64,000 nucleotides of DNA, from contig CBDUYN010000035.1 of assembly GCA_965371445.1 (NCBI GenBank), forward strand, positions 127-64,126. Direction: 5' to 3'. The DNA is from an uncultured bacterium (GTDB lineage: Bacteria; Acidobacteriota; Thermoanaerobaculia; Multivoradales; J023). The number at the start of each line of letters is the position of its first letter. Position 1 is the first letter of the stretch. Shown in pieces: positions 1 through 64,000 of this stretch. The position numbers and the translations under genes are program-made. The notes beneath the pieces are model-generated. The model was not told the origin of the DNA and did no database searches. It saw only the letters and a list, made by a program, of their open reading frames with translations.

Positions 1-603
1 AAGCAAGTCTCCTATTCTTTGACCTCCCCCAAGGTTCTCTGGCATGCCGACTATAGCATATGGTCGGCGCCCAAGTCCCGTCCGGCAAATCTTCGGGGGG
101 CGGCGGTGCTAAAGAAGCATGCGGAATCGGCAGGCACCAGCCTGCCCCGGAGCGAGCGGCAGGTCCAGGTCGCGGGCGCGTTCGCCGACGCGGCCCTCGA
201 GGCGGGCGGCCCTGGGCCATGGCGGCGCTTTCGGCGACGAGCACCCGCCGCGCCGCCGGCCATCGGCCGAACGCGTCCACAGGGCGAGGTCCCAGGCTTG
301 GGAAGCCTACCATACCGGCAAAGCCATACGACGAGCCCTCTCCCAGCCAAAGGGCCTCACTGCCGCGGCTCAAGCCAGCGGCAGCCGGTAGGCCGCCGCT
401 TCCTCGGCGATGCGGGCCAGGGATGCTCCCAGAGGACATTGCCGGTCGCGACGTCATGACCGACGTTGACGCTCAAGACCTGGAGGACGCCGCCCAGCGT
501 CGCCACGGACGCTGGAAATGGGTGGCAGATCCACAGCGGCAGATCCACAGCGGCCAAGATGTCGTAGACTCCGGAGGGCCGAGCAACTTCCAGGAGACGA
601 GCC

Positions 604-1905
604 ATGGAGCTTCTACGACATCCCCACAACCGCCGCCTGCCGTGTGTCGCGGCGATCTGTCTTGCCCTCCTCGTCCCCCTTGCCGCCGCGGAGAGCGGCG
701 AGGTGGCGATGATCGAGGCCACGGGCGAAGCCGCCGCCTTCTGGCCGCGTTGGCGTGGCCCCTCGGGGCAGGGTCAGGTCCGCGGCGAGGGCTACGTCGA
801 CACCTGGTCCGAGAATGAGAACGTCCTGTGGAAAGTGCCGGTACCGGGGCAGGGCAACTCGTCGCCCATCGTCTGGGGCGACCGGATCTTCCTCACTACG
901 GCCTACGACGGCGGCAATCGCCGCTCGATCCTTTCGTTTCAGCGCAGCGACGGCAAGCTCCTGTGGGAGGCTTTCGCACCCGCCACGGAGCCCGAGGCGG
1001 CCCACGGCAAGAACGGACACGCCTCCTCGACGCCGACGACCGACGGCGAGCGCGTTTACGCCTACCTGGGAAATCACGGCGTCCTGGCGGTCGATCTCGC
1101 CGGCAAGAGCGTGTGGCGCGTCGCTTTCGAGGGCGGTTTTCAGGCCTATCACGGTACGGCCTCCTCGCCGCTCCTCTATCGGGGCAAGCTCATCGTCGCC
1201 CAGGACCACGGCGGGGAGTCGGGGTCGTTCATCGCGGCGCTCGACACGAAGACCGGCCGGCAGCTCTGGCGCACGCCGCGCGACGCCCGGGTGGGGTGGA
1301 GCTCGCCGATCGCCGTCGATGCCGGCGGACGCGACGAGATCGTCCTCTCCGGCCAAAAAGCGGTCGTCGCCTACGACCCGGAGACCGGCAAGGAGCTGTG
1401 GCGGGCCGAGGGCAACACCTTCGAGGCCATCCCGACGCCGGTGGTCGGCCACGGCCACCTCTACGCCTCCTCGGGACGCGCCGGCCCGACGCTCGCCATC
1501 CGTCCCGGCGGCTCGGGCGACGTCACGAAGTCTCACGTCACCTGGCAGACGCCGAAGGGTTCGCCGTTCGTGCCGTCGACCGTCCTCGACGGTCCCTACC
1601 TCTTCATGGTCAACGACATGGCGGCGATCGCCAGCTGCTTCGAGGCCAAGACCGGCGAGACGCTCTGGCAGGGACGCCTTGGCACGGCGCGCCGCGAGGG
1701 ATTTTCAGCTTCCCCCGTGGCCCTGGGCGGCAAGGTCTTCTTTACCAACGACGACGGCGAGACCTTCGTCCTGAAGGCGGGTCCGGAGCTCGAGGTCTTG
1801 AAGGTCAACCGGCTTGGCGAGCGGGTCCTGGCGTCACCGGCCCTGGTGGACGGCCGCTGGTACTTCCGGACGGAGAAGCACCTGTTGGCGATCGGCGCCT
1901 CCTGA
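604..1905 (+). CDS. PQQ-like beta-propeller repeat protein (BamB/PQQ enzyme-repeat family), secreted
   Basis: 433 aa with an N-terminal signal peptide (LALLVPLAAAES). Repeated W-x-G / G-x-x-Y-A-x-D blades typical of PQQ beta-propellers. GGAG Shine-Dalgarno upstream of the ATG. Confidence 0.8.
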   Translation: MELLRHPHNRRLPCVAAICLALLVPLAAAESGEVAMIEATGEAAAFWPRWRGPSGQGQVRGEGYVDTWSENENVLWKVPVPGQGNSSPIVWGDRIFLTTAYDGGNRRSILSFQRSDGKLLWEAFAPATEPEAAHGKNGHASSTPTTDGERVYAYLGNHGVLAVDLAGKSVWRVAFEGGFQAYHGTASSPLLYRGKLIVAQDHGGESGSFIAALDTKTGRQLWRTPRDARVGWSSPIAVDAGGRDEIVLSGQKAVVAYDPETGKELWRAEGNTFEAIPTPVVGHGHLYASSGRAGPTLAIRPGGSGDVTKSHVTWQTPKGSPFVPSTVLDGPYLFMVNDMAAIASCFEAKTGETLWQGRLGTARREGFSASPVALGGKVFFTNDDGETFVLKAGPELEVLKVNRLGERVLASPALVDGRWYFRTEKHLLAIGAS

Positions 1906-1908
1906 GCC

Positions 1909-3015
1909 TTAGAGGAAGGTCTCGACCGGCGCCGGATGGCCCAGGTGGTAGCCCTGGGCGTACTCGAAGCCCATCTCGAGGCAGGCCTGGGCTTCTTCCT
2001 CGCATTCGATCCCTTCGGCGAGGGTGGTGATCCCCATGTCGACGACGAGCTTGACGAGCGTGCGCACCATCTCGCGGCGCTGGGGCTTTGCCTGGTGGAT
2101 GTTGCGGATGAAGGCGATGTCGAACTTGAGGTAGTCGGGGGCGGCGTCGGTGAGCTCGGCCAAGCGCGCCTGCCCGGTGCCGAAGTCGTCGAAGGCGACG
2201 CGGATCGAGAGTCGGTCGAGCTCGTCGCGCAGGCCCTGGAGGGCCGCCACGCTCGCCACCGCGCCCTCGTGGATCTCCAGCACCAGGCTGCGCTCGGGAT
2301 CCGCGTCGCGCAGCGCCCGGATCGAGGCGATGAGCTCGTGCTCGGCCTGCAGCTCCGCGGGATGGGTGTTGAGAAAAATCGCCTGCTCCGCCGGCAGGGC
2401 CTTCGCTTCTTGCATGCCCTTGACCCGGAAAGCGACGCTCAGCTCCTCGGCGAGGCCGATCGACTCCGCCGTCATGAAAAGCTCCCCCGGCGAGGTCTCC
2501 TGGCCGGCCAGGATGCCGCGCCCAAGGACCTCGTGGCCGAGGAGCGTGCGGTCGGAGAGCTTGACGATCGGCTGGAACATGGTGCGGATGTGGCCCTCCT
2601 GGAGCATCTCCCGAAGCTCGCGGTAGCGGGCCACGACACCGCCGGGGGCCATGGCGTCCTTGATCTCGACGGTTCTGGTGGCCGGCATCCACGACGGCTC
2701 GACTTCGTCTTCCACCAGCCGGAACTCCAAGTCCGCGAAGTGGAGGATGTCGCCGGTTTCGATGCGTTGCTCCCCCTTGAGCTGCTTGCCGTTGATGAAG
2801 GTGCCGTTGGTCGATTCCAGGTCCCGCAGGTAGAGGGCTCCCTCGCGGCCGACGATCTCGGCGTGGTGCTGCGAGACCATCTTGGAGCCGAGCGTCAGGT
2901 CGCAGCTCGGACGGCGGCCGACACTGAAGGGGGTCGTCCGCACCGGCGTGCGGATGTCCGGCCGGTTGGAGTCGGAGCCCTCGAAGCCTTCAAGGTACCA
3001 GCTACGTTGTCTCAT
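1909..3015 (-). CDS. FHA domain-EAL domain protein (putative c-di-GMP phosphodiesterase gated by phospho-Thr recognition)
   Basis: N-terminal FHA signature (GRRPSCDLTL...SQHHAEI...LRDLESTNGTFINGKQL). C-terminal EAL-type motifs (DDFGTGQARLAELTDAAPDYLKFDIAFIRNI, LAEGIE). Confidence 0.8.
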   Translation of the reverse strand: MRQRSWYLEGFEGSDSNRPDIRTPVRTTPFSVGRRPSCDLTLGSKMVSQHHAEIVGREGALYLRDLESTNGTFINGKQLKGEQRIETGDILHFADLEFRLVEDEVEPSWMPATRTVEIKDAMAPGGVVARYRELREMLQEGHIRTMFQPIVKLSDRTLLGHEVLGRGILAGQETSPGELFMTAESIGLAEELSVAFRVKGMQEAKALPAEQAIFLNTHPAELQAEHELIASIRALRDADPERSLVLEIHEGAVASVAALQGLRDELDRLSIRVAFDDFGTGQARLAELTDAAPDYLKFDIAFIRNIHQAKPQRREMVRTLVKLVVDMGITTLAEGIECEEEAQACLEMGFEYAQGYHLGHPAPVETFL

Positions 3016-3086
3016 CGGTTCTCGGCCGTTCTCGTCGGTGGCGTCGTGCTGGCGATTCTACACAGGGAGGCGTCCCGCGAACAGGT

Positions 3087-3962
3087 TCAAGTGGATCGGC
3101 GAAGACATTGTAGGTGTAGGTGGTGGCGGGAGGTGCGTTCAGTGAGGTAGGCAGAGACCGCGTGCAGGGGGCGCGACGCCGTGGTGCGGCCGTTCCAGAT
3201 CACCGTCGCCTGGTGGCGCTGGCGGTAGATCGAGCGGACGCAGCCGCGGTTGGGAGCCCAGTAGAGAAAGGCGCCGCCGAGCTCCGGCGTGTCGCTCGTC
3301 AGGCCGTAGAGGATCGCGAAGACGTCCTCTCCGACCCACTCGCGGGGCCAATAGAGGTCGCGGTGCCAGCCGATGCCGCTCGCCTCGAGATCCTGAAGCG
3401 AGAGCGTCAGAGTGTATTCGTCTCGCTCCAAGTCGAAGCCGGTGAGCCGCCGGAAAGGGCCGCTTCCGAGCGCTTGGTCGGCGAGCTCGAAAAGCTCGGG
3501 GACGGCGTCCCGCTCCAACTGGCCCCAGCTCTCCTTCCTCCGGGCGGCGATTTTCTCGACGAGGGCTTCGATCCTCGGCCTCTCGGCCTTGGCGAAAAGG
3601 AAGTCGATCGTGGTGCAGTGCTCCTCGGCGAGGTCTTGGACGGCATCCTCGAGCTCCTCGCAAGTCCGGCACCGGGCCGGCTGGCCGGTCGCCAGCACCG
3701 CGGGGCTCTCGGCCAGGAGCTGAAGGGCGACGAGATCGCCAGCGACGGTGGCGAGCTCCGGCCAGAGGTCCTCGTCGAGCTCGGCGAGGACCTCCTGACC
3801 GGCGAGCCGCGGCAAGCCGGCCGCGACGTCGAGCAGGCGAAAGAGCGTCGGGAGCTCCTGCGGCTCGAACCGTCGCCAGAGCTCGGCGGGATCCGCCCCG
3901 TCGGGCAAGGGTCGCAGCTTTCGGAGGATGTCTTGTCGCCTCGGGCGATCGCTCGTCTGCAA
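3087..3962 (-). CDS. hypothetical protein (possible cupin/2OG-Fe(II) oxygenase-like fold)
   Basis: 291-aa ORF with good codon bias. A GIGWHRD motif plus a C-terminal HAV could form an HxD...H facial triad. No firm family assignment. Confidence 0.45.
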   Translation of the reverse strand: MQTSDRPRRQDILRKLRPLPDGADPAELWRRFEPQELPTLFRLLDVAAGLPRLAGQEVLAELDEDLWPELATVAGDLVALQLLAESPAVLATGQPARCRTCEELEDAVQDLAEEHCTTIDFLFAKAERPRIEALVEKIAARRKESWGQLERDAVPELFELADQALGSGPFRRLTGFDLERDEYTLTLSLQDLEASGIGWHRDLYWPREWVGEDVFAILYGLTSDTPELGGAFLYWAPNRGCVRSIYRQRHQATVIWNGRTTASRPLHAVSAYLTERTSRHHLHLQCLRRST

Positions 3963-4058
3963 GGTCTTTCTCCCAGGTCCGGCGTCAGGGTATCACCAGG
4001 TGGGGCGGAAGCGTTGTTCCAGTTGACGGCCGGGAGGCCACGGCGGTAGCCTCCCGGT

Positions 4059-4319
4059 ATGCAAGACGTCGACCGCGACCTGGAGAAGCTACGACTCCTG
4101 CTCCGGAAGAAGATCGAGGAAAGCGGGTTGACCCAGACCGAGATCCAGCGCCGATGTGGCTGGGACCATGGATCGTTGAGCAAGATGCTGATCAGCAGCA
4201 AGACCATGAAGGTGGGAATGGTGCTGACCTTGCTCGACGTCCTCGGAGTCGAGCCCGGCCGGTTTTTCGGCCAGCTCTACGACATTGCGCGCCGCGAATC
4301 CGGCGAAGAGGTCCACTGA
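4059..4319 (+). CDS. XRE-family helix-turn-helix transcriptional regulator
   Basis: 86 aa. HTH_3-like segment (LRKKIEESGLTQTEIQRRCGWDHGSLSKM). Sits immediately upstream of the VWFA-domain gene. Confidence 0.55.
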   Translation: MQDVDRDLEKLRLLLRKKIEESGLTQTEIQRRCGWDHGSLSKMLISSKTMKVGMVLTLLDVLGVEPGRFFGQLYDIARRESGEEVH

Positions 4320-4333
4320 TCTTGGAGGAGACC

Positions 4334-5425
4334 ATGAAACCCAGATCCGGCACAGGTCGGGAGAAGGCATTCCGGTGGGCGGTGATCGCCTTCGTGGCAT
4401 GGGCCGCGCCGCCCTTGGCCGCGCAGAACAAGCCCTCCGAAGCCTTCGAGGGCCTGGTGGAGGTCTCGGAGGTCCTGATCGACGTCCTGGCTACCGACGG
4501 CGAAGGGCACCTGGTCCGTGGCCTTACGCTCGAAGATTTTGTCGTCGAGGAGGGGGGGCGTCCGGTCGAGCTGACGGGCCTGAGCTACTACACGACCCGC
4601 TACGGCGAGGAGGGCGCGGCGCCGGGCGAGGTCCCCGCGAGCCGCTACTTCGTCCTCTTCTTCCACGACCCGATACCCAACGCGGCCTATCAGGCGCGGC
4701 GCATCCGCCAGAAGCTCGTCGCCGGGCGCGACGCCCAGAGCTGGATCGAGACGGAGATGTCCGGATCCGACTGGGTCGCCGTGGTGAGCTGGGATTCGCG
4801 GCTCAAGGTGCACCAGGACTTCACGCAGGACCGCGACGCGTTGCTCTTCGCCGTCGAGCAGGCGATGAGCCGACGCGATCCCGAGAAGCTGGATCCGAGG
4901 CGCCGGCCGCCGGCCTCGGGGCTGCCTTCGCTGCTGCGCCGCCTGCCGAGCGGCAAAGCCCTGCGCCGGGCGAGCCGCGACATGAACGACGCCCTGAGCT
5001 TGCTCGCCGGAGCCGTGGGCTACATCGTGGGACGCAAGAACCTCCTGCTCTTTACCCACGGCTTCGGTCAGAACGACGCGGAGGCCCGCGAGCGGCGCCG
5101 CTACCCGGGGCGCGATCCCCAGGTGGCCCTAAACGACCACAACGTCGCCGTCTATCCGATCCACCTCGGCGGGCGTGGCTCCGGCCAGCCCCAGAGCGGC
5201 TACCTGGCCGAGCTCGCCGAGTCGACCGGCGGCTTCTACTACGAGAACCTCGACCACTTCCTTGCACCGCTCACCACGATCGGCGCCGAGAGCTTCGGCT
5301 ACTACGTCCTGAGCTTCCAGTCGCAGCATCCGGCGGGGGAGATCGGCTACGAGCAGGTCGAGGTCAAGGCGCGCGACGAGTCGATCCTGATCCGGGCGCG
5401 CCGCGGCTACCGTTACGGTCTTTAG
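4334..5425 (+). CDS. VWFA-related Acidobacterial domain protein (TIGR03436-like), secreted
   Basis: Start chosen at MKPRSG with a GGAGGAG Shine-Dalgarno. Signal peptide present. The N-terminal segment (VLIDVLATDGEGHLVRGLTLEDFVVEEGGRPVELT) matches the VWFA-related Acidobacterial domain pattern; VWA-like remainder. Confidence 0.7.
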   Translation: MKPRSGTGREKAFRWAVIAFVAWAAPPLAAQNKPSEAFEGLVEVSEVLIDVLATDGEGHLVRGLTLEDFVVEEGGRPVELTGLSYYTTRYGEEGAAPGEVPASRYFVLFFHDPIPNAAYQARRIRQKLVAGRDAQSWIETEMSGSDWVAVVSWDSRLKVHQDFTQDRDALLFAVEQAMSRRDPEKLDPRRRPPASGLPSLLRRLPSGKALRRASRDMNDALSLLAGAVGYIVGRKNLLLFTHGFGQNDAEARERRRYPGRDPQVALNDHNVAVYPIHLGGRGSGQPQSGYLAELAESTGGFYYENLDHFLAPLTTIGAESFGYYVLSFQSQHPAGEIGYEQVEVKARDESILIRARRGYRYGL

Positions 5426-5507
5426 CCCTCTAGACAGCGTTTCTCGTTCGTCGTAGATTGGTGGCCACGATCCGGCACGTTCAACCGAAGTCAACAAGGA
5501 GAGATCC

Positions 5508-8504
5508 ATGAGAAAAAGTGCGAGGCTCATCCTGACTACCCTGGTCGTGGCGCTTGTGGCCGCGGCTGCGACGCTCGCCCAGTCGCAGGCCACGACGGGC
5601 GTCATCGAGGGAACTCTGTCCGACGAGAGCGGCGCCGTGCTGCCCGGCGTCACGGTCGTCCTCACCAACACCGCGACCAACTTCGAGAAGGTCACCGTGA
5701 CCAACGAGCGCGGCCGTTTCCGCGCTCTGCTCCTGCCGCTCGGGCCTTACACGGTCACCGCGAGCTTCGAAGGCTTCGCGACGCTGGTCCGCGAAGGCAT
5801 CCAGCTCACCGTCGGCGCGACGGTCAACCTGGCGCTCACCCTCCGGATCTCCGGTACCGAAGACGAAATCGTGGTCACCGGCGAGGCGCCGCTGGTCGAG
5901 ACCACCGAGGCCGCGAGCTCGGTCCGCATCGACCGGGCAACGATCGACGGCATCCCCAACAACGGCCGCAACTTCCTGGAGTTCACGCGCCTGACGCCGG
6001 GGGTCTCGATCGTCCAGGGACCGGACGGCGAGGAGCTCACCGTCAACGGCCAGAAGGGCATCCAGAACAACATCATGGTCGACGGCGCCGACTTCAACAA
6101 CCCGTTTTTTGGCGAGCAGCGGGGCGGCCAGCGTCCGGCCTTCACGTTCAACATCGACTCGGTGCAGGAGTTCGTCGTGGTGGCCGACGGCGCGCCGGCG
6201 GAGTTCGGACGGGCTTCGGCCGGCTTCGTGAGCGTGGTGACGAAGTCGGGGACCAACGACCTCTCCGGCACCGCCCACCTCTTCTACCAGGACGACTCGC
6301 TCTCCACCGAGGCCGAGCGGGCCGACGGCACGAAGGAGCCCAAGTTCGACTTCGAACGGCAGCAGATCGGCTTCACCCTCGGCGGCCCCTTGAAGCAGGA
6401 CAAGACCTTCTTCTTCCTGGCCTTCGACTACCAGGACGGCGAGTCCATCAAGCAGAGGGACCCGACCCGTATCGAGCCGCGTGTCGTCGACGCCCTGGCC
6501 GCTCTGGGCAGCCCCAACGAGAACGCCCCCATCGACCGGACGGACGACTCCATCGCCGGCCTTGCGAAGCTCGACTTCGCCACCTCGTCTTCGGATCTCC
6601 TGACCCTGCGCTTCAGCTACACCGAGGCGGAGCAGGACAACGGCACGTTCGACGTCGACTCCTGGGGTGTGAGCGCGAACGCCGTGGAGAAAGACTCCTC
6701 CTACGCGATCTCGGGCTCTTTCACGTCGGTCTTGAAGGACAACATCTTCAACGAGCTGCGCTTCCAGTTCGCGCGGGAGGACCGTCCGCGGCCCTACGAC
6801 GGGCCGACCTTTCCGGGCACGGACCGCCCTTTGCCAGACACGGCTTTCGACTTCGGCCGCAACTACCGGTTCGGTATGCCGTTCTTCATCCCGGTCGTCT
6901 ACCACGACACCCGCTGGCAGCTCAACGACAACCTCTCGTGGCTGATGGACGCGCACGAGCTCAAGGCCGGTGTCGAGTACAACCAGACGGCGGCGTTCCA
7001 GACCTTCATCGGGTTCGCCAACGGCCGCTTCATCTTCGGCTCGACCGACGGTTTTTTGAGCTACGTCGAGAACCCCAACTACGTCGAGTGCTCCGACGGC
7101 AGCTCCTCGGGCGACGGCACCTGTCCGGAGGGGTCGTCGATCACCGGACCTGTGCTCCTCTACCTCCAGCAGGCCGGTGTCGGCTCGACGACGGTGGAGG
7201 AGGCCGGCACCCAGACCATCATCCAGGAAGAGCCGGCGGTTTTCATCCAGGACACCTGGCAGCCGAGCGCCAACGTGACGGTACAGCTCGGCCTGCGCTG
7301 GGAAGCCCAGATCGAGCCCAACCCGATCACGCCGGCGAGCGAGGTCTTCTACTCCGACTTCATCGGCCGGACCCAGGAGGGGCAGGTCTTTCTCTCGGAC
7401 GGCGAGATCCCGTCGGACTACGACATGTGGCAGCCGCGGTTCGGCCTCGCCTGGGATCCCAAAGGCGACGGCCGGACGGTGATCCGCGTCAACGCGGGCC
7501 TGTTCTACGCGCGCATCCCGGGCCTCGCGCTCGCCTCGAGCCGCTCGACCAACGGCAGCCTCGGCCAGACGCTGTTTCGCAACAGCGAGCTCATCCCCAT
7601 CCTCGGAGCGCCGCCGCCCTACGACCAGATCCTCGGTCCCGCCCAGGTGGGCGACCCCTTCCGTCCCGACGTCTTCATCTTCGACGAGGACTTCTCGAAC
7701 CCCCGGACCACCTCGGCGGCGCTCGCTTTCGAGCACCAGTTGGGCAGCAACTACTCGATGCTCGTGAAGTACAACTACGCCGAGACGGACCACCTGACCC
7801 GCTTCGCCAACCGCAACGACCCGCTCCTCTCCGCGGACCCGAGCGACGGCCTGGGGCCGTGGTCGACGGGGCTCAACGGGGGGCCGAACGGCGTCGGCGT
7901 CCTGACGACGGTCGAGTCAACGGCTTCGAGCCGCTACCAGGGCCTGACCGTGGGTCTCGAGAAGCGGGCGGGCACGATCCAGTTCCAGGCCTACTACACC
8001 TACTCGGAAGACAAGAGCGACGACGACAACGAGCGCGATCCCTTCTCCTTCCGCTATGCGCGGATCACCGACCTCGACGCGGAGTGGGGCTACTCGGACC
8101 GCGACCAGCGCGACCGCTTCAACGGCTGGCTCCTCTGGCAGGCGCCCTGGGGCTTGAACGTCAACGCGCGCTATTCGTACCGTTCGGCGCAGCCGCAGTC
8201 GATCACCGAGACCGGTGCGGTCGCCAACACCCCGCAGGAACGCATCAACGCCGACGGCACGGTGACGCAACGCAACCTCGGGCGCAAGGACAACAAGTTC
8301 TCTTCGCTCGACTTGCGCATCTCGAAATACTTCAACGCCGGCGACGTTCGGATCGAGGGCATCTTCGAGACCTTCAACCTCTTCAACGGGCGCAACGCGC
8401 GCGCCCCCGAGGTGACGAGCCTGATCTTCAACTTCGACGGCACGGTGCAGAGCGGCCTCGGCGATCCGCGCCAGTTCCAGCTCGGGCTGCGTTTCGTCTT
8501 CTAG
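5508..8504 (+). CDS. TonB-dependent outer-membrane receptor with N-terminal carboxypeptidase-regulatory-like (CarbopepD_reg) domain
   Basis: 998 aa. Signal peptide followed by a CarbopepD_reg region (GTLSDESGAVLPGVTVVLTNTATNFEKVTVTNERGRFRALLLPLGPYTVTASFEGF). Plug-domain motifs (IDGIPNN) and a C-terminal beta-barrel ending in an aromatic residue (LRFVF). Confidence 0.85.
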   Translation: MRKSARLILTTLVVALVAAAATLAQSQATTGVIEGTLSDESGAVLPGVTVVLTNTATNFEKVTVTNERGRFRALLLPLGPYTVTASFEGFATLVREGIQLTVGATVNLALTLRISGTEDEIVVTGEAPLVETTEAASSVRIDRATIDGIPNNGRNFLEFTRLTPGVSIVQGPDGEELTVNGQKGIQNNIMVDGADFNNPFFGEQRGGQRPAFTFNIDSVQEFVVVADGAPAEFGRASAGFVSVVTKSGTNDLSGTAHLFYQDDSLSTEAERADGTKEPKFDFERQQIGFTLGGPLKQDKTFFFLAFDYQDGESIKQRDPTRIEPRVVDALAALGSPNENAPIDRTDDSIAGLAKLDFATSSSDLLTLRFSYTEAEQDNGTFDVDSWGVSANAVEKDSSYAISGSFTSVLKDNIFNELRFQFAREDRPRPYDGPTFPGTDRPLPDTAFDFGRNYRFGMPFFIPVVYHDTRWQLNDNLSWLMDAHELKAGVEYNQTAAFQTFIGFANGRFIFGSTDGFLSYVENPNYVECSDGSSSGDGTCPEGSSITGPVLLYLQQAGVGSTTVEEAGTQTIIQEEPAVFIQDTWQPSANVTVQLGLRWEAQIEPNPITPASEVFYSDFIGRTQEGQVFLSDGEIPSDYDMWQPRFGLAWDPKGDGRTVIRVNAGLFYARIPGLALASSRSTNGSLGQTLFRNSELIPILGAPPPYDQILGPAQVGDPFRPDVFIFDEDFSNPRTTSAALAFEHQLGSNYSMLVKYNYAETDHLTRFANRNDPLLSADPSDGLGPWSTGLNGGPNGVGVLTTVESTASSRYQGLTVGLEKRAGTIQFQAYYTYSEDKSDDDNERDPFSFRYARITDLDAEWGYSDRDQRDRFNGWLLWQAPWGLNVNARYSYRSAQPQSITETGAVANTPQERINADGTVTQRNLGRKDNKFSSLDLRISKYFNAGDVRIEGIFETFNLFNGRNARAPEVTSLIFNFDGTVQSGLGDPRQFQLGLRFVF

Positions 8505-8548
8505 GACAGCGGCCATCCCCGCTCTCCCTTCGGAGAGCGGGGCTCCCT

Positions 8549-9106
8549 TCACCTGCGCAACCGGAAGTCCCGTACGCAGTGCCAGACGCCGTCCTCGTCT
8601 TTCGCGAGCGGCCGGATTCCGCCGAACCTTCCCAGCCTTCGAGATCGCTCGACGGTGCTCTCCGAGATCTGCGGATCGCCTTCGAAGTGGAGGTCGTGGC
8701 GTTGCTCGCTCTTGAAGCCGTCGGCGGTGATTACGAAATGGACGTGGGCGGGCACTCCGCCGCCGGGGTAGGCGCCGGGCCGGATGGTGGAGATCTCGTA
8801 GCGGCCCTCGGCGTCGGTTTGAAGCGTCGCCTTGAGGCGCGGGTTGGCCGACGAGGTGGTCTCGCCCGAGTAATAGCCCCGGGCGTCAGTATGGTAGACG
8901 TAGAGCTCGGCTCCGGCCACCGGGGTCTCGCCGTCGTCGGCGAAGACAGTCCCCGCGAGGTGGAGGCGTTCGCCGGGCTCGTCGGTTCCTGCGATGACGA
9001 CCGAGGAGCCGGGCGTCCGGGCGTCCGGCTCCTCGGCGATCGCCGGGGCCGCGGCAAGGAGTAGGGCGAGAGCGGCGAAGGGGACGCTTCTGCGGAAAGA
9101 CATCAT
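8549..9106 (-). CDS. intradiol ring-cleavage dioxygenase-like protein, secreted
   Basis: Start at MMSFRR within the longer ORF. Signal peptide present. Motifs GTVFADDGETPVAGAELYVYHTDARGYY and RPAHVHF are typical of the protocatechuate/catechol intradiol dioxygenase core. Confidence 0.65.
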   Translation of the reverse strand: MMSFRRSVPFAALALLLAAAPAIAEEPDARTPGSSVVIAGTDEPGERLHLAGTVFADDGETPVAGAELYVYHTDARGYYSGETTSSANPRLKATLQTDAEGRYEISTIRPGAYPGGGVPAHVHFVITADGFKSEQRHDLHFEGDPQISESTVERSRRLGRFGGIRPLAKDEDGVWHCVRDFRLRR

Positions 9107-9264
9107 GGCTGAGCTCCTCTGCGGTACCTGGAGACCTCTGTGCCCTTGTACGCAGATTCCGGACGCCGGGTTTGTCAAGACCCTGTAAAGGACGTGGCCG
9201 GCGGCGGGAGAGGGGAGATGTGATACGCTGAGGCCGGAGGGTAGAGAAGAGGATAGAGAAAAGT

Positions 9265-10206
9265 ATGATCAGCGGCCTCAATCAGGAAGTCGACATCCTC
9301 GGCAAGACGTTTCACTTCCAGACGGAGCTCACGGGCGGCGGGATGGGGTCGGCGCGTACCGAGGTCTTCGTCGGCGGGAAGATCGTCGCCACCCGGGAAA
9401 CGTCGCTGGGGCTGGAGGAGGGCGAGAGCGAGGACGAGGAAGCGATCCGCGCTCGTATGAAGGAGGTTCACGGCAAGATCTTGAGCGGCTTCGTGGATCG
9501 TGCCAAGCGCTACCAGGAACGCGAGCAGGAGGGCTCGCTCCCGCCGGTGAGAGAGCCTTCGGGCAACGTCGACACCGCCGAGGCCGTCGATTCTCAAACG
9601 CTCGCCGCGGTCCGGGTCCTGGTGGCGCAGAAAAAGGGCCTCTACAACACCGATTCCGCTCCGCCGGCGTCTCCGCTGATCACCCCGCCGTCACCGGGCG
9701 CCGCTTCCGAATCGCTGCGCATTCGTCACCTCTTCGGCAAGTTCCGCCGCCAGATCGGCGCCGATCCCGCGGTCGACCACGGCCGCGTCGGCGATCGGCT
9801 GGACCGGGCTGCCGCCGGCTTCGAATGGATGGCCGGCTCGCCCAGCTTCGCGGAGATCCGGGTCGACGAGCAGGTGCGCTGCAACCTGCTCAAGGAGCAC
9901 GTCGAGGAGTGGGTCGCCGGCGGTCGCCGGGCCGACGGGGCCGCGAGGATCTGGTCGGGGATCCTGGCCTTCGTCGGCTATCTGGCGGAGATCAACGACC
10001 GCAGCGACCTCGTCAGCTTCGACCAGCAGCTCCTGGTCTGGGGTATCGACACGATCCAGCGCCACGGCGTGACCGCGGAGATCCTCGAGCGCTTCGGGGA
10101 CCTCTATGGCCGCGACCCCGGCCTCGATGTCCTGCTCGACGAGCCCGAAGGCGTGACCGCTGCCATCTGGACGGGTCACCTGCGCCGGGTGCTGACCCAG
10201 ATGTAG
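9265..10206 (+). CDS. hypothetical protein
   Basis: 313-aa ORF with consistent codon usage. No recognisable domain. Confidence 0.5.
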   Translation: MISGLNQEVDILGKTFHFQTELTGGGMGSARTEVFVGGKIVATRETSLGLEEGESEDEEAIRARMKEVHGKILSGFVDRAKRYQEREQEGSLPPVREPSGNVDTAEAVDSQTLAAVRVLVAQKKGLYNTDSAPPASPLITPPSPGAASESLRIRHLFGKFRRQIGADPAVDHGRVGDRLDRAAAGFEWMAGSPSFAEIRVDEQVRCNLLKEHVEEWVAGGRRADGAARIWSGILAFVGYLAEINDRSDLVSFDQQLLVWGIDTIQRHGVTAEILERFGDLYGRDPGLDVLLDEPEGVTAAIWTGHLRRVLTQM

Positions 10207-10221
10207 CGGGAGATCGGTGGA

Positions 10222-11526
<1,305 letters not shown>

Positions 11527-11573
11527 GGCGCGCCACGAGAAGGTTTGGAGCCCACGGCGGGGAATCGCGCAGC

Positions 11574-12107
11574 TCAGCTCCCGCGCCGCATCCGCTTCAC
11601 GACGGAACGGAGCTCGTTGTACTGGGACCGGATCTCGACGTACTCGCGGTGAGAGAACCCCATCTCCTCGGCGATCTGCGAGAGCTGCCGCTCTTCCTCG
11701 CCCGAGATGGTCTCGTCGGCGGCGGAGACGGCGAAGAGGTAGTGGAGCATCTGCCGGCGCTCCTCGCGGCTCGACAGCTCACGGAACTCCCGCGCCACCT
11801 GGAAGTTCTGCGTACCGCCGAAGAGGTGGTTTTCCTCCTTGGCGAGCTCGACCACGAGCTTCGCCTGCTCGGCGGGCAGGCCGCCGAGCTCGGCGACCAT
11901 CTCCTCCATTTTCCGGGTCTCTTCGGCGCTGATCGAAAGGTCCGCGTTGGCGACCCGGCCGAGCAGGTAGGCGAATGTGGCGACGTAGCGGGCGCGTTCC
12001 TCGTCGAGGGCGTCGAGGGCCGCGACGATCTTGCCCACGGTCGAGCTCTGCGCCGCCGCCTTTTCACGGCCCGCCAGCCCGAGTAGCTCGAGGATCGCCT
12101 TTTTCAT
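11574..12107 (-). CDS. TerB-family (tellurite-resistance TerB-like) protein
   Basis: 177 aa, all-helical. TerB-like repeats (YLLGRVANADLSISAEETRKMEEM; LFAVSAADETISGEEERQLSQIAEEMGF). Confidence 0.65.
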   Translation of the reverse strand: MKKAILELLGLAGREKAAAQSSTVGKIVAALDALDEERARYVATFAYLLGRVANADLSISAEETRKMEEMVAELGGLPAEQAKLVVELAKEENHLFGGTQNFQVAREFRELSSREERRQMLHYLFAVSAADETISGEEERQLSQIAEEMGFSHREYVEIRSQYNELRSVVKRMRRGS

Positions 12108-12128
12108 GGACGCGACAGGGAGGTGGGC

Positions 12129-12740
12129 CTAGGCCTGGGCCTCGACAGCGGGGTCTTTTTCGCTCTTGGACTCTTTGGGCTTGGCCGCCGCTTCCTTGGC
12201 GAAGGCCGAAGGGGCGAGGACCATGGTCATCTGACGGCCTTCGAGGCGCGAGCGGGTCTCGACGTCGGCAAGCTCCGCCGTCTTCTCGACGACCTTGTCC
12301 ATGATCTGGACACCGAGCTCCGGCCGGCGCAGCTGCCGGTAGCGGAAAAAGACGGTCACCTTGACCTTTTTGCCTTTTTCGAGGAACTTGATGGCCCGGT
12401 TGAGCTTGATGTTGAAGTCGTTCTCACCGATGGTGGGGCGGAACTTGACTTCCTTGACCTCGATGACCTGGGCTTTTTTGCGGGACTCGCGAGCCTTCTT
12501 GTCGCGGTCGAACTTGACCTTCCCCCAATCCATGATGCGGACGACCGGTGGGTCGGCCTTGGCGTCGACCTCGACCAGGTCGAGCGCGGCTTCGCGGGCC
12601 CTGGTCTTGGCCTGGTCCAGCGGCACGATGCCGTGCTGGGTGCCGTCCTCGCCAATCAGGCGGACCGGGCTCTTGCGGATCCGGTCGTTGACGCGCGGCT
12701 CGTTCTTGTTGGGGGGGATGGGTCGAAATGGCCTTCTAAT
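12129..12740 (-). CDS. infC: translation initiation factor IF-3
   Basis: Strong IF-3 similarity (IMDWGKVKFDRDKKARESRKKAQVIEVKEVKFRPTIGENDFNIKLNRAIKFLEKGKKVKVTVFFRYRQL...EGRQMTMVLAP). The ORF track begins at an internal GTG. The in-frame upstream sequence continues the IF-3 N-domain (...PNKNEPRVNDRIRKSPVRLIGEDGTQHGIV). Proposed start is ATT preceded by GGAGG with a 5-nt spacer; the start coordinate is approximate. Confidence 0.8.
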   Translation of the reverse strand: MRRPFRPIPPNKNEPRVNDRIRKSPVRLIGEDGTQHGIVPLDQAKTRAREAALDLVEVDAKADPPVVRIMDWGKVKFDRDKKARESRKKAQVIEVKEVKFRPTIGENDFNIKLNRAIKFLEKGKKVKVTVFFRYRQLRRPELGVQIMDKVVEKTAELADVETRSRLEGRQMTMVLAPSAFAKEAAAKPKESKSEKDPAVEAQA

Positions 12741-12955
12741 GGGAACCTCCCCTCGTCCTCGGCTGGCGAAGACGAGCTGACGTTGGCGGAAAACGGTTGG
12801 CGTACACCATCACCCAGCCGGTACGTCCGGGCCGGAAGGGAGGAGGGGTCGCCAGCTTCGTCACGTGCATTCGCGGCGTATTCTACAGGAGTGCGGGCGA
12901 TTCGGCCATAGGCAAGCGGCTTTTTTCGCCCGATCCACTCACTCAGCATCGCAGC

Positions 12956-15490
12956 CTAGGGTAGCAGATGGGTCTCGAAGAGCTTGAAGATCCTCCGATA
13001 CTCGTCGAGCCAGCTCGAAGGCTCGCGAAAGCTGTGCGGCTCGACGGGGTAGATGGCCAGCTCCCAGTCCTCCTTGCCGAGCTCGATGAGCCGCTGGACC
13101 AGGCGCACCGTGTCCTGGAAGAGGACGTTGCCGTCCTGCATCCCGGAACACATGAGGAGCGGTTTCTCCAGGCCCTCGGCGAGCTCGATCGGCGAGCTGC
13201 GCTCGTAGGCCTCCGGGTCGATCTCCGGTGTGTTCAGGATGTTCGACGTGTAGCCGGAGTTGTAGTGGGCCCAGTCGGTCACCGGCCGCAGCGCCGCCCC
13301 GCAGGCGAAGAGCTCCGGACGCTTGAAAAGCGCCATGAAGGTCATGAAGCCGCCGTAGGAGCCGCCGTAGACCCCCACTCGCTCCGGGTCCACGTCGTGG
13401 TTCTTGACGAGCCAGGCCACGCCGTCCTCCAGGTCCTCGAGCTCCGGGGTGCCCATCTGCCGGTAGATCGCGGTACGCCAGTCGCGGCCGTAGCCCTGCG
13501 AGGCGCGGTAGTCCATGTCGAGCACCACGTAGCCGTGCCGGGCGAGAAAGGTGTGGAACATGAGCTCCCGGAAGTAGCTGGACCAACCCTGGTGGGCGTT
13601 TTGCAGGTAGCCGGCGCCATGGACGAAGACCACGGCACCGCGTTTGCCGCCGGCACCCCGGGTCCGCGGGCTTTCGCTCGGATAGAACCGCGAGTAGATC
13701 GGCCGGTCGTGGTGCGAGGACGCCACCTCGACGATCTGGGGCTCGACCCAGGGCTGGGAAGCGAAGGCGTCGCTCGTCGTCCAGGTCAGCCGGAGCGCCG
13801 CCGCTCCGGGCCGCGTCTCCTGGAGGTAGAGCTCGGGCGGCGCGGTGGTCCTCGAATGGGTGACGAGGAGCCGCTTGCCGTCCGGGGAGAGCTGCGAGCG
13901 GTTGCGGCCGCCGAGCTGGGTCAGCTGCTCGATCGAGCCGCTATTCGTCTCGACGCGAAAGGTCTCGCAGAGCCCCGGGTGTTGGGGGTTGGCCGTGTAG
14001 TAGAGGTAGCGGCCGTTGGCGCTCGGCTCCGGGGCCTCCACCACATGCTCGCCCTCGGTGAGCCGCCGGGTGTTGCCGTCCTCGAGGTCGTAGAGGTAGA
14101 GCTGCGAGTAGCCGCTTTCCTCCGACAGGAAGTAGAGGTGGCGAGAGCCGGCAAGCCATCCGAAGTCGTTGTGGGACCAGTTGATCCAGGCCTCGTCGAA
14201 GAGGTGGTGGATCACCCGCAGCTCAGGTTGGCCCTCCTCGTCGCGCCCGACGAGGACGATCCACCGGTCCTTGTTGTCGAGGCTGCGCAGCTGCATCGCC
14301 ACGTGTCGGCCGTCGGCGCTCCACTCGAATCCGAGCGGGAAGACCGGCCGCGGCTTTTCCTCGGCGTCGCCCTTCGATTCGCCGGCTTCCTCTTCCGCGT
14401 CCACCGTATCCGCTTCCTGCCCCTCCTCGGTGTCTTCCGTTTCCTCGCCGGCTTTTTCCTCTCGGCGTTGGCGTCGCTCTTCGGCCTGGCGGCGCAGGTC
14501 GGCGAGGGGATCCTCGGTGATTCCGGGGAGATCGGCCAGGTCGAGCTCATGGCGGACGTGCCGTTCGAGGTCGAGGATCGAAAAGCTGACCCCCGAGGGC
14601 TTGCCGGTCCCCACCTTGGGACGGACGTCGCTCAGACTCACATAGCCGTCGTCGGAGATGTAGTTGGACATCTTGTCGCGGCGGCCGCGCTGGCGGTCCT
14701 TTTCCCGCAGGGCGAGGAGCATCCAGTCGCCGGTCGCCGCCAGTTGCTGGGAAAAAATCTCGACGCCGTCGCCGAGGTAGAAGGGGAGCGCGAGTCGGGT
14801 CGGGTCGGCGGCCTGGGCTTCGCGGTCACGTTCGCGGCGTTTCTTCTTCTTCTCCTGCTGCTCGCGGACCCAGTCGATCAGGCGCGGTTGCTGCTCGGCC
14901 AGGTATCCCTTCGGGTTCTCCTCGGCGGGCTCTTCGGCGAGGCGCAGGTCCGCGGCCTGGAGCTCGAGGCCGCTTTCGAGATCACGGATCAGGACGGCGT
15001 CGCCGCGTTCGAAAGCCACACGGCCGTCGAGGAGGAAGCGTGGCCGGCTTTCGGCCGCGGCGGTGCGGGTCAGCTGGCGGATCTCGCCGCCGGCCACGTC
15101 TTTCAGGAAGAGGTCTCCCTGCCGCGAGTAGACCTTGCGCTGACGGTCGCGGCTCCACTCGCCGCCGTCGAAGTCGGCGTCGCCCCGCTCGGCGTCGCCC
15201 ACGACGGCGAGCAGGTCCCCGTCGAGGTCGACGTGGAGGAGGTCTCGCTCCTCTTCGCCCGGACGCTTCCGGGAGTAGTAGACGGAGCCCCCGTCGTCGG
15301 CCCAGTAGGGCGACTCGGGCGCGTTTCCGAGCCAGTCGGGGTGCGACATGATGAGCTCGAGGGTGATCTCGCGGCGAACGTCGTCCTGCTTTGCGGTCTC
15401 TCCCTGGCCGGCGATCGGAGCCGTCGTGGTGAGCAGAGCGAGGAGGGCGAGCGACGTGAGACGTCGCGGGAAAGGCTCGGGGCAACGCAT
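12956..15490 (-). CDS. S9-family serine peptidase (prolyl oligopeptidase / dipeptidyl aminopeptidase-like), secreted
   Basis: 844 aa. Signal peptide, beta-propeller N-domain, and a C-terminal alpha/beta hydrolase with GGSYGG nucleophile motif plus downstream D and H (PVEPHSF). Carries an acidic low-complexity insert (EEEAGESKGDAEE). Confidence 0.85.
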   Translation of the reverse strand: MRCPEPFPRRLTSLALLALLTTTAPIAGQGETAKQDDVRREITLELIMSHPDWLGNAPESPYWADDGGSVYYSRKRPGEEERDLLHVDLDGDLLAVVGDAERGDADFDGGEWSRDRQRKVYSRQGDLFLKDVAGGEIRQLTRTAAAESRPRFLLDGRVAFERGDAVLIRDLESGLELQAADLRLAEEPAEENPKGYLAEQQPRLIDWVREQQEKKKKRRERDREAQAADPTRLALPFYLGDGVEIFSQQLAATGDWMLLALREKDRQRGRRDKMSNYISDDGYVSLSDVRPKVGTGKPSGVSFSILDLERHVRHELDLADLPGITEDPLADLRRQAEERRQRREEKAGEETEDTEEGQEADTVDAEEEAGESKGDAEEKPRPVFPLGFEWSADGRHVAMQLRSLDNKDRWIVLVGRDEEGQPELRVIHHLFDEAWINWSHNDFGWLAGSRHLYFLSEESGYSQLYLYDLEDGNTRRLTEGEHVVEAPEPSANGRYLYYTANPQHPGLCETFRVETNSGSIEQLTQLGGRNRSQLSPDGKRLLVTHSRTTAPPELYLQETRPGAAALRLTWTTSDAFASQPWVEPQIVEVASSHHDRPIYSRFYPSESPRTRGAGGKRGAVVFVHGAGYLQNAHQGWSSYFRELMFHTFLARHGYVVLDMDYRASQGYGRDWRTAIYRQMGTPELEDLEDGVAWLVKNHDVDPERVGVYGGSYGGFMTFMALFKRPELFACGAALRPVTDWAHYNSGYTSNILNTPEIDPEAYERSSPIELAEGLEKPLLMCSGMQDGNVLFQDTVRLVQRLIELGKEDWELAIYPVEPHSFREPSSWLDEYRRIFKLFETHLLP

Positions 15491-15502
15491 TTTCCGTCTC
15501 CG

Positions 15503-16111
15503 TCAGGAACGCGGGCGGCCGCTTTTTAGGAGGTTCATGAAGCTCTCCCGCTCGGCTTCGATCGTCGCGGCCGGACCGGTGGCCTTGAAAAACCAGGGAC
15601 CGCCCTCGCCCTCGACGACGGCGCCGAGCAGGATCGAGCCCGGCTGAGGCTCGGTGGGCCCGCCGCCCATGGTGCTGGGCTTCAGAGTCCCCGCGACCTC
15701 GATCCAGCTGACCTTCCAGGTGCCGAGGACGAAGCTGCCGCGTTGCGGTGCGGCGTCGGCCTCCATCTGCCCGGCCCAGCGGTTGAGGTTCGCTTCCACG
15801 CCGCCGCCGCTGCCGGCACCGAAGAAAAAGACCGCGAGCTGTCCTTCGCCGCCGGGACCCGGGATACGGGCCTGGGCGAGGCGCATCTGCGAGGAGGGGG
15901 GCTCGGGGGCCCAGCTCTCCGGAAGTGGAAAGGTGGCGCCGGGAGCGAGGATCACCCTGCCCTCGCCGGGTGTGGCGGCCGGCGGCGGGCTCGGTGCGGT
16001 GGAGGACGTGGCGGCCGGGGCGGAGGTGGACGCCGTCTCTGCCGGGGGCTCGCTTGGCGAGCATCCGACGAGGAAGGCGAGGAGCAAGAGGGGCGCAGGG
16101 GCGCGTTTCAT
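15503..16111 (-). CDS. putative lipoprotein (hypothetical)
   Basis: Start at MKRAPAPLLLLAFLVGCS (lipobox LVGC) with an AAAGGA Shine-Dalgarno. Pro/Ser/Thr-rich linker, then a globular domain. Confidence 0.55.
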   Translation of the reverse strand: MKRAPAPLLLLAFLVGCSPSEPPAETASTSAPAATSSTAPSPPPAATPGEGRVILAPGATFPLPESWAPEPPSSQMRLAQARIPGPGGEGQLAVFFFGAGSGGGVEANLNRWAGQMEADAAPQRGSFVLGTWKVSWIEVAGTLKPSTMGGGPTEPQPGSILLGAVVEGEGGPWFFKATGPAATIEAERESFMNLLKSGRPRS

Positions 16112-16191
16112 CAATCGTGGATCCTTTCGTTCTCCGGTTTGCTCGACCGAGGTTATCGCCAAATCGACGCCCAGGGTAGGGCGTCGCTCCG

Positions 16192-17181
16192 TCAGGGCTG
16201 AAGGCGGTAAGGAGCGAGCGCTTCGGCGGCTTTCCTCAACGAGTTGGTCATCCGCGAGTACTGCTCGTCGACCTGGCCGAAGCGGCCGGCGGTGCACTGT
16301 CCTCCGAGGAGGCGCATGGAGCGGTAGACCGCGAGGAGCGGTTCTGTGACCACGCCGTCCGGTGCCTGAAAGATCCCGGGCTGGTCGAGGACGGCTTGGA
16401 CATGGGTGAGAAGCTCCCGGCAGGACGCCTGGATGGCTCGGCTGTCGTTGGCCCGGCGAGCTTCGACGTAGCGGCGCAAGGCGAGCTTGGTGGGCGTGAC
16501 CGCCTGGGTGTAGCCCTGGTGCCAGGTCACCATTCGCTCTTGGAGCGTCGGGCCGGTGACTTTCTCGGGCTCGACGGCGAGATCGCGCCGGTTTTTCTCC
16601 TCGGCCCGGTCGGCGGCTTCCTGGAGAGCCGGGAGATAGGGTGCCAGATCGTCCGCGAGGTCCTCGGGGGAGGCCGCGACGAGCCGGCCCAGAGTGCGCT
16701 CGGCGTCTTCGACCTTCTGGCGGATTTCCGCCAGGCGGGCCTCGAAATCGGCACGGGGTGGAGCCGGTTGGGCGACGGCGTTGCAGAGCCCGGTGGCCGC
16801 CTCGTAAAGGCGTAGGAGCGCCGAGCCGGTGTCGGCGTCGCTCTCCCGCGTCGTCGTCGCCAGGAACCGGCGGGCGACGTCGAGAGCCTCGCGGGCGGCC
16901 GACATGTCGGCGGTCGTACGCCGGAGCACGTAGCGGTCCAGAGCGTTGCGCTGCCGTTCGGTCGATCCCGAGAGGGTCCCCCAGTGCTGCAGGATCCCTT
17001 CACCGATCCCGGCGCAGCGCTCCTGACTGTGACCGAGCAGCGCCAGGGAGGTTCGTGCCCAGAGGCCGGAGGGGGGATCGGGAACCGTCGCACCGGCCGC
17101 GCTGGTGACCTCAAGGGCCAGGGCAACGAGACAAGCCAGGCCGACGAGGACAGGACGAGGAATGTTCCTTGCTCGGGACAT
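16192..17181 (-). CDS. hypothetical secreted protein
   Basis: Start at MSRARNIPRPVLVGLACLVALALE (signal peptide). Helical; no recognisable domain. Confidence 0.5.
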   Translation of the reverse strand: MSRARNIPRPVLVGLACLVALALEVTSAAGATVPDPPSGLWARTSLALLGHSQERCAGIGEGILQHWGTLSGSTERQRNALDRYVLRRTTADMSAAREALDVARRFLATTTRESDADTGSALLRLYEAATGLCNAVAQPAPPRADFEARLAEIRQKVEDAERTLGRLVAASPEDLADDLAPYLPALQEAADRAEEKNRRDLAVEPEKVTGPTLQERMVTWHQGYTQAVTPTKLALRRYVEARRANDSRAIQASCRELLTHVQAVLDQPGIFQAPDGVVTEPLLAVYRSMRLLGGQCTAGRFGQVDEQYSRMTNSLRKAAEALAPYRLQP

Positions 17182-17312
17182 GGGTCGATTATACTGCCAA
17201 TGTGCTGGTGTCGAATGCCCTCCGGCGCCTCGCTCGGATAGACTGAGGAATCGAAGAGGCCGGAACCTGGCTCGGAGACTCAAGTCGTGATTCCAGAAGA
17301 TTCGCCCCCGCG

Positions 17313-19115
17313 GTGGGTGCTCTGCAGGAGGAGGACCCTGTGAGGGATCCTGTCGTGGCGCCTTCCGGCGGGCACGGCGGCTTGCCGCTGCCGGAGTCGC
17401 TGGACGAGATCCGTGCCGTGACGAGCGGCAAGCGTTGGCGAGTCTTCGAAGTCGTCGAGGAGGTGCTCGCCGAGATCGAGGCCAAGGTCGACTGGGAGGG
17501 GATCTACGACGGCGACGCGGAGCTCGCCGAATACGTCACGTGCGGTCTTTTCGTCGAAGAGGCCATCCCGGTCGCGACCCGGCGGATTCGGGAGATCGTC
17601 GACGAGCCCGACCTCCACGGCGCCCCGAGCGAGGCGACGCCGGAGGAGCTGGAGGACCACCTTTTCTGGGGCAGCAAGCAGATCGAAAACGGCATGCAGC
17701 AGACGCTCACCGTCTTGAGCCGTCGTTTGGTCAGCTCTCTGACCGAGGAGGAGGAGGCGGGACGCAAGCTGCCCGCAGAGCGCGGGAAAGCGCGCCGAAG
17801 CGAGCTCTGTATGGTGATCGCCGAGGCCGTCGGGAAGCTACGTAGCGACCTGCGCCGCTTCGCCGCTTTTGTCGTCGCCAGCAAGGCGTTCGACGCCAAT
17901 GCGGTCGAGGTCGTTCTCTTCCCGCGCAAGAACCAGGAGCTGGCGGACAGCCAGCGCTTGAAGGATCGCCTGGTCGAGACCATGGAGAGCTTCCAGGGAT
18001 CGGAACGGCGGATGCCCATCGCCGAAGTGATCCGTCAGTGGCGTTGCGGCGAGGTCTGGGGATCCTCGGCCCTGGCCGAGATCGACATGCTGATCCGCTC
18101 CCTCGCCAGCATGCTCGAGCGCGACTACCGCAAGGCCCTCTACGTCGACAGCTACTACCGGCTTTCCGACTGGATCTCCCATCTCCGGGGTTGCAGCGAG
18201 GGCCTGCGCGAGCGCCTGGGCAACGAGCTCGTCGAGGACACCTTGACCAAGGAGGTTGCCGCCGTGCTCGACAGCGACATGCTGGCCGAGATCCTCGGGC
18301 ACGAGATGTTGTTCGGCGTCGATCGGCGCGACCTCCTGGCGCTGCTGCGCTCGATCAACGAACGTGAGATCACGAAGCTCGAGATCTCGCGGGCCGAGCA
18401 AAATGAGCTCCTGGAGCTCAGGGCGGCGGCGGTCGAGGACGTGCCCCTGCCAGAGCTCGACGACCGGAAAGAGATGCTCGTCCGCTCGGCCGTCGAGGTG
18501 ATCAAGGGACGGCGCCTGGTCGACCAGCTCCGAATCCGAGCCCCCTTGCCGGAGACGTACGCCCATCTCGAGCACGTCCATCCTCTCGTCGTCGATTCGG
18601 AGGAGGGCCTAAAGACCTATCTGATGCTCCTCTACGGCCAGATCCAGAACCGCGACCTGCAGCTGCTCGAGGTCGACCAGAGAGAGGTCTCGACGGCGGA
18701 GAAGCGCCTTGCCGTCCTCGAGCTCGAGTATCAGCTCTCCCGCCTCGGCTCCATGCGGCGCTATCAGGCCTTCGAGGCCGTGCGCTGCCGCATCGCCGCG
18801 CTCGAGGCCATCGAGGTCGAGGAGTGGACGGGGCTGGACGGCTTCCTCGAGTTCCTCACCCGCGAGATCGCGCCTCGCCTCGAGCGGATCTCGACCTATG
18901 CCGAGGTCGAGGGCATTCCCGCCGACAGCGCCGCGAGGCTTCGCCAGGCCTGCCAGGAAATCCAGGCGCTCGACGAGGCGGCGGAATTCGCCGAGCTCGA
19001 AGGTCACCTCGAAACGCTCGTCGACGTCCTGGGCAGCTTGAAGAGCATCCGGGTCGTGCTCGCGCCGCCTCAGACCGAGGCCGAGATCGAGGATTTCCTC
19101 AACATGATGGGCTGA
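17313..19115 (+). CDS. hypothetical protein (large, helical/coiled-coil)
   Basis: 600-aa ORF with native codon usage. No recognisable catalytic motif. Confidence 0.55.
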   Translation: MGALQEEDPVRDPVVAPSGGHGGLPLPESLDEIRAVTSGKRWRVFEVVEEVLAEIEAKVDWEGIYDGDAELAEYVTCGLFVEEAIPVATRRIREIVDEPDLHGAPSEATPEELEDHLFWGSKQIENGMQQTLTVLSRRLVSSLTEEEEAGRKLPAERGKARRSELCMVIAEAVGKLRSDLRRFAAFVVASKAFDANAVEVVLFPRKNQELADSQRLKDRLVETMESFQGSERRMPIAEVIRQWRCGEVWGSSALAEIDMLIRSLASMLERDYRKALYVDSYYRLSDWISHLRGCSEGLRERLGNELVEDTLTKEVAAVLDSDMLAEILGHEMLFGVDRRDLLALLRSINEREITKLEISRAEQNELLELRAAAVEDVPLPELDDRKEMLVRSAVEVIKGRRLVDQLRIRAPLPETYAHLEHVHPLVVDSEEGLKTYLMLLYGQIQNRDLQLLEVDQREVSTAEKRLAVLELEYQLSRLGSMRRYQAFEAVRCRIAALEAIEVEEWTGLDGFLEFLTREIAPRLERISTYAEVEGIPADSAARLRQACQEIQALDEAAEFAELEGHLETLVDVLGSLKSIRVVLAPPQTEAEIEDFLNMMG

Positions 19116-19136
19116 CGTAGCTTGAATCTGGGTGGC

Positions 19137-19727
19137 CTAGCCGAGCTGGCCCTCCCGGAGGATTCGGCTCATGGCCTTGAACTGCGGGTGGTTCTTGTCG
19201 CGGGCCCACTCAAAGCCCACCGACTCGAGGTTGGTCAGGACGGCGCCCGCCTGCTGCATGCGCTCCAGGGCCCATTGCCGGTGCTCGGCGCCGCGGCCGC
19301 TGACCGCCTCCCAGCAGACGTGGACGGCGCTTCCGGCTTCGAGCGCCGCGAGGACCGTCTGCATCACGCAGACATGGGTCTCGAGGCCACCGACGACGAG
19401 CTGTCGCTCGGCGGGCCCGAGGCCCGGACGAACCTCCTGCAAGGCCCGCTCGAAGCCCGGATCGCCACAACAACCGAAGCTGGTCTTGGTCACCCGCCGT
19501 TTTTCGGTGGTGAGAGCTTCGAAGTCGGCCAGAAGGTCCGGGTGGGTCGGCCCCAGCCCCTTGGGGTACTGCTCGGTCAGGACGACCGGGACCTGGAAAA
19601 GCTCGGCGAATCTCAGCAGCCGCTGGTTGGCCGCCTTCATGAGCTCGGGCCGGTAGACCATGTCCACGAGCTTGCCCTGAAGGTCGACGACGACCAGGAT
19701 CGACCGGTCCACGTCCGCAAGTAGCAT
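19137..19727 (-). CDS. isochorismatase-family cysteine hydrolase
   Basis: Start at MLLADVDRSILVVVDLQ, the typical isochorismatase N-terminus. Catalytic-Cys region present (GLETHVCV). Confidence 0.8.
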   Translation of the reverse strand: MLLADVDRSILVVVDLQGKLVDMVYRPELMKAANQRLLRFAELFQVPVVLTEQYPKGLGPTHPDLLADFEALTTEKRRVTKTSFGCCGDPGFERALQEVRPGLGPAERQLVVGGLETHVCVMQTVLAALEAGSAVHVCWEAVSGRGAEHRQWALERMQQAGAVLTNLESVGFEWARDKNHPQFKAMSRILREGQLG

Positions 19728-19905
19728 CGGAAGGCCTCCTCGATGGGATTCTCTTCGGAAGACGCGGCCCACGGCGACGCCGCCGGGACCTTACGTTTAG
19801 CACCGAGGTTATCACGGCGGGCGCTCGTCGTTCTCGTCCTCGCTTCGCGGCCGGCGTTCGTCGACGCCTTGCTGACGGCGCTCGAGCACCTGCGGAGAGC
19901 TTCGG

Positions 19906-20457
19906 CTACTCGATGGGACCGTTCCTCGCGGTGGCTGCCGGAGCGGCGGCGAGCAGCGCCGGCTGAGGTGCGCCGGCGTCTTCGCCGTAGTCGACCCACT
20001 TGCTGACCGCGTGACCCTCGGCGTCGACTCCGGCCACCAGGATGCGGCCGATCTGGGGGTAGTGGGTCATCGTCTCGACCAGCTGGGTGTTGATCCAGTG
20101 GAAAAGACGCACCCGTCCGCCGGCGTATTCGATGCGGATCGTGTTCTCCTTGCGGTCCCAGTCTTCTCGAACCTCGCAGGTGCGGAAGCTCGGCGTGCTG
20201 GTCATGACGATTCGGTCTTCTCGGCCGTCGCCGTCGACGTCGCGCAGGATCTCGGCGGAGCTTCTCTTCATCATCCAGGCAAGCTGCTCGGTCTCGAGCT
20301 TGGCGGCCTTGCGAGCCCACTTCTTGCCGCAGGCCTTGTAGACCTGGTTGGCCCCGGCGACGCTCGCCATGGCGAGCGCCCCGGCCACGACTCCCACGGC
20401 TACGAGCACCTTCGGTCGAACGGGGAAGGGGAGACGGCTCGTCGCTGGGCGGGTCAT
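19906..20457 (-). CDS. hypothetical membrane-anchored protein
   Basis: Start at MTRPATSRL followed by a TM/signal segment (VLVAVGVVAGALAMASVAGA). No known domain. Confidence 0.45.
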   Translation of the reverse strand: MTRPATSRLPFPVRPKVLVAVGVVAGALAMASVAGANQVYKACGKKWARKAAKLETEQLAWMMKRSSAEILRDVDGDGREDRIVMTSTPSFRTCEVREDWDRKENTIRIEYAGGRVRLFHWINTQLVETMTHYPQIGRILVAGVDAEGHAVSKWVDYGEDAGAPQPALLAAAPAATARNGPIE

Positions 20458-20713
20458 GGCTGGCCTCCTTTCGGCGCGAAGCGATCGGCTGCATTGCCGG
20501 GCGCCTCTACCAGGGCAATCGCAATCGGGCGCCATTTCCGATCGCCCTCACTTGATTACGCGAAAAAACCGAGCCTTTCCTGTCATCTGCGGCGCGCTTT
20601 TTCCAGAGAATTCCTGCGCCGGCGGGGGGGATCGCCCAGGAGGCCGGGTTGCGGGTGAACCTCGGCGTGGTTTCGGCGTAAGATACGCCAAACCACCGAC
20701 GAGGCGAGCCCGT

Positions 20714-21532
20714 ATGCCCGATGCAATGACCGAGACAGCCCTGGACCGTGGGACCCTGACCTACCCGACCTTTGCCGAGCTGCTACCGGAGCAGACCCTC
20801 ACCGAGGGCCGCTACGAGCTGCGCTTTGCGCGCACCTCGGAGGGGCTCGACGAGCTTCAGCGGCTGCGCTTCGAGGTCTTCAACCTGGAGATGGGGGAGG
20901 GGCTTGAGGCCTCCTACGAAACGGGCCGCGACGCTGACGAATTCGATCCTGTTTGCCACCACCTGATCGTCTGCGAGCGAGCCGGGGGCGCCATCATCGG
21001 CACCTACCGCTTGCAGACGAACGCCATGGCCGAGGCCCACGTGGGTTTCTACTCGTCGGGAGAGTTCGACCTCGCCGCTTTCGGCAAGGACGTGCTCCGG
21101 CAGTCCGTCGAGCTCGGACGGGCCTGTGTGGCCCACGAGCACCGCAACACCCAGGTGCTTTTCTTGCTGTGGAAGGGGTTGGCCCTCTACGTCGCCTACA
21201 ACCAGAAGCGGTACTTCTTCGGCTGCTGCTCGCTGACCAGCCAGGATCCCGTGGAGGGACGCGCGGTGACGGCTTACCTGGAGAAGCACGGTCACCTCCA
21301 CCCGGAGCTTCGCCTGGAGCCGCAGCCGGGGCTGCGGTGCTATCCTGCCGACGCGGAGCCCGACCCCCGGTTTCGCGTCAAGATCCCGAAGCTGTTCCGG
21401 ATCTACCTGCGCCACGGCGCCAAGGTCTGCGGAGCGCCGGCCATCGACCGGCAGTTCAAGACCATCGACTACCTGGTGCTCTTTGACGTCGAGGCGATGA
21501 GCGAGCGCCAAGTGCGGACCTTCTTCGGCTGA
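20714..21532 (+). CDS. GNAT-family N-acyltransferase of the OlsB / N-acyl amino acid synthase (FeeM-like, Acetyltransf_5) type
   Basis: Start at MPDAMTET within the longer ORF. Motifs typical of OlsB/NAS enzymes are present (DEFDPVCHHLIV, GTYRL, FKTIDYLVLFDVEAM). Confidence 0.8.
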   Translation: MPDAMTETALDRGTLTYPTFAELLPEQTLTEGRYELRFARTSEGLDELQRLRFEVFNLEMGEGLEASYETGRDADEFDPVCHHLIVCERAGGAIIGTYRLQTNAMAEAHVGFYSSGEFDLAAFGKDVLRQSVELGRACVAHEHRNTQVLFLLWKGLALYVAYNQKRYFFGCCSLTSQDPVEGRAVTAYLEKHGHLHPELRLEPQPGLRCYPADAEPDPRFRVKIPKLFRIYLRHGAKVCGAPAIDRQFKTIDYLVLFDVEAMSERQVRTFFG

Positions 21533-21560
21533 GCCACAAGCCTACGAGGAGTAAGACCTC

Positions 21561-22058
21561 TTGACCCCGAATCGAAACATCCACTTCCTACTCCAGGGGC
21601 TGGAGCTCTTGGCCTCTCTGGATGCGGAGACCTACTCCACCCCGAGCGCTGGACGGTCGCCGATCGGCGCTCACCTGCGCCACGTGGTCGACTATTACCG
21701 CTGTTTCCTGCGGGGCCTCGAAGACGGACGCGTCGACTACGACGGCCGCGAGCGCGACCCCGGGATCGAGACCGATCCGAAGCAGGCGTCGACGGCGCTC
21801 CAAGACCTCGTGGAACGCTTCAAGGGCCTCGACCGCGACGGCGGCGGACGTCCCTTGGAGATCAAGGTCGACACCCGGGAAGACGAAGGCGACGTCTGGA
21901 GCCGCTCGACGGTGGCCCGCGAGCTCCAGTTCCTGATCAGTCACACCGTGCATCACTACGCGCTCATCGCGATCCAGCTGCGCCAGCACGGTATCGATCC
22001 CGGGGAAGCCTTTGGTGTCGCGCCGTCGACGCTCGACTACCGGCGTCGGAAGTCCTGA
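21561..22058 (+). CDS. DinB/YfiT-like (DinB_2) putative metal-dependent hydrolase
   Basis: 165 aa. His-rich DinB_2 signature (GAHLRHVVDYY ... ISHTVHHYALI). Confidence 0.7.
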   Translation: MTPNRNIHFLLQGLELLASLDAETYSTPSAGRSPIGAHLRHVVDYYRCFLRGLEDGRVDYDGRERDPGIETDPKQASTALQDLVERFKGLDRDGGGRPLEIKVDTREDEGDVWSRSTVARELQFLISHTVHHYALIAIQLRQHGIDPGEAFGVAPSTLDYRRRKS

Positions 22059-22819
22059 TGTGTACGGTGAGCTGGCTCTACGGCGCCGGCGGCTACGAGC
22101 TCCTGATGAACCGTGACGAGCTCCGCCGCCGGAGCTGGGCGGTCGCGCCGCGGCGCTTCGAGCGCCAAGGCGTGGCCTACCTGGCCCCCGAGGACGGCGA
22201 CGCCGGAGGCACCTGGATCGCCGTCAACGAGCTCGGAATGACCGTGGCGCTGCTCAATCGCTATCCCGACCGCGGCGGAGTTTTCGTCAGCCGTGGTCTC
22301 CTGACCAAGGAGCTGGCGACCTCGACGAGCGTCGAGGAGGCCGTCGAGCGCTTGACCGAGCGCGGGCACGACGCCCTCAACTACCGGCCTTTCACTCTCC
22401 TGCTCCTGGAGCCCGAGAGCGAGCCGACCGTCCTCCTCTGGGACGGGGAGCTCCTCGCCCAGGTCACCGAGGCCGTGGCGCCGCCGCTGTCGTCGTCGTC
22501 GCTTCATCCGCAGGAGGTCGCTCCGGTGCGGCGGCGGTTGTGGCGCCGGTTGGTGGGGGAGGCGCCGTCGTCCTCCGTGCTGGTGGGCTTCCACCGCAGC
22601 CACGAGCCGGAGCGCGGAGCGTACTCGCCTTGCATGCACCGCGACGACGCACGCACGGTGAGCCTCACCCACGTCCGGGTGACGCCGGCGGCGGTCGCCG
22701 TGAGCTACGCCGACGGTCCGCCGTGCTCGGCCGAGCTTTCGCACCCGCTGACCCTGATGCGCCGGGCCGCGCCGTCGCGCTGGGCCCTGCCAACGCATCA
22801 TGCCGCGCCCGTCGGCTGA
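22058..22819 (+). CDS. NRDE-family (TANGO2-like) protein
   Basis: N-terminus MCTVSW...LLMNRDE is the hallmark of PF05742. The ATG overlaps the stop of the upstream gene (TGATG). Confidence 0.8.
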   Translation: MCTVSWLYGAGGYELLMNRDELRRRSWAVAPRRFERQGVAYLAPEDGDAGGTWIAVNELGMTVALLNRYPDRGGVFVSRGLLTKELATSTSVEEAVERLTERGHDALNYRPFTLLLLEPESEPTVLLWDGELLAQVTEAVAPPLSSSSLHPQEVAPVRRRLWRRLVGEAPSSSVLVGFHRSHEPERGAYSPCMHRDDARTVSLTHVRVTPAAVAVSYADGPPCSAELSHPLTLMRRAAPSRWALPTHHAAPVG

Positions 22820-25430
22820 GGCGCCCCCGGCTGAGGCGCCCCCGGCTGAGGCGTCGCCGCGGCGAAGGTGGCTACGGCTCCTCGCCGTCCTCTACCTGGC
22901 GCTGCTGGCCACCTCGCACCTCGTCCGCTGGTGGACGGCGGACGACGCCGAGCTGCCACCCGGTGCCCGGGAGATGGAGCTTCCGGCCTTCGTGGGTGAC
23001 CGTGAGGTCGAGGGCGAAAAGGTTCGCCTCGCCTACTACGAGTGGGACGACGGTACGCCGCGGCCGCAGGCGGCACCCCCGGTGGTCCTTTTGCTCCACG
23101 GCAGCCCGGGAAGGGGAGGGAGCTTCGCGCGCCTGGCGCCGCTTCTTGCCGAGCGCTTTCGCGTCCTCGGACCCGACCTGCCGGGCTTTGCGTCGTCCGA
23201 ACGCCGGATCCCCGACTACTCGATCCGCGCCCACGCCCGCTACGTCGAGGCCTTTCTCGACGAGCTCGGGATCGACGAGGTCCACGTCGTGGGCTTCAGC
23301 ATGGGGGGCGGCGTGGCCCTGGAGATGGCCGCCCGGCAGCCGGAGCGTCTGCGTTCCCTGACGCTACTCTCGTCGATCGGCGTCCAGGAGCTCGAGCTCC
23401 TGGGGAGCTACCACCTGAACCATGCGGTCCACGGCCTGCAGCTGGGCGCCCTGTGGCTCCTCCGCGAGACGGTGCCTCACTTCGGCGTCTTCGACGTCGG
23501 CGCGGTCGCCTACGCCCGGAACTTCTACGACACCGACCAGCGTCCTCTCGAGGGGATCTTGAAGACCCTGGAGATGCCGGTCCTGATCGTCCACGGCGAA
23601 GACGACGTCTTGGTGGGCGTGGAGGCGGCGTACGAGCATCATCGATTGGTACCGCAAAGCGAGCTGGAGCTGTTTGACGCGAGCCACTTCATGGTCTTCC
23701 TCCAACCCGAGGAGCTCGCCGAAGCCCTCGCCGCGTTCGTCGAGCGGGTGGAACGGGGGGAGGGACGCAGGCGGGCTGCGGCCGATCCCGAACGAGTGGC
23801 CGCGGCCGCCGCGGAGCGCGTCGCTCTGCCCGAGATCCACGGCTTCGGCCTCGTGGTCTGGATGGCGCTCGCCGCGGCGGCGACGCTGGTGAGCGAGGAC
23901 TTGACCTGTATCGGAGCGGGTCTCTTGATCGCCAAGGGGCGGGTGGCTTTTTTCCCCGCGGCCCTGGCCTGCTTTCTGGGCATTTTCCTGGGTGACCTCA
24001 TGCTCTATTTCGCGGGCCGGCTCGGACGAGGGTGGCTCGGCCGGGCACCGCTGCGCTGGATCGTGCGTCCGGCCGACGTCGAGCGCAGCCGGGCGTGGTT
24101 CGAGCGCCGTGGTGGGCTCGTCATCTTCCTCAGCCGCTTCCTGCCGGGGACTCGCCTGCCCACCTACGTGACGGCGGGCCTCCTGCGGATGAACGCTTTT
24201 TGGTTCACCCTCCAGCTGCTGGTCCCGGTCGCCCTCTGGACGCCGCTCCTGGTGGGCGCCGCGCAGCTCCTGGGCGAGCAGGCCTTCGCGTCGCTCGACC
24301 TCTTCGAGCGCTACGCCCTGCCGGGTTTCGTCGGCCTCCTGCTCGGGGTCTGGACCGTCCTGACCCTGGGCCGTTCACTCGCCACCCACCGCGGCCGGCG
24401 GCTCTTGCGCGGTTGGTGGCGGCGCAAAGTGGAGTGGAAGCTCTGGCCGGTCTGGCTCTTCTATCTGCCCGTCGTGGCTCGGGTCCTGGGGCTCGGCATC
24501 CGGTACCGGGGGCTGACGCTCTTCACGGCGGCGAACCCGGGGATACCGGCGGGGGGCGGCTTCATCGGCGAGTCCAAGGCGGAGATCTTGTCGCGGCTCG
24601 ATCCGCGCTGGGTGGCAACGTTTCGTCCGGTACCGGGAGAGCTGGCCCTCGCCGAGCGGCTGGCGGCGGTGCGTGCCTTCCGGAAAAGGAATGGCTTCGG
24701 CTTCCCGGTGGTCCTCAAGGTCGACCAGGGACAGCGCGGCGCCGGGGTGAGGATCGCCCGCTCCGAGGAGGACGTCGTCCACTTCTTCAGGACGACGCCG
24801 CAGGACGCGATCGTCCAGGAGTACGTCCCGGGGCCGGAGCTCGGGGTCTTCTACGTGCGGCTGCCGGGCGAGGAGCAGGGACGGATCTTCTCCGTCACCG
24901 ACAAGCGGCTGCCGTCGGTCGTGGGCGACGCTCGCTCGACCCTGGAGGAGCTCGTCCTGGACGACGAGCGCGCGGTGGCGATGGCACCGGTCTACCTGAA
25001 GGCATTGGGGGAGCGGAGCGCGGAGGTGCCTGCGGCGGGGGAAGAGGTGCGGCTCACCGAGCTCGGCACGCACTGCCGCGGCGCCGTCTTCCTCGACGGC
25101 GCGCGCTTCGCCACGCCGCGGCTCACCGAGGCCGTCGAGCGGATCAGCCGCAGCTTCGACGGCTTCTACTTCGGGCGCTACGACCTGAAGGCGCCGTCCT
25201 ACGAGGCCTTCGAAGCCGGACGTGACCTGAAGGTCCTGGAGCTGAACGGCGTGACCTCGGAAGCGACCCACGTCTACGATCCGCAGGTTCGTCTCGTCGA
25301 CGCCTACCGGGTGCTCTTCGAGCAGTGGCGCCTGGCCTTCGAGGCGGGGGCTCGAAATCGCGACCGCGGAGTGGAACCGGTGGGGCTCCTCGAGCTCCTC
25401 CGTATGCTGGTCGCGTTCCGGATGCTATGA
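22800..25430 (+). CDS. three-domain fusion protein: alpha/beta-hydrolase fold + DedA/VTT (SNARE-associated) membrane domain + RimK-like ATP-grasp ligase domain
   Basis: 876 aa.
- N-terminal alpha/beta hydrolase: HGSPG oxyanion region, GFSMGG nucleophile elbow, and a downstream D...H.
- Central polytopic VTT/DedA segment (GGLVIFLSRFLPGTRLPTYVTAGLLRMNAFWF).
- C-terminal ATP-grasp (FPVVLKVDQGQRGAGVRIARSEEDV; IVQEYVPGPELGVFYV; LKVLELNGVTSEA).
- An N-terminal AEAPP tandem repeat is present. Confidence 0.8.
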   Translation: MPRPSAEAPPAEAPPAEASPRRRWLRLLAVLYLALLATSHLVRWWTADDAELPPGAREMELPAFVGDREVEGEKVRLAYYEWDDGTPRPQAAPPVVLLLHGSPGRGGSFARLAPLLAERFRVLGPDLPGFASSERRIPDYSIRAHARYVEAFLDELGIDEVHVVGFSMGGGVALEMAARQPERLRSLTLLSSIGVQELELLGSYHLNHAVHGLQLGALWLLRETVPHFGVFDVGAVAYARNFYDTDQRPLEGILKTLEMPVLIVHGEDDVLVGVEAAYEHHRLVPQSELELFDASHFMVFLQPEELAEALAAFVERVERGEGRRRAAADPERVAAAAAERVALPEIHGFGLVVWMALAAAATLVSEDLTCIGAGLLIAKGRVAFFPAALACFLGIFLGDLMLYFAGRLGRGWLGRAPLRWIVRPADVERSRAWFERRGGLVIFLSRFLPGTRLPTYVTAGLLRMNAFWFTLQLLVPVALWTPLLVGAAQLLGEQAFASLDLFERYALPGFVGLLLGVWTVLTLGRSLATHRGRRLLRGWWRRKVEWKLWPVWLFYLPVVARVLGLGIRYRGLTLFTAANPGIPAGGGFIGESKAEILSRLDPRWVATFRPVPGELALAERLAAVRAFRKRNGFGFPVVLKVDQGQRGAGVRIARSEEDVVHFFRTTPQDAIVQEYVPGPELGVFYVRLPGEEQGRIFSVTDKRLPSVVGDARSTLEELVLDDERAVAMAPVYLKALGERSAEVPAAGEEVRLTELGTHCRGAVFLDGARFATPRLTEAVERISRSFDGFYFGRYDLKAPSYEAFEAGRDLKVLELNGVTSEATHVYDPQVRLVDAYRVLFEQWRLAFEAGARNRDRGVEPVGLLELLRMLVAFRML
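22816..22850 (+). repeat. 15-bp direct tandem repeat (ggctgaggcgccccc, about 2.3 copies) encoding AEAPP peptide repeats at the N-terminus of the fusion protein
   Basis: gaggcgcccccggctgaggcgcccccggctgaggcg, seen directly in sequence. Confidence 0.5.
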
Positions 25431-25459
25431 TCGTGCCGATCATAATCCGGAGACCAGCC

Positions 25460-26056
25460 ATGCGACTCGACGAAACCTACGTTCCCTTCGCGAATCCTGC
25501 CGACCAGATGGAAAAAGGCCTGGAGCTCTGCCGCCGGGGCAACTGGGAGGACGGCCTGGAGCAACTGCGGATGGCGGCCGAGAGGATGCCGTCGGGCGAC
25601 GCCAAGCCGAGCCGCTACTACTCCTACCTGGGCTACGCCATCGCGCTGCGGGAGAAGAAGCTCCGTGAGGGAATCAAGCTCTGCCGATACGCCATCAAGC
25701 AGGAGTTCTACCAGCCTGAGAACTACTGCAACCTGGCGCAGACCTACCTCCTGGCGGGGAACCGGTCCGGGGCCATGAAGGCGGTGGCCAAAGGGCTCAA
25801 GGTCGACGCCAACTTTCCGCTGCTGCTGCAGCTTCACGCCAAGCTGGGCGCCCGGCGTCCGGCGGCGGTCCCGTTCCTCTCGCGGAACAATTTCCTCAAT
25901 CAGATGCTCGGGCGGATACGTCATTCGATGAAGTCTTCGAAGGAGAAGGCGGCGAAGGCGAAAATCGCGGCGCAGGCGAGGAAAGCGGCGGGAGCGAAGA
26001 AGAAAATGGCGGCGAAGAGGCCGCCGAACCGTGCGCCGAGAAAGTCGGCCCCTTAG
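25460..26056 (+). CDS. TPR-like repeat protein with Lys/Ala-rich basic C-terminal tail
   Basis: Start at MRLDETYV with a GGAGA Shine-Dalgarno. TPR-like helices (YYSYLGYAIAL, NYCNLAQTYLLAG). C-terminus KEKAAKAKIAAQARKAAGAKKKMAAKRPP. Confidence 0.5.
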   Translation: MRLDETYVPFANPADQMEKGLELCRRGNWEDGLEQLRMAAERMPSGDAKPSRYYSYLGYAIALREKKLREGIKLCRYAIKQEFYQPENYCNLAQTYLLAGNRSGAMKAVAKGLKVDANFPLLLQLHAKLGARRPAAVPFLSRNNFLNQMLGRIRHSMKSSKEKAAKAKIAAQARKAAGAKKKMAAKRPPNRAPRKSAP

Positions 26057-26361
26057 GTTGGCCTTGGAGTCCTGGGACATAAAGACCCATGGGTGGCAAG
26101 GTCAAGGGACACAAACCGTGGCCCGCATTGATCACGCATCATGGGCGATGGCGACTCGAACGTGCCTCACCTTGGCCTTGTCTTCGGCCCTCCGCTTCTC
26201 TCATCCCTCGTGCCGCAATCGAAACCGGACGGCCGCGACGGTTCCACCGTCCTGCGCTACGAGGGCGATATCCGCGTCGGCGGACCCTTTCCCACGAGCT
26301 TTTTCCGGGACCGTCCCCACCTCGACGTTACGTGCCAGCCCACGGACGAGGTAGTTGACGA

Positions 26362-27405
26362 ATGGGAGAGGCGCAGAACGGCGTCAACGTCGTCGTCCTC
26401 GACGCTTGCCGCGACAATCCCTTCCGCGGCTTCCGGACCTTGAGCCGCGGCTTGGCGCAGACCCGTGCGCCGAAAGGGACGCTGATCGCCTACGCCACCG
26501 CGCCGGGCGACGTGGCGGCCGACGGCGACGGCCGGAACGGCATCTTCACGGGGCATCTGCTCCAGGCGTTCCGCGAACCGGGCCTCCAGATCGAGCAGGT
26601 CTTCAAGAAGGCGCGCGAGGCCGTCGATGCGGCGACCGGCGGACGGCAAGTGCCTTGGACGTCCTCGTCGCTGGTCGGAGAGCTGGTGCTCGCGAAGAAG
26701 GAGCCCGCACCCGCGTCGCCTCCGCCACCCGTCGTGCAGGAAGGCGCGCTCGAGCTTGCCCTGTGGGAAGAAGTCAAGGACAGCGAAGCCGTCGCAGAGT
26801 TACGGGCCTACCTGAGGAGCTATCCCGAGGGCACTTTCTCGGAGCTTGCGCGCCTGCGGGTTCTTAAGCTTGAGATTTTGCCGCCGAGGCAGCCGCGGCC
26901 CGGACAGGAGTGGACGGATCCCGGAACCGGAATGACCCTGCGATACATTCCGGCTGGAAAGTTCATGATGGGAAGCCCCAAAGACGAAGTCGATCGCGAG
27001 GAGGATGAAATCCGGCACGAGGTAGAGCTGACCCGAGGCTACTGGATGGGAGAGACGGAGGTGACCCACGGACAGTGGCTGGAGCTGATGGGAAACAACC
27101 CTTCCGCTTTCTCAAGCTGCGGAGATGACTGTCCGGTGGAAACCGTAAGCTGGTACGACGCGGTGACGTTCGCGAACCGGCTGTCGGAAAAGGCCGAACT
27201 GCCCGGTTGCTATGAGCTGACCTGCGAGGGATCCCCGGGTGAGAAGGGATACGTCTGCTCCACGGTAGAGTTGAAGGATCTGACCTGCGAAGGATATCGG
27301 CTGCCCACGGAGGCTGAATGGGAGCACGCGTCCGGAGCGGAGGGCGAAGGAGCCTCGGGTGCGCTCTGGCTCCTTCTCAGTCCGTCCCGGATGCGAAGAG
27401 GCTGA
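26362..27405 (+). pseudogene. gene remnant: caspase-like (peptidase C14) C-terminal portion fused to a formylglycine-generating-enzyme (FGE/SUMF1)-like domain; truncated at both ends
   Basis: - The ORF begins directly at the C14 catalytic-Cys region (VVVLDACRDNPF). The upstream His-containing half is absent, and an in-frame stop lies 2 codons upstream.
- The FGE-sulfatase-like domain (YIPAGKFMMGSP...RHEVELTRGYWMGETEVT...YRLPTEAEWEHA) stops about 100 aa short of a complete FGE fold.
- The region is lower-GC than its flanks. Confidence 0.55.
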
Positions 27406-27495
27406 CCGGCTCGGAGTCGTCTTGAGCGCCAGGACTTGTCCGAACGCCCGAGAGTAGCTACAATCGTCCTGCACAAGATTGGCGAAACCCACCAG

Positions 27496-27690
27496 ATGCC
27501 GAGGAAAGTCAGAGAGCTGGTCAGGGACTTGACGAAGGCGGGGTTCGTCGAGTCAGGAGGCAAGGGCAGCCACAGGAGATTCAAGCACACCGGTGGAGCC
27601 AAGGTGACGGTCAGCGGAAATCTGGGCGCAGACGCCAAAGCCTACCAGGAGCTGGAAGTGACCCGCGCGATTCAGGAGTCTCAGCGATGA
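27496..27690 (+). CDS. hicA: HicA-family mRNA interferase toxin
   Basis: Start at MPRKVRELVRDL. HicA/YcfA signature (GGKGSHRRFKH). The stop overlaps the hicB start (ATGA). Confidence 0.7.
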   Translation: MPRKVRELVRDLTKAGFVESGGKGSHRRFKHTGGAKVTVSGNLGADAKAYQELEVTRAIQESQR

Positions 27691-28238
27691 AGGAACGTGA
27701 CCAGTATCTCAAAGTCGTCCAGTGGTCTGAAGTGGACCAGTGCTATGTCGGCACTTGCCCTGGCTTCGTCCTGGGTGGCGTTCACGGCGACGACGAGGTG
27801 GAGGTGTATCGGGAGCTTTGCGAGGTCGTCGACGGATGGATTCAGACCTTCCACGAGGACGGAGAGCCTTTGCCCCCCGCCACCGCGGCGCCGGAGCCTT
27901 CCGAGACGGAAGCCTGGCTTTTGAGTGGGAGGCCGAGATCTGCCTCCAAACTCGTAGATCCGCGCCTCTACCGGCTGCTCGACGATCAGGGCACAGGCAG
28001 TGAAGTGGCAGAGCCTCGGACCCCCTACGGCGACGAAATCGACGAGCCTCGTGCCGAGCTCGCTTCTCTCATCCAAGAAGCCGTCCTGCCCTGGACCCGA
28101 ATCGCCAGTTGGACGGATGCCGAAAAAATCCGCTCCGAGGTGGAACGGAGGATCCGTCGACATCTCAAGGCAGCCCGCTATTCCCGCGAAGCCGCCACGA
28201 GTCTCGTCCCGAAGATCGTCGGACTTCTTCGTGACTAG
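27687..28238 (+). CDS. hicB: HicB-family antitoxin (UPF0150 N-domain) with extended C-terminus
   Basis: N-terminal HicB fold pattern (YLKVVQWSEVDQCYVGTCPGFVLGGVHGDDEVEVYRELCEVVDGWI). Translationally coupled to hicA. The 3' end overlaps the convergent kinase gene by about 70 nt, so the true stop may lie earlier. Confidence 0.6.
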   Translation: MKERDQYLKVVQWSEVDQCYVGTCPGFVLGGVHGDDEVEVYRELCEVVDGWIQTFHEDGEPLPPATAAPEPSETEAWLLSGRPRSASKLVDPRLYRLLDDQGTGSEVAEPRTPYGDEIDEPRAELASLIQEAVLPWTRIASWTDAEKIRSEVERRIRRHLKAARYSREAATSLVPKIVGLLRD

Positions 28239-31200
28239 CGAGCCCGCTTGAATCGTCCAGGGAGGAGAGCGCTTCCGCCGCCTGGTCGGCGAAGCGTGGA
28301 AAGCCCAGGGCGCGTGCCTCCTCGGCGAGCGGCGTGAGCAGATCTCTGCCCGCCTCCTCGTCGCCGGTCTCCAGCAGCATCCGTCCGAGCGCGAGGCGGG
28401 GACGGAACCGAAGAGCCGGAAAATGTCGCGTGACGTCGCCTTCGGCGACCAGGGCTTCCAGGGTCTGCCGCGCGGCTTCCACGTTGCCGCCGGCCAGGTC
28501 GATCCGGGCAGAGACCCCGAGCCGGTCCAGCCGGACGGGGAAGGCTTCCTGGGAGAGCCCTGGTTGCTCGAGTAGCGGTGCCAAAACCTGCCGGGCCTCT
28601 TGGGGCTTCCCTTGGTCCAGGAGGACCTGGGCCAGCGCTCTCCGTGCAAGCGGGGGAGGAAGCTCCGGGCTCGCTGCCGTCAGCTCACGTATCCGTGCCT
28701 CGGCCTGTGACGGGCTCCCCAGGAGAGTCGCTGCCGTGAGGTCGAGCTGGGTCTGCATCCAGGCGTTCCCGGTGGCGCCCCAGTGCTGGGCCGCGGTTTC
28801 AAAGAGGCGGCGGGCTTCGCGATCCTCCCCACGGTAATAGTAGACGTAGGCCAAGGTTTCCGACGCCATGGCCAGGATGAGCTCGGCTTCCATCTCTCGG
28901 CCCGCGGCGAGCGCTTCTCTGGCTCTTCGCTCGGCCCGTTCGAGCTGCCCTAGCTCGACGAGGAGCCTCGCCGACTTGCTCGCGGACATGCCGACGGCGA
29001 AGAGGTGGCCTCCCTGCCGGGCGTTGAGCAGCGCTTCCTCGAACAGCTCCGCGGAGCGCGGCGGATCTTCGGTCGAGATCTGGCCGGCCAGGTTGGAGAG
29101 GAAGCCGGCCGTCATGGTGAGGTTTCCCGCCTCCCGAGCCTTTTGTGCCGCCTCTTCAAAGAGCTCGACGCTGCGGGCCGGATCGGAAAGGTGGAGCCGG
29201 GCCCCCTGGAGGCTCAAGGCCTCGGCTTCCGTCTGGCGGTCGCCGGTCTTTCGAGCGAGCTCCAGAGCTTCGGCGAGCATCTCCTGGGCCGGGCGCTCTT
29301 CGTCCGATTCCCTTGCCAGCCAGACGAGCGCCAGGGCCGTACCTCGCAGGTCGCCGACTTCGCGGAACGTCTCCAGGGCGTCCCAGTACGTCAAGGCGAG
29401 CCCCGCCCGCTCGGCGGGGAGGTGCCGCAAGACGACGGCGAGGTGGAGCAGAGCCCGTGCCAGGGCGAGGCGGTCACCGCGCTCCTCGAAGATCTCGCGG
29501 GCCTGGGCGAGAGCGCTCCTCGCCTCCTCGCCCCGTCCCAGGCCGAACAGGGCCTCGGCCTCGTGAAGCCGGGCCTCGGCGAGGAGCGCTTCGGCGTCCA
29601 GGGCCTCGGCGGCCTCCGCGGCCCGTCCGGCGGCCCGGCGTTGACGCTCCAGCACGCCGCGCTTGCGGGCCGCCGCCGCTTCGGCGAGGTCCATGCGCGC
29701 CTCGACGTACGGGCCGCCGCCCATCCGCCGGTTGTGGCGCCGGAGCTCCACCACCGTCGCAAGAGCCGCCAGGGGATCGCCGGAAGCCGTCTCCACCGCC
29801 GCCAGGCGCAGGCCGTGCTCGACCTCTTCGGGGTGCTCGTGCCACAGCTCCTCGTAGATCCGCCGCGCCGGCTGCCAGTCTCGCGCCAGCTCCCGGTAGA
29901 GTCCCTCGATCAGCAGCCGTTCTTCCCGCGGCAACGGCTCCGTCATCTCGAACGCCCGGCGAGCCGCCGCCGTGGCCCGGGTCTCCCAGCCGATCTCCGA
30001 CCAGCAACTCGCCAGCGCCGAGTGGACCTTCACCGCTTCGGGCTCGGCGGCGGCCGCCGCCGTCAGCAACTCGCTGGCTTCCCGGAGGTCGTAGCGGCGC
30101 AGCCTCTCCAATCCCCAGGTGTAGAGCCGCTTTCCCTCGGCGCTCACCGGCAGGCCGGCTTGAGCCGTCCGGGGCTCGCCGGCCGCCGGGGCGAGGACCT
30201 GAGAGGCGGAATCGGAGGGGCGGGTCTCGACGGTTGGGCGCCTGAGGAAGAGCGCCGCAACGAGGAGGACGGCGAGGAGCGCCGCCGCGCCGCCCACGGC
30301 GCCGAAAGTCCTCGGGGACAGTGCTCTCTCCTCCGCCAGTTGCGCGGCGAGCTCACCGGCGTGCCGGAAGCGCTCGTCGGGGCGCCGTCGCAGACAACGC
30401 AGCACGGCCGCTTCCCACCGGCGATCGAGCTCTGGCCGATGCATCGTGAGAGCCGGCGGATCCTCCGTGAGACGAAGCCGCGCGGTCTCTTGCGGCGTTG
30501 TGCCGCGAAAGGGCAGGACGCCGGTCAGCATCTCGTAGATCACCACCCCGAACGAGTAGACGTCGGCAGCCGGCGTCGCCGCCGCACCCGCTACCATTTC
30601 GGGAGCCGCGTAGGCCGGCGTCCCGCCGCCGGAGGCCGTCGTGTCGGATCGGCCGCGGGGTCCCCCGAGCATCTCCTGAGCGACGCCGAAGTCGGTCACC
30701 ACGACGCGGATCCCCGCGTCGGATTCGACCAGCAGGACGTTGGAGCTCTTGAAGTCGCGATGGATCACGCCGGCCTGATGGGCCGCGTCGAGCGCCGCGG
30801 CCATCTCCCGGATCAGGGGAAAGGCCTCCTCAAGCTCGAACGGTCCTTCGCGGCGAAGTCGCTCGGCCATGGTCTCGCCCCGCACGAGCTCCATGGTGAG
30901 GAAAAGGATCGACGGGCTCTCCTGGCCCCAGGCCAAGCGGTCCCGGTGTTGGAAGAGGTCGAAGATCCGGCAGACGTTGGGATGGGTCACCTGGCGGGCG
31001 AGGTGGATCTCGCGCTTGAAGCGCTCGGCCGATCCCTTCTGCCGGACGAGGTCGGGACGGATCACCTTCAAAGCCACCGCGGTGCCGAGCTCCAGGTCCT
31101 CGGCCTCGAAGACCTGTCCCATCCCCCCCTGGCCCAGCAGCCGGACGATGCGGAAGCGCTCGCCGACCTCCTCGCCCGGCGCGAAGGTCGCGACCGTCGG

Positions 31201-31272
31201 CGCGCCGCCGGAGGCGATCCCGGCCTCCGGCGTGGTCAGCGTCTGGGTAGGCTCGTGCAGGTCGTCTTTCAT
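28165..31272 (-). CDS. Hanks-type serine/threonine protein kinase with single TM helix and extensive C-terminal TPR repeats
   Basis: 1035 aa.
- Kinase subdomains: GQGGMGQVF, AVALKVI, HRDFKSSNVLL, DFGVA, GTPAYAAPE.
- Followed by a TM segment (ALLAVLLVAALFL).
- About 650 aa of TPR-like helical repeats. Confidence 0.85.
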   Translation of the reverse strand: MKDDLHEPTQTLTTPEAGIASGGAPTVATFAPGEEVGERFRIVRLLGQGGMGQVFEAEDLELGTAVALKVIRPDLVRQKGSAERFKREIHLARQVTHPNVCRIFDLFQHRDRLAWGQESPSILFLTMELVRGETMAERLRREGPFELEEAFPLIREMAAALDAAHQAGVIHRDFKSSNVLLVESDAGIRVVVTDFGVAQEMLGGPRGRSDTTASGGGTPAYAAPEMVAGAAATPAADVYSFGVVIYEMLTGVLPFRGTTPQETARLRLTEDPPALTMHRPELDRRWEAAVLRCLRRRPDERFRHAGELAAQLAEERALSPRTFGAVGGAAALLAVLLVAALFLRRPTVETRPSDSASQVLAPAAGEPRTAQAGLPVSAEGKRLYTWGLERLRRYDLREASELLTAAAAAEPEAVKVHSALASCWSEIGWETRATAAARRAFEMTEPLPREERLLIEGLYRELARDWQPARRIYEELWHEHPEEVEHGLRLAAVETASGDPLAALATVVELRRHNRRMGGGPYVEARMDLAEAAAARKRGVLERQRRAAGRAAEAAEALDAEALLAEARLHEAEALFGLGRGEEARSALAQAREIFEERGDRLALARALLHLAVVLRHLPAERAGLALTYWDALETFREVGDLRGTALALVWLARESDEERPAQEMLAEALELARKTGDRQTEAEALSLQGARLHLSDPARSVELFEEAAQKAREAGNLTMTAGFLSNLAGQISTEDPPRSAELFEEALLNARQGGHLFAVGMSASKSARLLVELGQLERAERRAREALAAGREMEAELILAMASETLAYVYYYRGEDREARRLFETAAQHWGATGNAWMQTQLDLTAATLLGSPSQAEARIRELTAASPELPPPLARRALAQVLLDQGKPQEARQVLAPLLEQPGLSQEAFPVRLDRLGVSARIDLAGGNVEAARQTLEALVAEGDVTRHFPALRFRPRLALGRMLLETGDEEAGRDLLTPLAEEARALGFPRFADQAAEALSSLDDSSGLASHEEVRRSSGRDSWRLRGNSGLP

Positions 31273-31517
31273 CCTTCCTCCCGATCGCCTGCGCCCTGGC
31301 CGCGAAACGTCCGCGGATCGATCCCGAGCCGCTTGAGCTTTTCGGCCAGGCCGTTGCGCGACAGGCCCAGCAGCCGGGCGGCCCGCACCTGCCGGCCTTC
31401 GGTGCCGACGCGGTTCTCGCCGTCGGCGAGCTCAAAGGTGCGCTCGACGCCGTCGAGCTGACCGCGCAGCCGGTAGAAGAGCTTCGTCTCGGTGGGTTTC
31501 ATCCAGTCCTGCCGCAA
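31269..31517 (-). CDS. small Fis-type (HTH_8) DNA-binding protein, orphan sigma-54-activator C-terminal-like domain
   Basis: 82 aa. C-terminal HTH (AARLLGLSRNGLAEKLKRLGI). The stop overlaps the kinase start by 4 nt. Confidence 0.55.
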   Translation of the reverse strand: MRQDWMKPTETKLFYRLRGQLDGVERTFELADGENRVGTEGRQVRAARLLGLSRNGLAEKLKRLGIDPRTFRGQGAGDREEG

Positions 31518-31819
31518 GAGTCGCGGGAAGTCAGAGCAGCCCTCTCATCATAGGCCAGATCCCTCCGTTTGCCACTACCTGGCGGATGGTCTGGCTGCGC
31601 ACGGACTGGGCGTTTTCTGCCCAGGAAGTGGGCACGGCGAGACGTCGGCCGGGAGCTCGGCGGGGTTTGCCAGGCCGAGAAGGAGCCCTCGCTGCGTTGC
31701 TGGAAGTACGGCGAGACGGGCTTGGCGACGAATCCGTGCGGCTCGGGACTGCGCTGCGGTCTTCCCTGGCATGCGGCTTGCTTTGAGAGGAATCATTCAT
31801 ACGAAAGGAGGTGAAGACC

Positions 31820-31876
31820 ATGAATCTCAAGACGAACGTCAAGGCCGGAAGAAGGCCCATCGGGCGCTGTAGCTAG
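31820..31876 (+). CDS. putative 18-codon small ORF / leader peptide (MNLKTNVKAGRRPIGRCS)
   Basis: Near-consensus Shine-Dalgarno (AAAGGAGGTGA) 7 nt before the ATG. Sits in a roughly 500-bp intergenic gap and is followed by a perfect 6-bp stem hairpin (gccctg-N10-cagggc). Not in the ORF track because it is below the length cutoff. Confidence 0.25.
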   Translation: MNLKTNVKAGRRPIGRCS

Positions 31877-32028
31877 CGAGCCCTCGTTGCCCTGGGTTGA
31901 AACACAGGGCTGGACGCTGTCGTTCCTTCGGGACGAAGAGGGGCCCCGGAGGCGACAGCGGAGACTTCCTGGGTGCACCGGCGGCTCCGATCGGCTACCA
32001 TCAGCCGGCCGAGCGAAGAAACGCCGCC

Positions 32029-32703
32029 ATGAGCCACCCCGACACGCCCTTCCGCCTGCTGGTCTTCGACTGGGACGGGACGCTGATCGACTCGACCGAC
32101 GGCATCGTCGGCGCGACCCTGGCGGCGCTTGCGGAGCTCCGGCTCGACGGTCCGTCGCAGCAGGAGATCCGCGACGCCATCGGCCTCTCGCCCCAAGAGT
32201 CGTTGGCGCGTCTCTTCCCTGGAGCCTCGGCCGAGGAGGAGCGCAGGATCCGCGAGCGCATCCGCCATCACTGGCTCGAGACCTACAGCTTCCAGGGACG
32301 CCTCTTCGACGGCGCCGCCAGGACGATCGTCGAGCTCGCGAACGGCGACTATTACCTGGCCGTCGCCACCGGCAAGAGCCGCGTCGGGCTTGACCGTGAC
32401 CTGGAGACGACGGGGCTCCGCAGCCGCTTCCTCGCCAGCCGTACGGCCGACGAGTCGGCCTCGAAGCCCCATCCGCAGATGCTTCTCGAGCTGATGGAGG
32501 AGCTGGGTACAACGCCCGAGGAGACACTGATGATCGGCGACACGACGTTCGACCTCGAGATGGCCGGCAACGCCGGCGTCGCCTCGGTCGGCGTCCTGAC
32601 CGGCGCCCACGACCGCGAGAGGCTGGCTACCTGTGGGCCCCGCACGGTCCTCGACAGCGTCGCCGAGCTGCCGCGATGGCTCGCCGCGACCGCGGGAGCC
32701 TGA
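32029..32703 (+). CDS. HAD-superfamily hydrolase (phosphoglycolate phosphatase-like)
   Basis: Start at MSHPDTPFRLLVFDWDGTLIDS (HAD motif I DxDGT). Motif II/III present (ATGKS..., IGDTTFDLEMAGNAG). Confidence 0.8.
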   Translation: MSHPDTPFRLLVFDWDGTLIDSTDGIVGATLAALAELRLDGPSQQEIRDAIGLSPQESLARLFPGASAEEERRIRERIRHHWLETYSFQGRLFDGAARTIVELANGDYYLAVATGKSRVGLDRDLETTGLRSRFLASRTADESASKPHPQMLLELMEELGTTPEETLMIGDTTFDLEMAGNAGVASVGVLTGAHDRERLATCGPRTVLDSVAELPRWLAATAGA

Positions 32704-33020
32704 TCTGCTGCTTCGGCCCCAAAGACCGAGAAGGGGTCAACGACCCAGGTTGTCCTCGGCGGTGAGCTCCCCGCCGTGGAGGTCGGCACAGGGAGGACGG
32801 GGAGTGGCCGGGTGAGGGCTCCGAAAAGAAGTCCCGCTCAGGGGACCGCCGAGCAGGTCGCGAAGGCCTGCCGCTGTCAAGACATATTTCGAGAATTTTC
32901 GGCACCGGAGGGGCACCGGGACGAACCTCCGCCGGAGCGATAGAAGCCTACGGTCGAGCCGTTCCACAAGGCGTTGCAGGTGTGTCCCCAGGAGCATGCT
33001 TCCTGGTAGAATGCCTCGCG

Positions 33021-33902
33021 ATGACGATCTTTCTGCGAATTCCCGTCCTGATCTTGGCCCTCGTGGCCGTGGCCCACGCCGCCGCCGCGCAGGCTCCGGC
33101 GCCTGGCGGCGTCGAGGTGACCTACCTGGCCAACGAGGGCTTCCTGCTCGCCGCCGGGGAGACGTGTGTCCTCGTCGACGCGCTCTTCACCGACGGCCTC
33201 GGCGGTTATCAGGTGCTCCCCTCGGAGAAGCTTGGCCGCCTTGAGGCCGGCGAAGGGCCCTTTGCCGGCGTCGACCTCGTGCTGGCCACCCACTACCACG
33301 GCGATCACTTCGACCCGCGCTCCGTCGGCCGTCACCTGGCGAGGAACCCGGGGGCCAGGTTCGTCTCGACCGGGCAGGCCGTCGAACGGCTGCGCGAGAC
33401 CCTGGGCGAGGACTTCGCCGCGGTGGCCGAGCGGGTGACCGCGTTTTCTCCGGCGGTGGGGGAGCGCGAGTCGTTCGTCCATGCCGGAATCCGTCTGACC
33501 GTGCTGAACCTCCACCACGGGCACGGCCGCCGGCCGGCGGTGCAGCACCTCGGCTTCGTGATCGCGATCGGAGGGTGGAAGCTCCTCCACATCGGCGACA
33601 CGGAGGTGACCCGCGACGAATTGGGTGCCTACGACTTGGCGGAGGAGGGAATCGATTTCGCCTTCCTGCCCTACTGGCGCCTTCTGGGCGGCCAGGACGA
33701 CATGGAGGAGATCCGTCCGCGCCTTGTCGTCGCCATGCACGTCCCGCACCGGGGCGCGCCGCCGGACTACTTCTCGCCAGCCTCAAACCGCGACGGCCTC
33801 CTGCGGGTCCTGGGCGAGAGCGTCCCCGGGGTCTGGGTGGCGTCGAAGCCGATGGCGTCGCAGCGGTATCCGCCGGCGGAGAGCCTTGAGGCCGGGGAGT
33901 GA
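33021..33902 (+). CDS. MBL-fold metallo-hydrolase, secreted
   Basis: Start at MTIFLRIPVLILALVAVAHA (signal peptide). Metallo-beta-lactamase His motif (ATHYHGDHF) and later H/D ligands. Confidence 0.7.
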   Translation: MTIFLRIPVLILALVAVAHAAAAQAPAPGGVEVTYLANEGFLLAAGETCVLVDALFTDGLGGYQVLPSEKLGRLEAGEGPFAGVDLVLATHYHGDHFDPRSVGRHLARNPGARFVSTGQAVERLRETLGEDFAAVAERVTAFSPAVGERESFVHAGIRLTVLNLHHGHGRRPAVQHLGFVIAIGGWKLLHIGDTEVTRDELGAYDLAEEGIDFAFLPYWRLLGGQDDMEEIRPRLVVAMHVPHRGAPPDYFSPASNRDGLLRVLGESVPGVWVASKPMASQRYPPAESLEAGE

Positions 33903-33923
33903 GGATCTGCTAGGATCGATCTC

Positions 33924-34952
33924 ATGATCAACTCCGTCGAGATCGAGAACTTCCGCGGGATTCGCCGGGGAGCCTTGAAGGACCTGGGCGCGTTGACGAT
34001 CCTTACCGGGCCCAACGGCTGCGGCAAGAGCACGATCGTCGATGCTCTGTTGATCGCGGCGAGCCCGAAGCCCTGGGAGGGTGTCGGGCAAGCCGTGGAG
34101 CGTCATCGGGCGACCCACGACGGCGCTCGTTGGCTCATCGGGCGCGAGGGTGAGGCGGCAAGGATCTTCGTGAAAACACAACGCACAAGAGGCAGCGAGT
34201 TGAAATGGGAACGGATTCCGATTGCCGAGGCATCTGGCGGCATTCCGCCTCACAGCCGGATATGGATTACCGTGGTTGATTACGTCGGGGACTTGCAGGA
34301 GAATACATTCTTCGCCGCCGGCTACAAGGAGATAGTGTTCTCCGGGGATGGTTCCTATACACCGGGGCAGAGTGGTGGCATTCCCATTCCCTCTTCTCCT
34401 CTGGGTCACGTCCGGCTAGTGGATTCCTCTACACCCGTCCCCCTCGACGAGGCGTTTTCCGGAACTTTCCGGCAAGGCCGCAAGAAGGACGTATTGGCGC
34501 TTCTGGAAGCTCTCGTCTCGGATCTGGACGGAGTCGAGATCCTCGTCGAGGACGACAGGACACCGATGGTGTACGTCGATGACGGTCGGAACCGCGTTCC
34601 CGCCAGTCTCTCAGGAGACGGCATATACGCTTTTCTTCAGCTGGCTCTGGAGCTCGCTGCAAGCCCCGGAGGTCTCGTCCTCGTCGAGGAGCCTGAAGTC
34701 TTTCAGCATTTGCGCGCCATCCGACAGTCTGCCCGAGCTCTGGTCGCGGCCGTTCGCCGCGGTGTCCAGATCGTCGTTACGACTCACAGCCTGGAACTGA
34801 TCGACGCCATACTCGGCGAATCTGAGGAGGAGGACCGCGAACGACTCGTGCTGTTCAATCTCCTGCTCAGCGACGGCGAGCTCAAATCCAGCCGTTTTCC
34901 CGGGCCGGATGTCGCCTTTGCTCGCGAATCCATGGAGAAGGATCTGCGATGA
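33924..34952 (+). CDS. ABC-type AAA ATPase (AAA_15/AAA_21, OLD/AriA-like) - ATPase component of a two-gene putative defence module
   Basis: N-terminus IENFRGIRRGALKDLGALTILTGPNGCGKSTIVDAL (Walker A). Also ABC signature-like LSGDG, Walker B (LVLVEEPEVFQH) and H-loop (VVTTHSLELID). Region GC is about 58% versus about 69% in the flanks. Confidence 0.75.
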   Translation: MINSVEIENFRGIRRGALKDLGALTILTGPNGCGKSTIVDALLIAASPKPWEGVGQAVERHRATHDGARWLIGREGEAARIFVKTQRTRGSELKWERIPIAEASGGIPPHSRIWITVVDYVGDLQENTFFAAGYKEIVFSGDGSYTPGQSGGIPIPSSPLGHVRLVDSSTPVPLDEAFSGTFRQGRKKDVLALLEALVSDLDGVEILVEDDRTPMVYVDDGRNRVPASLSGDGIYAFLQLALELAASPGGLVLVEEPEVFQHLRAIRQSARALVAAVRRGVQIVVTTHSLELIDAILGESEEEDRERLVLFNLLLSDGELKSSRFPGPDVAFARESMEKDLR

Positions 34953-35689
34953 CGCGTCAGCACGTCATCCTTTGCGAAGGCTTCGACGATCGAGCGTTCT
35001 GGGCCGGTTGGCTTATCTACCTCGGGTGCCAGGATCAAGGACGGCGTCGCCCCGTATACGACGCTTGGGGCGAAGAGGTCAAGAACGGAAAGTATCTCTT
35101 CACGACGCGTGGCGCCTCGAACGTCTTAGTCGACCCGGTCCATGGAGGGAGCGAGGTCCGGGCAACGGCGATGACCTACTTCCGTCAGCACAATACCAAA
35201 CCGATCGGTCGAATGATTGTCAACATTGACTCGGACGCCGAAGGAGAGGGCCGTACGTCGAGCGCGCGTGAGGTCATCGCGGGTATCGTCCGCGACTACG
35301 ACGGAGGAGCCGTCGGTGATCTGGATGGCCCCCATTCCATCGACGATGTTGAGGTTTGGCCTGTCGTCTGGGAATGTCTCGACTCTGGCGAGATTCCTGG
35401 GATCCCCCGCCAGCAAACACTCGAACGGCTTGCAGCTGCCGCAATCGTAGCTGCTTATGCGGAACGAGGTGAACCGGTCCAGCGTTGGCTCGAGGCTGAG
35501 CCAGTCGAGGAGAACACGAATCACAAGAACTACGGCATGTCCTATTTCGCCAAGTGGTATGCTCAACGCCACGGTCACGGTGACTTCTATCGAGCCCTGT
35601 GGCGCGACGAGGCCGTCGCTGAGCAGCTCAAGGCCAGGTTGACGGCGACCGGCGCCTGGCAGCTGGTAGAAGAGTTGGTGGCGGATTAA
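34949..35689 (+). CDS. Toprim-like (DUF4435/DUF4276/OLD-C-terminal-like) putative nuclease partner of the upstream ABC ATPase
   Basis: ATGA start/stop overlap with the ATPase gene. N-terminal HVILCEGFDDRAFW (a Toprim-like conserved Glu) and a later IVNIDSDAEGEG (DxD). Low-GC composition. Family assignment is by motif only. Confidence 0.55.
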   Translation: MTRQHVILCEGFDDRAFWAGWLIYLGCQDQGRRRPVYDAWGEEVKNGKYLFTTRGASNVLVDPVHGGSEVRATAMTYFRQHNTKPIGRMIVNIDSDAEGEGRTSSAREVIAGIVRDYDGGAVGDLDGPHSIDDVEVWPVVWECLDSGEIPGIPRQQTLERLAAAAIVAAYAERGEPVQRWLEAEPVEENTNHKNYGMSYFAKWYAQRHGHGDFYRALWRDEAVAEQLKARLTATGAWQLVEELVAD

Positions 35690-35716
35690 ACCAGCCTGTC
35701 ATTCAAAAGGAAGAAG

Positions 35717-35971
35717 ATGCTTTTCATCAAATCATTCAAAGGCTACGAGGACCGCATCAGCGAGATCGACAGCGAGGTCAACGCCTGGGTCCTGGCGCAG
35801 GGCGCCACTATCCAGGTCATGGACGTCAAGATCGCCTTGGCTCACGAGCCGGGTTCAAGCTCCGGCATGGGCGACCTGATCTACGTCGTGGTCTACCGCG
35901 CCGACTTGCCCGCGCCGGAAATGCCGCCGGCCGGAGCGGTTGGCGGCAGGCCGGAAGGATTCGAATACTGA
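35717..35971 (+). CDS. small hypothetical protein (84 aa)
   Basis: ORF with a lower-GC 5' half. Its stop overlaps the ATG of the downstream TPR-like gene (TGATG). Confidence 0.4.
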   Translation: MLFIKSFKGYEDRISEIDSEVNAWVLAQGATIQVMDVKIALAHEPGSSSGMGDLIYVVVYRADLPAPEMPPAGAVGGRPEGFEY

Positions 35972-37263
35972 TGGGACTTTTTGACCTCTTCAAGAAAGAC
36001 CCGGAGAAGCTCCTCGAGCGCGCCGGGAAACTCCTCGAACGCGGCGATCCGGCCCAGGCGCTGCGGCTGGCCCGCCAGGCGGGAGCAGACCCGCGCGCTG
36101 GCGAGATCGTGCGCCGTGCCCGCGAAGCCCTGGTCGAGGCCGGTCTCGAACGCGCCAAGAAGGCCGAGGAGTCGGATTACCTCGACGACGCCGTGGAATG
36201 GATCCGCAACGCCGCCGAGAACGTCGACGGCGCGCGCCGCGAGGAGCTCTTGGCCCGTGCCGAGGCGCTGCTCAAGCGGGCCGAGTCCGAGGCCGAGCGC
36301 CGCGCCGCGCAGGCGCTCGCCGCGTCCGAGCCCGTCGCTGATGCCGCCGAGGACGGCGGCATCAGCAAGGTCGACGTCGCCTACGACGCCCTCGTCGGCA
36401 TGCTCGACGACGACCTCGCCGATCGCTACGACGAGCAGCCGGAGGCCTTTCGGCGCGCTTTCGTCGATCTGAACGAAGGCCGTGCCGAGGCGGCGCGTCC
36501 GGTCCTCGAAGAGCTCGCCGACGAGGGCCCCGGGGACACCGTAAGGCGCTTTGAGCGCGGCCGTTGCCGGCTCCACGACGGCGAATACCAGGGGGCCCGC
36601 GAGGATTTCGAAGCGGTGTGGCAGAGCTTCGGCGACGAGCCAATCGACCGCGTAGGGACCCTCTCGGTGCCCGGCCTCTGGGCCGAGGCCATGCTGGGAC
36701 TGAGCAAGACCGCCGAGCTTCTCGAACGCCTCGACGGCGTCGCCGACCCGAGCCACGGCGACCCCAACCTCTGCCGCCGCTACGCGGCCGCCCTCGTCCA
36801 GGAGGAAAAGCTCGACGACGCCGAGCGCTTTCTCGTCCAGGCGACCGGCACGTTCTCCCAGGATTCGGACTTCCCGTTCCAACTGGCAGTGGTCCTGAAG
36901 CGCCAAGGCCGTACAGACGAGGCCATCGACTGCCTGGAAGGGTCGGTCGCCCCAAGCTGTGCGCCGGCCACCTGCGGCCGGGTGCCGAAGCACTTGCCGT
37001 CGCTGCGTGCCCTCGCGCGCCTCTACCTCAACGAGCGTCGCGCTCCGGATCGGGTCCATGTTTTGCTCGACCACATCGCCCAGGCGCTCGCCGGACAGCT
37101 CGGACGCGAGGACTACGTCCTGATGGCCGAATACCACGAGCAGGTCGGCGACGTGGAAGGCGCCCGCGAGGCCCGTGCCGCGGCTCAGCACGCGGGCGAG
37201 AGCACCGCGGAGCCGGCGGCCGGCGCGTCTCCGAGCCTGACCTCGGGTCGGCGCGTCCTCTAG
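35971..37263 (+). CDS. TPR-like helical repeat protein (hypothetical)
   Basis: 430 aa, all-helical with TPR-like segments. Native high GC. Confidence 0.55.
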   Translation: MGLFDLFKKDPEKLLERAGKLLERGDPAQALRLARQAGADPRAGEIVRRAREALVEAGLERAKKAEESDYLDDAVEWIRNAAENVDGARREELLARAEALLKRAESEAERRAAQALAASEPVADAAEDGGISKVDVAYDALVGMLDDDLADRYDEQPEAFRRAFVDLNEGRAEAARPVLEELADEGPGDTVRRFERGRCRLHDGEYQGAREDFEAVWQSFGDEPIDRVGTLSVPGLWAEAMLGLSKTAELLERLDGVADPSHGDPNLCRRYAAALVQEEKLDDAERFLVQATGTFSQDSDFPFQLAVVLKRQGRTDEAIDCLEGSVAPSCAPATCGRVPKHLPSLRALARLYLNERRAPDRVHVLLDHIAQALAGQLGREDYVLMAEYHEQVGDVEGAREARAAAQHAGESTAEPAAGASPSLTSGRRVL

Positions 37264-39266
37264 CCGGCGCCACGCCGCCGCCGGATCCACCGTACGGCGA
37301 GGATGGCCAGAAGGGCGGCGAGGAGGAGGGCGAGCATCGCCGTCCACGTGACGGCGGTGGCGTTGCGAAAGTAGACCGCCGGGTTCAGGCTCGCCACCGC
37401 GGTCCGCCTCGCCTCCGGGACGCGGTAGCGTTCCGGCACGTCGGCGACGCTGTCGCCGTCCGTGTCCGGGAGCTGGTCGAGATAGTCGACCAGAGCGAGC
37501 CATTCCTTGGCCTCCTGGACTCCCGGCGTGGTGGGGTCGGCGTCGACGAGCGCCGACTCGACGCTCGGGATCGGTCGTCCTGTGGCGTCCCTGGGAGCGA
37601 GAGAAAAGAGACCGGCGCTGAGCTCGCTCGCATAATGCATGTAGCTCAGGAAATAGGCGCTCATGCCGAAGCTGAAGAGCCGTTCCTCGTCGTCGAGGTC
37701 GATCGTCTCGTAGCCGCGGCGCTCGTCGCCCAATTCGATTTCGAAAACCTGGTCGAGCGGCGGACGGTACGGGTTGTAACGGAAGCGCAGGCCTGAGAAG
37801 AAGGGAAAATAACTCTTTCCTTTGAGGCGAGTGCCGATCAGGAGCACCTCGACGATGCTCTTGAGCTCCGGTGCCGTGAAATAGACCCGGGAAAGCGGGT
37901 AGCCTGGGCTCGACTCGACGGTGCCGATGCCGAGCGGCATCACCCGGAAAAGGTCCGAGGTCTGCTGGCGGCCGGTCTCACCGCGGCGGACGTTGTCGCG
38001 GATCATACCCGCGGTGGTCAGGACGACATCGGTGGGCTCGTCGAAGTAGCGGTCGATCGACCAGCGGACGGCGTCGGCCACCAGGGGGCCGAGGTTGCCG
38101 CCGGCCGGGTCGGCCGGGTCGTCGACGAGGTCGAAGCCGGTTTCGACGACGACGTCGCGAAAGCCGCGGCCGTAGGGTGCGAGGACCTCTTCGTCGATCC
38201 TCTCCACGTAGGCCGCGACCGTCTCCTCGATGTCGGGAGCGCTCGCGATCGAGTCGTCGATCGTCACGAGCTCGTAGTCGAGCACCCGGCTTCGCCCGTC
38301 GCGGACCTCAAGCTCCAGGACGCCGACGAACCGGGCCTCCGAGCCTGCCTGGACGACCGGCCGGCCATCGACGAGAGGTGGAACGGGGACCGGCTGGTGG
38401 GTGTGGCCGCTGACCACGACGTCGATGCCCGGGAGCTCACGTAAAAGCTCGATGCTGTCACCGACCCAGCGCGGTCCGACCTTGCGGAGCGCGCCGTGGT
38501 AGAGGCAGACGACGAGGTCGGCGCCCTCCTGCTCGCGCAGCACCGCGACCATCCTACGTGCTGTCTCCACGGGGTCGTCGAAGCTTGCCGGGCGGGCGTA
38601 GGCCGAGACTTCCGAAGCGTGGTACCCCAGGAGGCCGAAGAGGGCGATCCTCAAGCCGCCGCGCTCGACGAGGGTGAAGCGGCGCAGGACGCCGCGCTCG
38701 TAAAGCGCCGCCAGCTCGTCGTCGCCCTCGTCGTCGGGGTCGAAGCGGATGTTGGCGAGGAGAAGCTGCGGAAACGCTCCCTGGCGGCCCGCGGCTTCGA
38801 CGATGCGTGCCAGGCCGTCCGAATGGAAGTCGAAGTCGTGGTTGCCGAGGGTGGCGGCGTCGTAGCCGATGGCCTGCATCAGCCGGAGCTCCACAGCGTG
38901 TTGCTCGGCCAGTGTCTGGAAGAGGGTCCCCATCATGATGTCCCCGGCGTCGACGACGAGCGTGCGCTCGGGAGCGCGGGCACGGACCTCGCGGATCACC
39001 GTGGCGACGCGCGAGATGCCGCCGAGGGTCGCGTCGTCGTTCAAGGTCTCCGGGGTGTAGTCGCGATTGGGGGCAAAGCCCAGGAGGCGCGACTGGAGGT
39101 CGTTGGTGTGGACGATCGTCAGACGCTTCCCGTCCTCGGCGTGGGCCGTGGGGGCCACGGCAAGGAGGAGCAGGACGGCCGCGGCGGGAAGGCGATTCGC
39201 TGGGAGCGCAGGCGTCTCGCCTGCTTTCTTCCTTCGCTGGGATGCTCTCTGCTGATCCATCGTCAT
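37260..39266 (-). CDS. bifunctional metallophosphatase / 5'-nucleotidase (UshA-like), C-terminally membrane-anchored
   Basis: Start at MTMDQQ with a signal peptide. Calcineurin-like motifs (VHTNDLQS, DAGD, GNHDFD, GHTH) and a 5'-nucleotidase C-domain. C-terminal TM helix (AMLALLLAALLAILAV). Confidence 0.8.
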   Translation of the reverse strand: MTMDQQRASQRRKKAGETPALPANRLPAAAVLLLLAVAPTAHAEDGKRLTIVHTNDLQSRLLGFAPNRDYTPETLNDDATLGGISRVATVIREVRARAPERTLVVDAGDIMMGTLFQTLAEQHAVELRLMQAIGYDAATLGNHDFDFHSDGLARIVEAAGRQGAFPQLLLANIRFDPDDEGDDELAALYERGVLRRFTLVERGGLRIALFGLLGYHASEVSAYARPASFDDPVETARRMVAVLREQEGADLVVCLYHGALRKVGPRWVGDSIELLRELPGIDVVVSGHTHQPVPVPPLVDGRPVVQAGSEARFVGVLELEVRDGRSRVLDYELVTIDDSIASAPDIEETVAAYVERIDEEVLAPYGRGFRDVVVETGFDLVDDPADPAGGNLGPLVADAVRWSIDRYFDEPTDVVLTTAGMIRDNVRRGETGRQQTSDLFRVMPLGIGTVESSPGYPLSRVYFTAPELKSIVEVLLIGTRLKGKSYFPFFSGLRFRYNPYRPPLDQVFEIELGDERRGYETIDLDDEERLFSFGMSAYFLSYMHYASELSAGLFSLAPRDATGRPIPSVESALVDADPTTPGVQEAKEWLALVDYLDQLPDTDGDSVADVPERYRVPEARRTAVASLNPAVYFRNATAVTWTAMLALLLAALLAILAVRWIRRRRGAG

Positions 39267-39358
39267 GGCTCTCCTCATGAAGCGGCGATGGTACAGGAAG
39301 CGTCCCTGGCGGGGCAAAGGGCCGAGAGGAGAGTGGAGCGACATGCTAGCTTCTCGGT

Positions 39359-41281
39359 ATGCGCTCGATCGCAAGGCTCACGGCTACGCTTTTCTTCACT
39401 CTCCTTGCCACGGCGCCCTCAGGCGCGCTGCCACGCGCCAAAGAGCGCTGGATCGAGCTGCGCACGCCGCACTTCACCATCTTGAGCGCCGCTGGCGAGG
39501 CGACCGCCCAGAAAGTCGCGATTCATCTCGAACAGATGCGCGCCGTCTTCGGCCAGATTACCCGCTTCGACCTCGATTCGCCGGTCCCGACCTGGGTCTA
39601 CGTCTTCGCCACCGACCGCCAGTTCACGCCCTACAAGCCTCTCCACGACGGCCGGCCCCTGCAGGCCGGCGGCTACTTCCTGCGCCACGAAGGCGGAAGC
39701 TACATCGCCATCAACGGAGACTTCGTCACCGATCCGGTGTCGACCGTCTACCACGAATACACTCACTTCGTCGTTCGCAAGAATCTCCCCGACCTGCCGC
39801 TCTGGCTCAACGAAGGCCTGGCCGAGTACTTCAGCAGCTTTCGGATAAGGGGTGGGAAGGCCGAGGTTGGCCGGGCCATTGAGGAGCACGTGCTCTGGCT
39901 CCGCCAGAACCGGCTGATTCCTCTTCCCGAGCTCTTCGCCATGGACTCCGACTCGCCCGGCTTCCAGGAAGGCAAGCGGCGCGGGGTCTTCTACGCTCAG
40001 TCCTGGGCCCTCGTCCATTACTTCCTGGTCGGCCGGAAGGAGAAAAGCGACGAGTTCCTGCGCTTCTTGGAGCTGAGCTCGGAAAACGAGGGCGTCGAGG
40101 AGGCTTTCGCCGGGGCCTTTGGGATCGGGACCTCACGGCTGGAGACCGAGATCGCGGGATACGTTCGGCGGCCGTCCTTGGGATGGGTGACGGTGCCGAT
40201 CGACGAGGTGGAGATCCCTGCCTTCAAGGTTCGTCCGCTGGAGCGTTACGAGGTCCTCGGCCGGCTCGGGGACCTGCTTGTCCGAGTCGAGGACCACGAA
40301 GCGGAAGCCACCGATCATTTTCAGGCGGCGCTCGCCGAGCGTCCGGGCGATCCGGCGGCCGGCGATCCGGTGGCCATGGCCGGGCTGGGCTACCTGGCGG
40401 AGCTCGACGAGCGCTTCGAGGAAGCACTCGACCTCTACAAAGCGGTGACGGCGTCGGCCGAGGCCGATTTCATGACCCTCTATCGCCACGCCTGGCTGCT
40501 CGTCGATCAGGGGACGGCCCAGGCGTCCGAGGCACGAGAGCTCCTGCGACGAAGCGTCGCCAAAAATCCCTCTTTTCCGCCGGCATGGTCGCTTCTGGCC
40601 TACGTCTACACCTTGGAGGGCGAGCCGCCTCCGGAGGCGGTGGAGGCAGCGGAGACCGCCCGCCGGCTTCTTCCGGAAAGCGACGAGGCCGTGGAGAACC
40701 TGCTCGCCATCTACGCCGGACGCGGCGACAGCCAGGCGATCGAGGAGCTGATGCAGCGCGACCTTGTAGGTCGAAGCGCACCGCAGCTCTACGAGCGGGC
40801 GCGGACCTTTCTCCTGGAGGCGAAGCTCCGGGAGTCTCAGGCTTTCGTCCGCGAGGGACGGCGCGAGGAGGTCCGGGCCTCCCTGGAGCAGTTGCCTGGG
40901 GAGACCGAAGACTGGGAAGGTTTCGGGGCGAGCTCTTTCGCCGCGCGCTACAACAAGGCTCTGGCGCTCATGGGCTCTGGCGACTTCGCACCGGCGCGGA
41001 CTCTTCTCCAGGAATTGGCCGCGGCAAGCGACGGTGCCGAAGCCGAGCGGGCTCGCGAGCTTCTGGCTCAGGTGGAAGCGGCGGCCGGTGTCGAGCTCCA
41101 CAACCGTTTCGCCGAAGTCTACAACCGGGCCGTCGCGCGCTTCAACGCCCGCGACTACGCGGCGGGCGCTCGAATCTTGGAGGAGCTCCTGGCGACTCTT
41201 CCCGAGGTGAGCCGTGAGGCGAAGAAGGCCCGTGACTTGCTCGAACGTCTCAGATCCGAGCTCTTGCGCCGCGACGGATAG
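39359..41281 (+). CDS. DUF1570-like putative zinc-metallopeptidase-fold protein with C-terminal TPR region, secreted
   Basis: Signal peptide. HEYTH motif in a DUF1570-like context (VYHEYTHFVVRKNLPDLPLWLNEGLAEYF). TPR-like C-terminal half. Confidence 0.6.
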   Translation: MRSIARLTATLFFTLLATAPSGALPRAKERWIELRTPHFTILSAAGEATAQKVAIHLEQMRAVFGQITRFDLDSPVPTWVYVFATDRQFTPYKPLHDGRPLQAGGYFLRHEGGSYIAINGDFVTDPVSTVYHEYTHFVVRKNLPDLPLWLNEGLAEYFSSFRIRGGKAEVGRAIEEHVLWLRQNRLIPLPELFAMDSDSPGFQEGKRRGVFYAQSWALVHYFLVGRKEKSDEFLRFLELSSENEGVEEAFAGAFGIGTSRLETEIAGYVRRPSLGWVTVPIDEVEIPAFKVRPLERYEVLGRLGDLLVRVEDHEAEATDHFQAALAERPGDPAAGDPVAMAGLGYLAELDERFEEALDLYKAVTASAEADFMTLYRHAWLLVDQGTAQASEARELLRRSVAKNPSFPPAWSLLAYVYTLEGEPPPEAVEAAETARRLLPESDEAVENLLAIYAGRGDSQAIEELMQRDLVGRSAPQLYERARTFLLEAKLRESQAFVREGRREEVRASLEQLPGETEDWEGFGASSFAARYNKALALMGSGDFAPARTLLQELAAASDGAEAERARELLAQVEAAAGVELHNRFAEVYNRAVARFNARDYAAGARILEELLATLPEVSREAKKARDLLERLRSELLRRDG

Positions 41282-41297
41282 AGTCTGGAAAGGTGCT

Positions 41298-43310
41298 CTA
41301 CGGCGAGGCGTGCGAAGGACGAAAGCTCGAGGTACTCGACGGTTCGGCCGCCACGACGACCCGGTCGCGTCCGGAGCGTTTGGCCTCGTAGAGGGCGTGA
41401 TCGGCGTGTTCCAAAACGTCGCGCCAACTGGCGCCGTGGAGAGGCCAGAGGGCAGCGCCAAAAGAGGCGGTGATCGCGCCCAGGGTCTGGCCGTCGGAGC
41501 GCGGTTTGAGTCCCCGGACGCCGTGGCGCATCTCGTCGGCGCGGCGGCGGACGACCTCGAGCGGAGCGCCCGGCAGGACGACGACGAACTCCTCGCCGCC
41601 GTAGCGGCAGACCACGTCGCCTTGACGCGCCGCGGTTTCCAGGAACCTGGCGACCTCGCGCAGGACGACGTCTCCCGCCTCGTGTCCCCAGGTGTCGTTG
41701 AAGCGTTTGAAGTGGTCGATGTCGAGGATGAGGAGCCCGATCGTCGAGGCGTCGCGCGATGCTCGGGCGACCTCGAGCCCCAACTGCTCGTTCAAGTACC
41801 GGCGGTTGACGAGCCCTGTCAGGGCGTCGCGGATCGATTGTTCCTTGAGCTCCTGATGGGCGCGGATGTTGCCGAGGGAAAGCGACATCGTTCGCGCCAA
41901 GGTGCGCAAGAAAGCTCCGTCGGGCTCTTCCGTGGCGAGGTAGAGGACGCCGACCGCCTCTCCCTGGGCGATGAGAGGCAGGCAGATATAGGCCTCGGCT
42001 CCTTCGACATGAGCGCAGACGGCGGGCTCTTCGGCATTGGAGACTTGATGGACCCGGCCGCGGCGCAGCGCCCAGCAATCCTCAACGGTGAACGCTCTTC
42101 CAGGCCGGGGCGGCTCGCCCCAGGTGACGACTTCCTTGAGGATGGTCCCGTCCTTGAGCTCGAACAGAGCCCCGGGCGTTGTCGGCAGCAGCTGCGCCAT
42201 CTCCGCCGCGATGATCTTGTAGGCTTCCTCGGAGCTGACCGCGACCTGGAGCAATTCGCTCATTCGGTCGCGGCGGTGCATCTGGTGGCGGAGCCGGACC
42301 TCGATTTCGCGTCCGGCACCGAGGACCACCGCGGCCAGGAAGAAGACGACCATCTCGGCGTAGAGCCCGACGGAGTAGATGTCGGCGTTGTCCGGCAGGT
42401 AGTCGCCGTCGGTGTAGGTCCGGGCCGCGAGGTAGAGGATGCTGGCGAGCGAAGCCGAGAGGAGCCCGCCGCGCAGCCCGTAGGAAAGCGCCGACCAGAG
42501 GATGAGGCCCAGGTACGTCAGCAGCGGCCAGTTGCCGGCCTCGGGGTTCGACCGGATGACGATGACGAGAGCCGTGCTGGCCAGCAGGCCCAGGGCGAGG
42601 AGCATCAACTGACCTGCGATCGGGACTTCCGATTTCGAAGGTTGGATCTGCAGGTTCTCGGGAAACCGCTTCGCTGGCGAGAGCTCCCTGGGCATCGGGA
42701 CGAGCAGCGGTTGTGTGAAGCGTCCGGCGAGGAGCATCAACGGGGGGGCGAAAAAAAGGACCGAGGCCAGGTTGCTGGCGGCGTGGGTCATCAACCCGCT
42801 CAGGCTGAGCTCGACGGGAAAGAGCAACTGGGTCGCGGCCGCGGTCAAGACGCCTCCGACCGCCGCGGCGGCGGCGAGGGCGAGGACCGAGCGCGCGTCG
42901 GGGAAGCCTCTGCCGATTCGGCCGACGTGGCGGAAGACCAGGTAGCCAACGATCCCGAGCAGGGCGTAGGAGATCGGTACGGCCACCCAAAGGCTGACGG
43001 CGTTCGACTCTGCAAAGACTGCCTGCCCCAGGGCGTCACCTCTGAGGGCGAGGGCGTTTTCCGTTTCGGTTAGCGTCGCAACTTGGAGAAGACGGACGTA
43101 GTGGCTCGTCGCCAGACCCGCGGACCAGCCGACGATCCCTGGCCAGCCCCACAGGACCCCTGCGAGGAAGGCGCCGGCCGGTACGGCCTCCAGGGCGGTG
43201 AGCAAGATCTTCTGGTCGAGCGCGTAGTTGCCCCACTCGATGCCGACGGCGGCGAGCCACGCCAGGAGGAATCGTAGGACGTTGAGGAGGGCTGGTCTGT
43301 GCTTCGACAT
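41298..43310 (-). CDS. membrane sensor diguanylate cyclase (polytopic N-domain + GAF + GGDEF)
   Basis: 670 aa. Several TM helices, a GAF-like middle region and a C-terminal GGDEF domain (RYGGEEFVVVL, GDVVLREVA). Confidence 0.85.
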   Translation of the reverse strand: MSKHRPALLNVLRFLLAWLAAVGIEWGNYALDQKILLTALEAVPAGAFLAGVLWGWPGIVGWSAGLATSHYVRLLQVATLTETENALALRGDALGQAVFAESNAVSLWVAVPISYALLGIVGYLVFRHVGRIGRGFPDARSVLALAAAAAVGGVLTAAATQLLFPVELSLSGLMTHAASNLASVLFFAPPLMLLAGRFTQPLLVPMPRELSPAKRFPENLQIQPSKSEVPIAGQLMLLALGLLASTALVIVIRSNPEAGNWPLLTYLGLILWSALSYGLRGGLLSASLASILYLAARTYTDGDYLPDNADIYSVGLYAEMVVFFLAAVVLGAGREIEVRLRHQMHRRDRMSELLQVAVSSEEAYKIIAAEMAQLLPTTPGALFELKDGTILKEVVTWGEPPRPGRAFTVEDCWALRRGRVHQVSNAEEPAVCAHVEGAEAYICLPLIAQGEAVGVLYLATEEPDGAFLRTLARTMSLSLGNIRAHQELKEQSIRDALTGLVNRRYLNEQLGLEVARASRDASTIGLLILDIDHFKRFNDTWGHEAGDVVLREVARFLETAARQGDVVCRYGGEEFVVVLPGAPLEVVRRRADEMRHGVRGLKPRSDGQTLGAITASFGAALWPLHGASWRDVLEHADHALYEAKRSGRDRVVVAAEPSSTSSFRPSHASP

Positions 43311-43469
43311 AGAATCAGGGTCCGGAGGCTCGGAGGCCTAGTATAACCCGTCGATGGGCTCTTGGGCCGACGTTGTGCGCCGAGCCTTCCTGGCAACATT
43401 TCCCTGGACAACCTCGGGTGTCCCTGAGATGCTCGGCGCACGATTACGCCGAGCGTAAAGGACGGTGCC

Positions 43470-46400
43470 GTGCGCTACCACGCCGACCTGCACATTCATT
43501 CGAAGCATTCCCGCGCCACCAGCCGCGACTGCGACTTGGAGCACCTGGCCTGGTGGGCCCGTCGCAAGGGCCTGACGGTCGTCGCCACCGGCGACTTCAC
43601 CCACCCGGCCTGGTTCGAGGAGATCCGGGAGAAGCTCGTCCCCGCCGAGCCGGGGCTCTTCCGGCTGCGCGGCGACATCGAGCGCGAGGTCCTCTCGACG
43701 CTGCCGGCCGCCTGCCAGGGGCCGGTGCGCTTCCTGCTCGAAGTCGAGATTTCGACCATCTACAAGAAAGACGACCGGACCCGCAAGGTCCATCACCTGA
43801 TCTACGCGGCGACGATCGACACCGCGTCGCGCTTCCGCGACCGCCTGGCCACGGTGGGCAACATCGCTTCCGACGGCCGCCCGATCCTCGGCCTCGACTC
43901 ACGTCACCTCTTGGAGATCACCCTCGAGAGCGGCGAGGACGCCTACCTCGTCCCGGCCCACGTCTGGACGCCTTGGTTCGCCGTCCTGGGTTCGAAGTCG
44001 GGTTTCGACTCGGTCACCGACTGCTATGGCGACTTGGCGGAGCACATCTTCGCGGTGGAGACGGGCCTGTCGTCGGATCCGCCGATGAACTGGCGCGTTT
44101 CGGACCTCGACCGCTACACCCTGGTCTCGAATTCCGACGCCCACTCGCCGCCGATGCTCGGCCGCGAGGCCTGCGTTTTTGACACCGAGCTCGACTACTT
44201 CGCCATGCGCCGGGCTTTGGAGACCCGCGAGGGCTTCGGTGGCACCGTGGAGTTTTTTCCCGAAGAGGGGAAGTATCACCTCGACGGCCACCGCGCCTGC
44301 GCCGTGCGTCTCGAACCGGAGGAAACGCGCCGTCGCGGCGGGCTCTGCCCGTCCTGCGGCAAGGCCGTGACAATCGGGGTGCTTCACCGGGTGGAGACTC
44401 TCGCGGACCGTCCGGAGGGAGCCCGGCCTGAGACCGCGGCGCCCTTCCGCAGCCTCGTCCAACTGCCGGAGATCCTCTCGGAGCTCCACGGCGTGGGGCC
44501 GAAGTCGAAGACGGTCGAGCGCGCGGTCTCGGCCCTCGTCTCCCGCCTCGGACCGGAGATGGAGATCCTCGAAGAGGTGCCGCTGGAGGATGTCGAGCGC
44601 ACCGCCGATCCGCTCCTCGCGGAGGCCCTCCGGCGGCTTCGCCGCGGCCAGGTGCGTTGCGAGGGAGGCTACGACGGAGAGTACGGCACGATCCGTCTCT
44701 TCGAGCCCGAGGAAGTGACGTCGCAGCTGCGGCTGTTCGCGTTGCGAGAGCCTCCCAAGCCGGAGCCGACGCCGGAACCGGTACCGGCGCCCGAGCCCGT
44801 GGCCTCGGAGCTTGCCGCGGTCCATACCGTCCAAGAGAGCCTCCCTCTTGCGTCCGGACCGCCCCTGCTCGCGGCGCTCGACCCCGACCAGCGAGCCGCC
44901 GCCGAGGTCCTCGACGGGGCGCTCCTGATCGTTGCCGGCCCCGGTACCGGCAAGACCCGGACCCTGACGCACCGCATCGCCCATCTCATCGCCCGGGGTA
45001 CGCCGGCCTCGAGGTGTCTGGCGCTGACCTTCACCCGCCGCGCCGCGACGGAGATGCGCGAGCGGCTCGACGCGTTGCTGCCGGCCGCGGGCCGAATCCT
45101 CGTGACCACGTTTCACGGTCTGGGGCTTCGCATCCTGCGCGAGCAGCACGCCGAAGTCGGGCTCGACCGCGCCTTCCGCGTCGCCGACGAGGCGATGCGC
45201 CTGGAGGTCGCGGCGCAGGTTTTTGCCTTGTCCCGTTCGGAGGCGGTCCGGCTCATCGCCGATCTCGCCGCGGCGCGGCGCGACGGGGAGGCCCACGAAC
45301 GCCTGCCTGCCTACCGCCTGGCGCTCTGGGAACGGGAGCTCGTCGATTTCGACGATCTGCTCGCCCTGCCGGTGGAGCTCTTCGCCGAGCGTCCCGAGGT
45401 CCTGGAGGGCTACCGGCAGCGCTTTCGCCACCTCTCGATCGACGAGTACCAGGACATCGACGCGCTCCAGTACCGCCTCATCCGCCTGCTGGCTGGCGAG
45501 GGCGGCAACCTCTGCGCGATCGGCGACCCGGACCAGTCGATCTACCGCTTCCGTGGCGCCGACGTGGGCTTCTTCCTGCGTTTCCAGGAGGACTTCGCGC
45601 CGGCTCGGCTCGTCGAGCTGCGGCGTAACTACCGTTCGCAGCCGACGGTGCTTCGGGCGGCCCTCCAGGCCATCGCGCCGTCGAGCCTTGTGGCCGGCCG
45701 TCAGCTGGAGCCGGTGGGGGAGCACAAGGCAGAGCCGGTCGTCGTCCTCGAGGCGGCGAGTGAGCGGGCCGAGGCGGAGCTCGTGGTCCGCACGATCGAG
45801 GAGCAGCTGGGGGGGACCTCCTACTTCTCGATCGACAGCGGACGCGTCCGCTCCGAGGACGCGGCGCTCATGGGCGAGCTCTCCTTCGACGACTTCGCGA
45901 TCCTCTATCGGACCCACGCCCAGGCGGAGGCGCTCGTCGAGGCCCTGGAGCGGGCCGGCATGCCCTACCAGAAGCGCTCCCACGAACGGCTGATGGAGCG
46001 CGACGAGGTTCGCCTCCTCGTCCACGTCCTGGAGTCCCAGGCGTCGGCGGACGAGACGAGCGTCCTCGAGAGACTCCGCCAAGCGCGGCAGGAAGCCGGT
46101 GGGGTCGGCGATTGTGCCCTCGACCAGGCCCTGGAGCTTGTCGCGCCGCTCGCCGAGCGGCACGGTAGCGACCTCGCCGCCTTCCTCGCCGAGATCGCCC
46201 TGGGAGCCGAGGTCGACACCTGGGACCCGCGGGCGGAACGCTTGTCGCTTTTGACGCTCCACGCGGCGAAGGGCCTGGAGTTCCCCGTGGTCTTCCTCGT
46301 CGGCTGTGAGGAGGGACTGATGCCCTTTTCGCCACCGTGGGAGGACGCCGACGTCGACGTGGCCGAGGAGCGAAGGCTCTTTTTCGTCGGCATGACCCGG

Positions 46401-46580
46401 GCACGTTCGCGCCTCTATCTTTCGTGGGCGCGCCGCCGCCGGCTGCGCTCCGAGGTGGTGAAGAGGCGGCCCTCGCCTTTCCTGTGCGACATTGAGGAGA
46501 CCCTCCTGAGCCGTCGCCGCAATGAGCCGGTGCGACGGCGTCGCCGCGGCGAAGACGTCCGGCAGCTACGGCTGCTTTGA
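43470..46580 (+). CDS. PHP-domain/Zn-ribbon (COG1379-like) phosphoesterase fused to UvrD/PcrA-family superfamily-1 DNA helicase
   Basis: 1036 aa.
- N-terminal PHP domain: MRYHADLHIHSKHSRATSRD...TGDFTHPAWF, ...VSNSDAHSPPMLG.
- Cys ribbon: CPSCGKAVTIGVLHRV.
- UvrD-like motifs: IVAGPGTGKTRTL (Walker A), LALTFTRRAATEM, DEYQDID, and C-terminal helicase motifs (LTLHAAKGLEFPVVFLVG, FFVGMTRAR). Confidence 0.8.
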   Translation: MRYHADLHIHSKHSRATSRDCDLEHLAWWARRKGLTVVATGDFTHPAWFEEIREKLVPAEPGLFRLRGDIEREVLSTLPAACQGPVRFLLEVEISTIYKKDDRTRKVHHLIYAATIDTASRFRDRLATVGNIASDGRPILGLDSRHLLEITLESGEDAYLVPAHVWTPWFAVLGSKSGFDSVTDCYGDLAEHIFAVETGLSSDPPMNWRVSDLDRYTLVSNSDAHSPPMLGREACVFDTELDYFAMRRALETREGFGGTVEFFPEEGKYHLDGHRACAVRLEPEETRRRGGLCPSCGKAVTIGVLHRVETLADRPEGARPETAAPFRSLVQLPEILSELHGVGPKSKTVERAVSALVSRLGPEMEILEEVPLEDVERTADPLLAEALRRLRRGQVRCEGGYDGEYGTIRLFEPEEVTSQLRLFALREPPKPEPTPEPVPAPEPVASELAAVHTVQESLPLASGPPLLAALDPDQRAAAEVLDGALLIVAGPGTGKTRTLTHRIAHLIARGTPASRCLALTFTRRAATEMRERLDALLPAAGRILVTTFHGLGLRILREQHAEVGLDRAFRVADEAMRLEVAAQVFALSRSEAVRLIADLAAARRDGEAHERLPAYRLALWERELVDFDDLLALPVELFAERPEVLEGYRQRFRHLSIDEYQDIDALQYRLIRLLAGEGGNLCAIGDPDQSIYRFRGADVGFFLRFQEDFAPARLVELRRNYRSQPTVLRAALQAIAPSSLVAGRQLEPVGEHKAEPVVVLEAASERAEAELVVRTIEEQLGGTSYFSIDSGRVRSEDAALMGELSFDDFAILYRTHAQAEALVEALERAGMPYQKRSHERLMERDEVRLLVHVLESQASADETSVLERLRQARQEAGGVGDCALDQALELVAPLAERHGSDLAAFLAEIALGAEVDTWDPRAERLSLLTLHAAKGLEFPVVFLVGCEEGLMPFSPPWEDADVDVAEERRLFFVGMTRARSRLYLSWARRRRLRSEVVKRRPSPFLCDIEETLLSRRRNEPVRRRRRGEDVRQLRLL

Positions 46581-46778
46581 TCGGACCGGTGGGTGTCCCG
46601 TTGTGCGATCGACGGGTAAATCTTTACGTTTTCCTAGTGGTTGAAGTCAAATTCTTTGCCCGGTGTCTTCGCAGGCATCGGCGAGAAGTGCCAGACACCC
46701 CTTCCACGCGGTCCATTGGTGTGCTACACTCTCTCTTTGCCATCTCACGATGACAGGGCTGGATAGGAGGGTGCAGTC

Positions 46779-48626
46779 ATGAACCGATTCCATTGGCCGT
46801 TGGCATTGACCCTTGCGGCAGCGCTTTGTGTCGTCGGCCTCCTGAGTCTCATCTACGTCCCTGCCGCCGACGATCCGGCGTCGCCCGTCGCCGCGATACG
46901 GTGGGTCACGGCCTCGATCCTGATGGCCGGGGCAGGAGGGATTGTCCTTCTGGCGCGGGAGCTTGCGAGGCGCCAGCGCTCGGAGGCGACGCTCGGCGAA
47001 CGCTGCAGCGAGCTTGTCAGGGCCGAGGAGGCCGCCGAAGTGGAGAAGAAGGCGGCCGAGGCCGCCACTCAAGCCAAGTCGGCGTTCCTGTCGAGCATGA
47101 GCCACGAGATCCGTACGCCGCTCAACGGTGTGTTCGGGATGACGAACCTCCTGCTGCGCAGCGACCTCGACGAACGCCAGCACGAATGGGTCGAGACCCT
47201 GCGCCGTAGCTGCGACAACCTGCAGGTCATCGTCAACGACATCCTCGACCTCTCGAAGATCGAGGCTGGAGCCCTGCAGCTCGAGCGCCGGTCCTTTGAC
47301 CTCCCGCAGCTCCTCGAACAGTTGCTGGAGCCCTTTGCGGTCGAGGCGGAGCGCCGAGGGCTCCGGCTCGTCTCTTCCTTCGACCCCAAAACGCCGCGCT
47401 GGCTCGTCGGTGACGCGACGCGGCTCGGCCAGGTGCTCACGAACCTCGTCAGCAACGCGCTCAAATTCACCTACCACGGCGAGATCACCGTCACCGCCGC
47501 ACCGCGCTACGAGCGCGACGGCGAGGTGGAGATGCTCTTCCACGTCCGCGACACCGGGGTGGGGATTCCAGCCGAAAAGCAGGGGAAGCTCTTCCAGGCG
47601 TTTGCCCAGGCCGAGGCGTCGACCGCCCGCCGGTTCGGTGGCAGCGGACTGGGCCTGATGATCTCGCGCAACCTCGTAGAGCTGATGGGCGGCAAGATCT
47701 GGGTCGAGAGCGAGGCGGGGCAGGGGAGCTCCTTTTATTTCACGATCGTCGCAACGGTGGCCGAGGGCGGAACGGTCATCGAGACGGGAGGCGAGGCCGC
47801 GGTGGAGCTTTCTCCGGACTTCGCCCGCTTCTTTCCGTTGTCGATCCTGGTAGCGGAAGACGACGCCATCAACCGCCAGGTGATCGGCGAGACGCTTCAC
47901 ACGCTGGGCTACGAGCCGCGCTTCGCCACCGACGGTGCCGAGGCGCTCGCCGAGCTCGCGGCACGGAGCTTCGACCTGCTCTTGCTCGACCTCCACATGC
48001 CGGTGCTCGACGGCTTCGAGGTCGCGAACCGCCTCAAGGTGAACCCTCCGGCCACCGGAAGGCCTCGCATCGTCGCCCTGACCGCCAGGGCCACCCGCGA
48101 TGTCCGGGAGAAGTGCTTCGAGGCGGGCATGGACGACTACCTGACGAAACCCTTCCCGCTCCACGAGCTCCAACGGCTCTTGCGAGGCGAGGAAGGCATG
48201 GCGTCGGGTGCCATCTGGACGGCGCAGATCGAGACCGGAATGCCCACCCTCGAGGTGCGCGCCGTAGAGAAGCTGAAAAAGCTCAAGGCCGGCAAGCGGC
48301 ACGAGGTCTTACGAGAGCTGGTCGAGATGTTTCGCGAGATGACCCCGGAACGGCTGGCGTCGATGCGGGAGTCCTTTGACCGCGGCGACACCCGTGGCGT
48401 GCAGGAGATGGCCCACATGCTCAAGTCGAACGCCGGGAACCTGGGGGCGCGAAAGATGGCGTTCGTCTGCGCGACGATCGAGGAAGCGGCTGCCGAAGGA
48501 GACCTGAGCGAGGTCAAAGAGCTCCTGGGCCCCCTTGAGGTCCTCTTCAACCGCTCGATTCGGGCCTTGTCCGCGACAGTGGCGAAACCACCTGCCGAGA
48601 CCCAGCCCGTGGCCCCTGGGCCGTAG
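46779..48626 (+). CDS. hybrid sensor histidine kinase (HisKA-HATPase_c-REC-HPt)
   Basis: - TM N-terminus.
- H-box SHEIRTPLNGV, plus N, G1 and G2 boxes (GGSGLGL).
- Receiver domain (LVAEDDAINRQV ... LLLLDLHMPVLDG ... KP).
- C-terminal HPt (HMLKSNAGNLGA).
- GGAGGG Shine-Dalgarno. Confidence 0.85.
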   Translation: MNRFHWPLALTLAAALCVVGLLSLIYVPAADDPASPVAAIRWVTASILMAGAGGIVLLARELARRQRSEATLGERCSELVRAEEAAEVEKKAAEAATQAKSAFLSSMSHEIRTPLNGVFGMTNLLLRSDLDERQHEWVETLRRSCDNLQVIVNDILDLSKIEAGALQLERRSFDLPQLLEQLLEPFAVEAERRGLRLVSSFDPKTPRWLVGDATRLGQVLTNLVSNALKFTYHGEITVTAAPRYERDGEVEMLFHVRDTGVGIPAEKQGKLFQAFAQAEASTARRFGGSGLGLMISRNLVELMGGKIWVESEAGQGSSFYFTIVATVAEGGTVIETGGEAAVELSPDFARFFPLSILVAEDDAINRQVIGETLHTLGYEPRFATDGAEALAELAARSFDLLLLDLHMPVLDGFEVANRLKVNPPATGRPRIVALTARATRDVREKCFEAGMDDYLTKPFPLHELQRLLRGEEGMASGAIWTAQIETGMPTLEVRAVEKLKKLKAGKRHEVLRELVEMFREMTPERLASMRESFDRGDTRGVQEMAHMLKSNAGNLGARKMAFVCATIEEAAAEGDLSEVKELLGPLEVLFNRSIRALSATVAKPPAETQPVAPGP

Positions 48627-48629
48627 CGG

Positions 48630-50477
48630 CTACCGCGCCTCCAGGATCAGCAACCGGTAGCCCCCGCCTCCGCCCGGACCCTCGACCAGGGTCCCCCAGC
48701 CGGCGAGGCGGACTTCTTGGCCCCGCCGGTCGAGGTGGACGAGCTGGCCCTGCCAGTGGCCAAGGCCGTCGATTTCGTCGAGGGTGTCGTCGAGAGCCGT
48801 CGTTCCTGGCGGCGACAGGGTCGCGGCCGCCGAGCGTCCTCGGATCTCGGCGGGGGAAAACCCGAGCAGGTCCTCGGCGGCGCGGTTCCAGTGACGTACC
48901 CGGCCCTGGCCGTCGACGGCGTAGACCGCCGCACGCAGGTGGTCGACGAGCCCCGCCGGCCGCCGCAGCGCTTCGACTTTTTCCCACTGCGAAGTCTCAC
49001 GCGAGATCGACAGCACCGCCTGGACGCCACGGATCGCCATCTTCTGCAAGGACAGGAGCATGATCGCCGGCGCGCCGGAGCCCGTGCGCAGGATGAGCAG
49101 GAAACGCCGAAGGGTGTCGGAGACCTCCAGCCGGCGACAGAGCCGGATGCGGTCGCCTGGGTTCGACCACAGGTCGAGCTCTTCCGGAGTCCGTCCGACG
49201 ATTTCGTCGCGGCGGCGGGCGAGGGCCTTTTCAAAGGCCGGATTGACTTCGATGAAGGTGGCGTCGTCGAGGCGGTTGATCGAGATCGCGTAAGGGCAGG
49301 CCTGGAAAGCGATCTCGAATTTCTCGTGCGCGAGTCGTTGCGCCTCCTCGGCCTTGTAACGCTCGAGGATCAGCCGCAGGTCTTGCTGGCTGTCCGAGAG
49401 CTTTTCTTCGAACCTCTTACGTTCGAGCCAGAGCTCCTCGGCCCGCCGCTCGAGCAGGCGGTGCTGAAAAACGGCCATCGCGCCGAGCAGCAGCAGCCAG
49501 GTGAGGACCACGAGCTCTCTGAGCGGCTCGCTAGGGCCGTCGAAGAGCTTGGAGCCGTAGCCGGCGAAATGCAGCAGGGGGAAAGCGAGGGCAAAAGACA
49601 GCGTCCGGGAGGTCAGGGCAAGAGCCGCGTCCTCGCCGCGCGGCCCGCTGAGCGAACCTTCCGAGGGGAGCGGAGACGGCTGCTGCAGCCGCGCCGCGAT
49701 CACCAGGAAGACGAAGGCGAGCTCCAGCAAGGCGCGGGGGGCGTGGGCGATCGGCCAGTCCGGGTGGAAACGCAGGAGCTCAGCGACGGTGTAGGAAACG
49801 ACCAACGTGGCAGGGACCCAGGCCAGCAGGCCGTAGCTCACCCGCCAGCGAAGCGACGGCGCCGCCCCCGCCAGGATGAGAAGTCGCAGGGCCAGCATGC
49901 CGTTCAACACGATCAGCAGATAGGAACCGCTCGGTTCTCCTGGGCGCTCTTCCGGATAGTAGAGCGGGACGAGCGGCAAGTAAAGCACCAGGCCGAGCAC
50001 AAAAAAGCTCACCGCCGGCCACGTGTAGAGGCGCTCCAGGGCCGTCAGGGGACGATCGACGAAACGGCGATGGGGCTGCCGGTCGACCGCGAGGACGAGC
50101 AAGACGTAGGCGGCGGCGAACATCACCTGCGGAGCCACCTTGGCCACCGCCGAGAGCTGGTGGGGGACTTGGACGAGCCTCAGGAGGTCCGGAACGAGCC
50201 AGCAGCCGAAGGCCAGAGAAAGCTCGTTCCAGAATCGCCGTTCCGGGCCTCGCGCATGGTGGAGCGTCAGGCGTATCGCGACGATCGCCAGCAGTGGGTA
50301 GAGGAAGGGGACGGCGTCGATTCTCAGGGGTTCCGGGAGGGCGATCCCCAGATCCTGGGCCGCGTAGAGGCTACTCGTGGCGACGAAGGCCAAGGCCGCC
50401 GCCTGGGAGAGGCGCTCGTGGCTCACGCTCGCCGCGGCGGCGCTCAGGATGCGTACCAAATCGCCGTGGCCGAGCAT
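48630..50477 (-). CDS. polytopic membrane sensor with two C-terminal PAS domains and no output domain (paralog 1)
   Basis: Start at MLGHGDLV. About 8 TM helices, then a coiled-coil and two PAS folds (FEIAFQACPYAISINRLDDATFIEVNPAFEKALARRRDEIVGRT; LRAAVYAVDGQGRVRHWNRAAEDLLGF). Convergent with the hybrid histidine kinase, with 3 nt between the stops. Confidence 0.7.
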   Translation of the reverse strand: MLGHGDLVRILSAAAASVSHERLSQAAALAFVATSSLYAAQDLGIALPEPLRIDAVPFLYPLLAIVAIRLTLHHARGPERRFWNELSLAFGCWLVPDLLRLVQVPHQLSAVAKVAPQVMFAAAYVLLVLAVDRQPHRRFVDRPLTALERLYTWPAVSFFVLGLVLYLPLVPLYYPEERPGEPSGSYLLIVLNGMLALRLLILAGAAPSLRWRVSYGLLAWVPATLVVSYTVAELLRFHPDWPIAHAPRALLELAFVFLVIAARLQQPSPLPSEGSLSGPRGEDAALALTSRTLSFALAFPLLHFAGYGSKLFDGPSEPLRELVVLTWLLLLGAMAVFQHRLLERRAEELWLERKRFEEKLSDSQQDLRLILERYKAEEAQRLAHEKFEIAFQACPYAISINRLDDATFIEVNPAFEKALARRRDEIVGRTPEELDLWSNPGDRIRLCRRLEVSDTLRRFLLILRTGSGAPAIMLLSLQKMAIRGVQAVLSISRETSQWEKVEALRRPAGLVDHLRAAVYAVDGQGRVRHWNRAAEDLLGFSPAEIRGRSAAATLSPPGTTALDDTLDEIDGLGHWQGQLVHLDRRGQEVRLAGWGTLVEGPGGGGGYRLLILEAR

Positions 50478-50479
50478 GC

Positions 50480-52321
50480 TTAGCTCCCGGACTCCGTGGC
50501 CGGCGCCGACGCCGGAGCCCGGACCGCGACGATGAGCCGCCATTCGCCGCGCGCTTCGGCCACCGGGAAAGTGCGGCTCAGGATGCGGTGACCGTTTGGC
50601 AGGGTGGCCGCCGCCGTGGCGGCGCCGTCGTCGTCCTTGGCTGCCGCCAACCATTCGCCGCAGCCCGGCAGGTCGCTCGCGTCACGGCCCAGGGCGTCTC
50701 CGGCCTCGAGACCGAAAAGCCGCTCCGCGGCCTCGTTCCAATAGTGGATCCGGCCCGCGGCGTCGAGGGCGCAGACCGCGCTCCGGGCGCTGTCGAGAAG
50801 CATCGCACGGCGTTCGAGGCCTTTGTCACGGTGCCGGTTGCCGGTGACGTCGTGGACGACGGAAAAGACGTGAGGTACGCCGCTTAGGTCGATCCTCTCC
50901 GCCGAGAAAAGCCCTACCCCGAGCTTGCCCGACTTCCTGCGGAAGAGGCTCTCGATTTCTCGTACCGAAGGGTTCTCCGAGAACCAGCTCTCAAGAGTGG
51001 TCCGGTCACGGGGCCGCGCCCAGATCTCGAGCTCTTTTAAGCTGCGGCCCACGAGCTCTTGCGGAGCGAAGCCGAAGATCTCGCCGGAGCTGGCGTTTAT
51101 GTCGATCAGCCGGCCGTCGTCGAGACGGGTGATCGCCATCACGTCGGGGGAGGCCTGAAACGCCTGGGCGAAGATCTCGTTGGCGGCGGCGCGCTTGGCC
51201 TCGACACCCTGGAGCTGTTTGCGTAGCCGCAGGTCGTCCTCGATCCGCCGCAAAGCCCGCTCGGTGCGTCCTCGTTCCGTCCGCAAATCGGCCGTGGTGC
51301 GGGCCAGGCGGCGGTGCTGATAAAAAGCCACCATGCCGAGCAGCAGGAGCCACACAAGGACCACCCACGAGCGCGGCGCTTTGCTCGCCGCGTTCATCCA
51401 TTCCGCCTGGTAGCCCGTGAAGTGGACCAGCGGGAAGAGCAGCGCGAAGATCATGGTCTGACCCAGAGGGCCCGGAAAGCTGTCGTCGCCCTGATAGCCG
51501 GCGTAGGTCGCCGGGGTCTCCATCGGGAAGGGATGGTGGCGTGTCCTGGCGCCGAGCAGAAGGAAGACGGCCGGAAGCTTCCAACTCACGTCGAAGAAGC
51601 GCTCCCAGGGCCAGTCGGCGACGAGCGAGCTCCGGTGGAGGCTTCCCAGGAGGTCGTTGCCAAGCACCGCCAGCGTCGTGGCCGCCAGGAACGAGTAGAC
51701 CAGCCGCCAGCGAGGCGAGCGTACGGTGCGGCTCAGGTGGAGCAGCCGACCCGAGAAATAGGCGTCGAGGATGAGGAAGAGGCCGGTCGCAGACCGGCGG
51801 CTGTCGTAGGAAGCCGGGTCGACGAAGACGGGCACCAGGAAGTACAGGAAAAGCCCTGTGACGGCCACCGTGACCGTCGCCCAGGTCAGAGATCGTTCCA
51901 GCGCCACAGGCCGCCAGCGGTGCCGGTGGTGGGGCCGGACCGAGAGCGCGAGATAGAGGCCTCCGTAAAAGAGGGCGTAGAGGACGTCCGCGGTCCAACT
52001 CGTCCACAACGGAGCTTGCGGATAGACCAGGTAAAGGACGGGAGCCGCCAGCCAGCACACCGTGGCCCGGCTCAGGTCGTTCCAGAAGGCCCGGTCCTCA
52101 GGGGCCCGGATTTGCGACAACTTGAAGCGTAGCGCCAGGAAGGTCAGGGCCACGAAGAAGACCGCGGCGGCGTTGCGGATCCGAGACGGCAGGTCGACGC
52201 CAGCTACCACCAGGCCCGCATAGGCAAGCAAGGCGAAGAGGTTCACCTGGACGAGCCGGTCGTCCAGCAGGGTTCGCCAGAGGGGTTGGCTGTTCGGTAG
52301 GGGGCTGGAAGTCGAGCTCAT
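50480..52321 (-). CDS. polytopic membrane sensor with two C-terminal PAS domains and no output domain (paralog 2)
   Basis: Start at MSSTSSPL. Same architecture as the adjacent gene, and clearly paralogous to it (FAQAFQASPDVMAITRLDDGRLIDINASSGEIFGF; AVCALDAAGRIHYWNEAAERLFGL). Confidence 0.7.
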   Translation of the reverse strand: MSSTSSPLPNSQPLWRTLLDDRLVQVNLFALLAYAGLVVAGVDLPSRIRNAAAVFFVALTFLALRFKLSQIRAPEDRAFWNDLSRATVCWLAAPVLYLVYPQAPLWTSWTADVLYALFYGGLYLALSVRPHHRHRWRPVALERSLTWATVTVAVTGLFLYFLVPVFVDPASYDSRRSATGLFLILDAYFSGRLLHLSRTVRSPRWRLVYSFLAATTLAVLGNDLLGSLHRSSLVADWPWERFFDVSWKLPAVFLLLGARTRHHPFPMETPATYAGYQGDDSFPGPLGQTMIFALLFPLVHFTGYQAEWMNAASKAPRSWVVLVWLLLLGMVAFYQHRRLARTTADLRTERGRTERALRRIEDDLRLRKQLQGVEAKRAAANEIFAQAFQASPDVMAITRLDDGRLIDINASSGEIFGFAPQELVGRSLKELEIWARPRDRTTLESWFSENPSVREIESLFRRKSGKLGVGLFSAERIDLSGVPHVFSVVHDVTGNRHRDKGLERRAMLLDSARSAVCALDAAGRIHYWNEAAERLFGLEAGDALGRDASDLPGCGEWLAAAKDDDGAATAAATLPNGHRILSRTFPVAEARGEWRLIVAVRAPASAPATESGS

Positions 52322-52486
52322 GACATCTCGGGATCCTATACGGTGGCGCCCACGCCCAGGAAGGGCCACACTGGCACCGAACGTCTTTCGACCACCAAGA
52401 TTCTGGCACCGCAGAGAGAAACGGAGGGGGAAGCGGCCCCAAGGACCGAGGCCCGCCCTGCGTCGGGGAGATCGAGCCTTCTCTCC

Positions 52487-53188
52487 CTACCTGCGCGGCT
52501 GCGGCGTCTTGTCGCGGATCTCGACGGGATAGAAGAGGTAGGCGTAGGGAAACATCGTCTGGGTGATGTGAAACGAGTCGTACTCGAAGAGTCGCCGGCT
52601 CCAGAAGGCGAAGCGATAGTAAGGCGCCTCGGGAGCCAGGACGTCGACGACCGTGTTGACCTGGAAGCTCCGGTAGCCGGGGCCGCTGCCGGTGTAGTGG
52701 AGGGTGGCGATGGGGAAGTCGCAGAGGTTTCGAAACGTCGTCTTCTCGAAGATCTCGAGGCTTGAGAGCGCTTCCCGGGAGACGTCGTCGCCGACGATGA
52801 AGCGACGTACGGCTCCGAGGCGAAGCGGCAAGCTCTCCTCCCATTCCATCGCCTCGCAACGGGAGAAGGTCTCCTCGTAGAGGGCGGAGTACTCGGCGAC
52901 CTTGGCGGCCACCGGGACCGGCCCGACACCCTTGTTTCCCGTGTTGAACGGGAACGCAGCGCCACGATTCCAGGTGACGACGACTGGCAGGTGGGTGCCG
53001 AAAAAAGACGCCGCCCCTTTGCCTTCGAGCCGGTCGTACATCGCCCGCCGCCCTTCGGTCAGCCACCCGAGGAAGCTCTCCGGGAGGTGGATACGCGCAA
53101 AGGTGTGGCGCTCGCCGCTGGCGGTGAAGGCTACCTGCGAGGGTGTTACGTCGATGGCTCTGGGCTGGGGTTTGCAGGGCTTGACCAT
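52487..53188 (-). CDS. hypothetical protein
   Basis: 233-aa ORF with native codon usage. No recognisable domain. Confidence 0.45.
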   Translation of the reverse strand: MVKPCKPQPRAIDVTPSQVAFTASGERHTFARIHLPESFLGWLTEGRRAMYDRLEGKGAASFFGTHLPVVVTWNRGAAFPFNTGNKGVGPVPVAAKVAEYSALYEETFSRCEAMEWEESLPLRLGAVRRFIVGDDVSREALSSLEIFEKTTFRNLCDFPIATLHYTGSGPGYRSFQVNTVVDVLAPEAPYYRFAFWSRRLFEYDSFHITQTMFPYAYLFYPVEIRDKTPQPRR

Positions 53189-53397
53189 AGATGCTGACCT
53201 CCGGTGTTCTCGCCGCTACCGTAACAGGGGCGCGGATCCTCCCCCTATGACCGCAGTCATACCCTGGAGGTGCCGTCCTCTACCGCGGCCGTCGATGCCG
53301 CGCCGCCCTGGAGAAAACTCGCCCCATCCCTGGACGAATCGCGACGGGTGCTCGTATCGATTGTCGAAGAACCTCTTTCGACAAGGAGATCCGAAAG

Positions 53398-54786
53398 ATG
53401 AATCCCAGAAGCTTGACCCCCGTCCTTGTTCTCGTCCTCGTCTTCCTCTTGGCGTTTCCGGCCTTCGCTGCCGGGGCCGGAGAGCGGCCCCGCGTCTCGG
53501 CCGATACGGCCCGATTGCCCCAGTTGAAGGCGTATTCCGACCAGGTAATCGACCTGAGCTTCCCCGCAGCGACCTCCGTTTTGGACGTTTACCGCGCTCT
53601 CGCCAAGGCTTGCAGCTTCAACGTCCAGCTCGACGCCAGGTTGAAGGACATGAAAGTCGACGTCGAGCTCGAAGCGGTCACGCCGCGCGAGGCTCTCGAC
53701 ACCGTGATGCACGTGGCGAGCCACTTCTACAAGGTGCTCGACGGCAACACCATCCTGATCCTCGACGATACGCCCCGGAATCGGCGAACCTACGAAGACC
53801 AGGTGGTTCGGACCTTCTACCTCGAAAACGTCGAGGTCAAGGACATGATGACGGCCGTTCGGAGCCTGCTGGGGGCGAAAAACGTATCTGCCAACGAGAC
53901 GTTGAGCTCTTTGACTCTGCGTGACACGGCCGACAAGGTGGCCGTGGCCGAAAAGCTCGTCGACATGCACGACCGTCCGCGCGGCGAGGTGGCGATCGAC
54001 GTCGAGCTCCTACGGCTCGACTCAGAAGCTCTGCGCAAGGTCCTGGAGCGCCGCAAGAGCGAAGAGCGGGAGGGCACGAAAGTGTTGCGCCTGACGGCAC
54101 CGGAGCTCGCTGAGCTCAAGCAGGCCGCTTCGCCGCGGACTCTGGCGGACCTTCAATTGAGCGTCCTCCACGGTGAGCAGGCGCGGCTGCGCGCCACGGA
54201 TCGGGTCCCGCTCCTCGTTTCCGCCGGCGAGGAAAGCTACCAGTACCAGGACGTTGGTCTCGATGTCCGGATAGGCGCCCAGGTCCATCCCAGACACCGG
54301 GAGGTGACTCTCCATTTGCAGCTCGAGCTCAGCCACCCTGCCTACGACCTGGCTACGACGGGTGGCTCGCTACCCGTCTTCACGAGCCGGGGGGTGGAGC
54401 TCAGCGCCCGCCTGGGCGACGGCGAGACCTATCTCCTGACGGGCCTCAAGGCGGGCGACGACGTTTCCGGTGCGAAGGCGTCCCGTGGCGCCACCGCGGC
54501 GCGCGCGTACCTTCGCGATCCGTTCGCGGACCCGGGGGAGGATGCCGGCAGCGAAGTCGTCCTGACGGTGACGCCGTGGATCGTTCGAGGCCTCGATGCC
54601 GAGGAAGAGGCGCTCCGGGTGGGAACCGAGACACACATCACCCTGCGCGGCGGCAGCCGGGCCCTCTCGGAGCTCGCCGGTCCCTTCGACCCACCCCGCG
54701 CTGCGGACGAGGCGTCGCTCCATGACGAGCGCCCTCGCAAGCCGCCGCGCGGAGAAAGGCAAGAGCGCGACGGCTCCGGCAACTGA
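53398..54786 (+). CDS. secretin-family outer-membrane channel protein (short CpaC/RcpA/GspD-like)
   Basis: Signal peptide. Secretin_N-like module (YEDQVVRTFYLENVEVKDMMTAVRSLLG) and a secretin C-domain (VVLTVTPWIV). AAGGAGA Shine-Dalgarno. Confidence 0.7.
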   Translation: MNPRSLTPVLVLVLVFLLAFPAFAAGAGERPRVSADTARLPQLKAYSDQVIDLSFPAATSVLDVYRALAKACSFNVQLDARLKDMKVDVELEAVTPREALDTVMHVASHFYKVLDGNTILILDDTPRNRRTYEDQVVRTFYLENVEVKDMMTAVRSLLGAKNVSANETLSSLTLRDTADKVAVAEKLVDMHDRPRGEVAIDVELLRLDSEALRKVLERRKSEEREGTKVLRLTAPELAELKQAASPRTLADLQLSVLHGEQARLRATDRVPLLVSAGEESYQYQDVGLDVRIGAQVHPRHREVTLHLQLELSHPAYDLATTGGSLPVFTSRGVELSARLGDGETYLLTGLKAGDDVSGAKASRGATAARAYLRDPFADPGEDAGSEVVLTVTPWIVRGLDAEEEALRVGTETHITLRGGSRALSELAGPFDPPRAADEASLHDERPRKPPRGERQERDGSGN

Positions 54787-54830
54787 ACGCCCTCACCCCC
54801 GGTGACGCACAGAATTCTGGGCGTTTTTTC
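54787..54830 (+). terminator. possible Rho-independent terminator after the secretin gene
   Basis: acgccc...gggcgt inverted repeat followed by a T6 run (gggcgttttttc). Long loop, so weak. Confidence 0.3.
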
Positions 54831-54906
54831 ATTTCGTAATGCCGGCTGTAATGTCCGGCCCCTAGGCTTACTGAGTCAACGGGCGCGGTCTACCGCCGGA
54901 GGTCAG

Positions 54907-55257
54907 ATGAGCGTACACTGGGGTTTCTACTGCAAAGACTGCAACGCCGAAAGCAATCGCTGGTTCGAAGATCCGCGCCAACTGCGCCAGATCTACGCGC
55001 AAGCGGGGCAGAACTTCCAAAAGGTTTGGGGTGATCTGCCCCTGCGCTTGCCGAAGATGGAGATCGAGCCGCTGTTTTTCCTTGCCCAGCATTACGGGCA
55101 CGAGCTGTGGGTGCAGTGTGAGCTGGCACAGCTGAAGCTGGGCTCGGTCGCCGAGGCGGCGAGCGCCGAAGACGAGGAGGAATGTCGCCCGCCCGACTTG
55201 CCGCTGCCTGCCGCGACATCGGGCCCTCCGTCCTCGTTCGAGCTCGCCGAGACCTGA
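54907..55257 (+). CDS. small hypothetical protein
   Basis: Start at MSVHWGFYCKDCNAESNRWFEDP. Cys pair near the N-terminus. No known domain. Confidence 0.4.
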   Translation: MSVHWGFYCKDCNAESNRWFEDPRQLRQIYAQAGQNFQKVWGDLPLRLPKMEIEPLFFLAQHYGHELWVQCELAQLKLGSVAEAASAEDEEECRPPDLPLPAATSGPPSSFELAET

Positions 55258-55343
55258 CAGGGGCCCGCCGGCTCCGGCTTCCCTCCCCGCGGTTCCTCCT
55301 GACCGTTTGACGCGCTCCTTGGTCCCGTCCGTCTGGGCAAGTC

Positions 55344-56285
55344 TTGTCCAGATCTCCACACCCTGACGAACACGATTCACGTTCGAAGGGCCAGTCCTTC
55401 CCGACGCCCGCTGGGCCTGCTAGGCTTGCGGACGATGGGAGCAGGCGATTGAGCCGAAGCAAAGAGCTGGACTACCTCCGGGAACCTCCCCAGGGGCTGG
55501 CGCGCGTGTCGGTCGAGCGGACCGGGCGCGGGGTCGAGCCGGACTGGGTGGTGGTCGAGGAGCCTCTCCAGATCCGTGTCGAGGGCGAGGCCCTGGCGGT
55601 GACCATGCGCACCCCGGGCCACGACCGGGAGCTGGCGGCAGGCTTCGTCTTCACCGAGGGTCTCGTCGACGCCCCCGAAGATTTTCTCTCCGTCGAGATG
55701 GCGTCGGACGTCTTTGAAGCGCCGCATCCCGAGAACACGGTCAACGTCTTCGTCACGGAACGAGCGTCGATGCGGCTCCCGGAACGCCGTAAGAGCGCCG
55801 GCCGCGATTTCCGGGCGGTCAGCGCCTGCGGCGTTTGCGGGAAAAAAACGATCGCCAGCCTGCGCCAGAATCTGCCGTCGATCGTTCCGGTGGCGCCAGA
55901 GCGCCAGCTCGTCCACGAGCTCCCGGATCGAATGCGGGAGCACCAGCGCCTTTTTCGGCTGAGCGGTGGTATCCATGCCGCGGCGCTTTTCGACCTGTCG
56001 GGGGAGTTGCTCGTCCTCTACGAGGACATCGGACGCCACAACGCCGTCGACAAGCTGGTCGGCCATGCGCTGCTCGCCGAGCCTGGGCGCTGGCCCCTGG
56101 GAGAGCGCATCCTTGTCCTGAGCGGCCGGGTGGGGTTCGAGGTGGTGCAAAAGGCGCTGCGAGCCGGCGTGCCGGCGATCGTCGCCGTCGGCGCGGCGTC
56201 GAGCCTGGCGGTGGAGCTTGTCGAAGAGGCCGGGGCGGCGCTGTATTCCTTCGTCGGTCCGGGACGCGGGAACCGGCATGTCTGA
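55344..56285 (+). CDS. fdhD: formate dehydrogenase accessory sulfurtransferase FdhD
   Basis: FdhD hallmarks: VTMRTPGHDRELAAGFVFTEGLV and the catalytic Cys loop (SACGVCGKKTI). The N-terminal 45 aa are low-complexity, so the true start may be downstream. Confidence 0.75.
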   Translation: MSRSPHPDEHDSRSKGQSFPTPAGPARLADDGSRRLSRSKELDYLREPPQGLARVSVERTGRGVEPDWVVVEEPLQIRVEGEALAVTMRTPGHDRELAAGFVFTEGLVDAPEDFLSVEMASDVFEAPHPENTVNVFVTERASMRLPERRKSAGRDFRAVSACGVCGKKTIASLRQNLPSIVPVAPERQLVHELPDRMREHQRLFRLSGGIHAAALFDLSGELLVLYEDIGRHNAVDKLVGHALLAEPGRWPLGERILVLSGRVGFEVVQKALRAGVPAIVAVGAASSLAVELVEEAGAALYSFVGPGRGNRHV

Positions 56286-56346
56286 GGCCCGGTGATCGGG
56301 AGCTCAAAGCCTGGACCCGAGCCTGACGGAGAGGGAATCGGACCTC

Positions 56347-59300
56347 CTAGGTGAGCCGCAGGACGACGACGGTCATGTCGTCCTGTGGCTCGTGTCCGCC
56401 GGCAAAACCGTCGCAAGCGGCGAGGAGACGCTCGGCCACGGCGGCCGCGTCGCGCTCCTCCCGGCAGATTTCGAGAAGCGCCGCTTCGACACCGTCGTAG
56501 CCCCACAGCTCGTCGGACGCGTCGAGGCGCTCCGCCAGGCCGTCGCTCAAGAGGACGAGGGTGTCGCCGTGTTTGAGCATGGTCTGTTCGGAGGCAACCG
56601 CGACGGCCTCCCGCAGGCCCAGCGGCAGGCCATGCATCTCGACGCTGACGAGCCGTTCCTGCCGCGCGGTGTAGACGTAGACCGGCGGCATGGCGCTCGC
56701 CGCCAGCTCCACCACCGCCCCGTCCCCGGTGGGGGAGAGCCGCACCAGGACGAGCCCCATGCCGGACTGACGATCGGCGATCGCGGAGCACAGGGTGGCG
56801 TTCACGGCGACGAGCACGTCCTGGAGCTCCGGCCGGCCGCGCAGCAACTCGTGGCGTAACGCCGCCTTGGCCATCCCCACGACCAGCCCCGCCGCCGTGC
56901 CGTGGCCGAGGGCGTCGCCGCAGGCGACGACCAGGCCGCCGGACGGTGTATTCCCCCCTTGATCCCCCCAGGGGGACAGCGTCTCGCCGCTCAAGGTGCC
57001 GCTCGGCAACATGAAGTCGTAGTAGTCGCCGCCGACCTCGACGGCGGTGACCATGCGGCCCACGGCCTGCAAGCTCGTCCCCCGGCCTCCGAACCGAAGC
57101 TCCAGGTCGCGGCGCGGCAGCATGGCGAGCTGCACCCGGCGCGCGGTCTCCAGCTCTTCGGTCTTTCTCTGGTGGTCGAGTCGTCGGATCTCCTCGCGCT
57201 GCGCCGTCTCGAGACGGCGGCGTTGGTAGAGGAAAGCCAGTCCGAGCCCCGCGACGAGGGCGAGGGCGAGCAGCGTCCGGAACCATAGAGTCGCCCAGAA
57301 GGGGGGCAGGATACGTACCCTCAAGGAAAGGCCCTCGTCGTTCCAGACGCCGTCGTTGTTCGACGCCCGGACCTGGAAGACGTAGGGTCCCGGATCGATG
57401 TTGGTATACGTCGCGGCAGCCTCGCCGCCGCCGTCGATCCACTCCTCGTCGAAGCCCGCGAGGCGGTATTGGTAACGGATGCGTTCCGGTTGGGCGTAGT
57501 CGAGCGCCGCGAACGTCAGCTCGAAGACGCGGTCGCCGTGATCGAGCTCCACCTCCTCGGCCTCCTCCAGGGGACGGTCGTAGCGCACCCTCCTTCCACC
57601 CCTGGAAAAACCCGTCAGCACCACCGGTGGATCGTGTGGATTGGTCACCAGAGCGTCGCTGCGAAAGCGGACGAGGCCGCCGGGGCCGCCGAAGTAGATC
57701 TCCCCGTCGGCGGTGCGCAGGCCGGCCCGCGGGGAGAGCTCGGCGTGGAGGAGGCCGTCGGCGCGGTCGTAGGTGCGTAGGAGATGGGCTTGCTCTCGGA
57801 CGTCGAGCTGCACCAGGCCTTGTCCGGTACCGAGCCACATCTGCCCGCCGTCCTCGACGATGCCGGTCACCCGGTTCGACGGCAGGCCGTCGTGGATCGT
57901 GAAGTGCTCGAAAACGGCGGCGGCCTCGTCGAAGCGGTCGAGCCCGCCGCTGAATGTGCCGATCCACAGCCGGCGCGCGGCGTCGCGGTGCAGGGCGTAG
58001 ACAGTTCGGTTGTTGAGCGTCGCCGGGTCTTCGGGATCCCAGGTGAACCGTTCGAGCTCCCGGGTCCGCGGATCGAGGCGTAGCAGGCCGAGCCCGGCGG
58101 TACCGAGCCAGATCCGGCCATCGTCGTCGGGGAGCACCGTCCAGACGTTGACCGGCGCGGCGAGGTGGATGGGGAATCGCTCGACCTCGCCGGTGACGGG
58201 GTCGAGTCGGCTGAGGGGCGAGTACCCTGAGGTCGCCCAGAGGTTGCCTGCGGAATCGAGGGCCAGGGAGCCGACGAAGTCGGAGGAGAGGGTCGCCGGG
58301 TCGTCGCTGTCGTGGCGGTAGTGGGCGAAGGAGCCGTCGCCTCGTCGTCGGTCGAGGCCGCGGCCCGCGGTCGCCACCCAGAGGTTGCCGTCGTGGTCGA
58401 GCGCCAGGTCATTTAGAAAGTCGCTCGCCAGGCTCGACGGCCGCTCGCGGTCGTGGCGCTCGGCGCGAAACGTTTCCGAGCGCGGGTTGAAAAAGCTCAG
58501 ACCGCCGCCGTGGGTCGCCACCCAGAGCCCCCTTGCATCGGGGGCCTCGACGAGTGCCGTCACCTCGTCATGGACGAGGCTCGCTTCGTCGAGCGGGTCG
58601 TGGCGGTAGGTGAGGAACTTCCACCGCGAACGCGCGAAACGGCTGACGCCCTGGCCGCGGGTGCCCAACCAGAGGGTGCCGGAACGGTCCTCAAAAATCC
58701 AATCGATAGGATCGCTCCCCAGGCTGTACCGGTCCGTCGGCGAGTGTCGGTAGATCTCGAAATAGCCGGCGGCGCGATGAAGGCGCCGCAGCCCCCGCTC
58801 GGTGGCGATCCAGACCACTTGGCGGTGGTCGACGAGCAGATCGTTCACCCGGCCGGGACGCGTCTCAGGGGTGTCCGAAGAGTAGAGGTAAAGGCGGAAG
58901 CGCTCGGTCGTGGGATCGAGCGAAAGGATGCGCCCGGAGGCCACGGCCCAGAGGGTGCCGTCGGCTTCGAAGGCCACTTTAGTGATCCTCTGTCCCGGTA
59001 AGCGGCGCTCGAACGTAAAGCCCCCGGCGCCGTCGTCGACGAGGCCGTTCAAGCCCTTGCTGGTCGCCGCCCAGAGACGGCCGTCCGGGGCGATCAAGAG
59101 GTTGCGGACGCAGTCGCTGGCGAGGCTCGTCAAGTCGCCCTCGTCGTGGCGCAGGGCGGTGAAGCTCTCGCTCGACGCGTCGTAGAGGTTCAGCCCACCG
59201 CCGCAGGTGGCGACCCAGAGACGAGCGTCGCGGTCCTCGGCGAGGGCCGTGACCTGGGAATGGCTGAGGCTTCCCGGTGCGTCGCCGGGGAGGAAGTGAC

Positions 59301-59814
59301 GGATCTCCCCGCCGGAGATCCGATTGAGCCCGGCGGCGACGGTGCCGATCCAGCGGTTGCCGGCGGCGTCTTCGAGAAAGGTCGAGACGGCCGAGCTGCT
59401 CAAGCCGTTTTGTCCCTGCCCGTAGTGGACGAAACGCTCTCTGGCGCGGTCGAAGCGGTCGATGCCGCCGACCCCGAGAAGGATCCACAGATCGCCGTCG
59501 CGGGTCTCGAAGATCTTGGAGATCCAGCTGCCGCCGACCGAGTCGGGATCCGCCGGGTCGTGGACGTAGGTGGTGAAATGCCGGCCGTCGAAGCGCGCCA
59601 GGCCGTCGCGCGTGCCGAGCCAGATGTAGCCGTAGCGGTCCTGGTGGATCGTCCGGACGTGACGGTTCGGCAGGCCGTCGTCCACCGTCAGGCGTTCGAA
59701 GTGGACGTTGTCGGGCGGCGGACCGAGCTCCTCCACCTCGCGGACGTCCTGACCGGCCGCCGGAGAGGCCGCAAGGGCAAGCAGCGCCGTGATCAGGAGT
59801 CGGAGGCATCGCAT
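56347..59814 (-). CDS. two-component-regulator-propeller (Y_Y_Y / Reg_prop) periplasmic sensor fused via a TM helix to a PP2C/SpoIIE-family Ser/Thr phosphatase
   Basis: Start at MRCLRLLITALLALAASPAAGQ (signal peptide).
- About 700 aa of repeated Reg_prop blades (IWLGTRDGLARFD, LWVATHGGGLSFF, and so on) plus a Y_Y_Y-like region.
- TM helix (TLLALALVAGLGLAFLY).
- Coiled coil.
- C-terminal PP2C motifs (GGDYYD; DALGHGTAAG; LLSDGLAE). Confidence 0.8.
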   Translation of the reverse strand: MRCLRLLITALLALAASPAAGQDVREVEELGPPPDNVHFERLTVDDGLPNRHVRTIHQDRYGYIWLGTRDGLARFDGRHFTTYVHDPADPDSVGGSWISKIFETRDGDLWILLGVGGIDRFDRARERFVHYGQGQNGLSSSAVSTFLEDAAGNRWIGTVAAGLNRISGGEIRHFLPGDAPGSLSHSQVTALAEDRDARLWVATCGGGLNLYDASSESFTALRHDEGDLTSLASDCVRNLLIAPDGRLWAATSKGLNGLVDDGAGGFTFERRLPGQRITKVAFEADGTLWAVASGRILSLDPTTERFRLYLYSSDTPETRPGRVNDLLVDHRQVVWIATERGLRRLHRAAGYFEIYRHSPTDRYSLGSDPIDWIFEDRSGTLWLGTRGQGVSRFARSRWKFLTYRHDPLDEASLVHDEVTALVEAPDARGLWVATHGGGLSFFNPRSETFRAERHDRERPSSLASDFLNDLALDHDGNLWVATAGRGLDRRRGDGSFAHYRHDSDDPATLSSDFVGSLALDSAGNLWATSGYSPLSRLDPVTGEVERFPIHLAAPVNVWTVLPDDDGRIWLGTAGLGLLRLDPRTRELERFTWDPEDPATLNNRTVYALHRDAARRLWIGTFSGGLDRFDEAAAVFEHFTIHDGLPSNRVTGIVEDGGQMWLGTGQGLVQLDVREQAHLLRTYDRADGLLHAELSPRAGLRTADGEIYFGGPGGLVRFRSDALVTNPHDPPVVLTGFSRGGRRVRYDRPLEEAEEVELDHGDRVFELTFAALDYAQPERIRYQYRLAGFDEEWIDGGGEAAATYTNIDPGPYVFQVRASNNDGVWNDEGLSLRVRILPPFWATLWFRTLLALALVAGLGLAFLYQRRRLETAQREEIRRLDHQRKTEELETARRVQLAMLPRRDLELRFGGRGTSLQAVGRMVTAVEVGGDYYDFMLPSGTLSGETLSPWGDQGGNTPSGGLVVACGDALGHGTAAGLVVGMAKAALRHELLRGRPELQDVLVAVNATLCSAIADRQSGMGLVLVRLSPTGDGAVVELAASAMPPVYVYTARQERLVSVEMHGLPLGLREAVAVASEQTMLKHGDTLVLLSDGLAERLDASDELWGYDGVEAALLEICREERDAAAVAERLLAACDGFAGGHEPQDDMTVVVLRLT

Positions 59815-59993
59815 CTCCCTAAGGTATCTCAGCTGGTCCCTTTGAGAAGCGCGACTCGCCCGGCCCGAGGCCTCGCGTGTCCCGGAGCTCCAGGTCGTGC
59901 TGGCCCATCTCCTGGCCCGGGCGGACGCTGACGGCCTGATCACCGTACCCGACGACCCTGGCGACGTTGTCGAAGCAGGCTCTGGCAACCTTA

Positions 59994-62417
59994 CTACTCG
60001 GCCCGCAGCGCCGACGCCGGATCGATCCGGGTGGCGCGCCGCGCCGGCAGGGCGCAGGCTACGACGGCAGCCCCCGCCAGCAGAACCGCGACCCCCGCGT
60101 AGATCGACAAGTCCTGGGGCGAGACGCCGTAAAGCAACGCGGCGACGAAGCGCGACGCGGCAAGCGCCACGGCCAGCCCGGCCGCGATGCCGGCGCCAGC
60201 CAAGACCAGGCCTTCCCGCAGCACCATCCGCATCACCCGCGAACGCGACGCCCCGAGCGCCATGCGCAACCCCACCTCGCGGTGGCGCAGGGTCACGACG
60301 TAGCTGATGACGCCGTGGATCCCGAGCAGCGCCAGCCCCAGGGCCAGGATCGCAAAAACGCTGAGAAGCAGCGACGCAAAGCTCTCGCGGGCGAGCGATT
60401 CGGCGAGCGTCTCGTCCATCGTCGCGACGTTGTAGACGGCGAGCTCGCGGTCGATCGCCCAGACCGCCTCGCGCAGCGCCGGTACGAGCTGCAGAGGGTC
60501 GCCGCTGGCGCGGACCATGAGTGTCACGGCCCCTCTCGGCGGTGCCTGGGCCAGCGGCGCGTACATCGCCGGGGGCGTCGCTTCCTTCAGGCCGTGCATG
60601 CGTTCGTCGGCGACGATTCCCACCACCTCACGCTCGATGCCCCAGAAACGGACGCGCTGGCCGATCGCGGGACTGTCGGGGAAATAGCGTTCCTGAGCGG
60701 TCCGGTTCAAGAGAAGGACCCCTGGCGCGTCGGCGGTGTCGCGGTCGGTGAAGACGCGTCCCTCGAGGAGCGCCACGCCCGCCGTCCGAAAATAACCGTC
60801 GCTCACCAGGCGGGTCTTGAGCTCGCCCTGGTCGGCGGCCTCCGACTCGCGGCCGACGATCACGAAGCTGTTGGTGAAGCCGGGGTCCAGGGGGTGGCTG
60901 ATGGCGAGCGCCGCCGAGCCGACGCCCGGAAGGGCCCGGAGGCGTTGCATGAGCTCGTTGTTGAAGCCGTGGACCTCCGTCCAGTGGGGCCAGACGCTGA
61001 AGTCGCGCGGGTAACGTGCCGCGGGCAGTCGGAAATCGAGGCGCACGACGTTCGCGGTGCGGAACCCGGGGTCCACCTGCCGGAGCTTCCAGAGGCTGGT
61101 GAGCAGAAGCCCCGCGCCGACGAGGAGGACCACCGCCAGGAACGTCTGCGCGACCACCAGCAGACGGCGCAGGCGTAGCTTCGCCGCGCTGTCGCCGGCC
61201 GAGCCCCGGCCGTCCTTGAGGGAGCTCTGAAGGTCGAGGCGAAGCGTCTGCAGGAGCGGGACCAACGAGAAGCCGACGGCGATCAGGACGCTGGTCGTCA
61301 GAGTGAAAAGAAGGACGCGGACATCGAGGCTCACGTCCCCCAGGTCGCGGACGGCGGCCGGCGCCAGGGCCAGGAGCCCCCGGAGGCCGAGGACGGCGAC
61401 GCCGACACCGCAGACCGCAGCGAAACCGGTGAGAAGGAGGCTCTCCACCAGGAAGCGCCGGGCCAATGCCCACGTGCCGGCCCCGAGGGCGACGCGCACC
61501 GCCATCTCCTGCGAACGCGCGACGCCGCGCACCAGGAGAAGGTTGGCGACGTTGGCGCAGGCGATGAGAAGAACCGCCACGACGGCACCGACGAGCAACA
61601 GGAGCACCGGACGGGCCTCGCCTCGAAGCACGTCGGTCAGGGACTCGACGAAGACGCCCCTGCCGCGGTTTTCCGGATACTCCGCCTCCAGCCGCGTGGC
61701 GATCGCGGTCATGTCCGACTGCGCCGCCTCGATCGTCGTCGCGGGGGAGAGCCGTGCGATCACCTGGATCGGATGGGTGTGCCGCGGCAACGTCGCCGGG
61801 CTCTGTTGGAGCGGCACCCAGAGGTCGGCGTCCGCCGGGAAGTCGAGTCCGGAGGGCAGCACCCCGACGACGGTGTAGTCGACGTCGTCGAGCTTCAGGA
61901 CGCGGTCGAGGACCGCCGGATCGCGGCCGAAGCCGCGCGCCCAGAAGGCGTCGCTCAAAAGCGCGACCCGCGGACCTCCGGGCTGGTCCTCGTCCGCCTG
62001 GATCGTCCTCCCCATTTGTACCGCGACACCGAGCACCGCCGCCATGTCGTAGGTCACGGCGGCCTGCGTCACGCGTCGGGGCTCGCTGTCGTCGCGGCTC
62101 AGGTTCACCTCACGGGTGAGATAGGCGGCCATCCCCTCGAAGGAGCGGTTCTGCTCTTCGAAGTCGAGGAAGTCGGGCAGCGAGGCGGCCTCCCGCAGGG
62201 TACCGGTCAGCCGGTCGTCTTCCCACACCATGACCAGCTGCTCGGCTTCGGCGAAGGGGAGCGGCGTGAGCAGCACGGCGTCGACGACGCTGAAGATCGC
62301 GGTCGTGGCGCCGATGCCCAGCGCCAGGGTGAGGGTGGTGACCAGCACAAATCCCGGGCTCCTGCCGAGCGTTCGGCCCGCCTGGCGTATGTCCCCGGCC
62401 AGCGTGTCCATGCTCAT
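59994..62417 (-). CDS. ADOP-family duplicated FtsX-like ABC transporter permease (MacB-like)
   Basis: Start at MSMDTLAGDIRQAGRTLGRSPGFVLVTTLTLALGIGATTAIFSVVDAVLL, the canonical ADOP N-terminus. Two FtsX permease modules, each with a MacB_PCD-like periplasmic domain. Ends ...RIDPASALRAE. Confidence 0.8.
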   Translation of the reverse strand: MSMDTLAGDIRQAGRTLGRSPGFVLVTTLTLALGIGATTAIFSVVDAVLLTPLPFAEAEQLVMVWEDDRLTGTLREAASLPDFLDFEEQNRSFEGMAAYLTREVNLSRDDSEPRRVTQAAVTYDMAAVLGVAVQMGRTIQADEDQPGGPRVALLSDAFWARGFGRDPAVLDRVLKLDDVDYTVVGVLPSGLDFPADADLWVPLQQSPATLPRHTHPIQVIARLSPATTIEAAQSDMTAIATRLEAEYPENRGRGVFVESLTDVLRGEARPVLLLLVGAVVAVLLIACANVANLLLVRGVARSQEMAVRVALGAGTWALARRFLVESLLLTGFAAVCGVGVAVLGLRGLLALAPAAVRDLGDVSLDVRVLLFTLTTSVLIAVGFSLVPLLQTLRLDLQSSLKDGRGSAGDSAAKLRLRRLLVVAQTFLAVVLLVGAGLLLTSLWKLRQVDPGFRTANVVRLDFRLPAARYPRDFSVWPHWTEVHGFNNELMQRLRALPGVGSAALAISHPLDPGFTNSFVIVGRESEAADQGELKTRLVSDGYFRTAGVALLEGRVFTDRDTADAPGVLLLNRTAQERYFPDSPAIGQRVRFWGIEREVVGIVADERMHGLKEATPPAMYAPLAQAPPRGAVTLMVRASGDPLQLVPALREAVWAIDRELAVYNVATMDETLAESLARESFASLLLSVFAILALGLALLGIHGVISYVVTLRHREVGLRMALGASRSRVMRMVLREGLVLAGAGIAAGLAVALAASRFVAALLYGVSPQDLSIYAGVAVLLAGAAVVACALPARRATRIDPASALRAE

Positions 62418-62604
62418 GGCTCGATCCTCCTCGGTGGCGTTGGCGGTTCGCGCTTCTACGTCACTAATACTCCTCGCGCGGGCAAAAGTTATCGGTCCGA
62501 CGGCGTCCCGATTTCGACTCGCCAAGCGCCGCGGCCTGGCGCGGCTCGAGCTCTTCGGGGGTTGAAGTGATGAAAACGCGCATGCAACCTTCCAAGCGGA
62601 AAGC

Positions 62605-63192
62605 TCAGGCTGGCTGATCGTCTTCCAGTGCCAGGGCGCGGTCGAGGAGATCGTCGATTTCCAGCTCCCCGGCCCAATACCGCAGGTAGTCGTCGTCGAG
62701 CTTCCCCTTTTGGGTTCGGACGATTCCGAGAATGTCTTTCCATTGCTGATCTGAGACCATCCTGCCTTCTCTGTACCACTGGATTTTTCGGAGCAGCGTA
62801 TCCTCAGCGGATTTGACGACCACCTCGCGCCGATTCTCTTCAACCAGCTGCTGTCGATGATGCCTCCGAAACTCACTGCGATCGAACGGGGAAGGCCGGT
62901 GAATGAAGAGATCGATCTTGAATCCCGTTTCCAAATGGACCAGGTTGGTGCTTCCCTGGCGCCGAATCGCGCCATGGATCATCTCGGAGTCGACGTAGAA
63001 ACGGTCCTGTAACTTGAGGACGAAAAGAGCCACCTTGGCAGGCTTTAAATCAACGACCAGATCCAAGTCGTGGGTCTGGCGCGGAATGCCGTGAATCGAG
63101 CTGGCAAAAGATCCCCCCACGTGATACGCCACGTCCAGCTCTTCGAGGACGTCGATCACTTCGAGGGCTACGGAGACCGGTCCGTCGTTCAT
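62605..63192 (-). CDS. Pol-beta-superfamily nucleotidyltransferase domain protein (putative toxin/antitoxin-system NTase)
   Basis: Start at MNDGPV. NTase motif (HVGGSFASSIHGIPRQTHDLDLVVDL). Its ATG overlaps the stop of an upstream small ORF (ATGA). Confidence 0.6.
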   Translation of the reverse strand: MNDGPVSVALEVIDVLEELDVAYHVGGSFASSIHGIPRQTHDLDLVVDLKPAKVALFVLKLQDRFYVDSEMIHGAIRRQGSTNLVHLETGFKIDLFIHRPSPFDRSEFRRHHRQQLVEENRREVVVKSAEDTLLRKIQWYREGRMVSDQQWKDILGIVRTQKGKLDDDYLRYWAGELEIDDLLDRALALEDDQPA

Positions 63193-63395
63193 GGCGGTTT
63201 GGAGCGGTCGACGAAGTCCTCCAGAGGTCCCCAGATCCTGGTTGCCAGCTCTTCGCCGTGGAGTAGCCTCATGAGGCGGTGGTGCAGCTCTTCCGGGCCG
63301 GCTTCCGGATGGCGCGACCGGAGGCCTGCCAAAGCCAGCCGCCGCGATGTCAGGATGGCGTCCTGTACGATCCGGACCTTCCTCCATGACGGCAT
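63189..63395 (-). CDS. small ORF translationally coupled to the nucleotidyltransferase gene (possible TA partner)
   Basis: 68 aa from MPSWRKVRIVQDAILTSRRLALAGLR.... The same frame is open back to an upstream ATG giving 110 aa. Weak Shine-Dalgarno. Confidence 0.35.
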   Translation of the reverse strand: MPSWRKVRIVQDAILTSRRLALAGLRSRHPEAGPEELHHRLMRLLHGEELATRIWGPLEDFVDRSKPP

Positions 63396-63609
63396 CCGCC
63401 GGAAAATCTCAAGCTGGACGGCCTCAGCCCGCGGATCGGTGTCGCGGGAGAGGGTCGTGCGGCGTACCTCGTGCGGCCTGAGGTAGCCTTCTTGTCGCGG
63501 GGGTGACGGTGGAGCGGCCATTGAGGAGTAGCCTACCACGGCTGCAACACGGCTTGGTGTCGTTAGAGAGGAGGGGGTGCCGACGATTCTGACTCGAAGA
63601 GAGGACCCA

Positions 63610-64000
63610 TGAGCTCGAACGCCTACGTGACCAGGAGTCTTGCCCTGCTGCTCGCCGCGGGGATCGCTGTCCTGCCGGCGGCCGGCGAACCGGCGGCCGG
63701 CGATCCGGTGGCTGAACAGGAGACGCCGCTCAGGGTCGTCCGCGCCGGCGGCGACATCGTCATCGACGGCGAGCTCTCGGAGGCCGCCTGGCGCGAAGCG
63801 CCGATGGTCGAGGTCTGGTACGAGACCAACCGCGGCGACAACGTCGAGCCCCAGGTGGTCAACAAGGCCTACCTGCTCTACGACGACAGCTACTTCTACG
63901 CCGGCTTCGAACTCGAAGATCCGGAACCAGACCGGATCCGGGCGCCCCTGGGCGACCACGACAACTTGCCGGGCTACACCGACTACGCCGGCATCCTGCT
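63610..64000 (+). CDS. secreted hypothetical protein, 5' partial at window end (CBM9-like/DUF5916-like N-terminus)
   Basis: Start at MSSNAYVTRSLALLLAAGIAVLPAAG (signal peptide). Followed by IDGELSEAAWREAPMVEVWYE...LLYDDSYFYAGFELEDPEP, typical of the carbohydrate-binding family 9-like domain that heads DUF5916 proteins. The ORF runs off the end of the window. Confidence 0.5.

Follow-up and report, generated by a model that had tools for sequence, protein, structure and literature searches.

A gene cluster encoding an OlsB-family N-acyltransferase and an alpha/beta-hydrolase-DedA-ATP-grasp fusion: a putative extension of ornithine-lipid metabolism

Among the described systems closest to the locus reported here is the OlsB/OlsA pathway of Sinorhizobium, Brucella and Rhodobacter, which is without DinB, TANGO2, DedA, ATP-grasp and hydrolase functions. 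Ornithine lipids build up in the outer membrane (PMC12971839), and we found no flippase named in that review. Peptide head groups occur on aminolipids, namely Ser-Gly (flavolipin) and Orn-Ser-Gly (PMC12971839), and in Gluconobacter cerinus cerilipin is formed by ATP-dependent placement of taurine on the ornithine-lipid carboxyl, the gene being not known according to the March 2026 review (PMC12971839). In planctomycetes, OlsB is replaced by OlsH, a GH3 adenylating enzyme and not an ATP-grasp, which works with OlsI, a protein of alpha/beta-hydrolase fold acting on lyso-ornithine lipid; an ATP-dependent step is present there too (PMC12493201).

The four genes described here extend the ornithine-lipid pathway of bacteria in a widely conserved form, for which our literature search found no published description. 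It has OlsB, whereas the planctomycete pathway has OlsH, and it adds to the OlsB/OlsA pathway all the functions listed above as missing from it. Its likeness to cerilipin formation is one of chemistry: forming an amide at the head group of an aminolipid, at the expense of ATP, is a reaction of ATP-grasp type. Its likeness to OlsI is one of fold.

The window, that is the whole 64-kb stretch of DNA analysed, contains four co-directional ORFs on the plus strand at 20714-25430 (Table 1), as described in an earlier note made from the sequence. The tight spacing reported there was confirmed: a 28-nt spacer separates g1 from g2, g2 and g3 share one nucleotide (TGA at 22056-58, ATG at 22058-60, read directly as TGATG), and g3 and g4 overlap by 20 nt, from the g4 ATG at 22800 through the stop codon of g3 at 22817-19, likewise on direct reading. 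The g1 start is an ATG internal to a longer ORF opening at 20348. GC3 of the four frames (0.80-0.90) is similar to that of the remaining genes of the window. All domain assignments of the note (OlsB-like, DinB, NRDE and a three-domain fusion) hold.

Table 1. Positions of the four genes and of the domains of g4 in the window.
Feature	Coordinates	Strand	Size or basis
g1, OlsB-family N-acyltransferase	20714-21532	+	272 aa; PF13444, NCBIfam OlsB models
g2, DinB-fold protein, putative metalloenzyme	21561-22058	+	165 aa; DinB_2, DinB
g3, TANGO2/NRDE homologue	22058-22819	+	253 aa; PF05742
g4, TM anchor-alpha/beta-hydrolase-DedA-ATP-grasp fusion	22800-25430	+	876 aa
g4 residues 20-46, N-terminal TM anchor, N-terminus predicted inside	22857-22937	+	model helix 20-46; hydropathy
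g4 residues 56-320, Ser-Asp-His alpha/beta-hydrolase, esterase/lipase-like, predicted periplasmic	22965-23759	+	
g4 residues 345-530, DedA/VTT membrane domain	23832-24389	+	VTT_dom, UptA models, YqjA alignment
g4 residues 546-568, hydrophobic Pro-Pro helix-break-helix (WEFWP..FYPPVV..)	24435-24503	+	putative monotopic ATP-grasp anchor
g4 residues 575-876, divergent ATP-grasp ligase, predicted cytoplasmic	24522-25430	+	model, Foldseek, profile match

The product of g1 matches Pfam PF13444 (Acetyltransf_5) at 4.6e-31. Its best NCBIfam matches are OlsB models (4.9e-43 and 4.9e-40, across nearly the full length), and the ranking continues with OlsF and GlsB; this scoring bears out the reading of g1 as an OlsB-type aminolipid enzyme and does not place it with non-lipid GNATs. 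The score, 148 bits, is well under the OlsB equivalog cut-offs of 350 and 320. A FeeM identity was rejected, the match (0.005) being under the FeeM cut-off and OlsB, OlsF and GlsB scoring far better. The motifs are conserved in 53 g1 homologues that adjoin a fusion gene. The predicted product of g1 is a lyso-aminolipid of the N-(3-hydroxyacyl) amino acid type.

The fusion is present in at least 566 species genomes. Gene neighbourhoods were counted in 58 informative fusion loci whose flank extends to 3.5 kb or more. An OlsB gene precedes the fusion, in the same orientation, in 48 of them, DinB occurs in 42 and NRDE in 25, so that the four genes are indeed co-conserved. About 17% of fusion genes do not adjoin OlsB. 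The modal order is OlsB > OlsA-like > DinB > (NRDE) > fusion, and at four loci OlsB alone stands directly upstream of the fusion. Because this order recurs in dozens of genomes from about nine phylum-level groups, as judged by record titles, the operon represents more than a chance arrangement. Split forms also exist (ATP-grasp alone, DedA-ATP-grasp, TANGO2-ATP-grasp), with OlsB, DinB, DedA, TANGO2 and ATP-grasp staying clustered; on three Terriglobales-type contigs these five are separate adjacent genes, and another contig carries OlsB > PlsC > DinB > DedA-ATP-grasp. TANGO2-TM-ATP-grasp and ABH-TM-ATP-grasp fusions were found as well.

An OlsA-like PlsC (LPLAT) gene lies between OlsB and DinB, in the same operon, at 38 of the 58 loci; in most related loci it thus comes immediately after OlsB, as in the classical olsBA arrangement. 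It carries the acyltransferase motifs NHxSYxD and FPEGTS and matches OlsA models best in NCBIfam (1e-41 to 2e-43), at about 143 bits against an equivalog cut-off of 300. The earlier note was right that OlsA is absent from the operon, and we found no PlsC homologue within the 64-kb window; its suggestion that the fusion stands in for OlsA did not hold, as the two occur together at these 38 loci and the fusion must therefore be an added function. The window and its six closest relatives, in which the operon gene is also missing, simply lack it, having only lost or relocated OlsA, and the region is best explained as a conserved aminolipid gene cluster in reduced form. Three Terriglobales-type clusters are likewise without OlsA. 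Given its absence in these and in the window, the product of such operons may be single-chain, or g4 itself may perform the second acylation.

We obtained an AlphaFold2 model of g4 with pLDDT 90.3 and pTM 0.71; the protein has more than 2300 homologues, the full-length ones being 50-65% identical. Residues 94-200 match Abhydrolase_1 (1.1e-35), and the hydrolase resembles lipases, among them PlaF of Pseudomonas aeruginosa (6i8w), an inner-membrane-anchored phospholipase A with 26% identity, whereas in g4 the hydrolase forms one domain within a larger protein. Since unrelated esterases in large number give equally good scores, no substrate can be inferred.

The following domain matches VTT/DedA (VTT_dom, residues 373-487, 9.8e-13) and UptA models (1.8e-13). 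It shares with YqjA/UptA-type DedA proteins (COG0586) the predicted layout of two re-entrant hairpins and three TM helices, and in a BLASTP alignment with E. coli YqjA the residues D367, R446 and R452, all invariant, correspond to D51, R130 and R136. The hairpin tips are acidic and basic, as typical of the undecaprenyl-phosphate flippase subfamily. In contrast to these proteins, the g4 family does not conserve an equivalent of YqjA E39, and g4 has a hydrolase ahead of hairpin 1 and an ATP-grasp after the last helix. A DedA survey (COG0586, COG0398), which gives percentages for the commonest fusion partners only, names neither an ATP-grasp nor a hydrolase among the partners. We regard the domain as a putative lipid flippase, for which the genomic context of g4 favours an aminolipid over undecaprenyl phosphate. 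Cysteine-accessibility data for YqjA show the residue ahead of hairpin 1 to be periplasmic and the C-terminus to be cytoplasmic. By homology, the g4 hydrolase would be periplasmic and the ATP-grasp cytoplasmic, and the charge distribution in 96 sequences agrees, the N-terminus being short and basic. In line with this, two-domain forms, which begin at hairpin 1, have an uncharged or acidic N-terminus.

The RimK-type ATP-grasp score is 20.3 bits in whole g4, slightly under the cut-off of 21, and 22.3 bits for the isolated domain; all 14 family members tested match. The fold of the domain model (pLDDT 85.6) was confirmed with Foldseek, which retrieved the cyanophycin synthetase G domain, D-Ala-D-Ala ligase, GshAB and VanA (E 3e-9 to 6e-7), and the domain profile matches 7ta5 (3.5e-7) in an alignment that pairs the Lys and E-x-N motifs. 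K640, E680, R793, D795, E814 and N816 (catalytic Lys, R-x-D, E-x-N) are invariant, and many invariant polar residues ring the predicted active site. In place of a separate N-terminal domain there is a conserved hydrophobic hairpin, the element at residues 546-568, which has basic residues on either side and is conserved in fusion proteins as well as in stand-alone homologues, where it lies at the N-terminus. By profile and fold, the closest relatives are peptide- or amide-forming ligases (cyanophycin synthetase, Ddl, GshAB, RimK). Every architecture of the module retains the ATP-grasp as its constant part.

For four genes with recognisable domains, intact catalytic residues and evident genomic coupling, we infer substrates and reactions as follows. 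On the cytoplasmic side of the inner membrane, g1 would N-acylate an amino acid, probably ornithine or a relative, from 3-hydroxyacyl-ACP; a second chain would come from an OlsA-type acyltransferase, operon-encoded in most relatives and not in the window. On this aminolipid g4 may work as a three-compartment enzyme. Its anchored ATP-grasp would catalyse an ATP-driven carboxylate-amine ligation on the head group. The bond could form at the free alpha-carboxyl, with an amino acid or an amine as partner, or at the side-chain amine, with an amino acid as partner; both routes would give a peptide-type head group. The DedA domain would then shift the lipid to the periplasmic leaflet, where the Ser-Asp-His hydrolase, tethered beside the flippase, could de-acylate or trans-acylate it. 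We propose this ATP-dependent "modify, flip, trim" module tentatively, with somewhat less than even confidence. The suggestion that the ATP-grasp may add a second amino acid, giving a dipeptide lipid, is circumstantially supported, because the domain has peptide-forming ligases as its nearest relatives, is membrane-anchored and recurs in every architecture. Counting against the model are the g1 score well under the OlsB cut-offs, the missing OlsA in the window and the Terriglobales-type clusters, DedA hairpin tips like those of undecaprenyl-phosphate flippases, the roughly 17% of fusion genes away from OlsB, a domain sidedness derived from homology, and the ability of ATP-grasp enzymes to form esters (VanA) or to activate fatty acids.

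That same ability bears on an unlikely alternative, a re-acylation or repair cycle for aminolipids like PlaF/LplT-Aas for phospholipids, in which g4 would provide the OlsA step or take its place: the hydrolase would remove the ester-linked chain, DedA flip the lyso-aminolipid, and the ATP-grasp convert free fatty acid into acyl-phosphate and re-esterify the 3-hydroxyl. Hydroxyl nucleophiles are usable by ATP-grasp enzymes, VanA being among the fold matches, and fatty-acid activation, as for Legionella acyl-histidine, is cited in PMC11631085. OlsA-less operons (the window, its six close relatives, the four OlsB > fusion loci and the three Terriglobales-type clusters), the lipase-like hydrolase with its resemblance to membrane phospholipase A 6i8w, and OlsI, an alpha/beta-hydrolase proven as lyso-ornithine-lipid O-acyltransferase (PMC12493201), also fit such a cycle. 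It is opposed by the lack of anti-correlation between OlsA-like gene and fusion, by closest structural relatives that activate amino-acid or peptide carboxylates, and by the many invariant polar residues around the predicted active site. Decidedly improbable is a secreted or surface product, an N-acyl amino acid or lipopeptide-type surfactant or signal in place of a bulk membrane lipid, which OlsB would make, the ATP-grasp extend, DedA export and the hydrolase release. PF13444 enzymes do make N-acyl amino acids, operons here and at several other loci are without OlsA, and g1 falls well under the OlsB cut-offs; yet most clusters hold an OlsA-like O-acyltransferase, g1 is far closer to OlsB, OlsF and GlsB than to FeeM, and wide genome distribution with a single conserved gene order fits a housekeeping envelope role.

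Just as improbable, in our view, is tRNA-free aminoacylation resembling that by MprF, with the ATP-grasp forming an ester between an amino acid and the hydroxyl of a lipid, such as phosphatidylglycerol or the aminolipid, DedA flipping the product and the hydrolase setting its level by taking the amino acid off. A ligase inside, a flippase and a periplasmic hydrolase reproduce the three-part logic of MprF with the aminoacyl-PG hydrolases, in g4 as one polypeptide of predicted topology; the fold matches include VanA, a depsipeptide ligase, and the basic DedA hairpin tip would suit an anionic lipid. g4 has no homology to MprF, lacking both its tRNA-dependent synthase domain and its type of flippase domain, with ATP via the ATP-grasp as energy source and DedA as flippase candidate. 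Against this reading, we know of no case of lipid-hydroxyl acylation by an ATP-grasp, and near-obligate linkage to OlsB would be left unexplained. We give very little weight to a soluble head-group precursor (a dipeptide or modified amino acid) made by the ATP-grasp and then N-acylated by g1, the anchor merely holding the enzymes together. Ligases for soluble amino acids or peptides are indeed the closest relatives, but the membrane hairpin is always conserved on the ATP-grasp, stand-alone forms included, and fusion to membrane domains has occurred repeatedly. Slightly less probable still is a general envelope function merely co-regulated with olsB, e.g. undecaprenyl-phosphate recycling, to which the closeness of the DedA domain to UptA-type models and the kept D51, R130 and R136 equivalents would point; the translationally coupled, overlapping genes, a linkage conserved across the groups named in record titles and in split architectures, and the unconserved E39 equivalent argue against it.

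Returning to the aminolipid module, g2 (as a metalloprotein) and g3 (as a Cys-Ntn enzyme) would be its cytoplasmic accessory enzymes. The g2 product, a putative DinB-fold metalloenzyme, matches DinB_2 at 4.8e-11 and DinB at 2.5e-8 (Pfam), with just one weak match in the PDB, the DinB-like 3dka; H41, H128, H131, H132 and R40/R63/R65 are invariant among 19 homologues. The g3 product matches PF05742 at 2.9e-10 (41 bits, cut-off 22.6). This family is shared with human TANGO2 (8sv7), a proposed acyl-CoA-binding Cys-Ntn hydrolase and the sole PDB match of the g3 profile, distant at 5e-5 with an alignment covering the N-terminal half only. Its Cys2 and N25-R26-D27-E28 have counterparts in Cys2 and the NRDE motif of g3, where M1-C2-T3 and R19-D20-E21 show no variation and N18 almost none (19-30 homologues). 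We regard g3 as a candidate hydrolase or acyltransferase of the Cys N-terminal-nucleophile type, located in the cytoplasm, whose target would most plausibly be a fatty-acyl amide or thioester.

The cluster adds to an operon of ornithine-lipid type an undescribed ATP-grasp/DedA/hydrolase machine together with TANGO2 and DinB partners. It consists, as claimed in the earlier note, of four co-directional genes, all present as open reading frames (ORFs). The tight packing described there was also confirmed from the sequence: the TGA of g2 (22056-58) and the ATG of g3 (22058-60) have one base in common, and g4 opens with its ATG 20 nt before the end of g3, whose stop codon lies at 22817-19. The gap between g1 and g2 is 28 nt. 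GC3 of the four frames (0.80-0.90) is like that of the remaining genes of the window. Neither Rfam families nor promoter-like signals of weight were found within the operon or immediately upstream, and terminator-like signals in or near it were limited to weak, intragenic matches.

Coordinates of the operon genes, of neighbouring features in the window and of selected features in related loci
Feature	Sequence	Coordinates	Strand
g1, OlsB-like N-acyltransferase	window	20714-21532	+
g2, DinB-fold protein	window	21561-22058	+
g3, TANGO2/NRDE protein	window	22058-22819	+
g4, hydrolase-DedA-ATP-grasp fusion	window	22800-25430	+
Short tandem repeat, 5' end of g4	window	22815-22850	
ORF without Pfam match	window	15503-16297	-
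ORF without Pfam match	window	16192-17283	-
ORF without Pfam match	window	17313-19115	+
Isochorismatase	window	19137-19772	-
ORF without Pfam match	window	19906-20535	-
TPR protein	window	25325-26056	
Peptidase_C14/FGE-sulfatase ORF	window	26362-27405	+
HicA toxin-like ORF	window	27436-27690	+
183-aa ORF	window	27687-28238	+
Ser/Thr protein kinase, 1035 aa	window	28165-31272	-
YHS and ~160-aa hydrophobic protein ahead of DinB (Terriglobales-type split cluster)	L081	4026-5501	
YHS and ~160-aa hydrophobic protein ahead of DinB (Terriglobales-type split cluster)	L088	3720-5183	
YHS and ~160-aa hydrophobic protein ahead of DinB (Terriglobales-type split cluster)	L089	4160-5615	
P0343, TANGO2-ATP-grasp fusion	L087	3182-5350	
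Three-gene set upstream of OlsB	L085	3507-5867	
Three-gene set upstream of OlsB	L084	4225-6540	
Three-gene set upstream of OlsB	L081	669-2976	
Isochorismatase-family gene	L083	9986-10543	

Of the domains proposed in the earlier note, profile searches of g1 and g4 recovered Acetyltransf_5, Abhydrolase_1 and VTT/DedA. The first, PF13444, is matched by g1 with 108 bits against a gathering cut-off of 22.4 (E 4.6e-31). In NCBIfam, two OlsB models rank at the top (4.9e-43 and 4.9e-40, nearly full length), followed in turn by OlsF (its N-acyltransferase half) and GlsB. The OlsB models match best, yet the scores stay far under their equivalog cut-offs (147.7 bits vs 350; 137.8 vs 320), so that g1 falls into an OlsB-like family without being a certified equivalog. 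The FeeM-type synthase profile (PF21926) was not reached by g1, at 17 bits against a gathering cut-off of 27 (E 0.005); from the OlsB/FeeM-type assignment made earlier, only the OlsB-like half can thus be kept. Judged by these profiles, g1 is a predicted OlsB-like aminolipid N-acyltransferase.

The product of g2 matches DinB_2 (PF12867) with 43.7 bits (gathering cut-off 24.8), and its putative His ligands H41, H128, H131 and H132 are invariant. For g3, PF05742 (TANGO2/NRDE) scores 41.2 bits against a cut-off of 22.6, human TANGO2 structures being the sole PDB matches of its family profile. Among 19 homologues, M1, C2, T3, R19, D20 and E21 do not vary, and the conservation of N18 is 90% or more; the MCT start is common to all N-termini listed, and the N-R-D-E motif is kept (19-30 homologues). 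We take over the roles of these residues from work on TANGO2, where Cys2 with N25, R26 and D27 was argued, on the basis of a 2026 crystal structure, to form a Cys N-terminal-nucleophile active site. This site was likened to those of bile-salt hydrolase, acid ceramidase, NAAA and isopenicillin N acyltransferase, all of which act on acyl amides (PMC13044924).

By Pfam, g4 combines Abhydrolase_1 (1.1e-35), VTT/DedA (9.8e-13; 49.1 bits against a gathering cut-off of 33.9) and a weak RimK-type ATP-grasp match. It was modelled with AlphaFold2 from a 96-sequence alignment (pLDDT 90.3, pTM 0.71). The hydrolase shows an alpha/beta fold with the Ser (GxSxG)-Asp-His triad of serine esterases and lipases; S167 (in GFSMGG), D269 and H296 are invariant over the alignment, as are E366, D367, R446 and R452 of DedA and K640, E680, R793-x-D795 and E814-x-N816 of ATP-grasp. 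From this invariance of catalytic residues, the hydrolase, DedA and ATP-grasp parts all appear to be intact. The DedA region remains below the UptA equivalog (51 bits vs a cut-off of 250). When compared with E. coli YqjA by BLASTP, its D367, R446 and R452 correspond to D51, R130 and R136; E39 of YqjA aligns with M355 and so is not conserved, the invariant E366 adjoining D367. A short tandem repeat (GGCTGAGGCGCCCCC-like) in the 5' end of the g4 gene encodes AEAPP three times, and these repeats fall within the low-confidence residues 1-16 (pLDDT < 50). The alignments to homologues do not begin before about residue 12-40, so that translation may actually start further downstream.

The C-terminal domain, modelled alone (pLDDT 85.6), was matched by Foldseek to the cyanophycin synthetase G domain, D-Ala-D-Ala ligases (Ddl), GshAB and VanA (E 3e-9 to 6e-7, probability 1.00, TM ~0.5), and by profile to 7ta5 (3.5e-7), in an alignment that pairs the Lys and E-x-N motifs of the two. 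Fold and motifs therefore bear out the ATP-grasp part of the earlier "RimK-like" description. Membership in the RimK subfamily is not borne out, the score of 20-22 bits lying around the cut-off of 21 with some 60 residues matched; no other named ATP-grasp subfamily (Ddl, cyanophycin synthetase) reaches its cut-off. We treat this domain as representing a putative separate, undescribed ATP-grasp family.

Sidedness of the g4 domains was derived from YqjA homology and charge statistics. In YqjA, which has three spanning helices and two re-entrant hairpins, cysteine accessibility places A20 (just before hairpin 1), S52, V59 and V180 in the periplasm, and V99, L117 and the C-terminus are cytoplasmic (bioRxiv 10.1101/2021.10.18.464800). 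Mapped on g4, this makes the linker before ~345 periplasmic; hence the hydrolase is predicted to be periplasmic, held by an N-in transmembrane anchor (residues 20-46). The same mapping places the ATP-grasp domain in the cytoplasm, in keeping with its need for ATP. Charge counts over the 96 sequences agree with this topology: the short N-terminus is basic, loops 410-445 and 529-547 are strongly basic, and loop 493-504 is neutral. Two-domain DedA-ATP-grasp proteins start at hairpin 1 and have no basic residues there. The segment 546-568 (WEFWP..FYPPVV..), which persists in ATP-grasp homologues that stand alone, has basic residues on either side and is therefore read as a putative monotopic anchor.

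Relatives of g4 were found in at least 566 genomes (one genome per species). According to record titles, from which the MAG labels were also taken, the best 80 of these include Acidobacteriota (Thermoanaerobaculia, Blastocatellia and others), Gemmatimonadota, Rhodothermales, Cytophagia, Planctomycetota, Verrucomicrobiota, Calditrichaceae, KSB1 and Desulfobacterales. One of the loci, L064, belongs to Acidobacteria bacterium Mor1 (CP011806), a candidate cultured carrier. Gene order was counted in the 58 loci whose flank ahead of the fusion reaches 3.5 kb or more. A same-strand OlsB-like gene lies upstream in 48 of them, which supports the conservation of the neighbourhood; DinB is present in 42/58, a PlsC-type gene between OlsB and DinB in 38/58 and NRDE in 25/58. 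The most frequent order is OlsB > PlsC > DinB > fusion (18 loci), followed by OlsB > PlsC > DinB > NRDE > fusion (16 loci). The window's own order, OlsB > DinB > NRDE > fusion, recurs in six loci of its closest relatives, and OlsB > PlsC > fusion and OlsB alone before the fusion occur in four loci each. In the fusion loci devoid of OlsB (L035, L046, L049, L050, L057), neighbours gave no informative Pfam matches.

These counts bear on OlsA, the PlsC-type O-acyltransferase of ornithine-lipid synthesis. Its reported absence holds for the operon and, moreover, for the whole 64-kb window: tblastn with OlsA-like proteins found none, the two matches being traced to wrong-frame query ORFs. The PlsC-type protein of the relatives carries NHxSYxD and FPEGTS motifs, and two OlsA models are its best NCBIfam matches (1e-41 to 2e-43), well above generic PlsC. 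The earlier proposal that the fusion stands in place of OlsA fails, since the OlsA-like gene, placed immediately after OlsB, and the fusion occur together in 38/58 loci. Likewise, the hydrolase was rejected as a general OlsA substitute, because it co-occurs with the OlsA-like gene in most loci. The fusion is an addition to an olsBA-type operon, of which the window genome has a reduced version.

Clustering at 50% identity (E <= 1e-30) splits the ATP-grasp family into about 1526 clusters. The top 150 divide into 27 stand-alone (<=450 aa), 53 intermediate and 70 longer than 700 aa. On three long contigs, the stand-alone ATP-grasp closes a series of YHS, DoxX-like, DinB, DedA and TANGO2 genes, in this order, with a divergent OlsB just upstream. 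The DoxX-like label of the ~160-aa hydrophobic protein, which has homologues in 15 loci, is a guess from a weak DoxX_2 match on another protein; the ~160-aa protein itself had no match in NCBIfam. Elsewhere, a DedA-ATP-grasp protein follows OlsB > PlsC > DinB, and in two proteins (P0248, P0257) the hydrolase is joined to ATP-grasp by one transmembrane helix, without DedA. In P0343 (722 aa), a TANGO2 domain (8.2e-66) is joined via hydrophobic segments to the same ATP-grasp family, providing independent evidence that both functions are coupled; there is no OlsB in its neighbourhood. Together, these split and alternative forms show that ATP-grasp is the constant core and that, of its neighbours, OlsB is the most constant; both the hydrolase and OlsA are optional.

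That the cluster is an aminolipid-linked module is well supported. As to its chemistry, we favour, tentatively and with somewhat less than even confidence, a three-step reading: the OlsB product would first gain a head-group amide through the membrane-anchored ATP-grasp, then be translocated by the DedA domain and finally be remodelled by the periplasmic hydrolase. Four points speak for it: this ATP-grasp is structurally akin to peptide ligases; in place of the N-terminal substrate domain that is usual, it has a membrane hairpin; its active site is lined by many polar residues that do not vary; and there is an orphan activity of just this kind. A March 2026 review (PMC12971839) describes an ATP-dependent transfer of taurine to the carboxyl of ornithine lipid, the gene for which is given as unknown; it also records Ser-Gly and Orn-Ser-Gly head groups and an enrichment of ornithine lipids in the outer membrane.

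The main rival is a re-acylation cycle in which ATP-grasp would esterify a fatty acid to a lyso-lipid. It would account for operons without OlsA and has precedents in VanA-type ester formation, in an ATP-grasp that activates fatty acids (PMC11631085) and in OlsI, an alpha/beta-hydrolase that serves as O-acyltransferase (PMC12493201); we judge it distinctly unlikely. Ranked lower still are three readings: the product would be an N-acyl amino acid or lipopeptide that is secreted, a soluble precursor of the head group would be made, or an MprF-like aminoacyl ester cycle would operate. To MprF the likeness is one of logic only; no Pfam domain of the tRNA-dependent aminoacyl-PG synthase or of the MprF flippase was found in g4. 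An unrelated undecaprenyl-phosphate function, also ranked low, is suggested by the UptA-like hairpin tips of the g4 DedA and contradicted by the linkage to OlsB.

Full-text literature searches found no published description of the cluster, and databases name the fusion only "alpha/beta fold hydrolase" or "pimeloyl-ACP methyl ester carboxylesterase/DedA". The pathway given in the recent reviews consulted consists of two acyl transfers, hydroxylation, methylation and the taurine transfer (including PMC12971839, where ATP-grasp, DedA, DinB, TANGO2 and a flippase all go unmentioned). We found no flippase for ornithine lipids named in these reviews, despite the outer-membrane destination. The cluster thus offers gene candidates for three open points, namely an ATP-dependent head-group ligase, a lipid translocator and a periplasmic remodelling enzyme, and connects the debated DedA and TANGO2 families to a defined lipid pathway amenable to genetics and lipidomics. 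Substrates of DedA proteins besides undecaprenyl phosphate are unclear, and TANGO2 is a human disease gene of unsettled function. Since Acidobacteriota make up an abundant part of soil communities, a lipid class of theirs that has gone unrecognised would also be of consequence for environmental lipid biomarkers.

The joint reading, in which the cluster produces peptide-head-group aminolipids of a class not yet described and widespread among Acidobacteriota and further groups from soil and sediment, we consider somewhat unlikely. If true, g4 would be the first single polypeptide to unite cytoplasmic ATP-dependent lipid modification, DedA flip and periplasmic remodelling, and its DedA domain the first aminolipid flippase. 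The ATP-grasp family would be the long-missing enzyme type for ATP-dependent head-group extension (cerilipin-like, flavolipin-like lipids), and the co-conserved TANGO2 homologue a bacterial handle on the disputed biochemistry of human TANGO2.

Directly upstream of OlsB, about 24 of 85 loci, including all closest relatives of the window, carry a three-gene set (besides those in the table, L001-L005, L017, L021-L024 and others) that is absent from the 64-kb window. It encodes a membrane protein of ~150-185 aa, a 350-aa fusion of Ferric_reduct (MsrQ-like haem b) with Rieske 2Fe-2S, and a ~250-aa Cys-rich protein without family match (motif DSKCYLG..KPG.GK.HR.CA..C..GGIPP), which suggests a redox or oxygenase step of the same cluster.

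In the window itself, the isochorismatase and the TPR protein were rejected as members of the system, neither having a counterpart beside the fusion in 80 loci. An isochorismatase-family gene, absent from these scanned loci, also lies near the cluster in the distant locus L083; its proximity in both places is probably coincidence. Of the sizeable ORFs beside the operon that lack Pfam matches, one, directly upstream, encodes an acidic protein of 600 aa. The Ser/Thr protein kinase, which lies some 3 kb downstream and on the other strand, has a long TPR/MalT-like region; no link between it and the operon was found. Another ORF unites the C-terminal part of a caspase-like Peptidase_C14 with an FGE-sulfatase domain, which may reflect a mis-called N-terminus or a truncated gene. 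The HicA toxin-like ORF (PF07927, 5.4e-10) runs 4 nt into the beginning of the 183-aa ORF, which could be its HicB-type antitoxin.

Follow-up and report, generated by a model that had tools for sequence, protein, structure and literature searches.

A family of lipase-like, DedA/VTT and ATP-grasp fusion proteins encoded with OlsB-like acyltransferases: candidate enzyme-transporters of amino-acid lipids

Which process would call for a lipase-like hydrolase, a DedA-type membrane domain and an ATP-grasp ligase in one polypeptide, and which substrate would connect them? This question is raised by a gene in a 64-kb window (the whole stretch of DNA that was analysed). The initial annotation of this stretch had described an unusual protein and suggested that its three domains form a membrane-embedded machine that edits a lipid head group on both sides of an ester or amide bond. 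In this work, we examine the gene, its relatives and their neighbourhoods, and weigh possible functions.

The coding region is a single open reading frame of 876 codons, without frameshift, that ends with a stop codon at 25428-25430 (Table 1). Its product is an intact membrane protein consisting of lipase-like, DedA/VTT and ATP-grasp ligase domains, rather than two or three separate gene products. Each domain is backed by domain searches, and the ATP-grasp domain also by structure, in agreement with the initial annotation. The motifs on which that annotation relied were all found: HGSPG at residue 100, GFSMGG at 165, LSRFLPGTRLPTYVTAGLLRM at 444, and, for the ATP-grasp part, VVLKVDQGQRGAGVRIA at 637, QEYVPGPELGVFYV at 673 and LELNGVTSE at 813. 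Judging from conserved residues, all three domains appear catalytically intact.

Table 1. Features of the locus, with positions in the window
Feature	Position	Strand	Evidence or remark
OlsB-like N-acyltransferase (Acetyltransf_5)	20720..21532	+	Pfam E 4.5e-31; start 20720 estimated, ORF opens at 20348
DinB-family protein	21561..22058	+	Pfam DinB_2 and DinB
TANGO2/NRDE-family protein	22058..22819	+	Pfam TANGO2; starts Met-Cys-Thr
Three-domain protein	22800..25430	+	ORF; end-to-end alignment with 35 full-length homologues
15-bp tandem repeat, 2.7 copies	22813..22853	+	Period 15, 100% matches, score 82
N-terminal TM anchor (aa 20-45)	22857..22934	+	Hydropathy, AF2 helix 20-45
Alpha/beta-hydrolase domain (aa 56-320)	22965..23759	+	Pfam, invariant triad, Foldseek, PlaF match
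DedA/VTT membrane domain (aa 345-528)	23832..24383	+	Pfam VTT_dom, invariant residues, AF2 helices
Hydrophobic helix-Pro-helix segment (aa 546-568)	24435..24503	+	Invariant residues, model, stand-alone relatives
ATP-grasp ligase domain (aa 569-876)	24504..25427	+	Conserved residues, AF2 model, Foldseek, profile search

The hydrolase domain matches the Pfam families Abhydrolase_1 (E 1.1e-35, residues 94-200) and Abhydrolase_6 (residues 96-309). The triad S167/D269/H296, the oxyanion motif HGSPG (H100-G104) and the nucleophile elbow GFS167MGG are invariant in the 35 full-length homologues. Foldseek comparison with the PDB gives E-values of about 1e-11 and target-normalised TM-scores of up to 0.74. 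Among solved structures, the best sequence match is PlaF (PDB 6i8w; phmmer E 2.9e-19), with 26% identity over 325 Foldseek columns. PlaF is an inner-membrane phospholipase A1 of Pseudomonas aeruginosa whose catalytic domain lies in the periplasm, held by an N-terminal anchor (PMC9132575). In both proteins, a transmembrane anchor at the N-terminus leads into an alpha/beta hydrolase with a Ser-Asp-His triad; however, PlaF stands alone, has 322 residues and acts on glycerophospholipids, whereas the present module shares its chain with a transporter and a ligase. Note that PlaF, a phospholipase A, cleaves acyl esters, not head groups.

The membrane domain scores above the Pfam threshold for VTT_dom (49.1 bits, cut-off 33.9; E 9.8e-13, residues 373-487). 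E366 and D367 in the first re-entrant region and R446 and R452 in the second are invariant in the 35 homologues. In this respect the domain resembles the COG0586 DedA proteins, which carry acidic residues in the first region and two arginines six positions apart in the second, although the acidic residues are adjacent here, a difference from the DedA family (YqjA/YghB, UptA, TMEM41B/VMP1). In the AF2 model, a short helix at residues 452-461 fits the second hairpin, and residues 348-378 form a single continuous helix (pLDDT 68-79) with no clear hairpin. Of the DedA models in NCBIfam, UptA (NF052604) is the best, but it matches weakly, at 51 bits, far below the equivalog cut-off of 250 bits for UptA-type undecaprenyl-phosphate transporters. 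The survey of Todor et al. reports fusions of the DedA subfamilies COG0586 and COG0398 with rhodanese, PAP2 and pyridine-nucleotide-disulphide oxidoreductase domains, describes a third subfamily as almost always single-domain, and makes no mention of hydrolase or ATP-grasp fusions.

The C-terminal domain is borderline in Pfam: against a cut-off of 21 bits, the RimK ATP-grasp family reaches 20.3 with the full protein and 22.2, above the cut-off, with the isolated domain, and 13 of 20 family members match it at E <= 0.01. A profile search with the family is clearer, retrieving the ATP-grasp domains of cyanophycin synthetase (E 1.7e-8), Ddl (1e-6) and GshF (4e-6). In a Foldseek comparison with the PDB, the AF2 model of residues 546-876 (pLDDT 95.5, pTM 0.92) matched cyanophycin synthetases, GshF and Ddl at a probability of 1.00, with E-values down to 1.6e-9. 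Of the 410 matches at E <= 1e-3, the best 50 all belong to ATP-grasp ligases (cyanophycin synthetases, GshF, Ddl, VanA and one PurD). K640, G644, R646, G647, E814 and N816 are invariant in the 35 homologues, and Q673, E680, R793 and D795 are conserved in them; in the alignment with cyanophycin synthetase, the K640 and E814-x-N816 motifs fall on PvviKP and vEvN. On the strength of the profile search and the model, we identify this domain as an ATP-grasp ligase.

With the G domain of cyanophycin synthetase, GshF and Ddl, the domain shares the fold, the PvvlKP lysine, the glycine-rich loop and the E-x-N motif. However, the identity is only 10-23%, and, unlike those enzymes, this family is membrane-tethered. 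The protein is not itself a cyanophycin synthetase: the Mur-ligase-like M domain and the N domain are missing, and only the ATP-grasp part (profile positions 89-273) aligns. According to the AF2 model, about 60 residues, comprising a hydrophobic helix and short helices, precede the central ATP-grasp domain; there is no obvious Rossmann-like pre-ATP-grasp domain, and a hydrophobic wedge and a conserved NPG...GESK segment are found instead. The wedge has the consensus W-E/K-x-W-P-x-W-x-F-Y-x-P with basic residues on both flanks; W546, W549, Y555 and P557 are invariant, and its pLDDT is above 95. Stand-alone ATP-grasp relatives (P0144 and P0246) keep this segment at their N-terminus. It probably serves as a membrane-surface anchor of the ligase.

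How the domains lie relative to the membrane can be predicted from several features. An RRR motif precedes the N-terminal helix, and K/R-rich tails are found ahead of the first transmembrane helix in all 35 homologues. In one relative (P0201), a TANGO2 domain of the cytoplasmic type is fused ahead of the anchor of the three-domain protein; in another (P0164), a Sec signal peptide (MKRT...VWA|ES) lies directly before the DedA domain, which puts the beginning of the latter on the periplasmic side. Cysteine-accessibility mapping of Escherichia coli YqjA agrees with a periplasmic DedA start (bioRxiv 10.1101/2021.10.18.464800). A periplasmic hydrolase also fits PlaF, which has the same anchor and keeps its catalytic domain in the periplasm, and the ligase is placed in the cytoplasm because an ATP-using domain must be there. 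Thus, we infer a cytoplasmic N-terminus, with hydrolase and ligase on opposite faces of the membrane. If the modelled helix of residues 348-378 spans the membrane, the two would instead share one side.

The architecture turned out to be less unusual than the initial annotation had supposed. More than 2,300 homologous proteins were collected, and at least 564 species genomes, mostly of Acidobacteriota, contain relatives. The best 120 homologues are 778-954 residues long and all match the hydrolase and VTT families of Pfam, and the same three domains occur in every full-length homologue examined. The combination is common in Acidobacteriota and is unusual only with regard to annotation and literature: public annotations of the homologues lack the ATP-grasp domain, and our literature search found no publication on the three-domain family. 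The family is widespread yet unstudied. It also has reduced relatives, namely two-domain DedA plus ATP-grasp forms and stand-alone ATP-grasp forms, and the hydrolase is in this sense an optional module.

The genomic neighbourhood links the protein to aminolipid synthesis. From the OlsB-like gene down to the fusion gene, the genes share one strand and are separated, or overlap, by at most 29 nt, and the end of the TANGO2 gene overlaps the start of the fusion gene by 20 nt; this arrangement is best explained by a four-gene operon (OlsB-like, DinB, TANGO2, fusion) of which the fusion gene is the last. The OlsB-like protein scores 148 bits against the 350-bit cut-off of NCBIfam OlsB; since this is under the equivalog cut-off, its amino acid may not be ornithine. 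The DinB protein has conserved histidines (H41, H128 and H131/H132), and in the TANGO2 protein M1-C2-T3 and NRDE are at least 90% conserved.

We then considered 64 non-redundant related loci, each with at least 2.5 kb of upstream sequence. Upstream of the fusion-family gene, nearly always immediately and on the same strand, an OlsB-like gene is found in 53 of the 64 loci, DinB in 44, an OlsA-like gene in 39 and TANGO2 in 27; at least one of the four is present in 58 loci and none in six. The OlsA-like protein is a PlsC-type acyltransferase with NHLSYxD and FPEGT motifs; its gene gave no tblastn match anywhere in the 64-kb window. In reduced relatives the same partners recur. For example, a protein with a signal peptide, a DedA domain and an ATP-grasp domain is encoded at the end of an OlsB-OlsA-DinB-TANGO2 operon in which stops and starts overlap. 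DinB homologues also adjoin stand-alone ATP-grasp genes: of four such relatives examined, two lie in DinB-ATPgrasp-OlsB-OlsA operons, one follows DinB-TANGO2, and one is without any associated gene. The OlsB/OlsA linkage is independent of protein architecture.

Taking these data together, we give a probability of roughly one half to the reading that the fusion protein combines a head-group ligase, a flippase and a periplasmic lipase that act on an amino-acid lipid made by OlsB. This inner-membrane enzyme-transporter would receive its lipid from the OlsB-like enzyme, with the OlsA-like O-acyltransferase joining the pathway in most relatives. The cytoplasmic ATP-grasp domain, held at the membrane by the wedge, would use ATP to convert a carboxylate into an acyl-phosphate and couple it to an amine. 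Most likely, it would extend an N-acyl amino-acid lipid at the free alpha-carboxylate with an amino acid or another amine, which we propose because the G domain of cyanophycin synthetase, GshF and Ddl extend a C-terminal carboxylate; as far as the sequence goes, the lipid could be either the carboxylate or the amine donor. The DedA domain would then carry the lipid to the outer leaflet, where the PlaF-like hydrolase, facing the periplasm, would remove or transfer an ester-linked acyl chain. Lipid editing as proposed in the initial annotation thus gains a link to head-group chemistry from the OlsB-like and OlsA-like neighbours, and the predicted opposite membrane faces fit it, whereas the idea that one bond is worked from both sides is not supported. 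The nearest solved hydrolase is an acyl-ester phospholipase A, and the hydrolase module is optional.

The proposed pathway resembles the known ornithine-lipid and other aminolipid pathways (OlsB/OlsA, OlsF, OlsH/OlsI) in being encoded with OlsB-like and OlsA-like genes. Two published reactions are close to the proposed steps: ornithine lipid is known biochemically to receive taurine on its carboxyl group, in an ATP-dependent reaction that gives cerilipin and has yet to be assigned to a gene (PMC12971839), and in one ornithine-lipid pathway the O-acyltransferase, OlsI, is an alpha/beta hydrolase (PMC12493201). In the aminolipid reviews searched, DedA proteins and flippases are absent and ATP-grasp enzymes occur in the reference list only; full-text searches pairing DedA, flippase or ATP-grasp with aminolipid terms found no paper on such components. 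A more specific version, which we offer tentatively, is that the ATP-grasp domain amidates the head-group carboxylate of an acyloxyacyl aminolipid, as in cerilipin, and that the DedA domain is a dedicated aminolipid flippase, in a new pathway that includes DinB and TANGO2. If true, Acidobacteriota and several other phyla would share a new and widespread route to membrane lipids that lack phosphorus and have an extended head group, and a DedA protein and a bacterial TANGO2 protein would each gain a defined lipid substrate.

The order of the steps could also be reversed, with the ATP-grasp domain, in the way of L-amino-acid ligases, making a soluble dipeptide or amino-acid-amine conjugate that the OlsB-like enzyme N-acylates, and the DedA and hydrolase domains handling the finished lipid. 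Ddl, GshF and cyanophycin synthetase do use soluble amino acids or peptides, and synteny sets the pathway but not the step order. We nevertheless consider this order unlikely, because the conserved hydrophobic segment always accompanies the ligase, even when it stands alone, and the ligase usually occurs as a fusion with a membrane transporter; both features suggest a membrane-resident substrate.

Two other substrates are conceivable. MprF combines an aminoacyl-phosphatidylglycerol synthase with a flippase and has a periplasm-facing partner hydrolase. By analogy, the ATP-grasp domain could esterify an amino acid onto a phospholipid such as phosphatidylglycerol, which the DedA domain would flip and the hydrolase would strip again, to tune surface charge. 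This is the nearest to the idea of the initial annotation, the functional logic would be the same as that of MprF with its neighbouring hydrolase, and some ATP-grasp enzymes form esters, VanA (a D-Ala-D-lactate ligase) being among the fold matches. The likeness is conceptual and lies in the coupling of flipping and head-group chemistry with a hydrolase that faces the periplasm; no domains are homologous, and MprF uses aminoacyl-tRNA and another flippase fold where ATP and a DedA domain would be used here. Such a role seems quite unlikely to us: it leaves the architecture-independent OlsB-like/OlsA-like linkage unexplained, the best match of the hydrolase is an acyl-chain phospholipase A1 rather than a head-group esterase, and many relatives dispense with the hydrolase. 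Alternatively, the DedA domain might recycle or flip undecaprenyl phosphate or a lipid-linked envelope precursor, with the ATP-grasp domain extending a peptide stem by an amino acid in the manner of Ddl-type and D-aspartate ligases. UptA being the best NCBIfam match, Ddl appearing among the fold matches, and the resemblance of the two second-region arginines to the undecaprenyl-phosphate-flippase subfamily (Todor et al.) all point in this direction, but the UptA score is far below its cut-off, the neighbours are consistently OlsB/OlsA, and no gene family for peptidoglycan or polysaccharide recurred in the neighbourhood analysis, which makes it a very improbable reading.

Finally, the 15-bp tandem repeat, which the initial annotation had suggested could vary in copy number, is present and encodes AEAPP-AEAPP-AEA(S)P. 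The N-terminal tail that contains it is not conserved (residues 1-18 have AF2 pLDDT below 50), and the repeat is missing from all 34 aligned homologues. The best homologue is 64% identical. Across the window, comparable small repeats turn up roughly every 5 kb, and the AEAPP repeat is ordinary in this setting.

The fusion gene is a single unbroken frame, and the six peptide motifs from which the initial annotation had read an alpha/beta hydrolase, a DedA/VTT and an ATP-grasp domain are all found in its product, at residues 100, 165, 444, 637, 673 and 813. The reading of three domains in one polypeptide is borne out by the intact frame, by Pfam, and by profile and structure searches. In Pfam, the protein matches Abhydrolase_1 (residues 94-200, E 1.1e-35), Abhydrolase_6 (96-309) and VTT_dom (373-487, E 9.8e-13, 49.1 bits versus a gathering score of 33.9), and the RimK-type ATP-grasp model narrowly misses on the full-length protein (20.3 bits versus 21). 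NCBIfam gives only generic hydrolase matches and UptA, the undecaprenyl-phosphate transporter, whose score of 51 bits lies far under the 250-bit cut-off; this weak score argues against simple equivalence of the DedA domain with UptA. The frameshift check proposed with the initial annotation revealed no split genes. The joining of three genes by a frameshift or an assembly error is ruled out, because the frame is intact and hundreds of full-length homologues have the same architecture, which was examined in the best 120 proteins from the protein search and in 80 genomic loci.

For the ligase domain (residues 546-876), a phmmer search against the PDB gave nothing but weak matches to biotin-carboxylase B-domains. 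Since a Foldseek search of the full-length model against the PDB returned hydrolases only, the C-terminal domain was modelled separately. A family profile built from 20 trimmed members matches the ATP-grasp (G) domain of cyanophycin synthetase 1 (E 1.7e-8), the Gloeothece chain 7ta5 (E 8.6e-8; deposited as 'glutathione synthase' but titled cyanophycin synthetase 2), D-Ala-D-Ala ligase (E 1e-6) and GshF (E 4e-6), and its alignment to cyanophycin synthetase spans the PvvlKP lysine through the E-x-N magnesium site. Taken in isolation, the domain reaches 22.2 bits and so clears the RimK threshold; RimK also matches 13 of 20 relatives. Its AlphaFold2 model, computed from 41 diverse sequences (mean pLDDT 95.5, pTM 0.92), retrieves cyanophycin synthetases, GshF and many Ddl with Foldseek at probability 1.00, E down to 1.6e-9 and query-normalised TM-scores up to 0.54. 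K640, G644, R646, G647, Q673, E680, R793, D795, E814 and N816 are invariant in 35 full-length homologues. The profile and structure searches rule out a merely over-read motif, and the third domain is, as predicted from both, a genuine ATP-grasp ligase. In cyanophycin synthetase, GshF and Ddl, an amino acid or peptide is activated at its alpha-carboxylate, to which an amino acid is then attached.

In the same homologues, the hydrolase keeps S167 (GFSMGG), D269, H296 and the HGSPG oxyanion motif, and the DedA domain keeps E366/D367 in its first re-entrant region and R446/R452 in its second. This acidic first tip and the two arginines six residues apart resemble the COG0586 subfamily (Todor et al.). 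Judged from the sequence, both domains look active. Among solved structures, the hydrolase best matches PlaF from Pseudomonas aeruginosa (6i8w, phmmer E 2.9e-19), which also appears among the Foldseek matches, with the highest identity of those listed. PlaF is a phospholipase A1 whose N-terminal helix anchors it in the inner membrane and whose catalytic domain is periplasmic (PMC9132575); the fusion protein has a matching helix at residues 20-45.

With the fusion protein as query, a word-indexed search found 2,319 proteins (E <= 1e-5). Of these, the top 120 have lengths of 778-954 residues and 50-65% identity to the query, and all show hydrolase and VTT Pfam matches; they are named only 'alpha/beta fold hydrolase' (NCBI) or 'pimeloyl-ACP methyl ester carboxylesterase/membrane protein DedA' (JGI); the ligase domain is unannotated in the homologues' public records. 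The architecture, called unusual in the initial annotation, is thus unusual in that annotation misses it and no paper was found to describe it, but it is common, since at least 564 stretches (one genome per GTDB species) encode a relative. Among the matches listed, most belong to Acidobacteriota (Thermoanaerobaculia, Blastocatellia), and the remainder carry the labels Gemmatimonadota, Calditrichaceae, KSB1, Rhodothermales, Desulfobacterales, Planctomycetota and Verrucomicrobiota. The nearest relative listed is from a Thermoanaerobaculia MAG (61% identity), which makes this class the probable source of the window. One of the carriers listed is in culture, namely 'Acidobacteria bacterium Mor1' (CP011806, locus L068), whose cluster is OlsB-OlsA-DinB-fusion. 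When the ligase domain served as the sole query, an exhaustive HMMER search gave 2,783 cluster representatives, and 1,144 of these reach E <= 1e-30. Four architectures occur: TANGO2, hydrolase, DedA and ATP-grasp (protein P0201, 1,121 residues); hydrolase, DedA and ATP-grasp; DedA and ATP-grasp (about 520-600 residues); and ATP-grasp alone (about 350-400 residues). From these we conclude that the ligase is the constant element, DedA its usual partner and the hydrolase an add-on.

The genomic context is the most informative result of this analysis. In the window, the fusion gene is the last of a tight same-strand series that encodes a relative of the aminolipid N-acyltransferase OlsB, a DinB-family protein and a TANGO2 protein, and it shares its first 20 nt with the end of the TANGO2 gene. 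To survey this context, ORFs from 83 related loci and the window were searched with the window's neighbour genes, and neighbours were counted in 64 non-redundant loci, each with at least 2.5 kb upstream (see the table). The neighbours are nearly always on the same strand, most commonly in the order OlsB-(OlsA)-DinB-(TANGO2)-fusion, where OlsA denotes a relative of the aminolipid O-acyltransferase.

Features of the window and of related loci. Positions refer to the window unless a locus (L) is named; the last column gives the number of the 64 loci that have the gene as a neighbour.
Feature	Position (strand)	Description	Loci
OlsB-like N-acyltransferase	20720-21532 (+)	Acetyltransf_5, E 4.5e-31; NCBIfam OlsB 148 bits, under cut-off	53
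OlsA-like acyltransferase	L009 5967-6803; L021 4440-5237	PlsC-type; NHLSYxD and FPEGT motifs	39
DinB-family protein	21561-22058 (+)		44
TANGO2/NRDE-family protein	22058-22819 (+)	starts Met-Cys-Thr	27
At least one of the above four			58
Fusion gene	22800-25430 (+)	876 codons	
AEAPP repeat	22813-22853	15 bp, 2.7 copies, 100% matches	
TPR protein	25325-26056 (+)	next gene after fusion; lysine/alanine-rich tail	
Repeat in TPR protein's tail	25944-26001	imperfect, 18 bp, 3.2 copies, 70% matches	
Caspase/FGE-sulfatase-like protein	26362-27405 (+)	C-terminal part of Peptidase_C14 (profile positions 120-230 only)	
HicA toxin gene and overlapping ORF	27436-28238 (+)	84 aa (Pfam HicA_toxin); 183 aa (no Pfam match)	
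Ser/Thr protein kinase	28165-31272 (-)	1,035 aa; long TPR/MalT-like region	
AAA_21/AAA_15 ATPase	33924-34952 (+)	AbiEii-like	
Lower-GC stretch	34001-36000	0.60 vs about 0.67-0.70	
Upstream four-gene set	L001 5965-8540; L004 2817-5458	before OlsB-like gene	about 20
Secreted HExxH protein	L065 10593-11297	about 235 aa; weak Peptidase_M48	

The association survives changes of architecture. For example, P0164, which consists of a signal peptide, DedA and ATP-grasp, comes last in an OlsB-OlsA-DinB-TANGO2 operon whose stops and starts overlap. Among four stand-alone ligases looked up, P0246 and P0247 lie within [DinB-like]-ATPgrasp-OlsB-OlsA operons, where the small proteins encoded upstream match the DinB of the window (E 1e-26 and 1e-32), and P0175 follows DinB-TANGO2; for P0144, linked genes were not seen. 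The neighbouring DinB proteins keep their histidines, and the TANGO2 proteins keep the N-terminal Met-Cys-Thr and the NRDE motif, which presumably fits a cysteine N-terminal-nucleophile amidase or transferase. In P0201, the TANGO2 domain is joined to the N-terminus of the three-domain protein, a fusion of the Rosetta-stone type that would tie TANGO2 functionally to the system.

Other genes recur around the family. The OlsA-like gene lies between the OlsB-like and DinB genes in the two loci tabulated and in 43 others. The upstream four-gene set encodes a ferric-reductase-like transmembrane protein with a Rieske domain (about 350 residues) and proteins of about 90, about 170 and about 250 residues, the last membrane-anchored; these three have no Pfam match. 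The set also stands ahead of DinB-TANGO2-ATPgrasp in locus L090, and it is absent from the window. Directly downstream of the fusion gene, the secreted HExxH protein occurs in L065 and 11 other loci, and an SDR-family dehydrogenase recurs downstream in 13; the window has neither. BKACE and PP2C, neighbours in L001, are present in two loci only and were dropped as linked genes. Around the operon, no sigma-70-like promoter or convincing terminator was found by a scan that is uninformative for this phylum.

The hydrolase and the ligase probably lie on opposite sides of the membrane. The ATP-grasp domain must be cytoplasmic because it uses ATP. The tails ahead of the first helix are rich in K/R in all 35 homologues, and in P0201 a TANGO2 domain without a signal peptide precedes this helix; on both counts the N-terminus would be cytoplasmic and the hydrolase external. 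The DedA domain of P0164 comes right after a canonical Sec signal peptide (MKRT...VWA/ES), so that this domain would begin at the periplasmic face. This orientation agrees with cysteine accessibility in E. coli YqjA, where residues 20, 52, 59 and 180 are periplasmic and 99, 117 and 217 cytoplasmic (bioRxiv 10.1101/2021.10.18.464800). Past the last DedA helix, a basic cluster (residues 529-545) is followed by a conserved hydrophobic helix-Pro-helix segment (546-568), in which W546, W549, Y555 and P557 are invariant; it is flanked by basic residues and retained in stand-alone ligases. We read this segment as a putative surface or monotopic anchor that would set the ligase active site on the membrane. 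In the full-length model (pLDDT 84.8), residues 348-378 form a single long helix (pLDDT 68-79); if this helix crosses the bilayer, the hydrolase and the ligase would share one side.

On the basis of these results, we propose the following pathway. The OlsB-like enzyme, joined by OlsA in most lineages, would make an amino-acid lipid, either N-acyl or acyloxyacyl, whose carboxylate is free. At the membrane surface, the ATP-grasp domain would phosphorylate a carboxylate and join an amine to it; by analogy with its nearest relatives, it would most simply add an amino acid or other amine to the alpha-carboxylate of the lipid. The DedA domain would then translocate the lipid, and the PlaF-like domain may deacylate or transacylate it at the periplasmic leaflet. 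Two precedents make this plausible: in cerilipin, a taurine-modified ornithine lipid, taurine transfer onto the ornithine-lipid carboxylate requires ATP, and the gene responsible has yet to be identified (PMC12971839), and OlsI, the O-acyltransferase of the planctomycete ornithine-lipid pathway, is an alpha/beta hydrolase (PMC12493201). The latter is relevant because the window has no OlsA-like gene, and the cluster also lacks OlsA in the closest Thermoanaerobaculia relatives (L004-L008); where OlsA is missing, O-acylation by the fused hydrolase is a possibility.

Three rival schemes can be set against this one. The ligase might produce a soluble dipeptide for OlsB to acylate, an order of events that we regard as unlikely given the constant membrane tether of the ligase. 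The initial annotation had imagined a machine that edits lipid head groups; the OlsB/OlsA neighbourhood partly supports lipid editing as such, but the form closest to that idea, a reversible aminoacylation of phospholipids as by MprF, leaves the same linkage unexplained and seems slightly less likely still. A role with undecaprenyl-phosphate-linked precursors, which also leaves the OlsB/OlsA linkage unexplained, is the least probable of the three.

Each of the three domains falls in a known superfamily. Literature searches on the fusion, or on a tie of DedA or ATP-grasp to aminolipids, found nothing relevant, and we found no paper on a membrane-tethered ATP-grasp subfamily, on its coupling to OlsB/OlsA, DinB and TANGO2, or on the implied pathway of aminolipid modification and flipping. 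DedA proteins are nearly universal and their substrates are mostly unknown, and a DedA domain fused to two enzymes within an aminolipid operon is a natural starting point for finding the cargo of one subfamily. The ATP-grasp family, invisible to current annotation, is a concrete candidate for the missing enzymes of ATP-dependent aminolipid head-group modification. Through the fusion family, both DedA substrate specificity and the missing head-group ligase become directly testable. TANGO2 is a human disease gene, and from the tight linkage and the one fusion a bacterial homologue would belong to a defined lipid pathway; a bacterial TANGO2 homologue inside a lipid operon is notable by itself. 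Acidobacteriota, the source of most of the species-level genomes that carry the family, are abundant in soils, and their membrane lipid biochemistry is poorly understood.

The AEAPP repeat pointed out in the initial annotation is genuine. It sits in the N-terminal tail, inferred to be cytoplasmic (pLDDT below 50), and occurs in none of the aligned homologues, whose tails differ freely in length. Small tandem arrays number 13 across the window, or roughly one every 5 kb, and this one scores highest; we take it to be an ordinary lineage-specific duplication.

Downstream of the fusion gene, the caspase match begins at residue 9, so the listed ATG of this gene is probably not the true start; probably the start lies upstream or the gene is truncated. 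The ORF that overlaps the HicA gene is likely its HicB-type antitoxin partner. Proteins like the kinase farther downstream recur close to the fusion gene: 12 related loci have one, mostly on the downstream side, and so does L003 (1,049 residues, opposite strand), a recurrence that may reflect a weak regulatory association or chance. The sole clearly lower-GC stretch of the window contains the AbiEii-like ATPase, and may be a small mobile or defence island.

Follow-up and report, generated by a model that had tools for sequence, protein, structure and literature searches.

Two overlapping genes occupy a dip in base composition within the 64,000-nucleotide stretch of DNA analysed here (the window), and the question they raise is whether they encode an anti-phage system. 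Pairs of ABC ATPase and Toprim protein are a recurring immune design, as in OLD, Gabija, PARIS and AbiL; to our knowledge, only PARIS among these has been worked out mechanistically. A preliminary description of the locus had proposed an undescribed minimal variant of this theme, and its account of the layout holds. The genes overlap by ATGA, and both products fall short of AriA (464 aa) and AriB (305 aa) in length. The low-GC islet is real, as it appears both in 500-nt windows (0.58–0.61 across 34000–36000 vs 0.68–0.73 on either side) and in GC3, which comes to 0.70 in gene 1 and 0.68 in gene 2 (∼0.69 for the pair), compared to 0.84–0.88 (∼0.86) for the neighbouring genes. The pair sits inside a co-directional string of genes, and its flanks in the window consist of metabolic and signalling genes. 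A search for hallmarks of insertion gave none: the window contains no tRNA genes, no meaningful direct or inverted repeats flanking the module and no integrase or transposase among its neighbours; promoter, terminator and Rfam signals are likewise absent around it. The features of the locus are collected in Table 1.

Table 1. Features of the two-gene locus and their positions in the window.
Feature	Position	Strand	Remarks
Gene 1	33924..34952	+	ORF, 342 aa; ABC ATPase, Rad50/SMC-type head, without coiled coil
Walker A GPNGCGKST, gene 1	34008..34034	+	G29, N31, G34, K35 and S36 family-invariant
Interval missing in the orthologous locus of close relative L090	34045..35612	+	tblastn and blastn of L090 vs the window; junction sequences
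Hypervariable β-rich insert, gene 1 residues ∼72–170	34137..34433	+	Indel-rich, poorly conserved alignment columns; six predicted strands
ABC signature LSGDG, gene 1	34608..34622	+	G231 and G233 invariant
Walker B and D-loop region LVLVEEPEVF, gene 1	34674..34703	+	E255, P257 and E258 invariant
H-loop THS, gene 1	34782..34790	+	T287, H288 and S289 invariant
EKDLR tail, extreme C-terminus of gene 1	34935..34949	+	L341 and R342 invariant
Gene 2	34949..35689	+	ORF, 246 aa; Toprim domain and C-terminal helical domain; PH0156/DUF3226-like; predicted two-metal nuclease effector
ATGA start/stop overlap, gene 1/gene 2	34949..34952	+	Translational coupling
CEGFDDR motif, gene 2	34973..34993	+	Toprim Glu E10, with D14 four residues on; R15 invariant; invariant columns
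DxD motif D94-S-D96, gene 2	35228..35236	+	Both Asp invariant
QTLER motif, gene 2	35414..35428	+	Begins helix 1 of the helical domain; Q156, L158, E159 and R160 invariant
84-aa ORF	35717..35971	+	Third ORF, downstream of gene 2

Gene 1 encodes an ABC ATPase of the AAA_15/AAA_21 (OLD/PARIS/Septu-type) group, with its catalytic motifs all intact. The protein matches Pfam AAA_21 (5e-18, 66.6 bits, cut-off 27) and AAA_15 (2.7e-16, 60.6 bits, cut-off 32.1), and every motif previously quoted for the ATPase core was recovered when its coordinates were checked. The best PADLOC model is PDC-M38A (3.4e-26), with further matches to AbiLi (3.8e-20), AriA (∼1e-19) and the HEC-01A models. The gene 1 profile aligns with the ATPase of TsOLD at 1.5e-12 and with P2 Old at a probability of 95%. 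The hypervariable insert could serve as a sensor or a specificity surface, and the C-terminal EKDLR tail may contact the partner protein.

The product of gene 2 is, as judged from its predicted structure, a Toprim-fold protein. The model contains a four-stranded parallel β-sheet with flanking helices, in which the glutamate follows β1 and the DxD motif follows β3. Its top 60 structural matches include OLD, GajA and AriB; neither RecR nor RNase M5 appears there. The conserved Glu and DxD noted previously are present as CEGFDDR and DSD, and are invariant in the family. The active site of BpOLD consists of E400, E404, D455, D457, T506 and E508, of which T506 and E508 are the metal-B ligands (PMC6755086). 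E10 and D14 of gene 2 are spaced exactly as E400 and E404, and the spacing of the complete series (E10, D14, D94, D96, T157 and E159) matches that of the six BpOLD residues. Based on register and secondary structure, T157 and E159 probably correspond to the metal-B ligands. The protein is thus predicted to carry the complete set of two-metal nuclease residues and would be expected to act as a nuclease.

At the sequence level, none of the models in Pfam, PADLOC, NCBIfam and the PHROGs covers the gene 2 family. Single-sequence searches with gene 2 gave no match in Pfam, PADLOC, NCBIfam, PHROGs or the PDB sequences, the family profile matched no PDB sequence, 2p62 included, and the window protein matched neither a PADLOC model nor DUF3226 (PF11536) at E≤1. 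DUF3226 is the Pfam family touched most often by the relatives of gene 2 (11 of 43); all of these matches stay below the gathering score of 27 bits and span the N-terminal half only, the best reaching 21.5 bits (E=2.3e-4). PDB 2p62 (PH0156 of Pyrococcus horikoshii), which we take to be a member of DUF3226 and whose orphan fold was solved in 2007, has 14% sequence identity to gene 2. As PH0156 has no known function, this match speaks to the fold and says nothing of the mechanism. DUF4435 (PF14491) has no significant match (one of the 43 relatives, at 0.091), nor does DUF4276, and OLD-like_TOPRIM (PF20469) is unmatched by the window protein and reached by three relatives below the cut-off, at values of at least 0.041. 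The sub-threshold matches to these three families are confined to some members of the gene 2 family; in one member, the start of the OLD-like_TOPRIM profile aligns to residues 2–24. Alignment of the family with P2 Old by hhalign gave a probability of 0.09%, in the wrong register. Among the PADLOC models, PDC-M38B is matched by five of the 43 relatives (marginally, best E 0.018) and AriB by one, and weak mad4 matches occur in some. Since no DUF4435, DUF4276 or OLD-like_TOPRIM profile is matched significantly, the Toprim assignment rests on the predicted structure. The proposal of a Toprim/DUF4435/DUF4276-like protein survives for the predicted fold and is not supported by the profiles.

The two genes form an obligate pair in Acidobacteriota, Planctomycetota, Armatimonadota and Myxococcota. 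Of 88 loci, 84 have gene 1 directly upstream of gene 2 and the other four are cut by contig ends; a 4-nt NTGA overlap is found in 59 of the 65 intact pairs outside the window. The two genes co-diverge, with a Spearman coefficient of 0.64. The proteins are members of conserved families in which the catalytic and signature motifs are invariant, which argues that the observation is not due to chance. No third gene recurs beside the pair, and no recurrent neighbour was found across 60 loci. The distribution is patchy, with the module present in only ∼80 of 185,579 species genomes, spread over the four phyla; some genomes hold it in duplicate, and roughly eight loci show decay. At one locus (L019), gene 2 is full-length and keeps every invariant residue, and gene 1 is reduced to ∼70 C-terminal codons. 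In 49 of 51 loci, the module is poorer in GC than the DNA flanking it. The atypical composition is therefore a trait of the whole family, and more than the mark of a recent insertion at the window site.

The module is dispensable, as in a close relative (L090) the same locus has lost 1.57 kb from its interior. The module occupies different chromosomal sites in different lineages, so that it is not confined to one conserved housekeeping operon; one planctomycete group retains it at a syntenic housekeeping site. The Pfam families of its neighbours are housekeeping families, and only ∼5 of 103 nearest neighbours (27 independent loci) match any PADLOC model. Searches of sequenced phages and plasmids and of IMG/VR contigs yielded no copies, and the module is enriched neither beside known defence genes nor on mobile elements. 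Of the idea that such pairs occupy variable defence islands rather than conserved housekeeping operons, the variable placement is upheld and the defence-gene surroundings are not. The 84-aa ORF, which the preliminary description had included in the islet, lies outside the module, since none of the first 88 loci collected (L001–L088) has it beside the module. It has a host-like GC3 of 0.82, its stop overlaps the ATG of a downstream TPR gene, and it is present without the module in another locus (L089). A three-gene system including this ORF was rejected on these grounds. What remains is an accessory cassette of two translationally coupled genes that is self-contained.

A defence role for this cassette is plausible by analogy. 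We favour, at slightly better than even confidence, a conflict (anti-phage or anti-mobile-element) system working on the PARIS/OLD principle as its most likely function. In such a system, the two proteins would form a physical complex, with an oligomer of the gene 1 ATPase serving as sensor and regulator and the gene 2 Toprim protein as an effector that cleaves nucleic acid, either DNA or tRNA/RNA. A trigger would turn the nuclease on, and the active nuclease would then arrest the infected cell or destroy the invading nucleic acid, which would account for a defence phenotype. In its favour are the invariant ATPase motifs, the residue spacing shared with BpOLD, the PH0156 match of a genuine AriB, the obligate pairing, 4-nt overlap and co-divergence of the genes, the PADLOC matches and the accessory behaviour of the module. 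Against it stand the housekeeping surroundings, the syntenic site of one planctomycete group and the lack of copies on plasmids, phages and IMG/VR contigs. Two further findings run counter to a defence function: HEC-01, the only tested PADLOC candidate of the same architecture, gave no protection, and there is no significant sequence-level link between gene 2 and the Toprim domains of OLD or AriB. A more specific version, which we put forward tentatively, is that the module represents a distinct immune family of soil and aquatic phyla in which the insert senses the trigger and the ATPase activates, rather than merely sequesters, the PH0156-like nuclease. This activation logic fits the single genome in which the nuclease gene is intact and the ATPase is missing.

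The same gene order would also suit a toxin-antitoxin-like addiction module, in which a constitutive Toprim toxin is neutralised by the ATPase made just before it, and the pair persists selfishly with no dedicated anti-phage role. The upstream neutraliser, the downstream effector and their translational coupling are consistent with this arrangement, as are the patchy distribution, the solitary placement outside defence islands, the frequent decay and the deletion in L090, which took out the catalytic parts of both genes together. PARIS itself has been described as type II TA-like in behaviour (PMC13064643). However, the complete gene 2 of L019, which has no intact gene 1 beside it, is hard to square with a constitutively lethal toxin, although this is a single case and expression there may also be lost. 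Moreover, an ATPase of 342 aa whose catalytic motifs are fully conserved far exceeds the needs of an antitoxin, and the module is missing from plasmids, where addiction modules thrive. We consider an addiction module improbable. A housekeeping or stress complex for nucleic-acid processing, acting in DNA repair or RNA maturation like RecF-RecR (also an ABC ATPase plus a Toprim protein), SbcCD or RNase M5, appears distinctly improbable. Such a complex would suit the housekeeping neighbours (LexA adjoins in two loci), the syntenic site kept by one planctomycete clade and the position of the window pair in a co-directional string with neither promoter nor terminator signals specific to it. It is difficult to reconcile with a module that is sparse among species genomes, lost by deletion in a close relative, pseudogenised in several lineages, atypical in GC at nearly all loci and inserted at sites that differ by lineage, and with top structural matches of gene 2 that hold OLD, GajA and AriB but lack RecR and RNase M5. 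An identity with RecF/RecR was rejected based on the distribution and the missing RecR match.

The pair might instead be a divergent member of a catalogued system, PARIS or PDC-M38, with nothing new beyond sequence drift. This is suggested by gene 1, for which PDC-M38A is the best model and AriA models also match, and by the PDC-M38B and AriB matches among the gene 2 relatives. On the other hand, gene 2 of the window matches no PADLOC model even at E≤1, the PDC-M38B matches of its family are marginal, and DUF4435, the family of AriB, is matched by a single relative. AriA is also longer than gene 1 and has a different insert, and PDC-M38 is itself a prediction. We therefore regard mere drift from a catalogued system as unlikely.

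If the pair is a conflict system on the PARIS/OLD principle, the family would contribute a small two-protein form of the immune design (342 + 246 aa) that is easy to express, and would carry it into phyla in which phage defence has hardly been studied. It would also exemplify a system located outside defence islands that escapes PADLOC-type detection: because its nuclease has no model and its location is outside such islands, current defence-finding tools would miss it. The family could yield the first functional lead for the PH0156/DUF3226 fold, and its first function if the reading as an immune family is true. If the role is not defence, the module would still offer a clear example of a nuclease-ATPase pair that is horizontally mobile and can be followed through gain and loss at a single locus.

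Among the known systems, PARIS consists of the ABC ATPase AriA and the DUF4435 Toprim nuclease AriB, and has been proposed as a ‘class 4 OLD’. It resembles the present pair in having separate, adjacent genes for the ATPase and the Toprim nuclease, with the ATPase first, and HHpred ranks PH0156 first among the matches of a genuine lactococcal AriB (PMC11381338). In PARIS, an AriA hexamer sequesters AriB until a phage trigger, such as Ocr, frees it to cleave tRNA. Gene 1 is shorter than AriA (342 aa vs 464 aa), with a β-rich insert unlike that of AriA, and gene 2, also shorter than its counterpart (246 aa vs 305 aa), matches neither the AriB nor the DUF4435 profile. PARIS is typically found on phages, satellites and plasmids and in defence hotspots, whereas the module is chromosomal, solitary and absent from phage and plasmid collections. 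The OLD family (class 1, P2 Old and TsOLD; class 2, GajA of Gabija) likewise joins a Toprim two-metal nuclease to an ABC ATPase. In contrast to the single OLD polypeptides of 510–630 aa, the present system has two ORFs joined by a stop/start overlap, both in the window and in the 59 overlapping pairs elsewhere, and gene 2 has no sequence-level match to the Toprim domain of P2 Old. Gabija differs further in its UvrD/GajB helicase, which has no adjacent equivalent here, where the 84-aa ORF and the TPR protein lie downstream. A Gabija-like tie to the nearest UvrD-like gene (43470–46580) was rejected, as it lies 7.5 kb away behind four unrelated genes and does not recur.

AbiL (AbiLi/AbiLii) and RloAB are also two-gene, abortive-infection-type systems made up of an ABC ATPase plus a Toprim/OLD-like protein. 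Gene 2 has no AbiLii or RloB-type match in PADLOC or Pfam, and the hosts differ: Firmicutes plasmids and Campylobacter for AbiL/RloAB, compared to environmental members of the four phyla for the module. PDC-M38 and HEC-01, PADLOC candidates found by ‘guilt-by-embedding’, share the two-gene ABC ATPase and TOPRIM architecture. They are defined by embedding in BREX, DISARM, RM or Hma systems, and the module is embedded in none of these. We found no literature on DUF3226 or PDC-M38. PDC-M38, despite being a prediction, is the closest catalogued relative of the pair: its A model is matched by gene 1, at an E value taken apart from PADLOC's own thresholds, while the window gene 2 matches neither its B model nor that of HEC-01. 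We conclude that the pair belongs, as a new variant, to the known class of two-gene ABC-ATPase and Toprim systems, which includes PARIS, AbiL, RloAB, HEC-01 and PDC-M38.

Gene 1, encoding an ABC ATPase, and gene 2, encoding a Toprim-type protein, are joined by the ATGA overlap reported in the preliminary description, and every motif quoted there was found, with its coordinates verified. The pair lies in a tight co-directional string with spacings of 21, -4, 27 and -1 nt; within the window, nothing resembling a dedicated promoter or terminator was seen, and Rfam gave no match. The low-GC islet claimed earlier is evident in both windowed GC (0.58-0.61 across 34000-36000 vs 0.68-0.73 in the flanks) and GC3, the drop falling mainly at third codon positions (genes 1 and 2 have GC3 values of 0.70 and 0.68, vs 0.84-0.88 for the six neighbouring genes). 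A 14-nt near-repeat just 5' of the two start codons may reflect a ribosome-binding context common to both genes, or chance.

Coordinates of the module, associated features and altered copies (window positions unless a locus is named)
Feature	Coordinates	Strand	Remark
Caspase/FGE-sulfatase fusion protein	26362-27405		347 aa
Near-repeat AGGATCTGCTAGGA	33902-33915		5' of gene 1
Gene 1	33924-34952	+	342 aa
Invariant ...DLR C-terminus of gene 1	34935-34952		family alignment A2
Near-repeat AGGATCTGCGATGA	34939-34952		5' of gene 2
Gene 2	34949-35689	+	246 aa
84-aa ORF	35717-35971	+	same direction as genes 1 and 2
UvrD/REP-type helicase	43470-46580		1036 aa
Deletion in L090	~34045-35612		1.57 kb
Remnant in L090	L090:615-808		33924-34044 joined to ~35613-35689
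Tandem copies in L054	L054:3697-5513 and 9009-10780
Split gene 2 in L067	L067:8526-10546
Truncated gene 1 in L019	L019:9780-10723

Gene 1 is an ABC ATPase: it scores above the Pfam thresholds for AAA_21 and AAA_15, and when 37 homologues are aligned, no variation is seen at the Walker A, signature, Walker B and H-loop residues. In the same alignment, residues ~72-170 are hypervariable and the last two residues, Leu341 and Arg342, are likewise invariant. AlphaFold models the protein confidently (pLDDT 93), with a β-rich variable insert and no coiled coil. The model compares best with Rad50/SMC heads (scores of 20-21), followed by PtuA (17.5), AriA (16.0), GajA (15.9), RecF (15.6) and TsOLD (15.2). 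TsOLD is the nearest solved ATPase by sequence profile (1.5e-12), and the P2 Old ATPase is matched by hhalign with 95% probability. The top PADLOC model is PDC-M38A (3.4e-26); next come models for NsnB, AbiLi, AriA, HEC-01A and Old. The first base of the gene 2 start codon is drawn from the final Arg codon of gene 1 (CGN-TGA giving A/G/T-TG). Since this overlap does not force the Arg and Leu of the gene 1 tail, the invariant DLR terminus is probably functional.

The profile check proposed for gene 2 left the window protein unmatched in Pfam and PADLOC, and its sequence alone also found nothing in NCBIfam, PHROGs or PDB sequences. It has at least 176 close homologues and belongs to a family of 581 clusters at 50% identity (among 1.84 billion representatives), all stand-alone proteins of ~230-270 aa. 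Glu10, Gly11, Asp14, Arg15, Asp94, Asp96, Trp141, Gln156, Thr157, Leu158, Glu159, Arg160, Arg173 and Lys193 are invariant or nearly so, as are several C-terminal aromatic residues. Judged by the predicted structure of gene 2, this family, which has no name, adopts a Toprim-type fold. The best comparison is with PH0156 of P. horikoshii (2p62; score of 19.3, 217/241 residues aligned), followed by the C-terminal region of a class 2 OLD (6nk8; 9.5), TsOLD (9.3), GajA (7.6), AriB (6.3) and the Retron-Eco2 Toprim (6.0). PH0156 is also the top HHpred match of genuine lactococcal AriB in a published table (PMC11381338); thus, PH0156-like proteins and AriB are recognised relatives.

The two-metal site of BpOLD consists of Glu400, Glu404, Asp455, Asp457, Thr506, Glu508 and Lys562 (PMC6755086). 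Its spacing is matched by the gene 2 invariants Glu10 and Asp14 (ExxxD), Asp94 and Asp96 (DxD) and Thr157 and Glu159 (TxE), the last pair opening the first helix that follows the sheet. From this register and the secondary structure, we infer that these residues correspond to the BpOLD site, and several invariant basic residues could assume the role of Lys562. The sequence-level tie to Toprim-type families is weak: among 43 relatives of gene 2, 11 touch DUF3226 (all below the gathering score and only in the N-terminal half), five PDC-M38B, three OLD-like_TOPRIM and one DUF4435, and hhalign of the family with P2 Old gave no match.

The pairing of the two genes is obligate. We collected 88 loci with gene 2 homologues (8 via exact-protein look-ups and 80 via one genome per GTDB species); in 84, a gene 1 homologue lies directly upstream on the same strand, and the other four begin within ~140 nt of a contig end. 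A 4-nt NTGA overlap is common to 59 of 65 intact pairs, and the pairwise identities of the two genes co-vary (Spearman 0.64 over 1,830 locus pairs, which are not independent). There is no recurrent third gene; the best neighbour cluster occurs at 8 of 60 loci, in variable positions and on both strands. The 84-aa ORF is ruled out as a module component: it is missing from all 88 loci, its GC3 is host-like, its stop overlaps the ATG of a downstream 430-aa TPR gene (TGATG), and at a further locus (L089) its homologue stands without either the module or the TPR gene. It is nonetheless a genuine small gene, though a very rare one, with only three homologues (54-69% identity) and no family match.

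By our count from record titles, the 80 species-level loci comprise ~35 from Planctomycetota, ~19 from Myxococcota (including Sorangium cellulosum So ceGT47 and Hyalangium versicolor), ~13 from Armatimonadota, ~8 from Acidobacteriota/Thermoanaerobaculia and ~5 from unclassified or probably mis-binned MAGs. L037, labelled Nealsonbacteria yet carrying the planctomycete synteny, is probably mis-binned, and L021, labelled Enterobacterales, is likely mis-assigned given its GC of 72%. Module GC is below that of the flanks in 49 of 51 loci (median -4.6 points); the dip is therefore a family trait. The chromosomal site varies from lineage to lineage. In Thermoguttaceae/Planctomycetaceae, seven loci (L007, L023, L032, L035, L037, L043 and L047) share a syntenic site whose neighbours are housekeeping genes, one of them LptD-like, implying vertical retention in that group.

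In distribution and dynamics, the pair behaves as accessory genes do. The Chthonomonas MAG locus L054 holds two complete, diverged tandem copies 3.5 kb apart, and genome AM_0876 has two unlinked copies (L062 and L064). Seven loci are visibly decayed. In L067, gene 2 is split by a ~1.2 kb insert, which may be an IS element and lies between residues ~89 and ~73 of the two fragments. In L019, from a Myxococcota MAG, gene 1 is cut to its last ~70 codons, yet gene 2 keeps its full length and every invariant residue; in L088 the reverse holds, gene 1 being intact and gene 2 riddled with stops. L090, the orthologous locus of a close relative (flanks at 80-84% nucleotide identity), retains the order MBL-like gene, module remnant, 84-aa ORF and TPR gene. 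There, codons 1-40 of gene 1 (92.5% identity) run out of frame into the final 25 codons of gene 2, leaving a 49-codon stub, and imperfect 8-nt repeats (CGTCGATG / CGTCGCTG) bound the deletion. This deletion shows that the module was ancestral there and is dispensable.

Genomic context neither supports nor counts out a defence role. In the window, the pair is flanked by genes for a HAD phosphatase, an MBL-fold hydrolase, a TPR protein, a 5'-nucleotidase, a GGDEF protein and a Ser/Thr kinase, with no integrase, transposase or known defence gene among them. Across 27 independent loci, ~5 of 103 nearest neighbours match any PADLOC model at 1e-10, all generically, and the most frequent Pfam families are of housekeeping or lineage-specific type. 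No relatives of the module were found in 72,556 plasmids, 50,697 phages or IMG/VR contigs. Farther out in the window are an unusual fusion of caspase (Peptidase_C14) and FGE-sulfatase domains, 6.5 kb upstream, and, 7.5 kb downstream, a helicase with an unannotated N-terminal extension of ~470 aa and no link to the module in other loci.

The reading with most support is that of a split system of OLD/PARIS type, in which an oligomer of the gene 1 ATPase would regulate a two-metal nuclease, gene 2, with the variable insert of gene 1 as the likely surface for specificity or sensing. In PARIS, AriB is sequestered by an AriA hexamer until phage proteins trigger its release; it then dimerises and cleaves tRNA. 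The intact gene 2 of L019, beside a truncated gene 1, is weak evidence against a toxin that is constitutively lethal.

Systems that pair an ABC ATPase with a Toprim/OLD protein on two genes are a recognised class, whose members include PARIS, AbiL, RloAB, HEC-01, PDC-M38 and a pair from Nostoc that has no name; HEC-01, the PADLOC pair of this design that has been tested, gave no protection. The module resembles PARIS and OLD in architecture. The gene 2 family fails membership tests for DUF4435/AriB, OLD-like_TOPRIM and DUF3226, and its link to PDC-M38, itself a PADLOC prediction, is marginal. Thus, we regard the module as a variant within this known class, OLD/PARIS-like in architecture and outside demonstrated membership of any named family, with a putative, unproven role in defence. 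Its two-gene design will not surprise a specialist; it is a reasonable experimental candidate on account of its orphan nuclease family, its unusual host phyla and its location outside defence islands.
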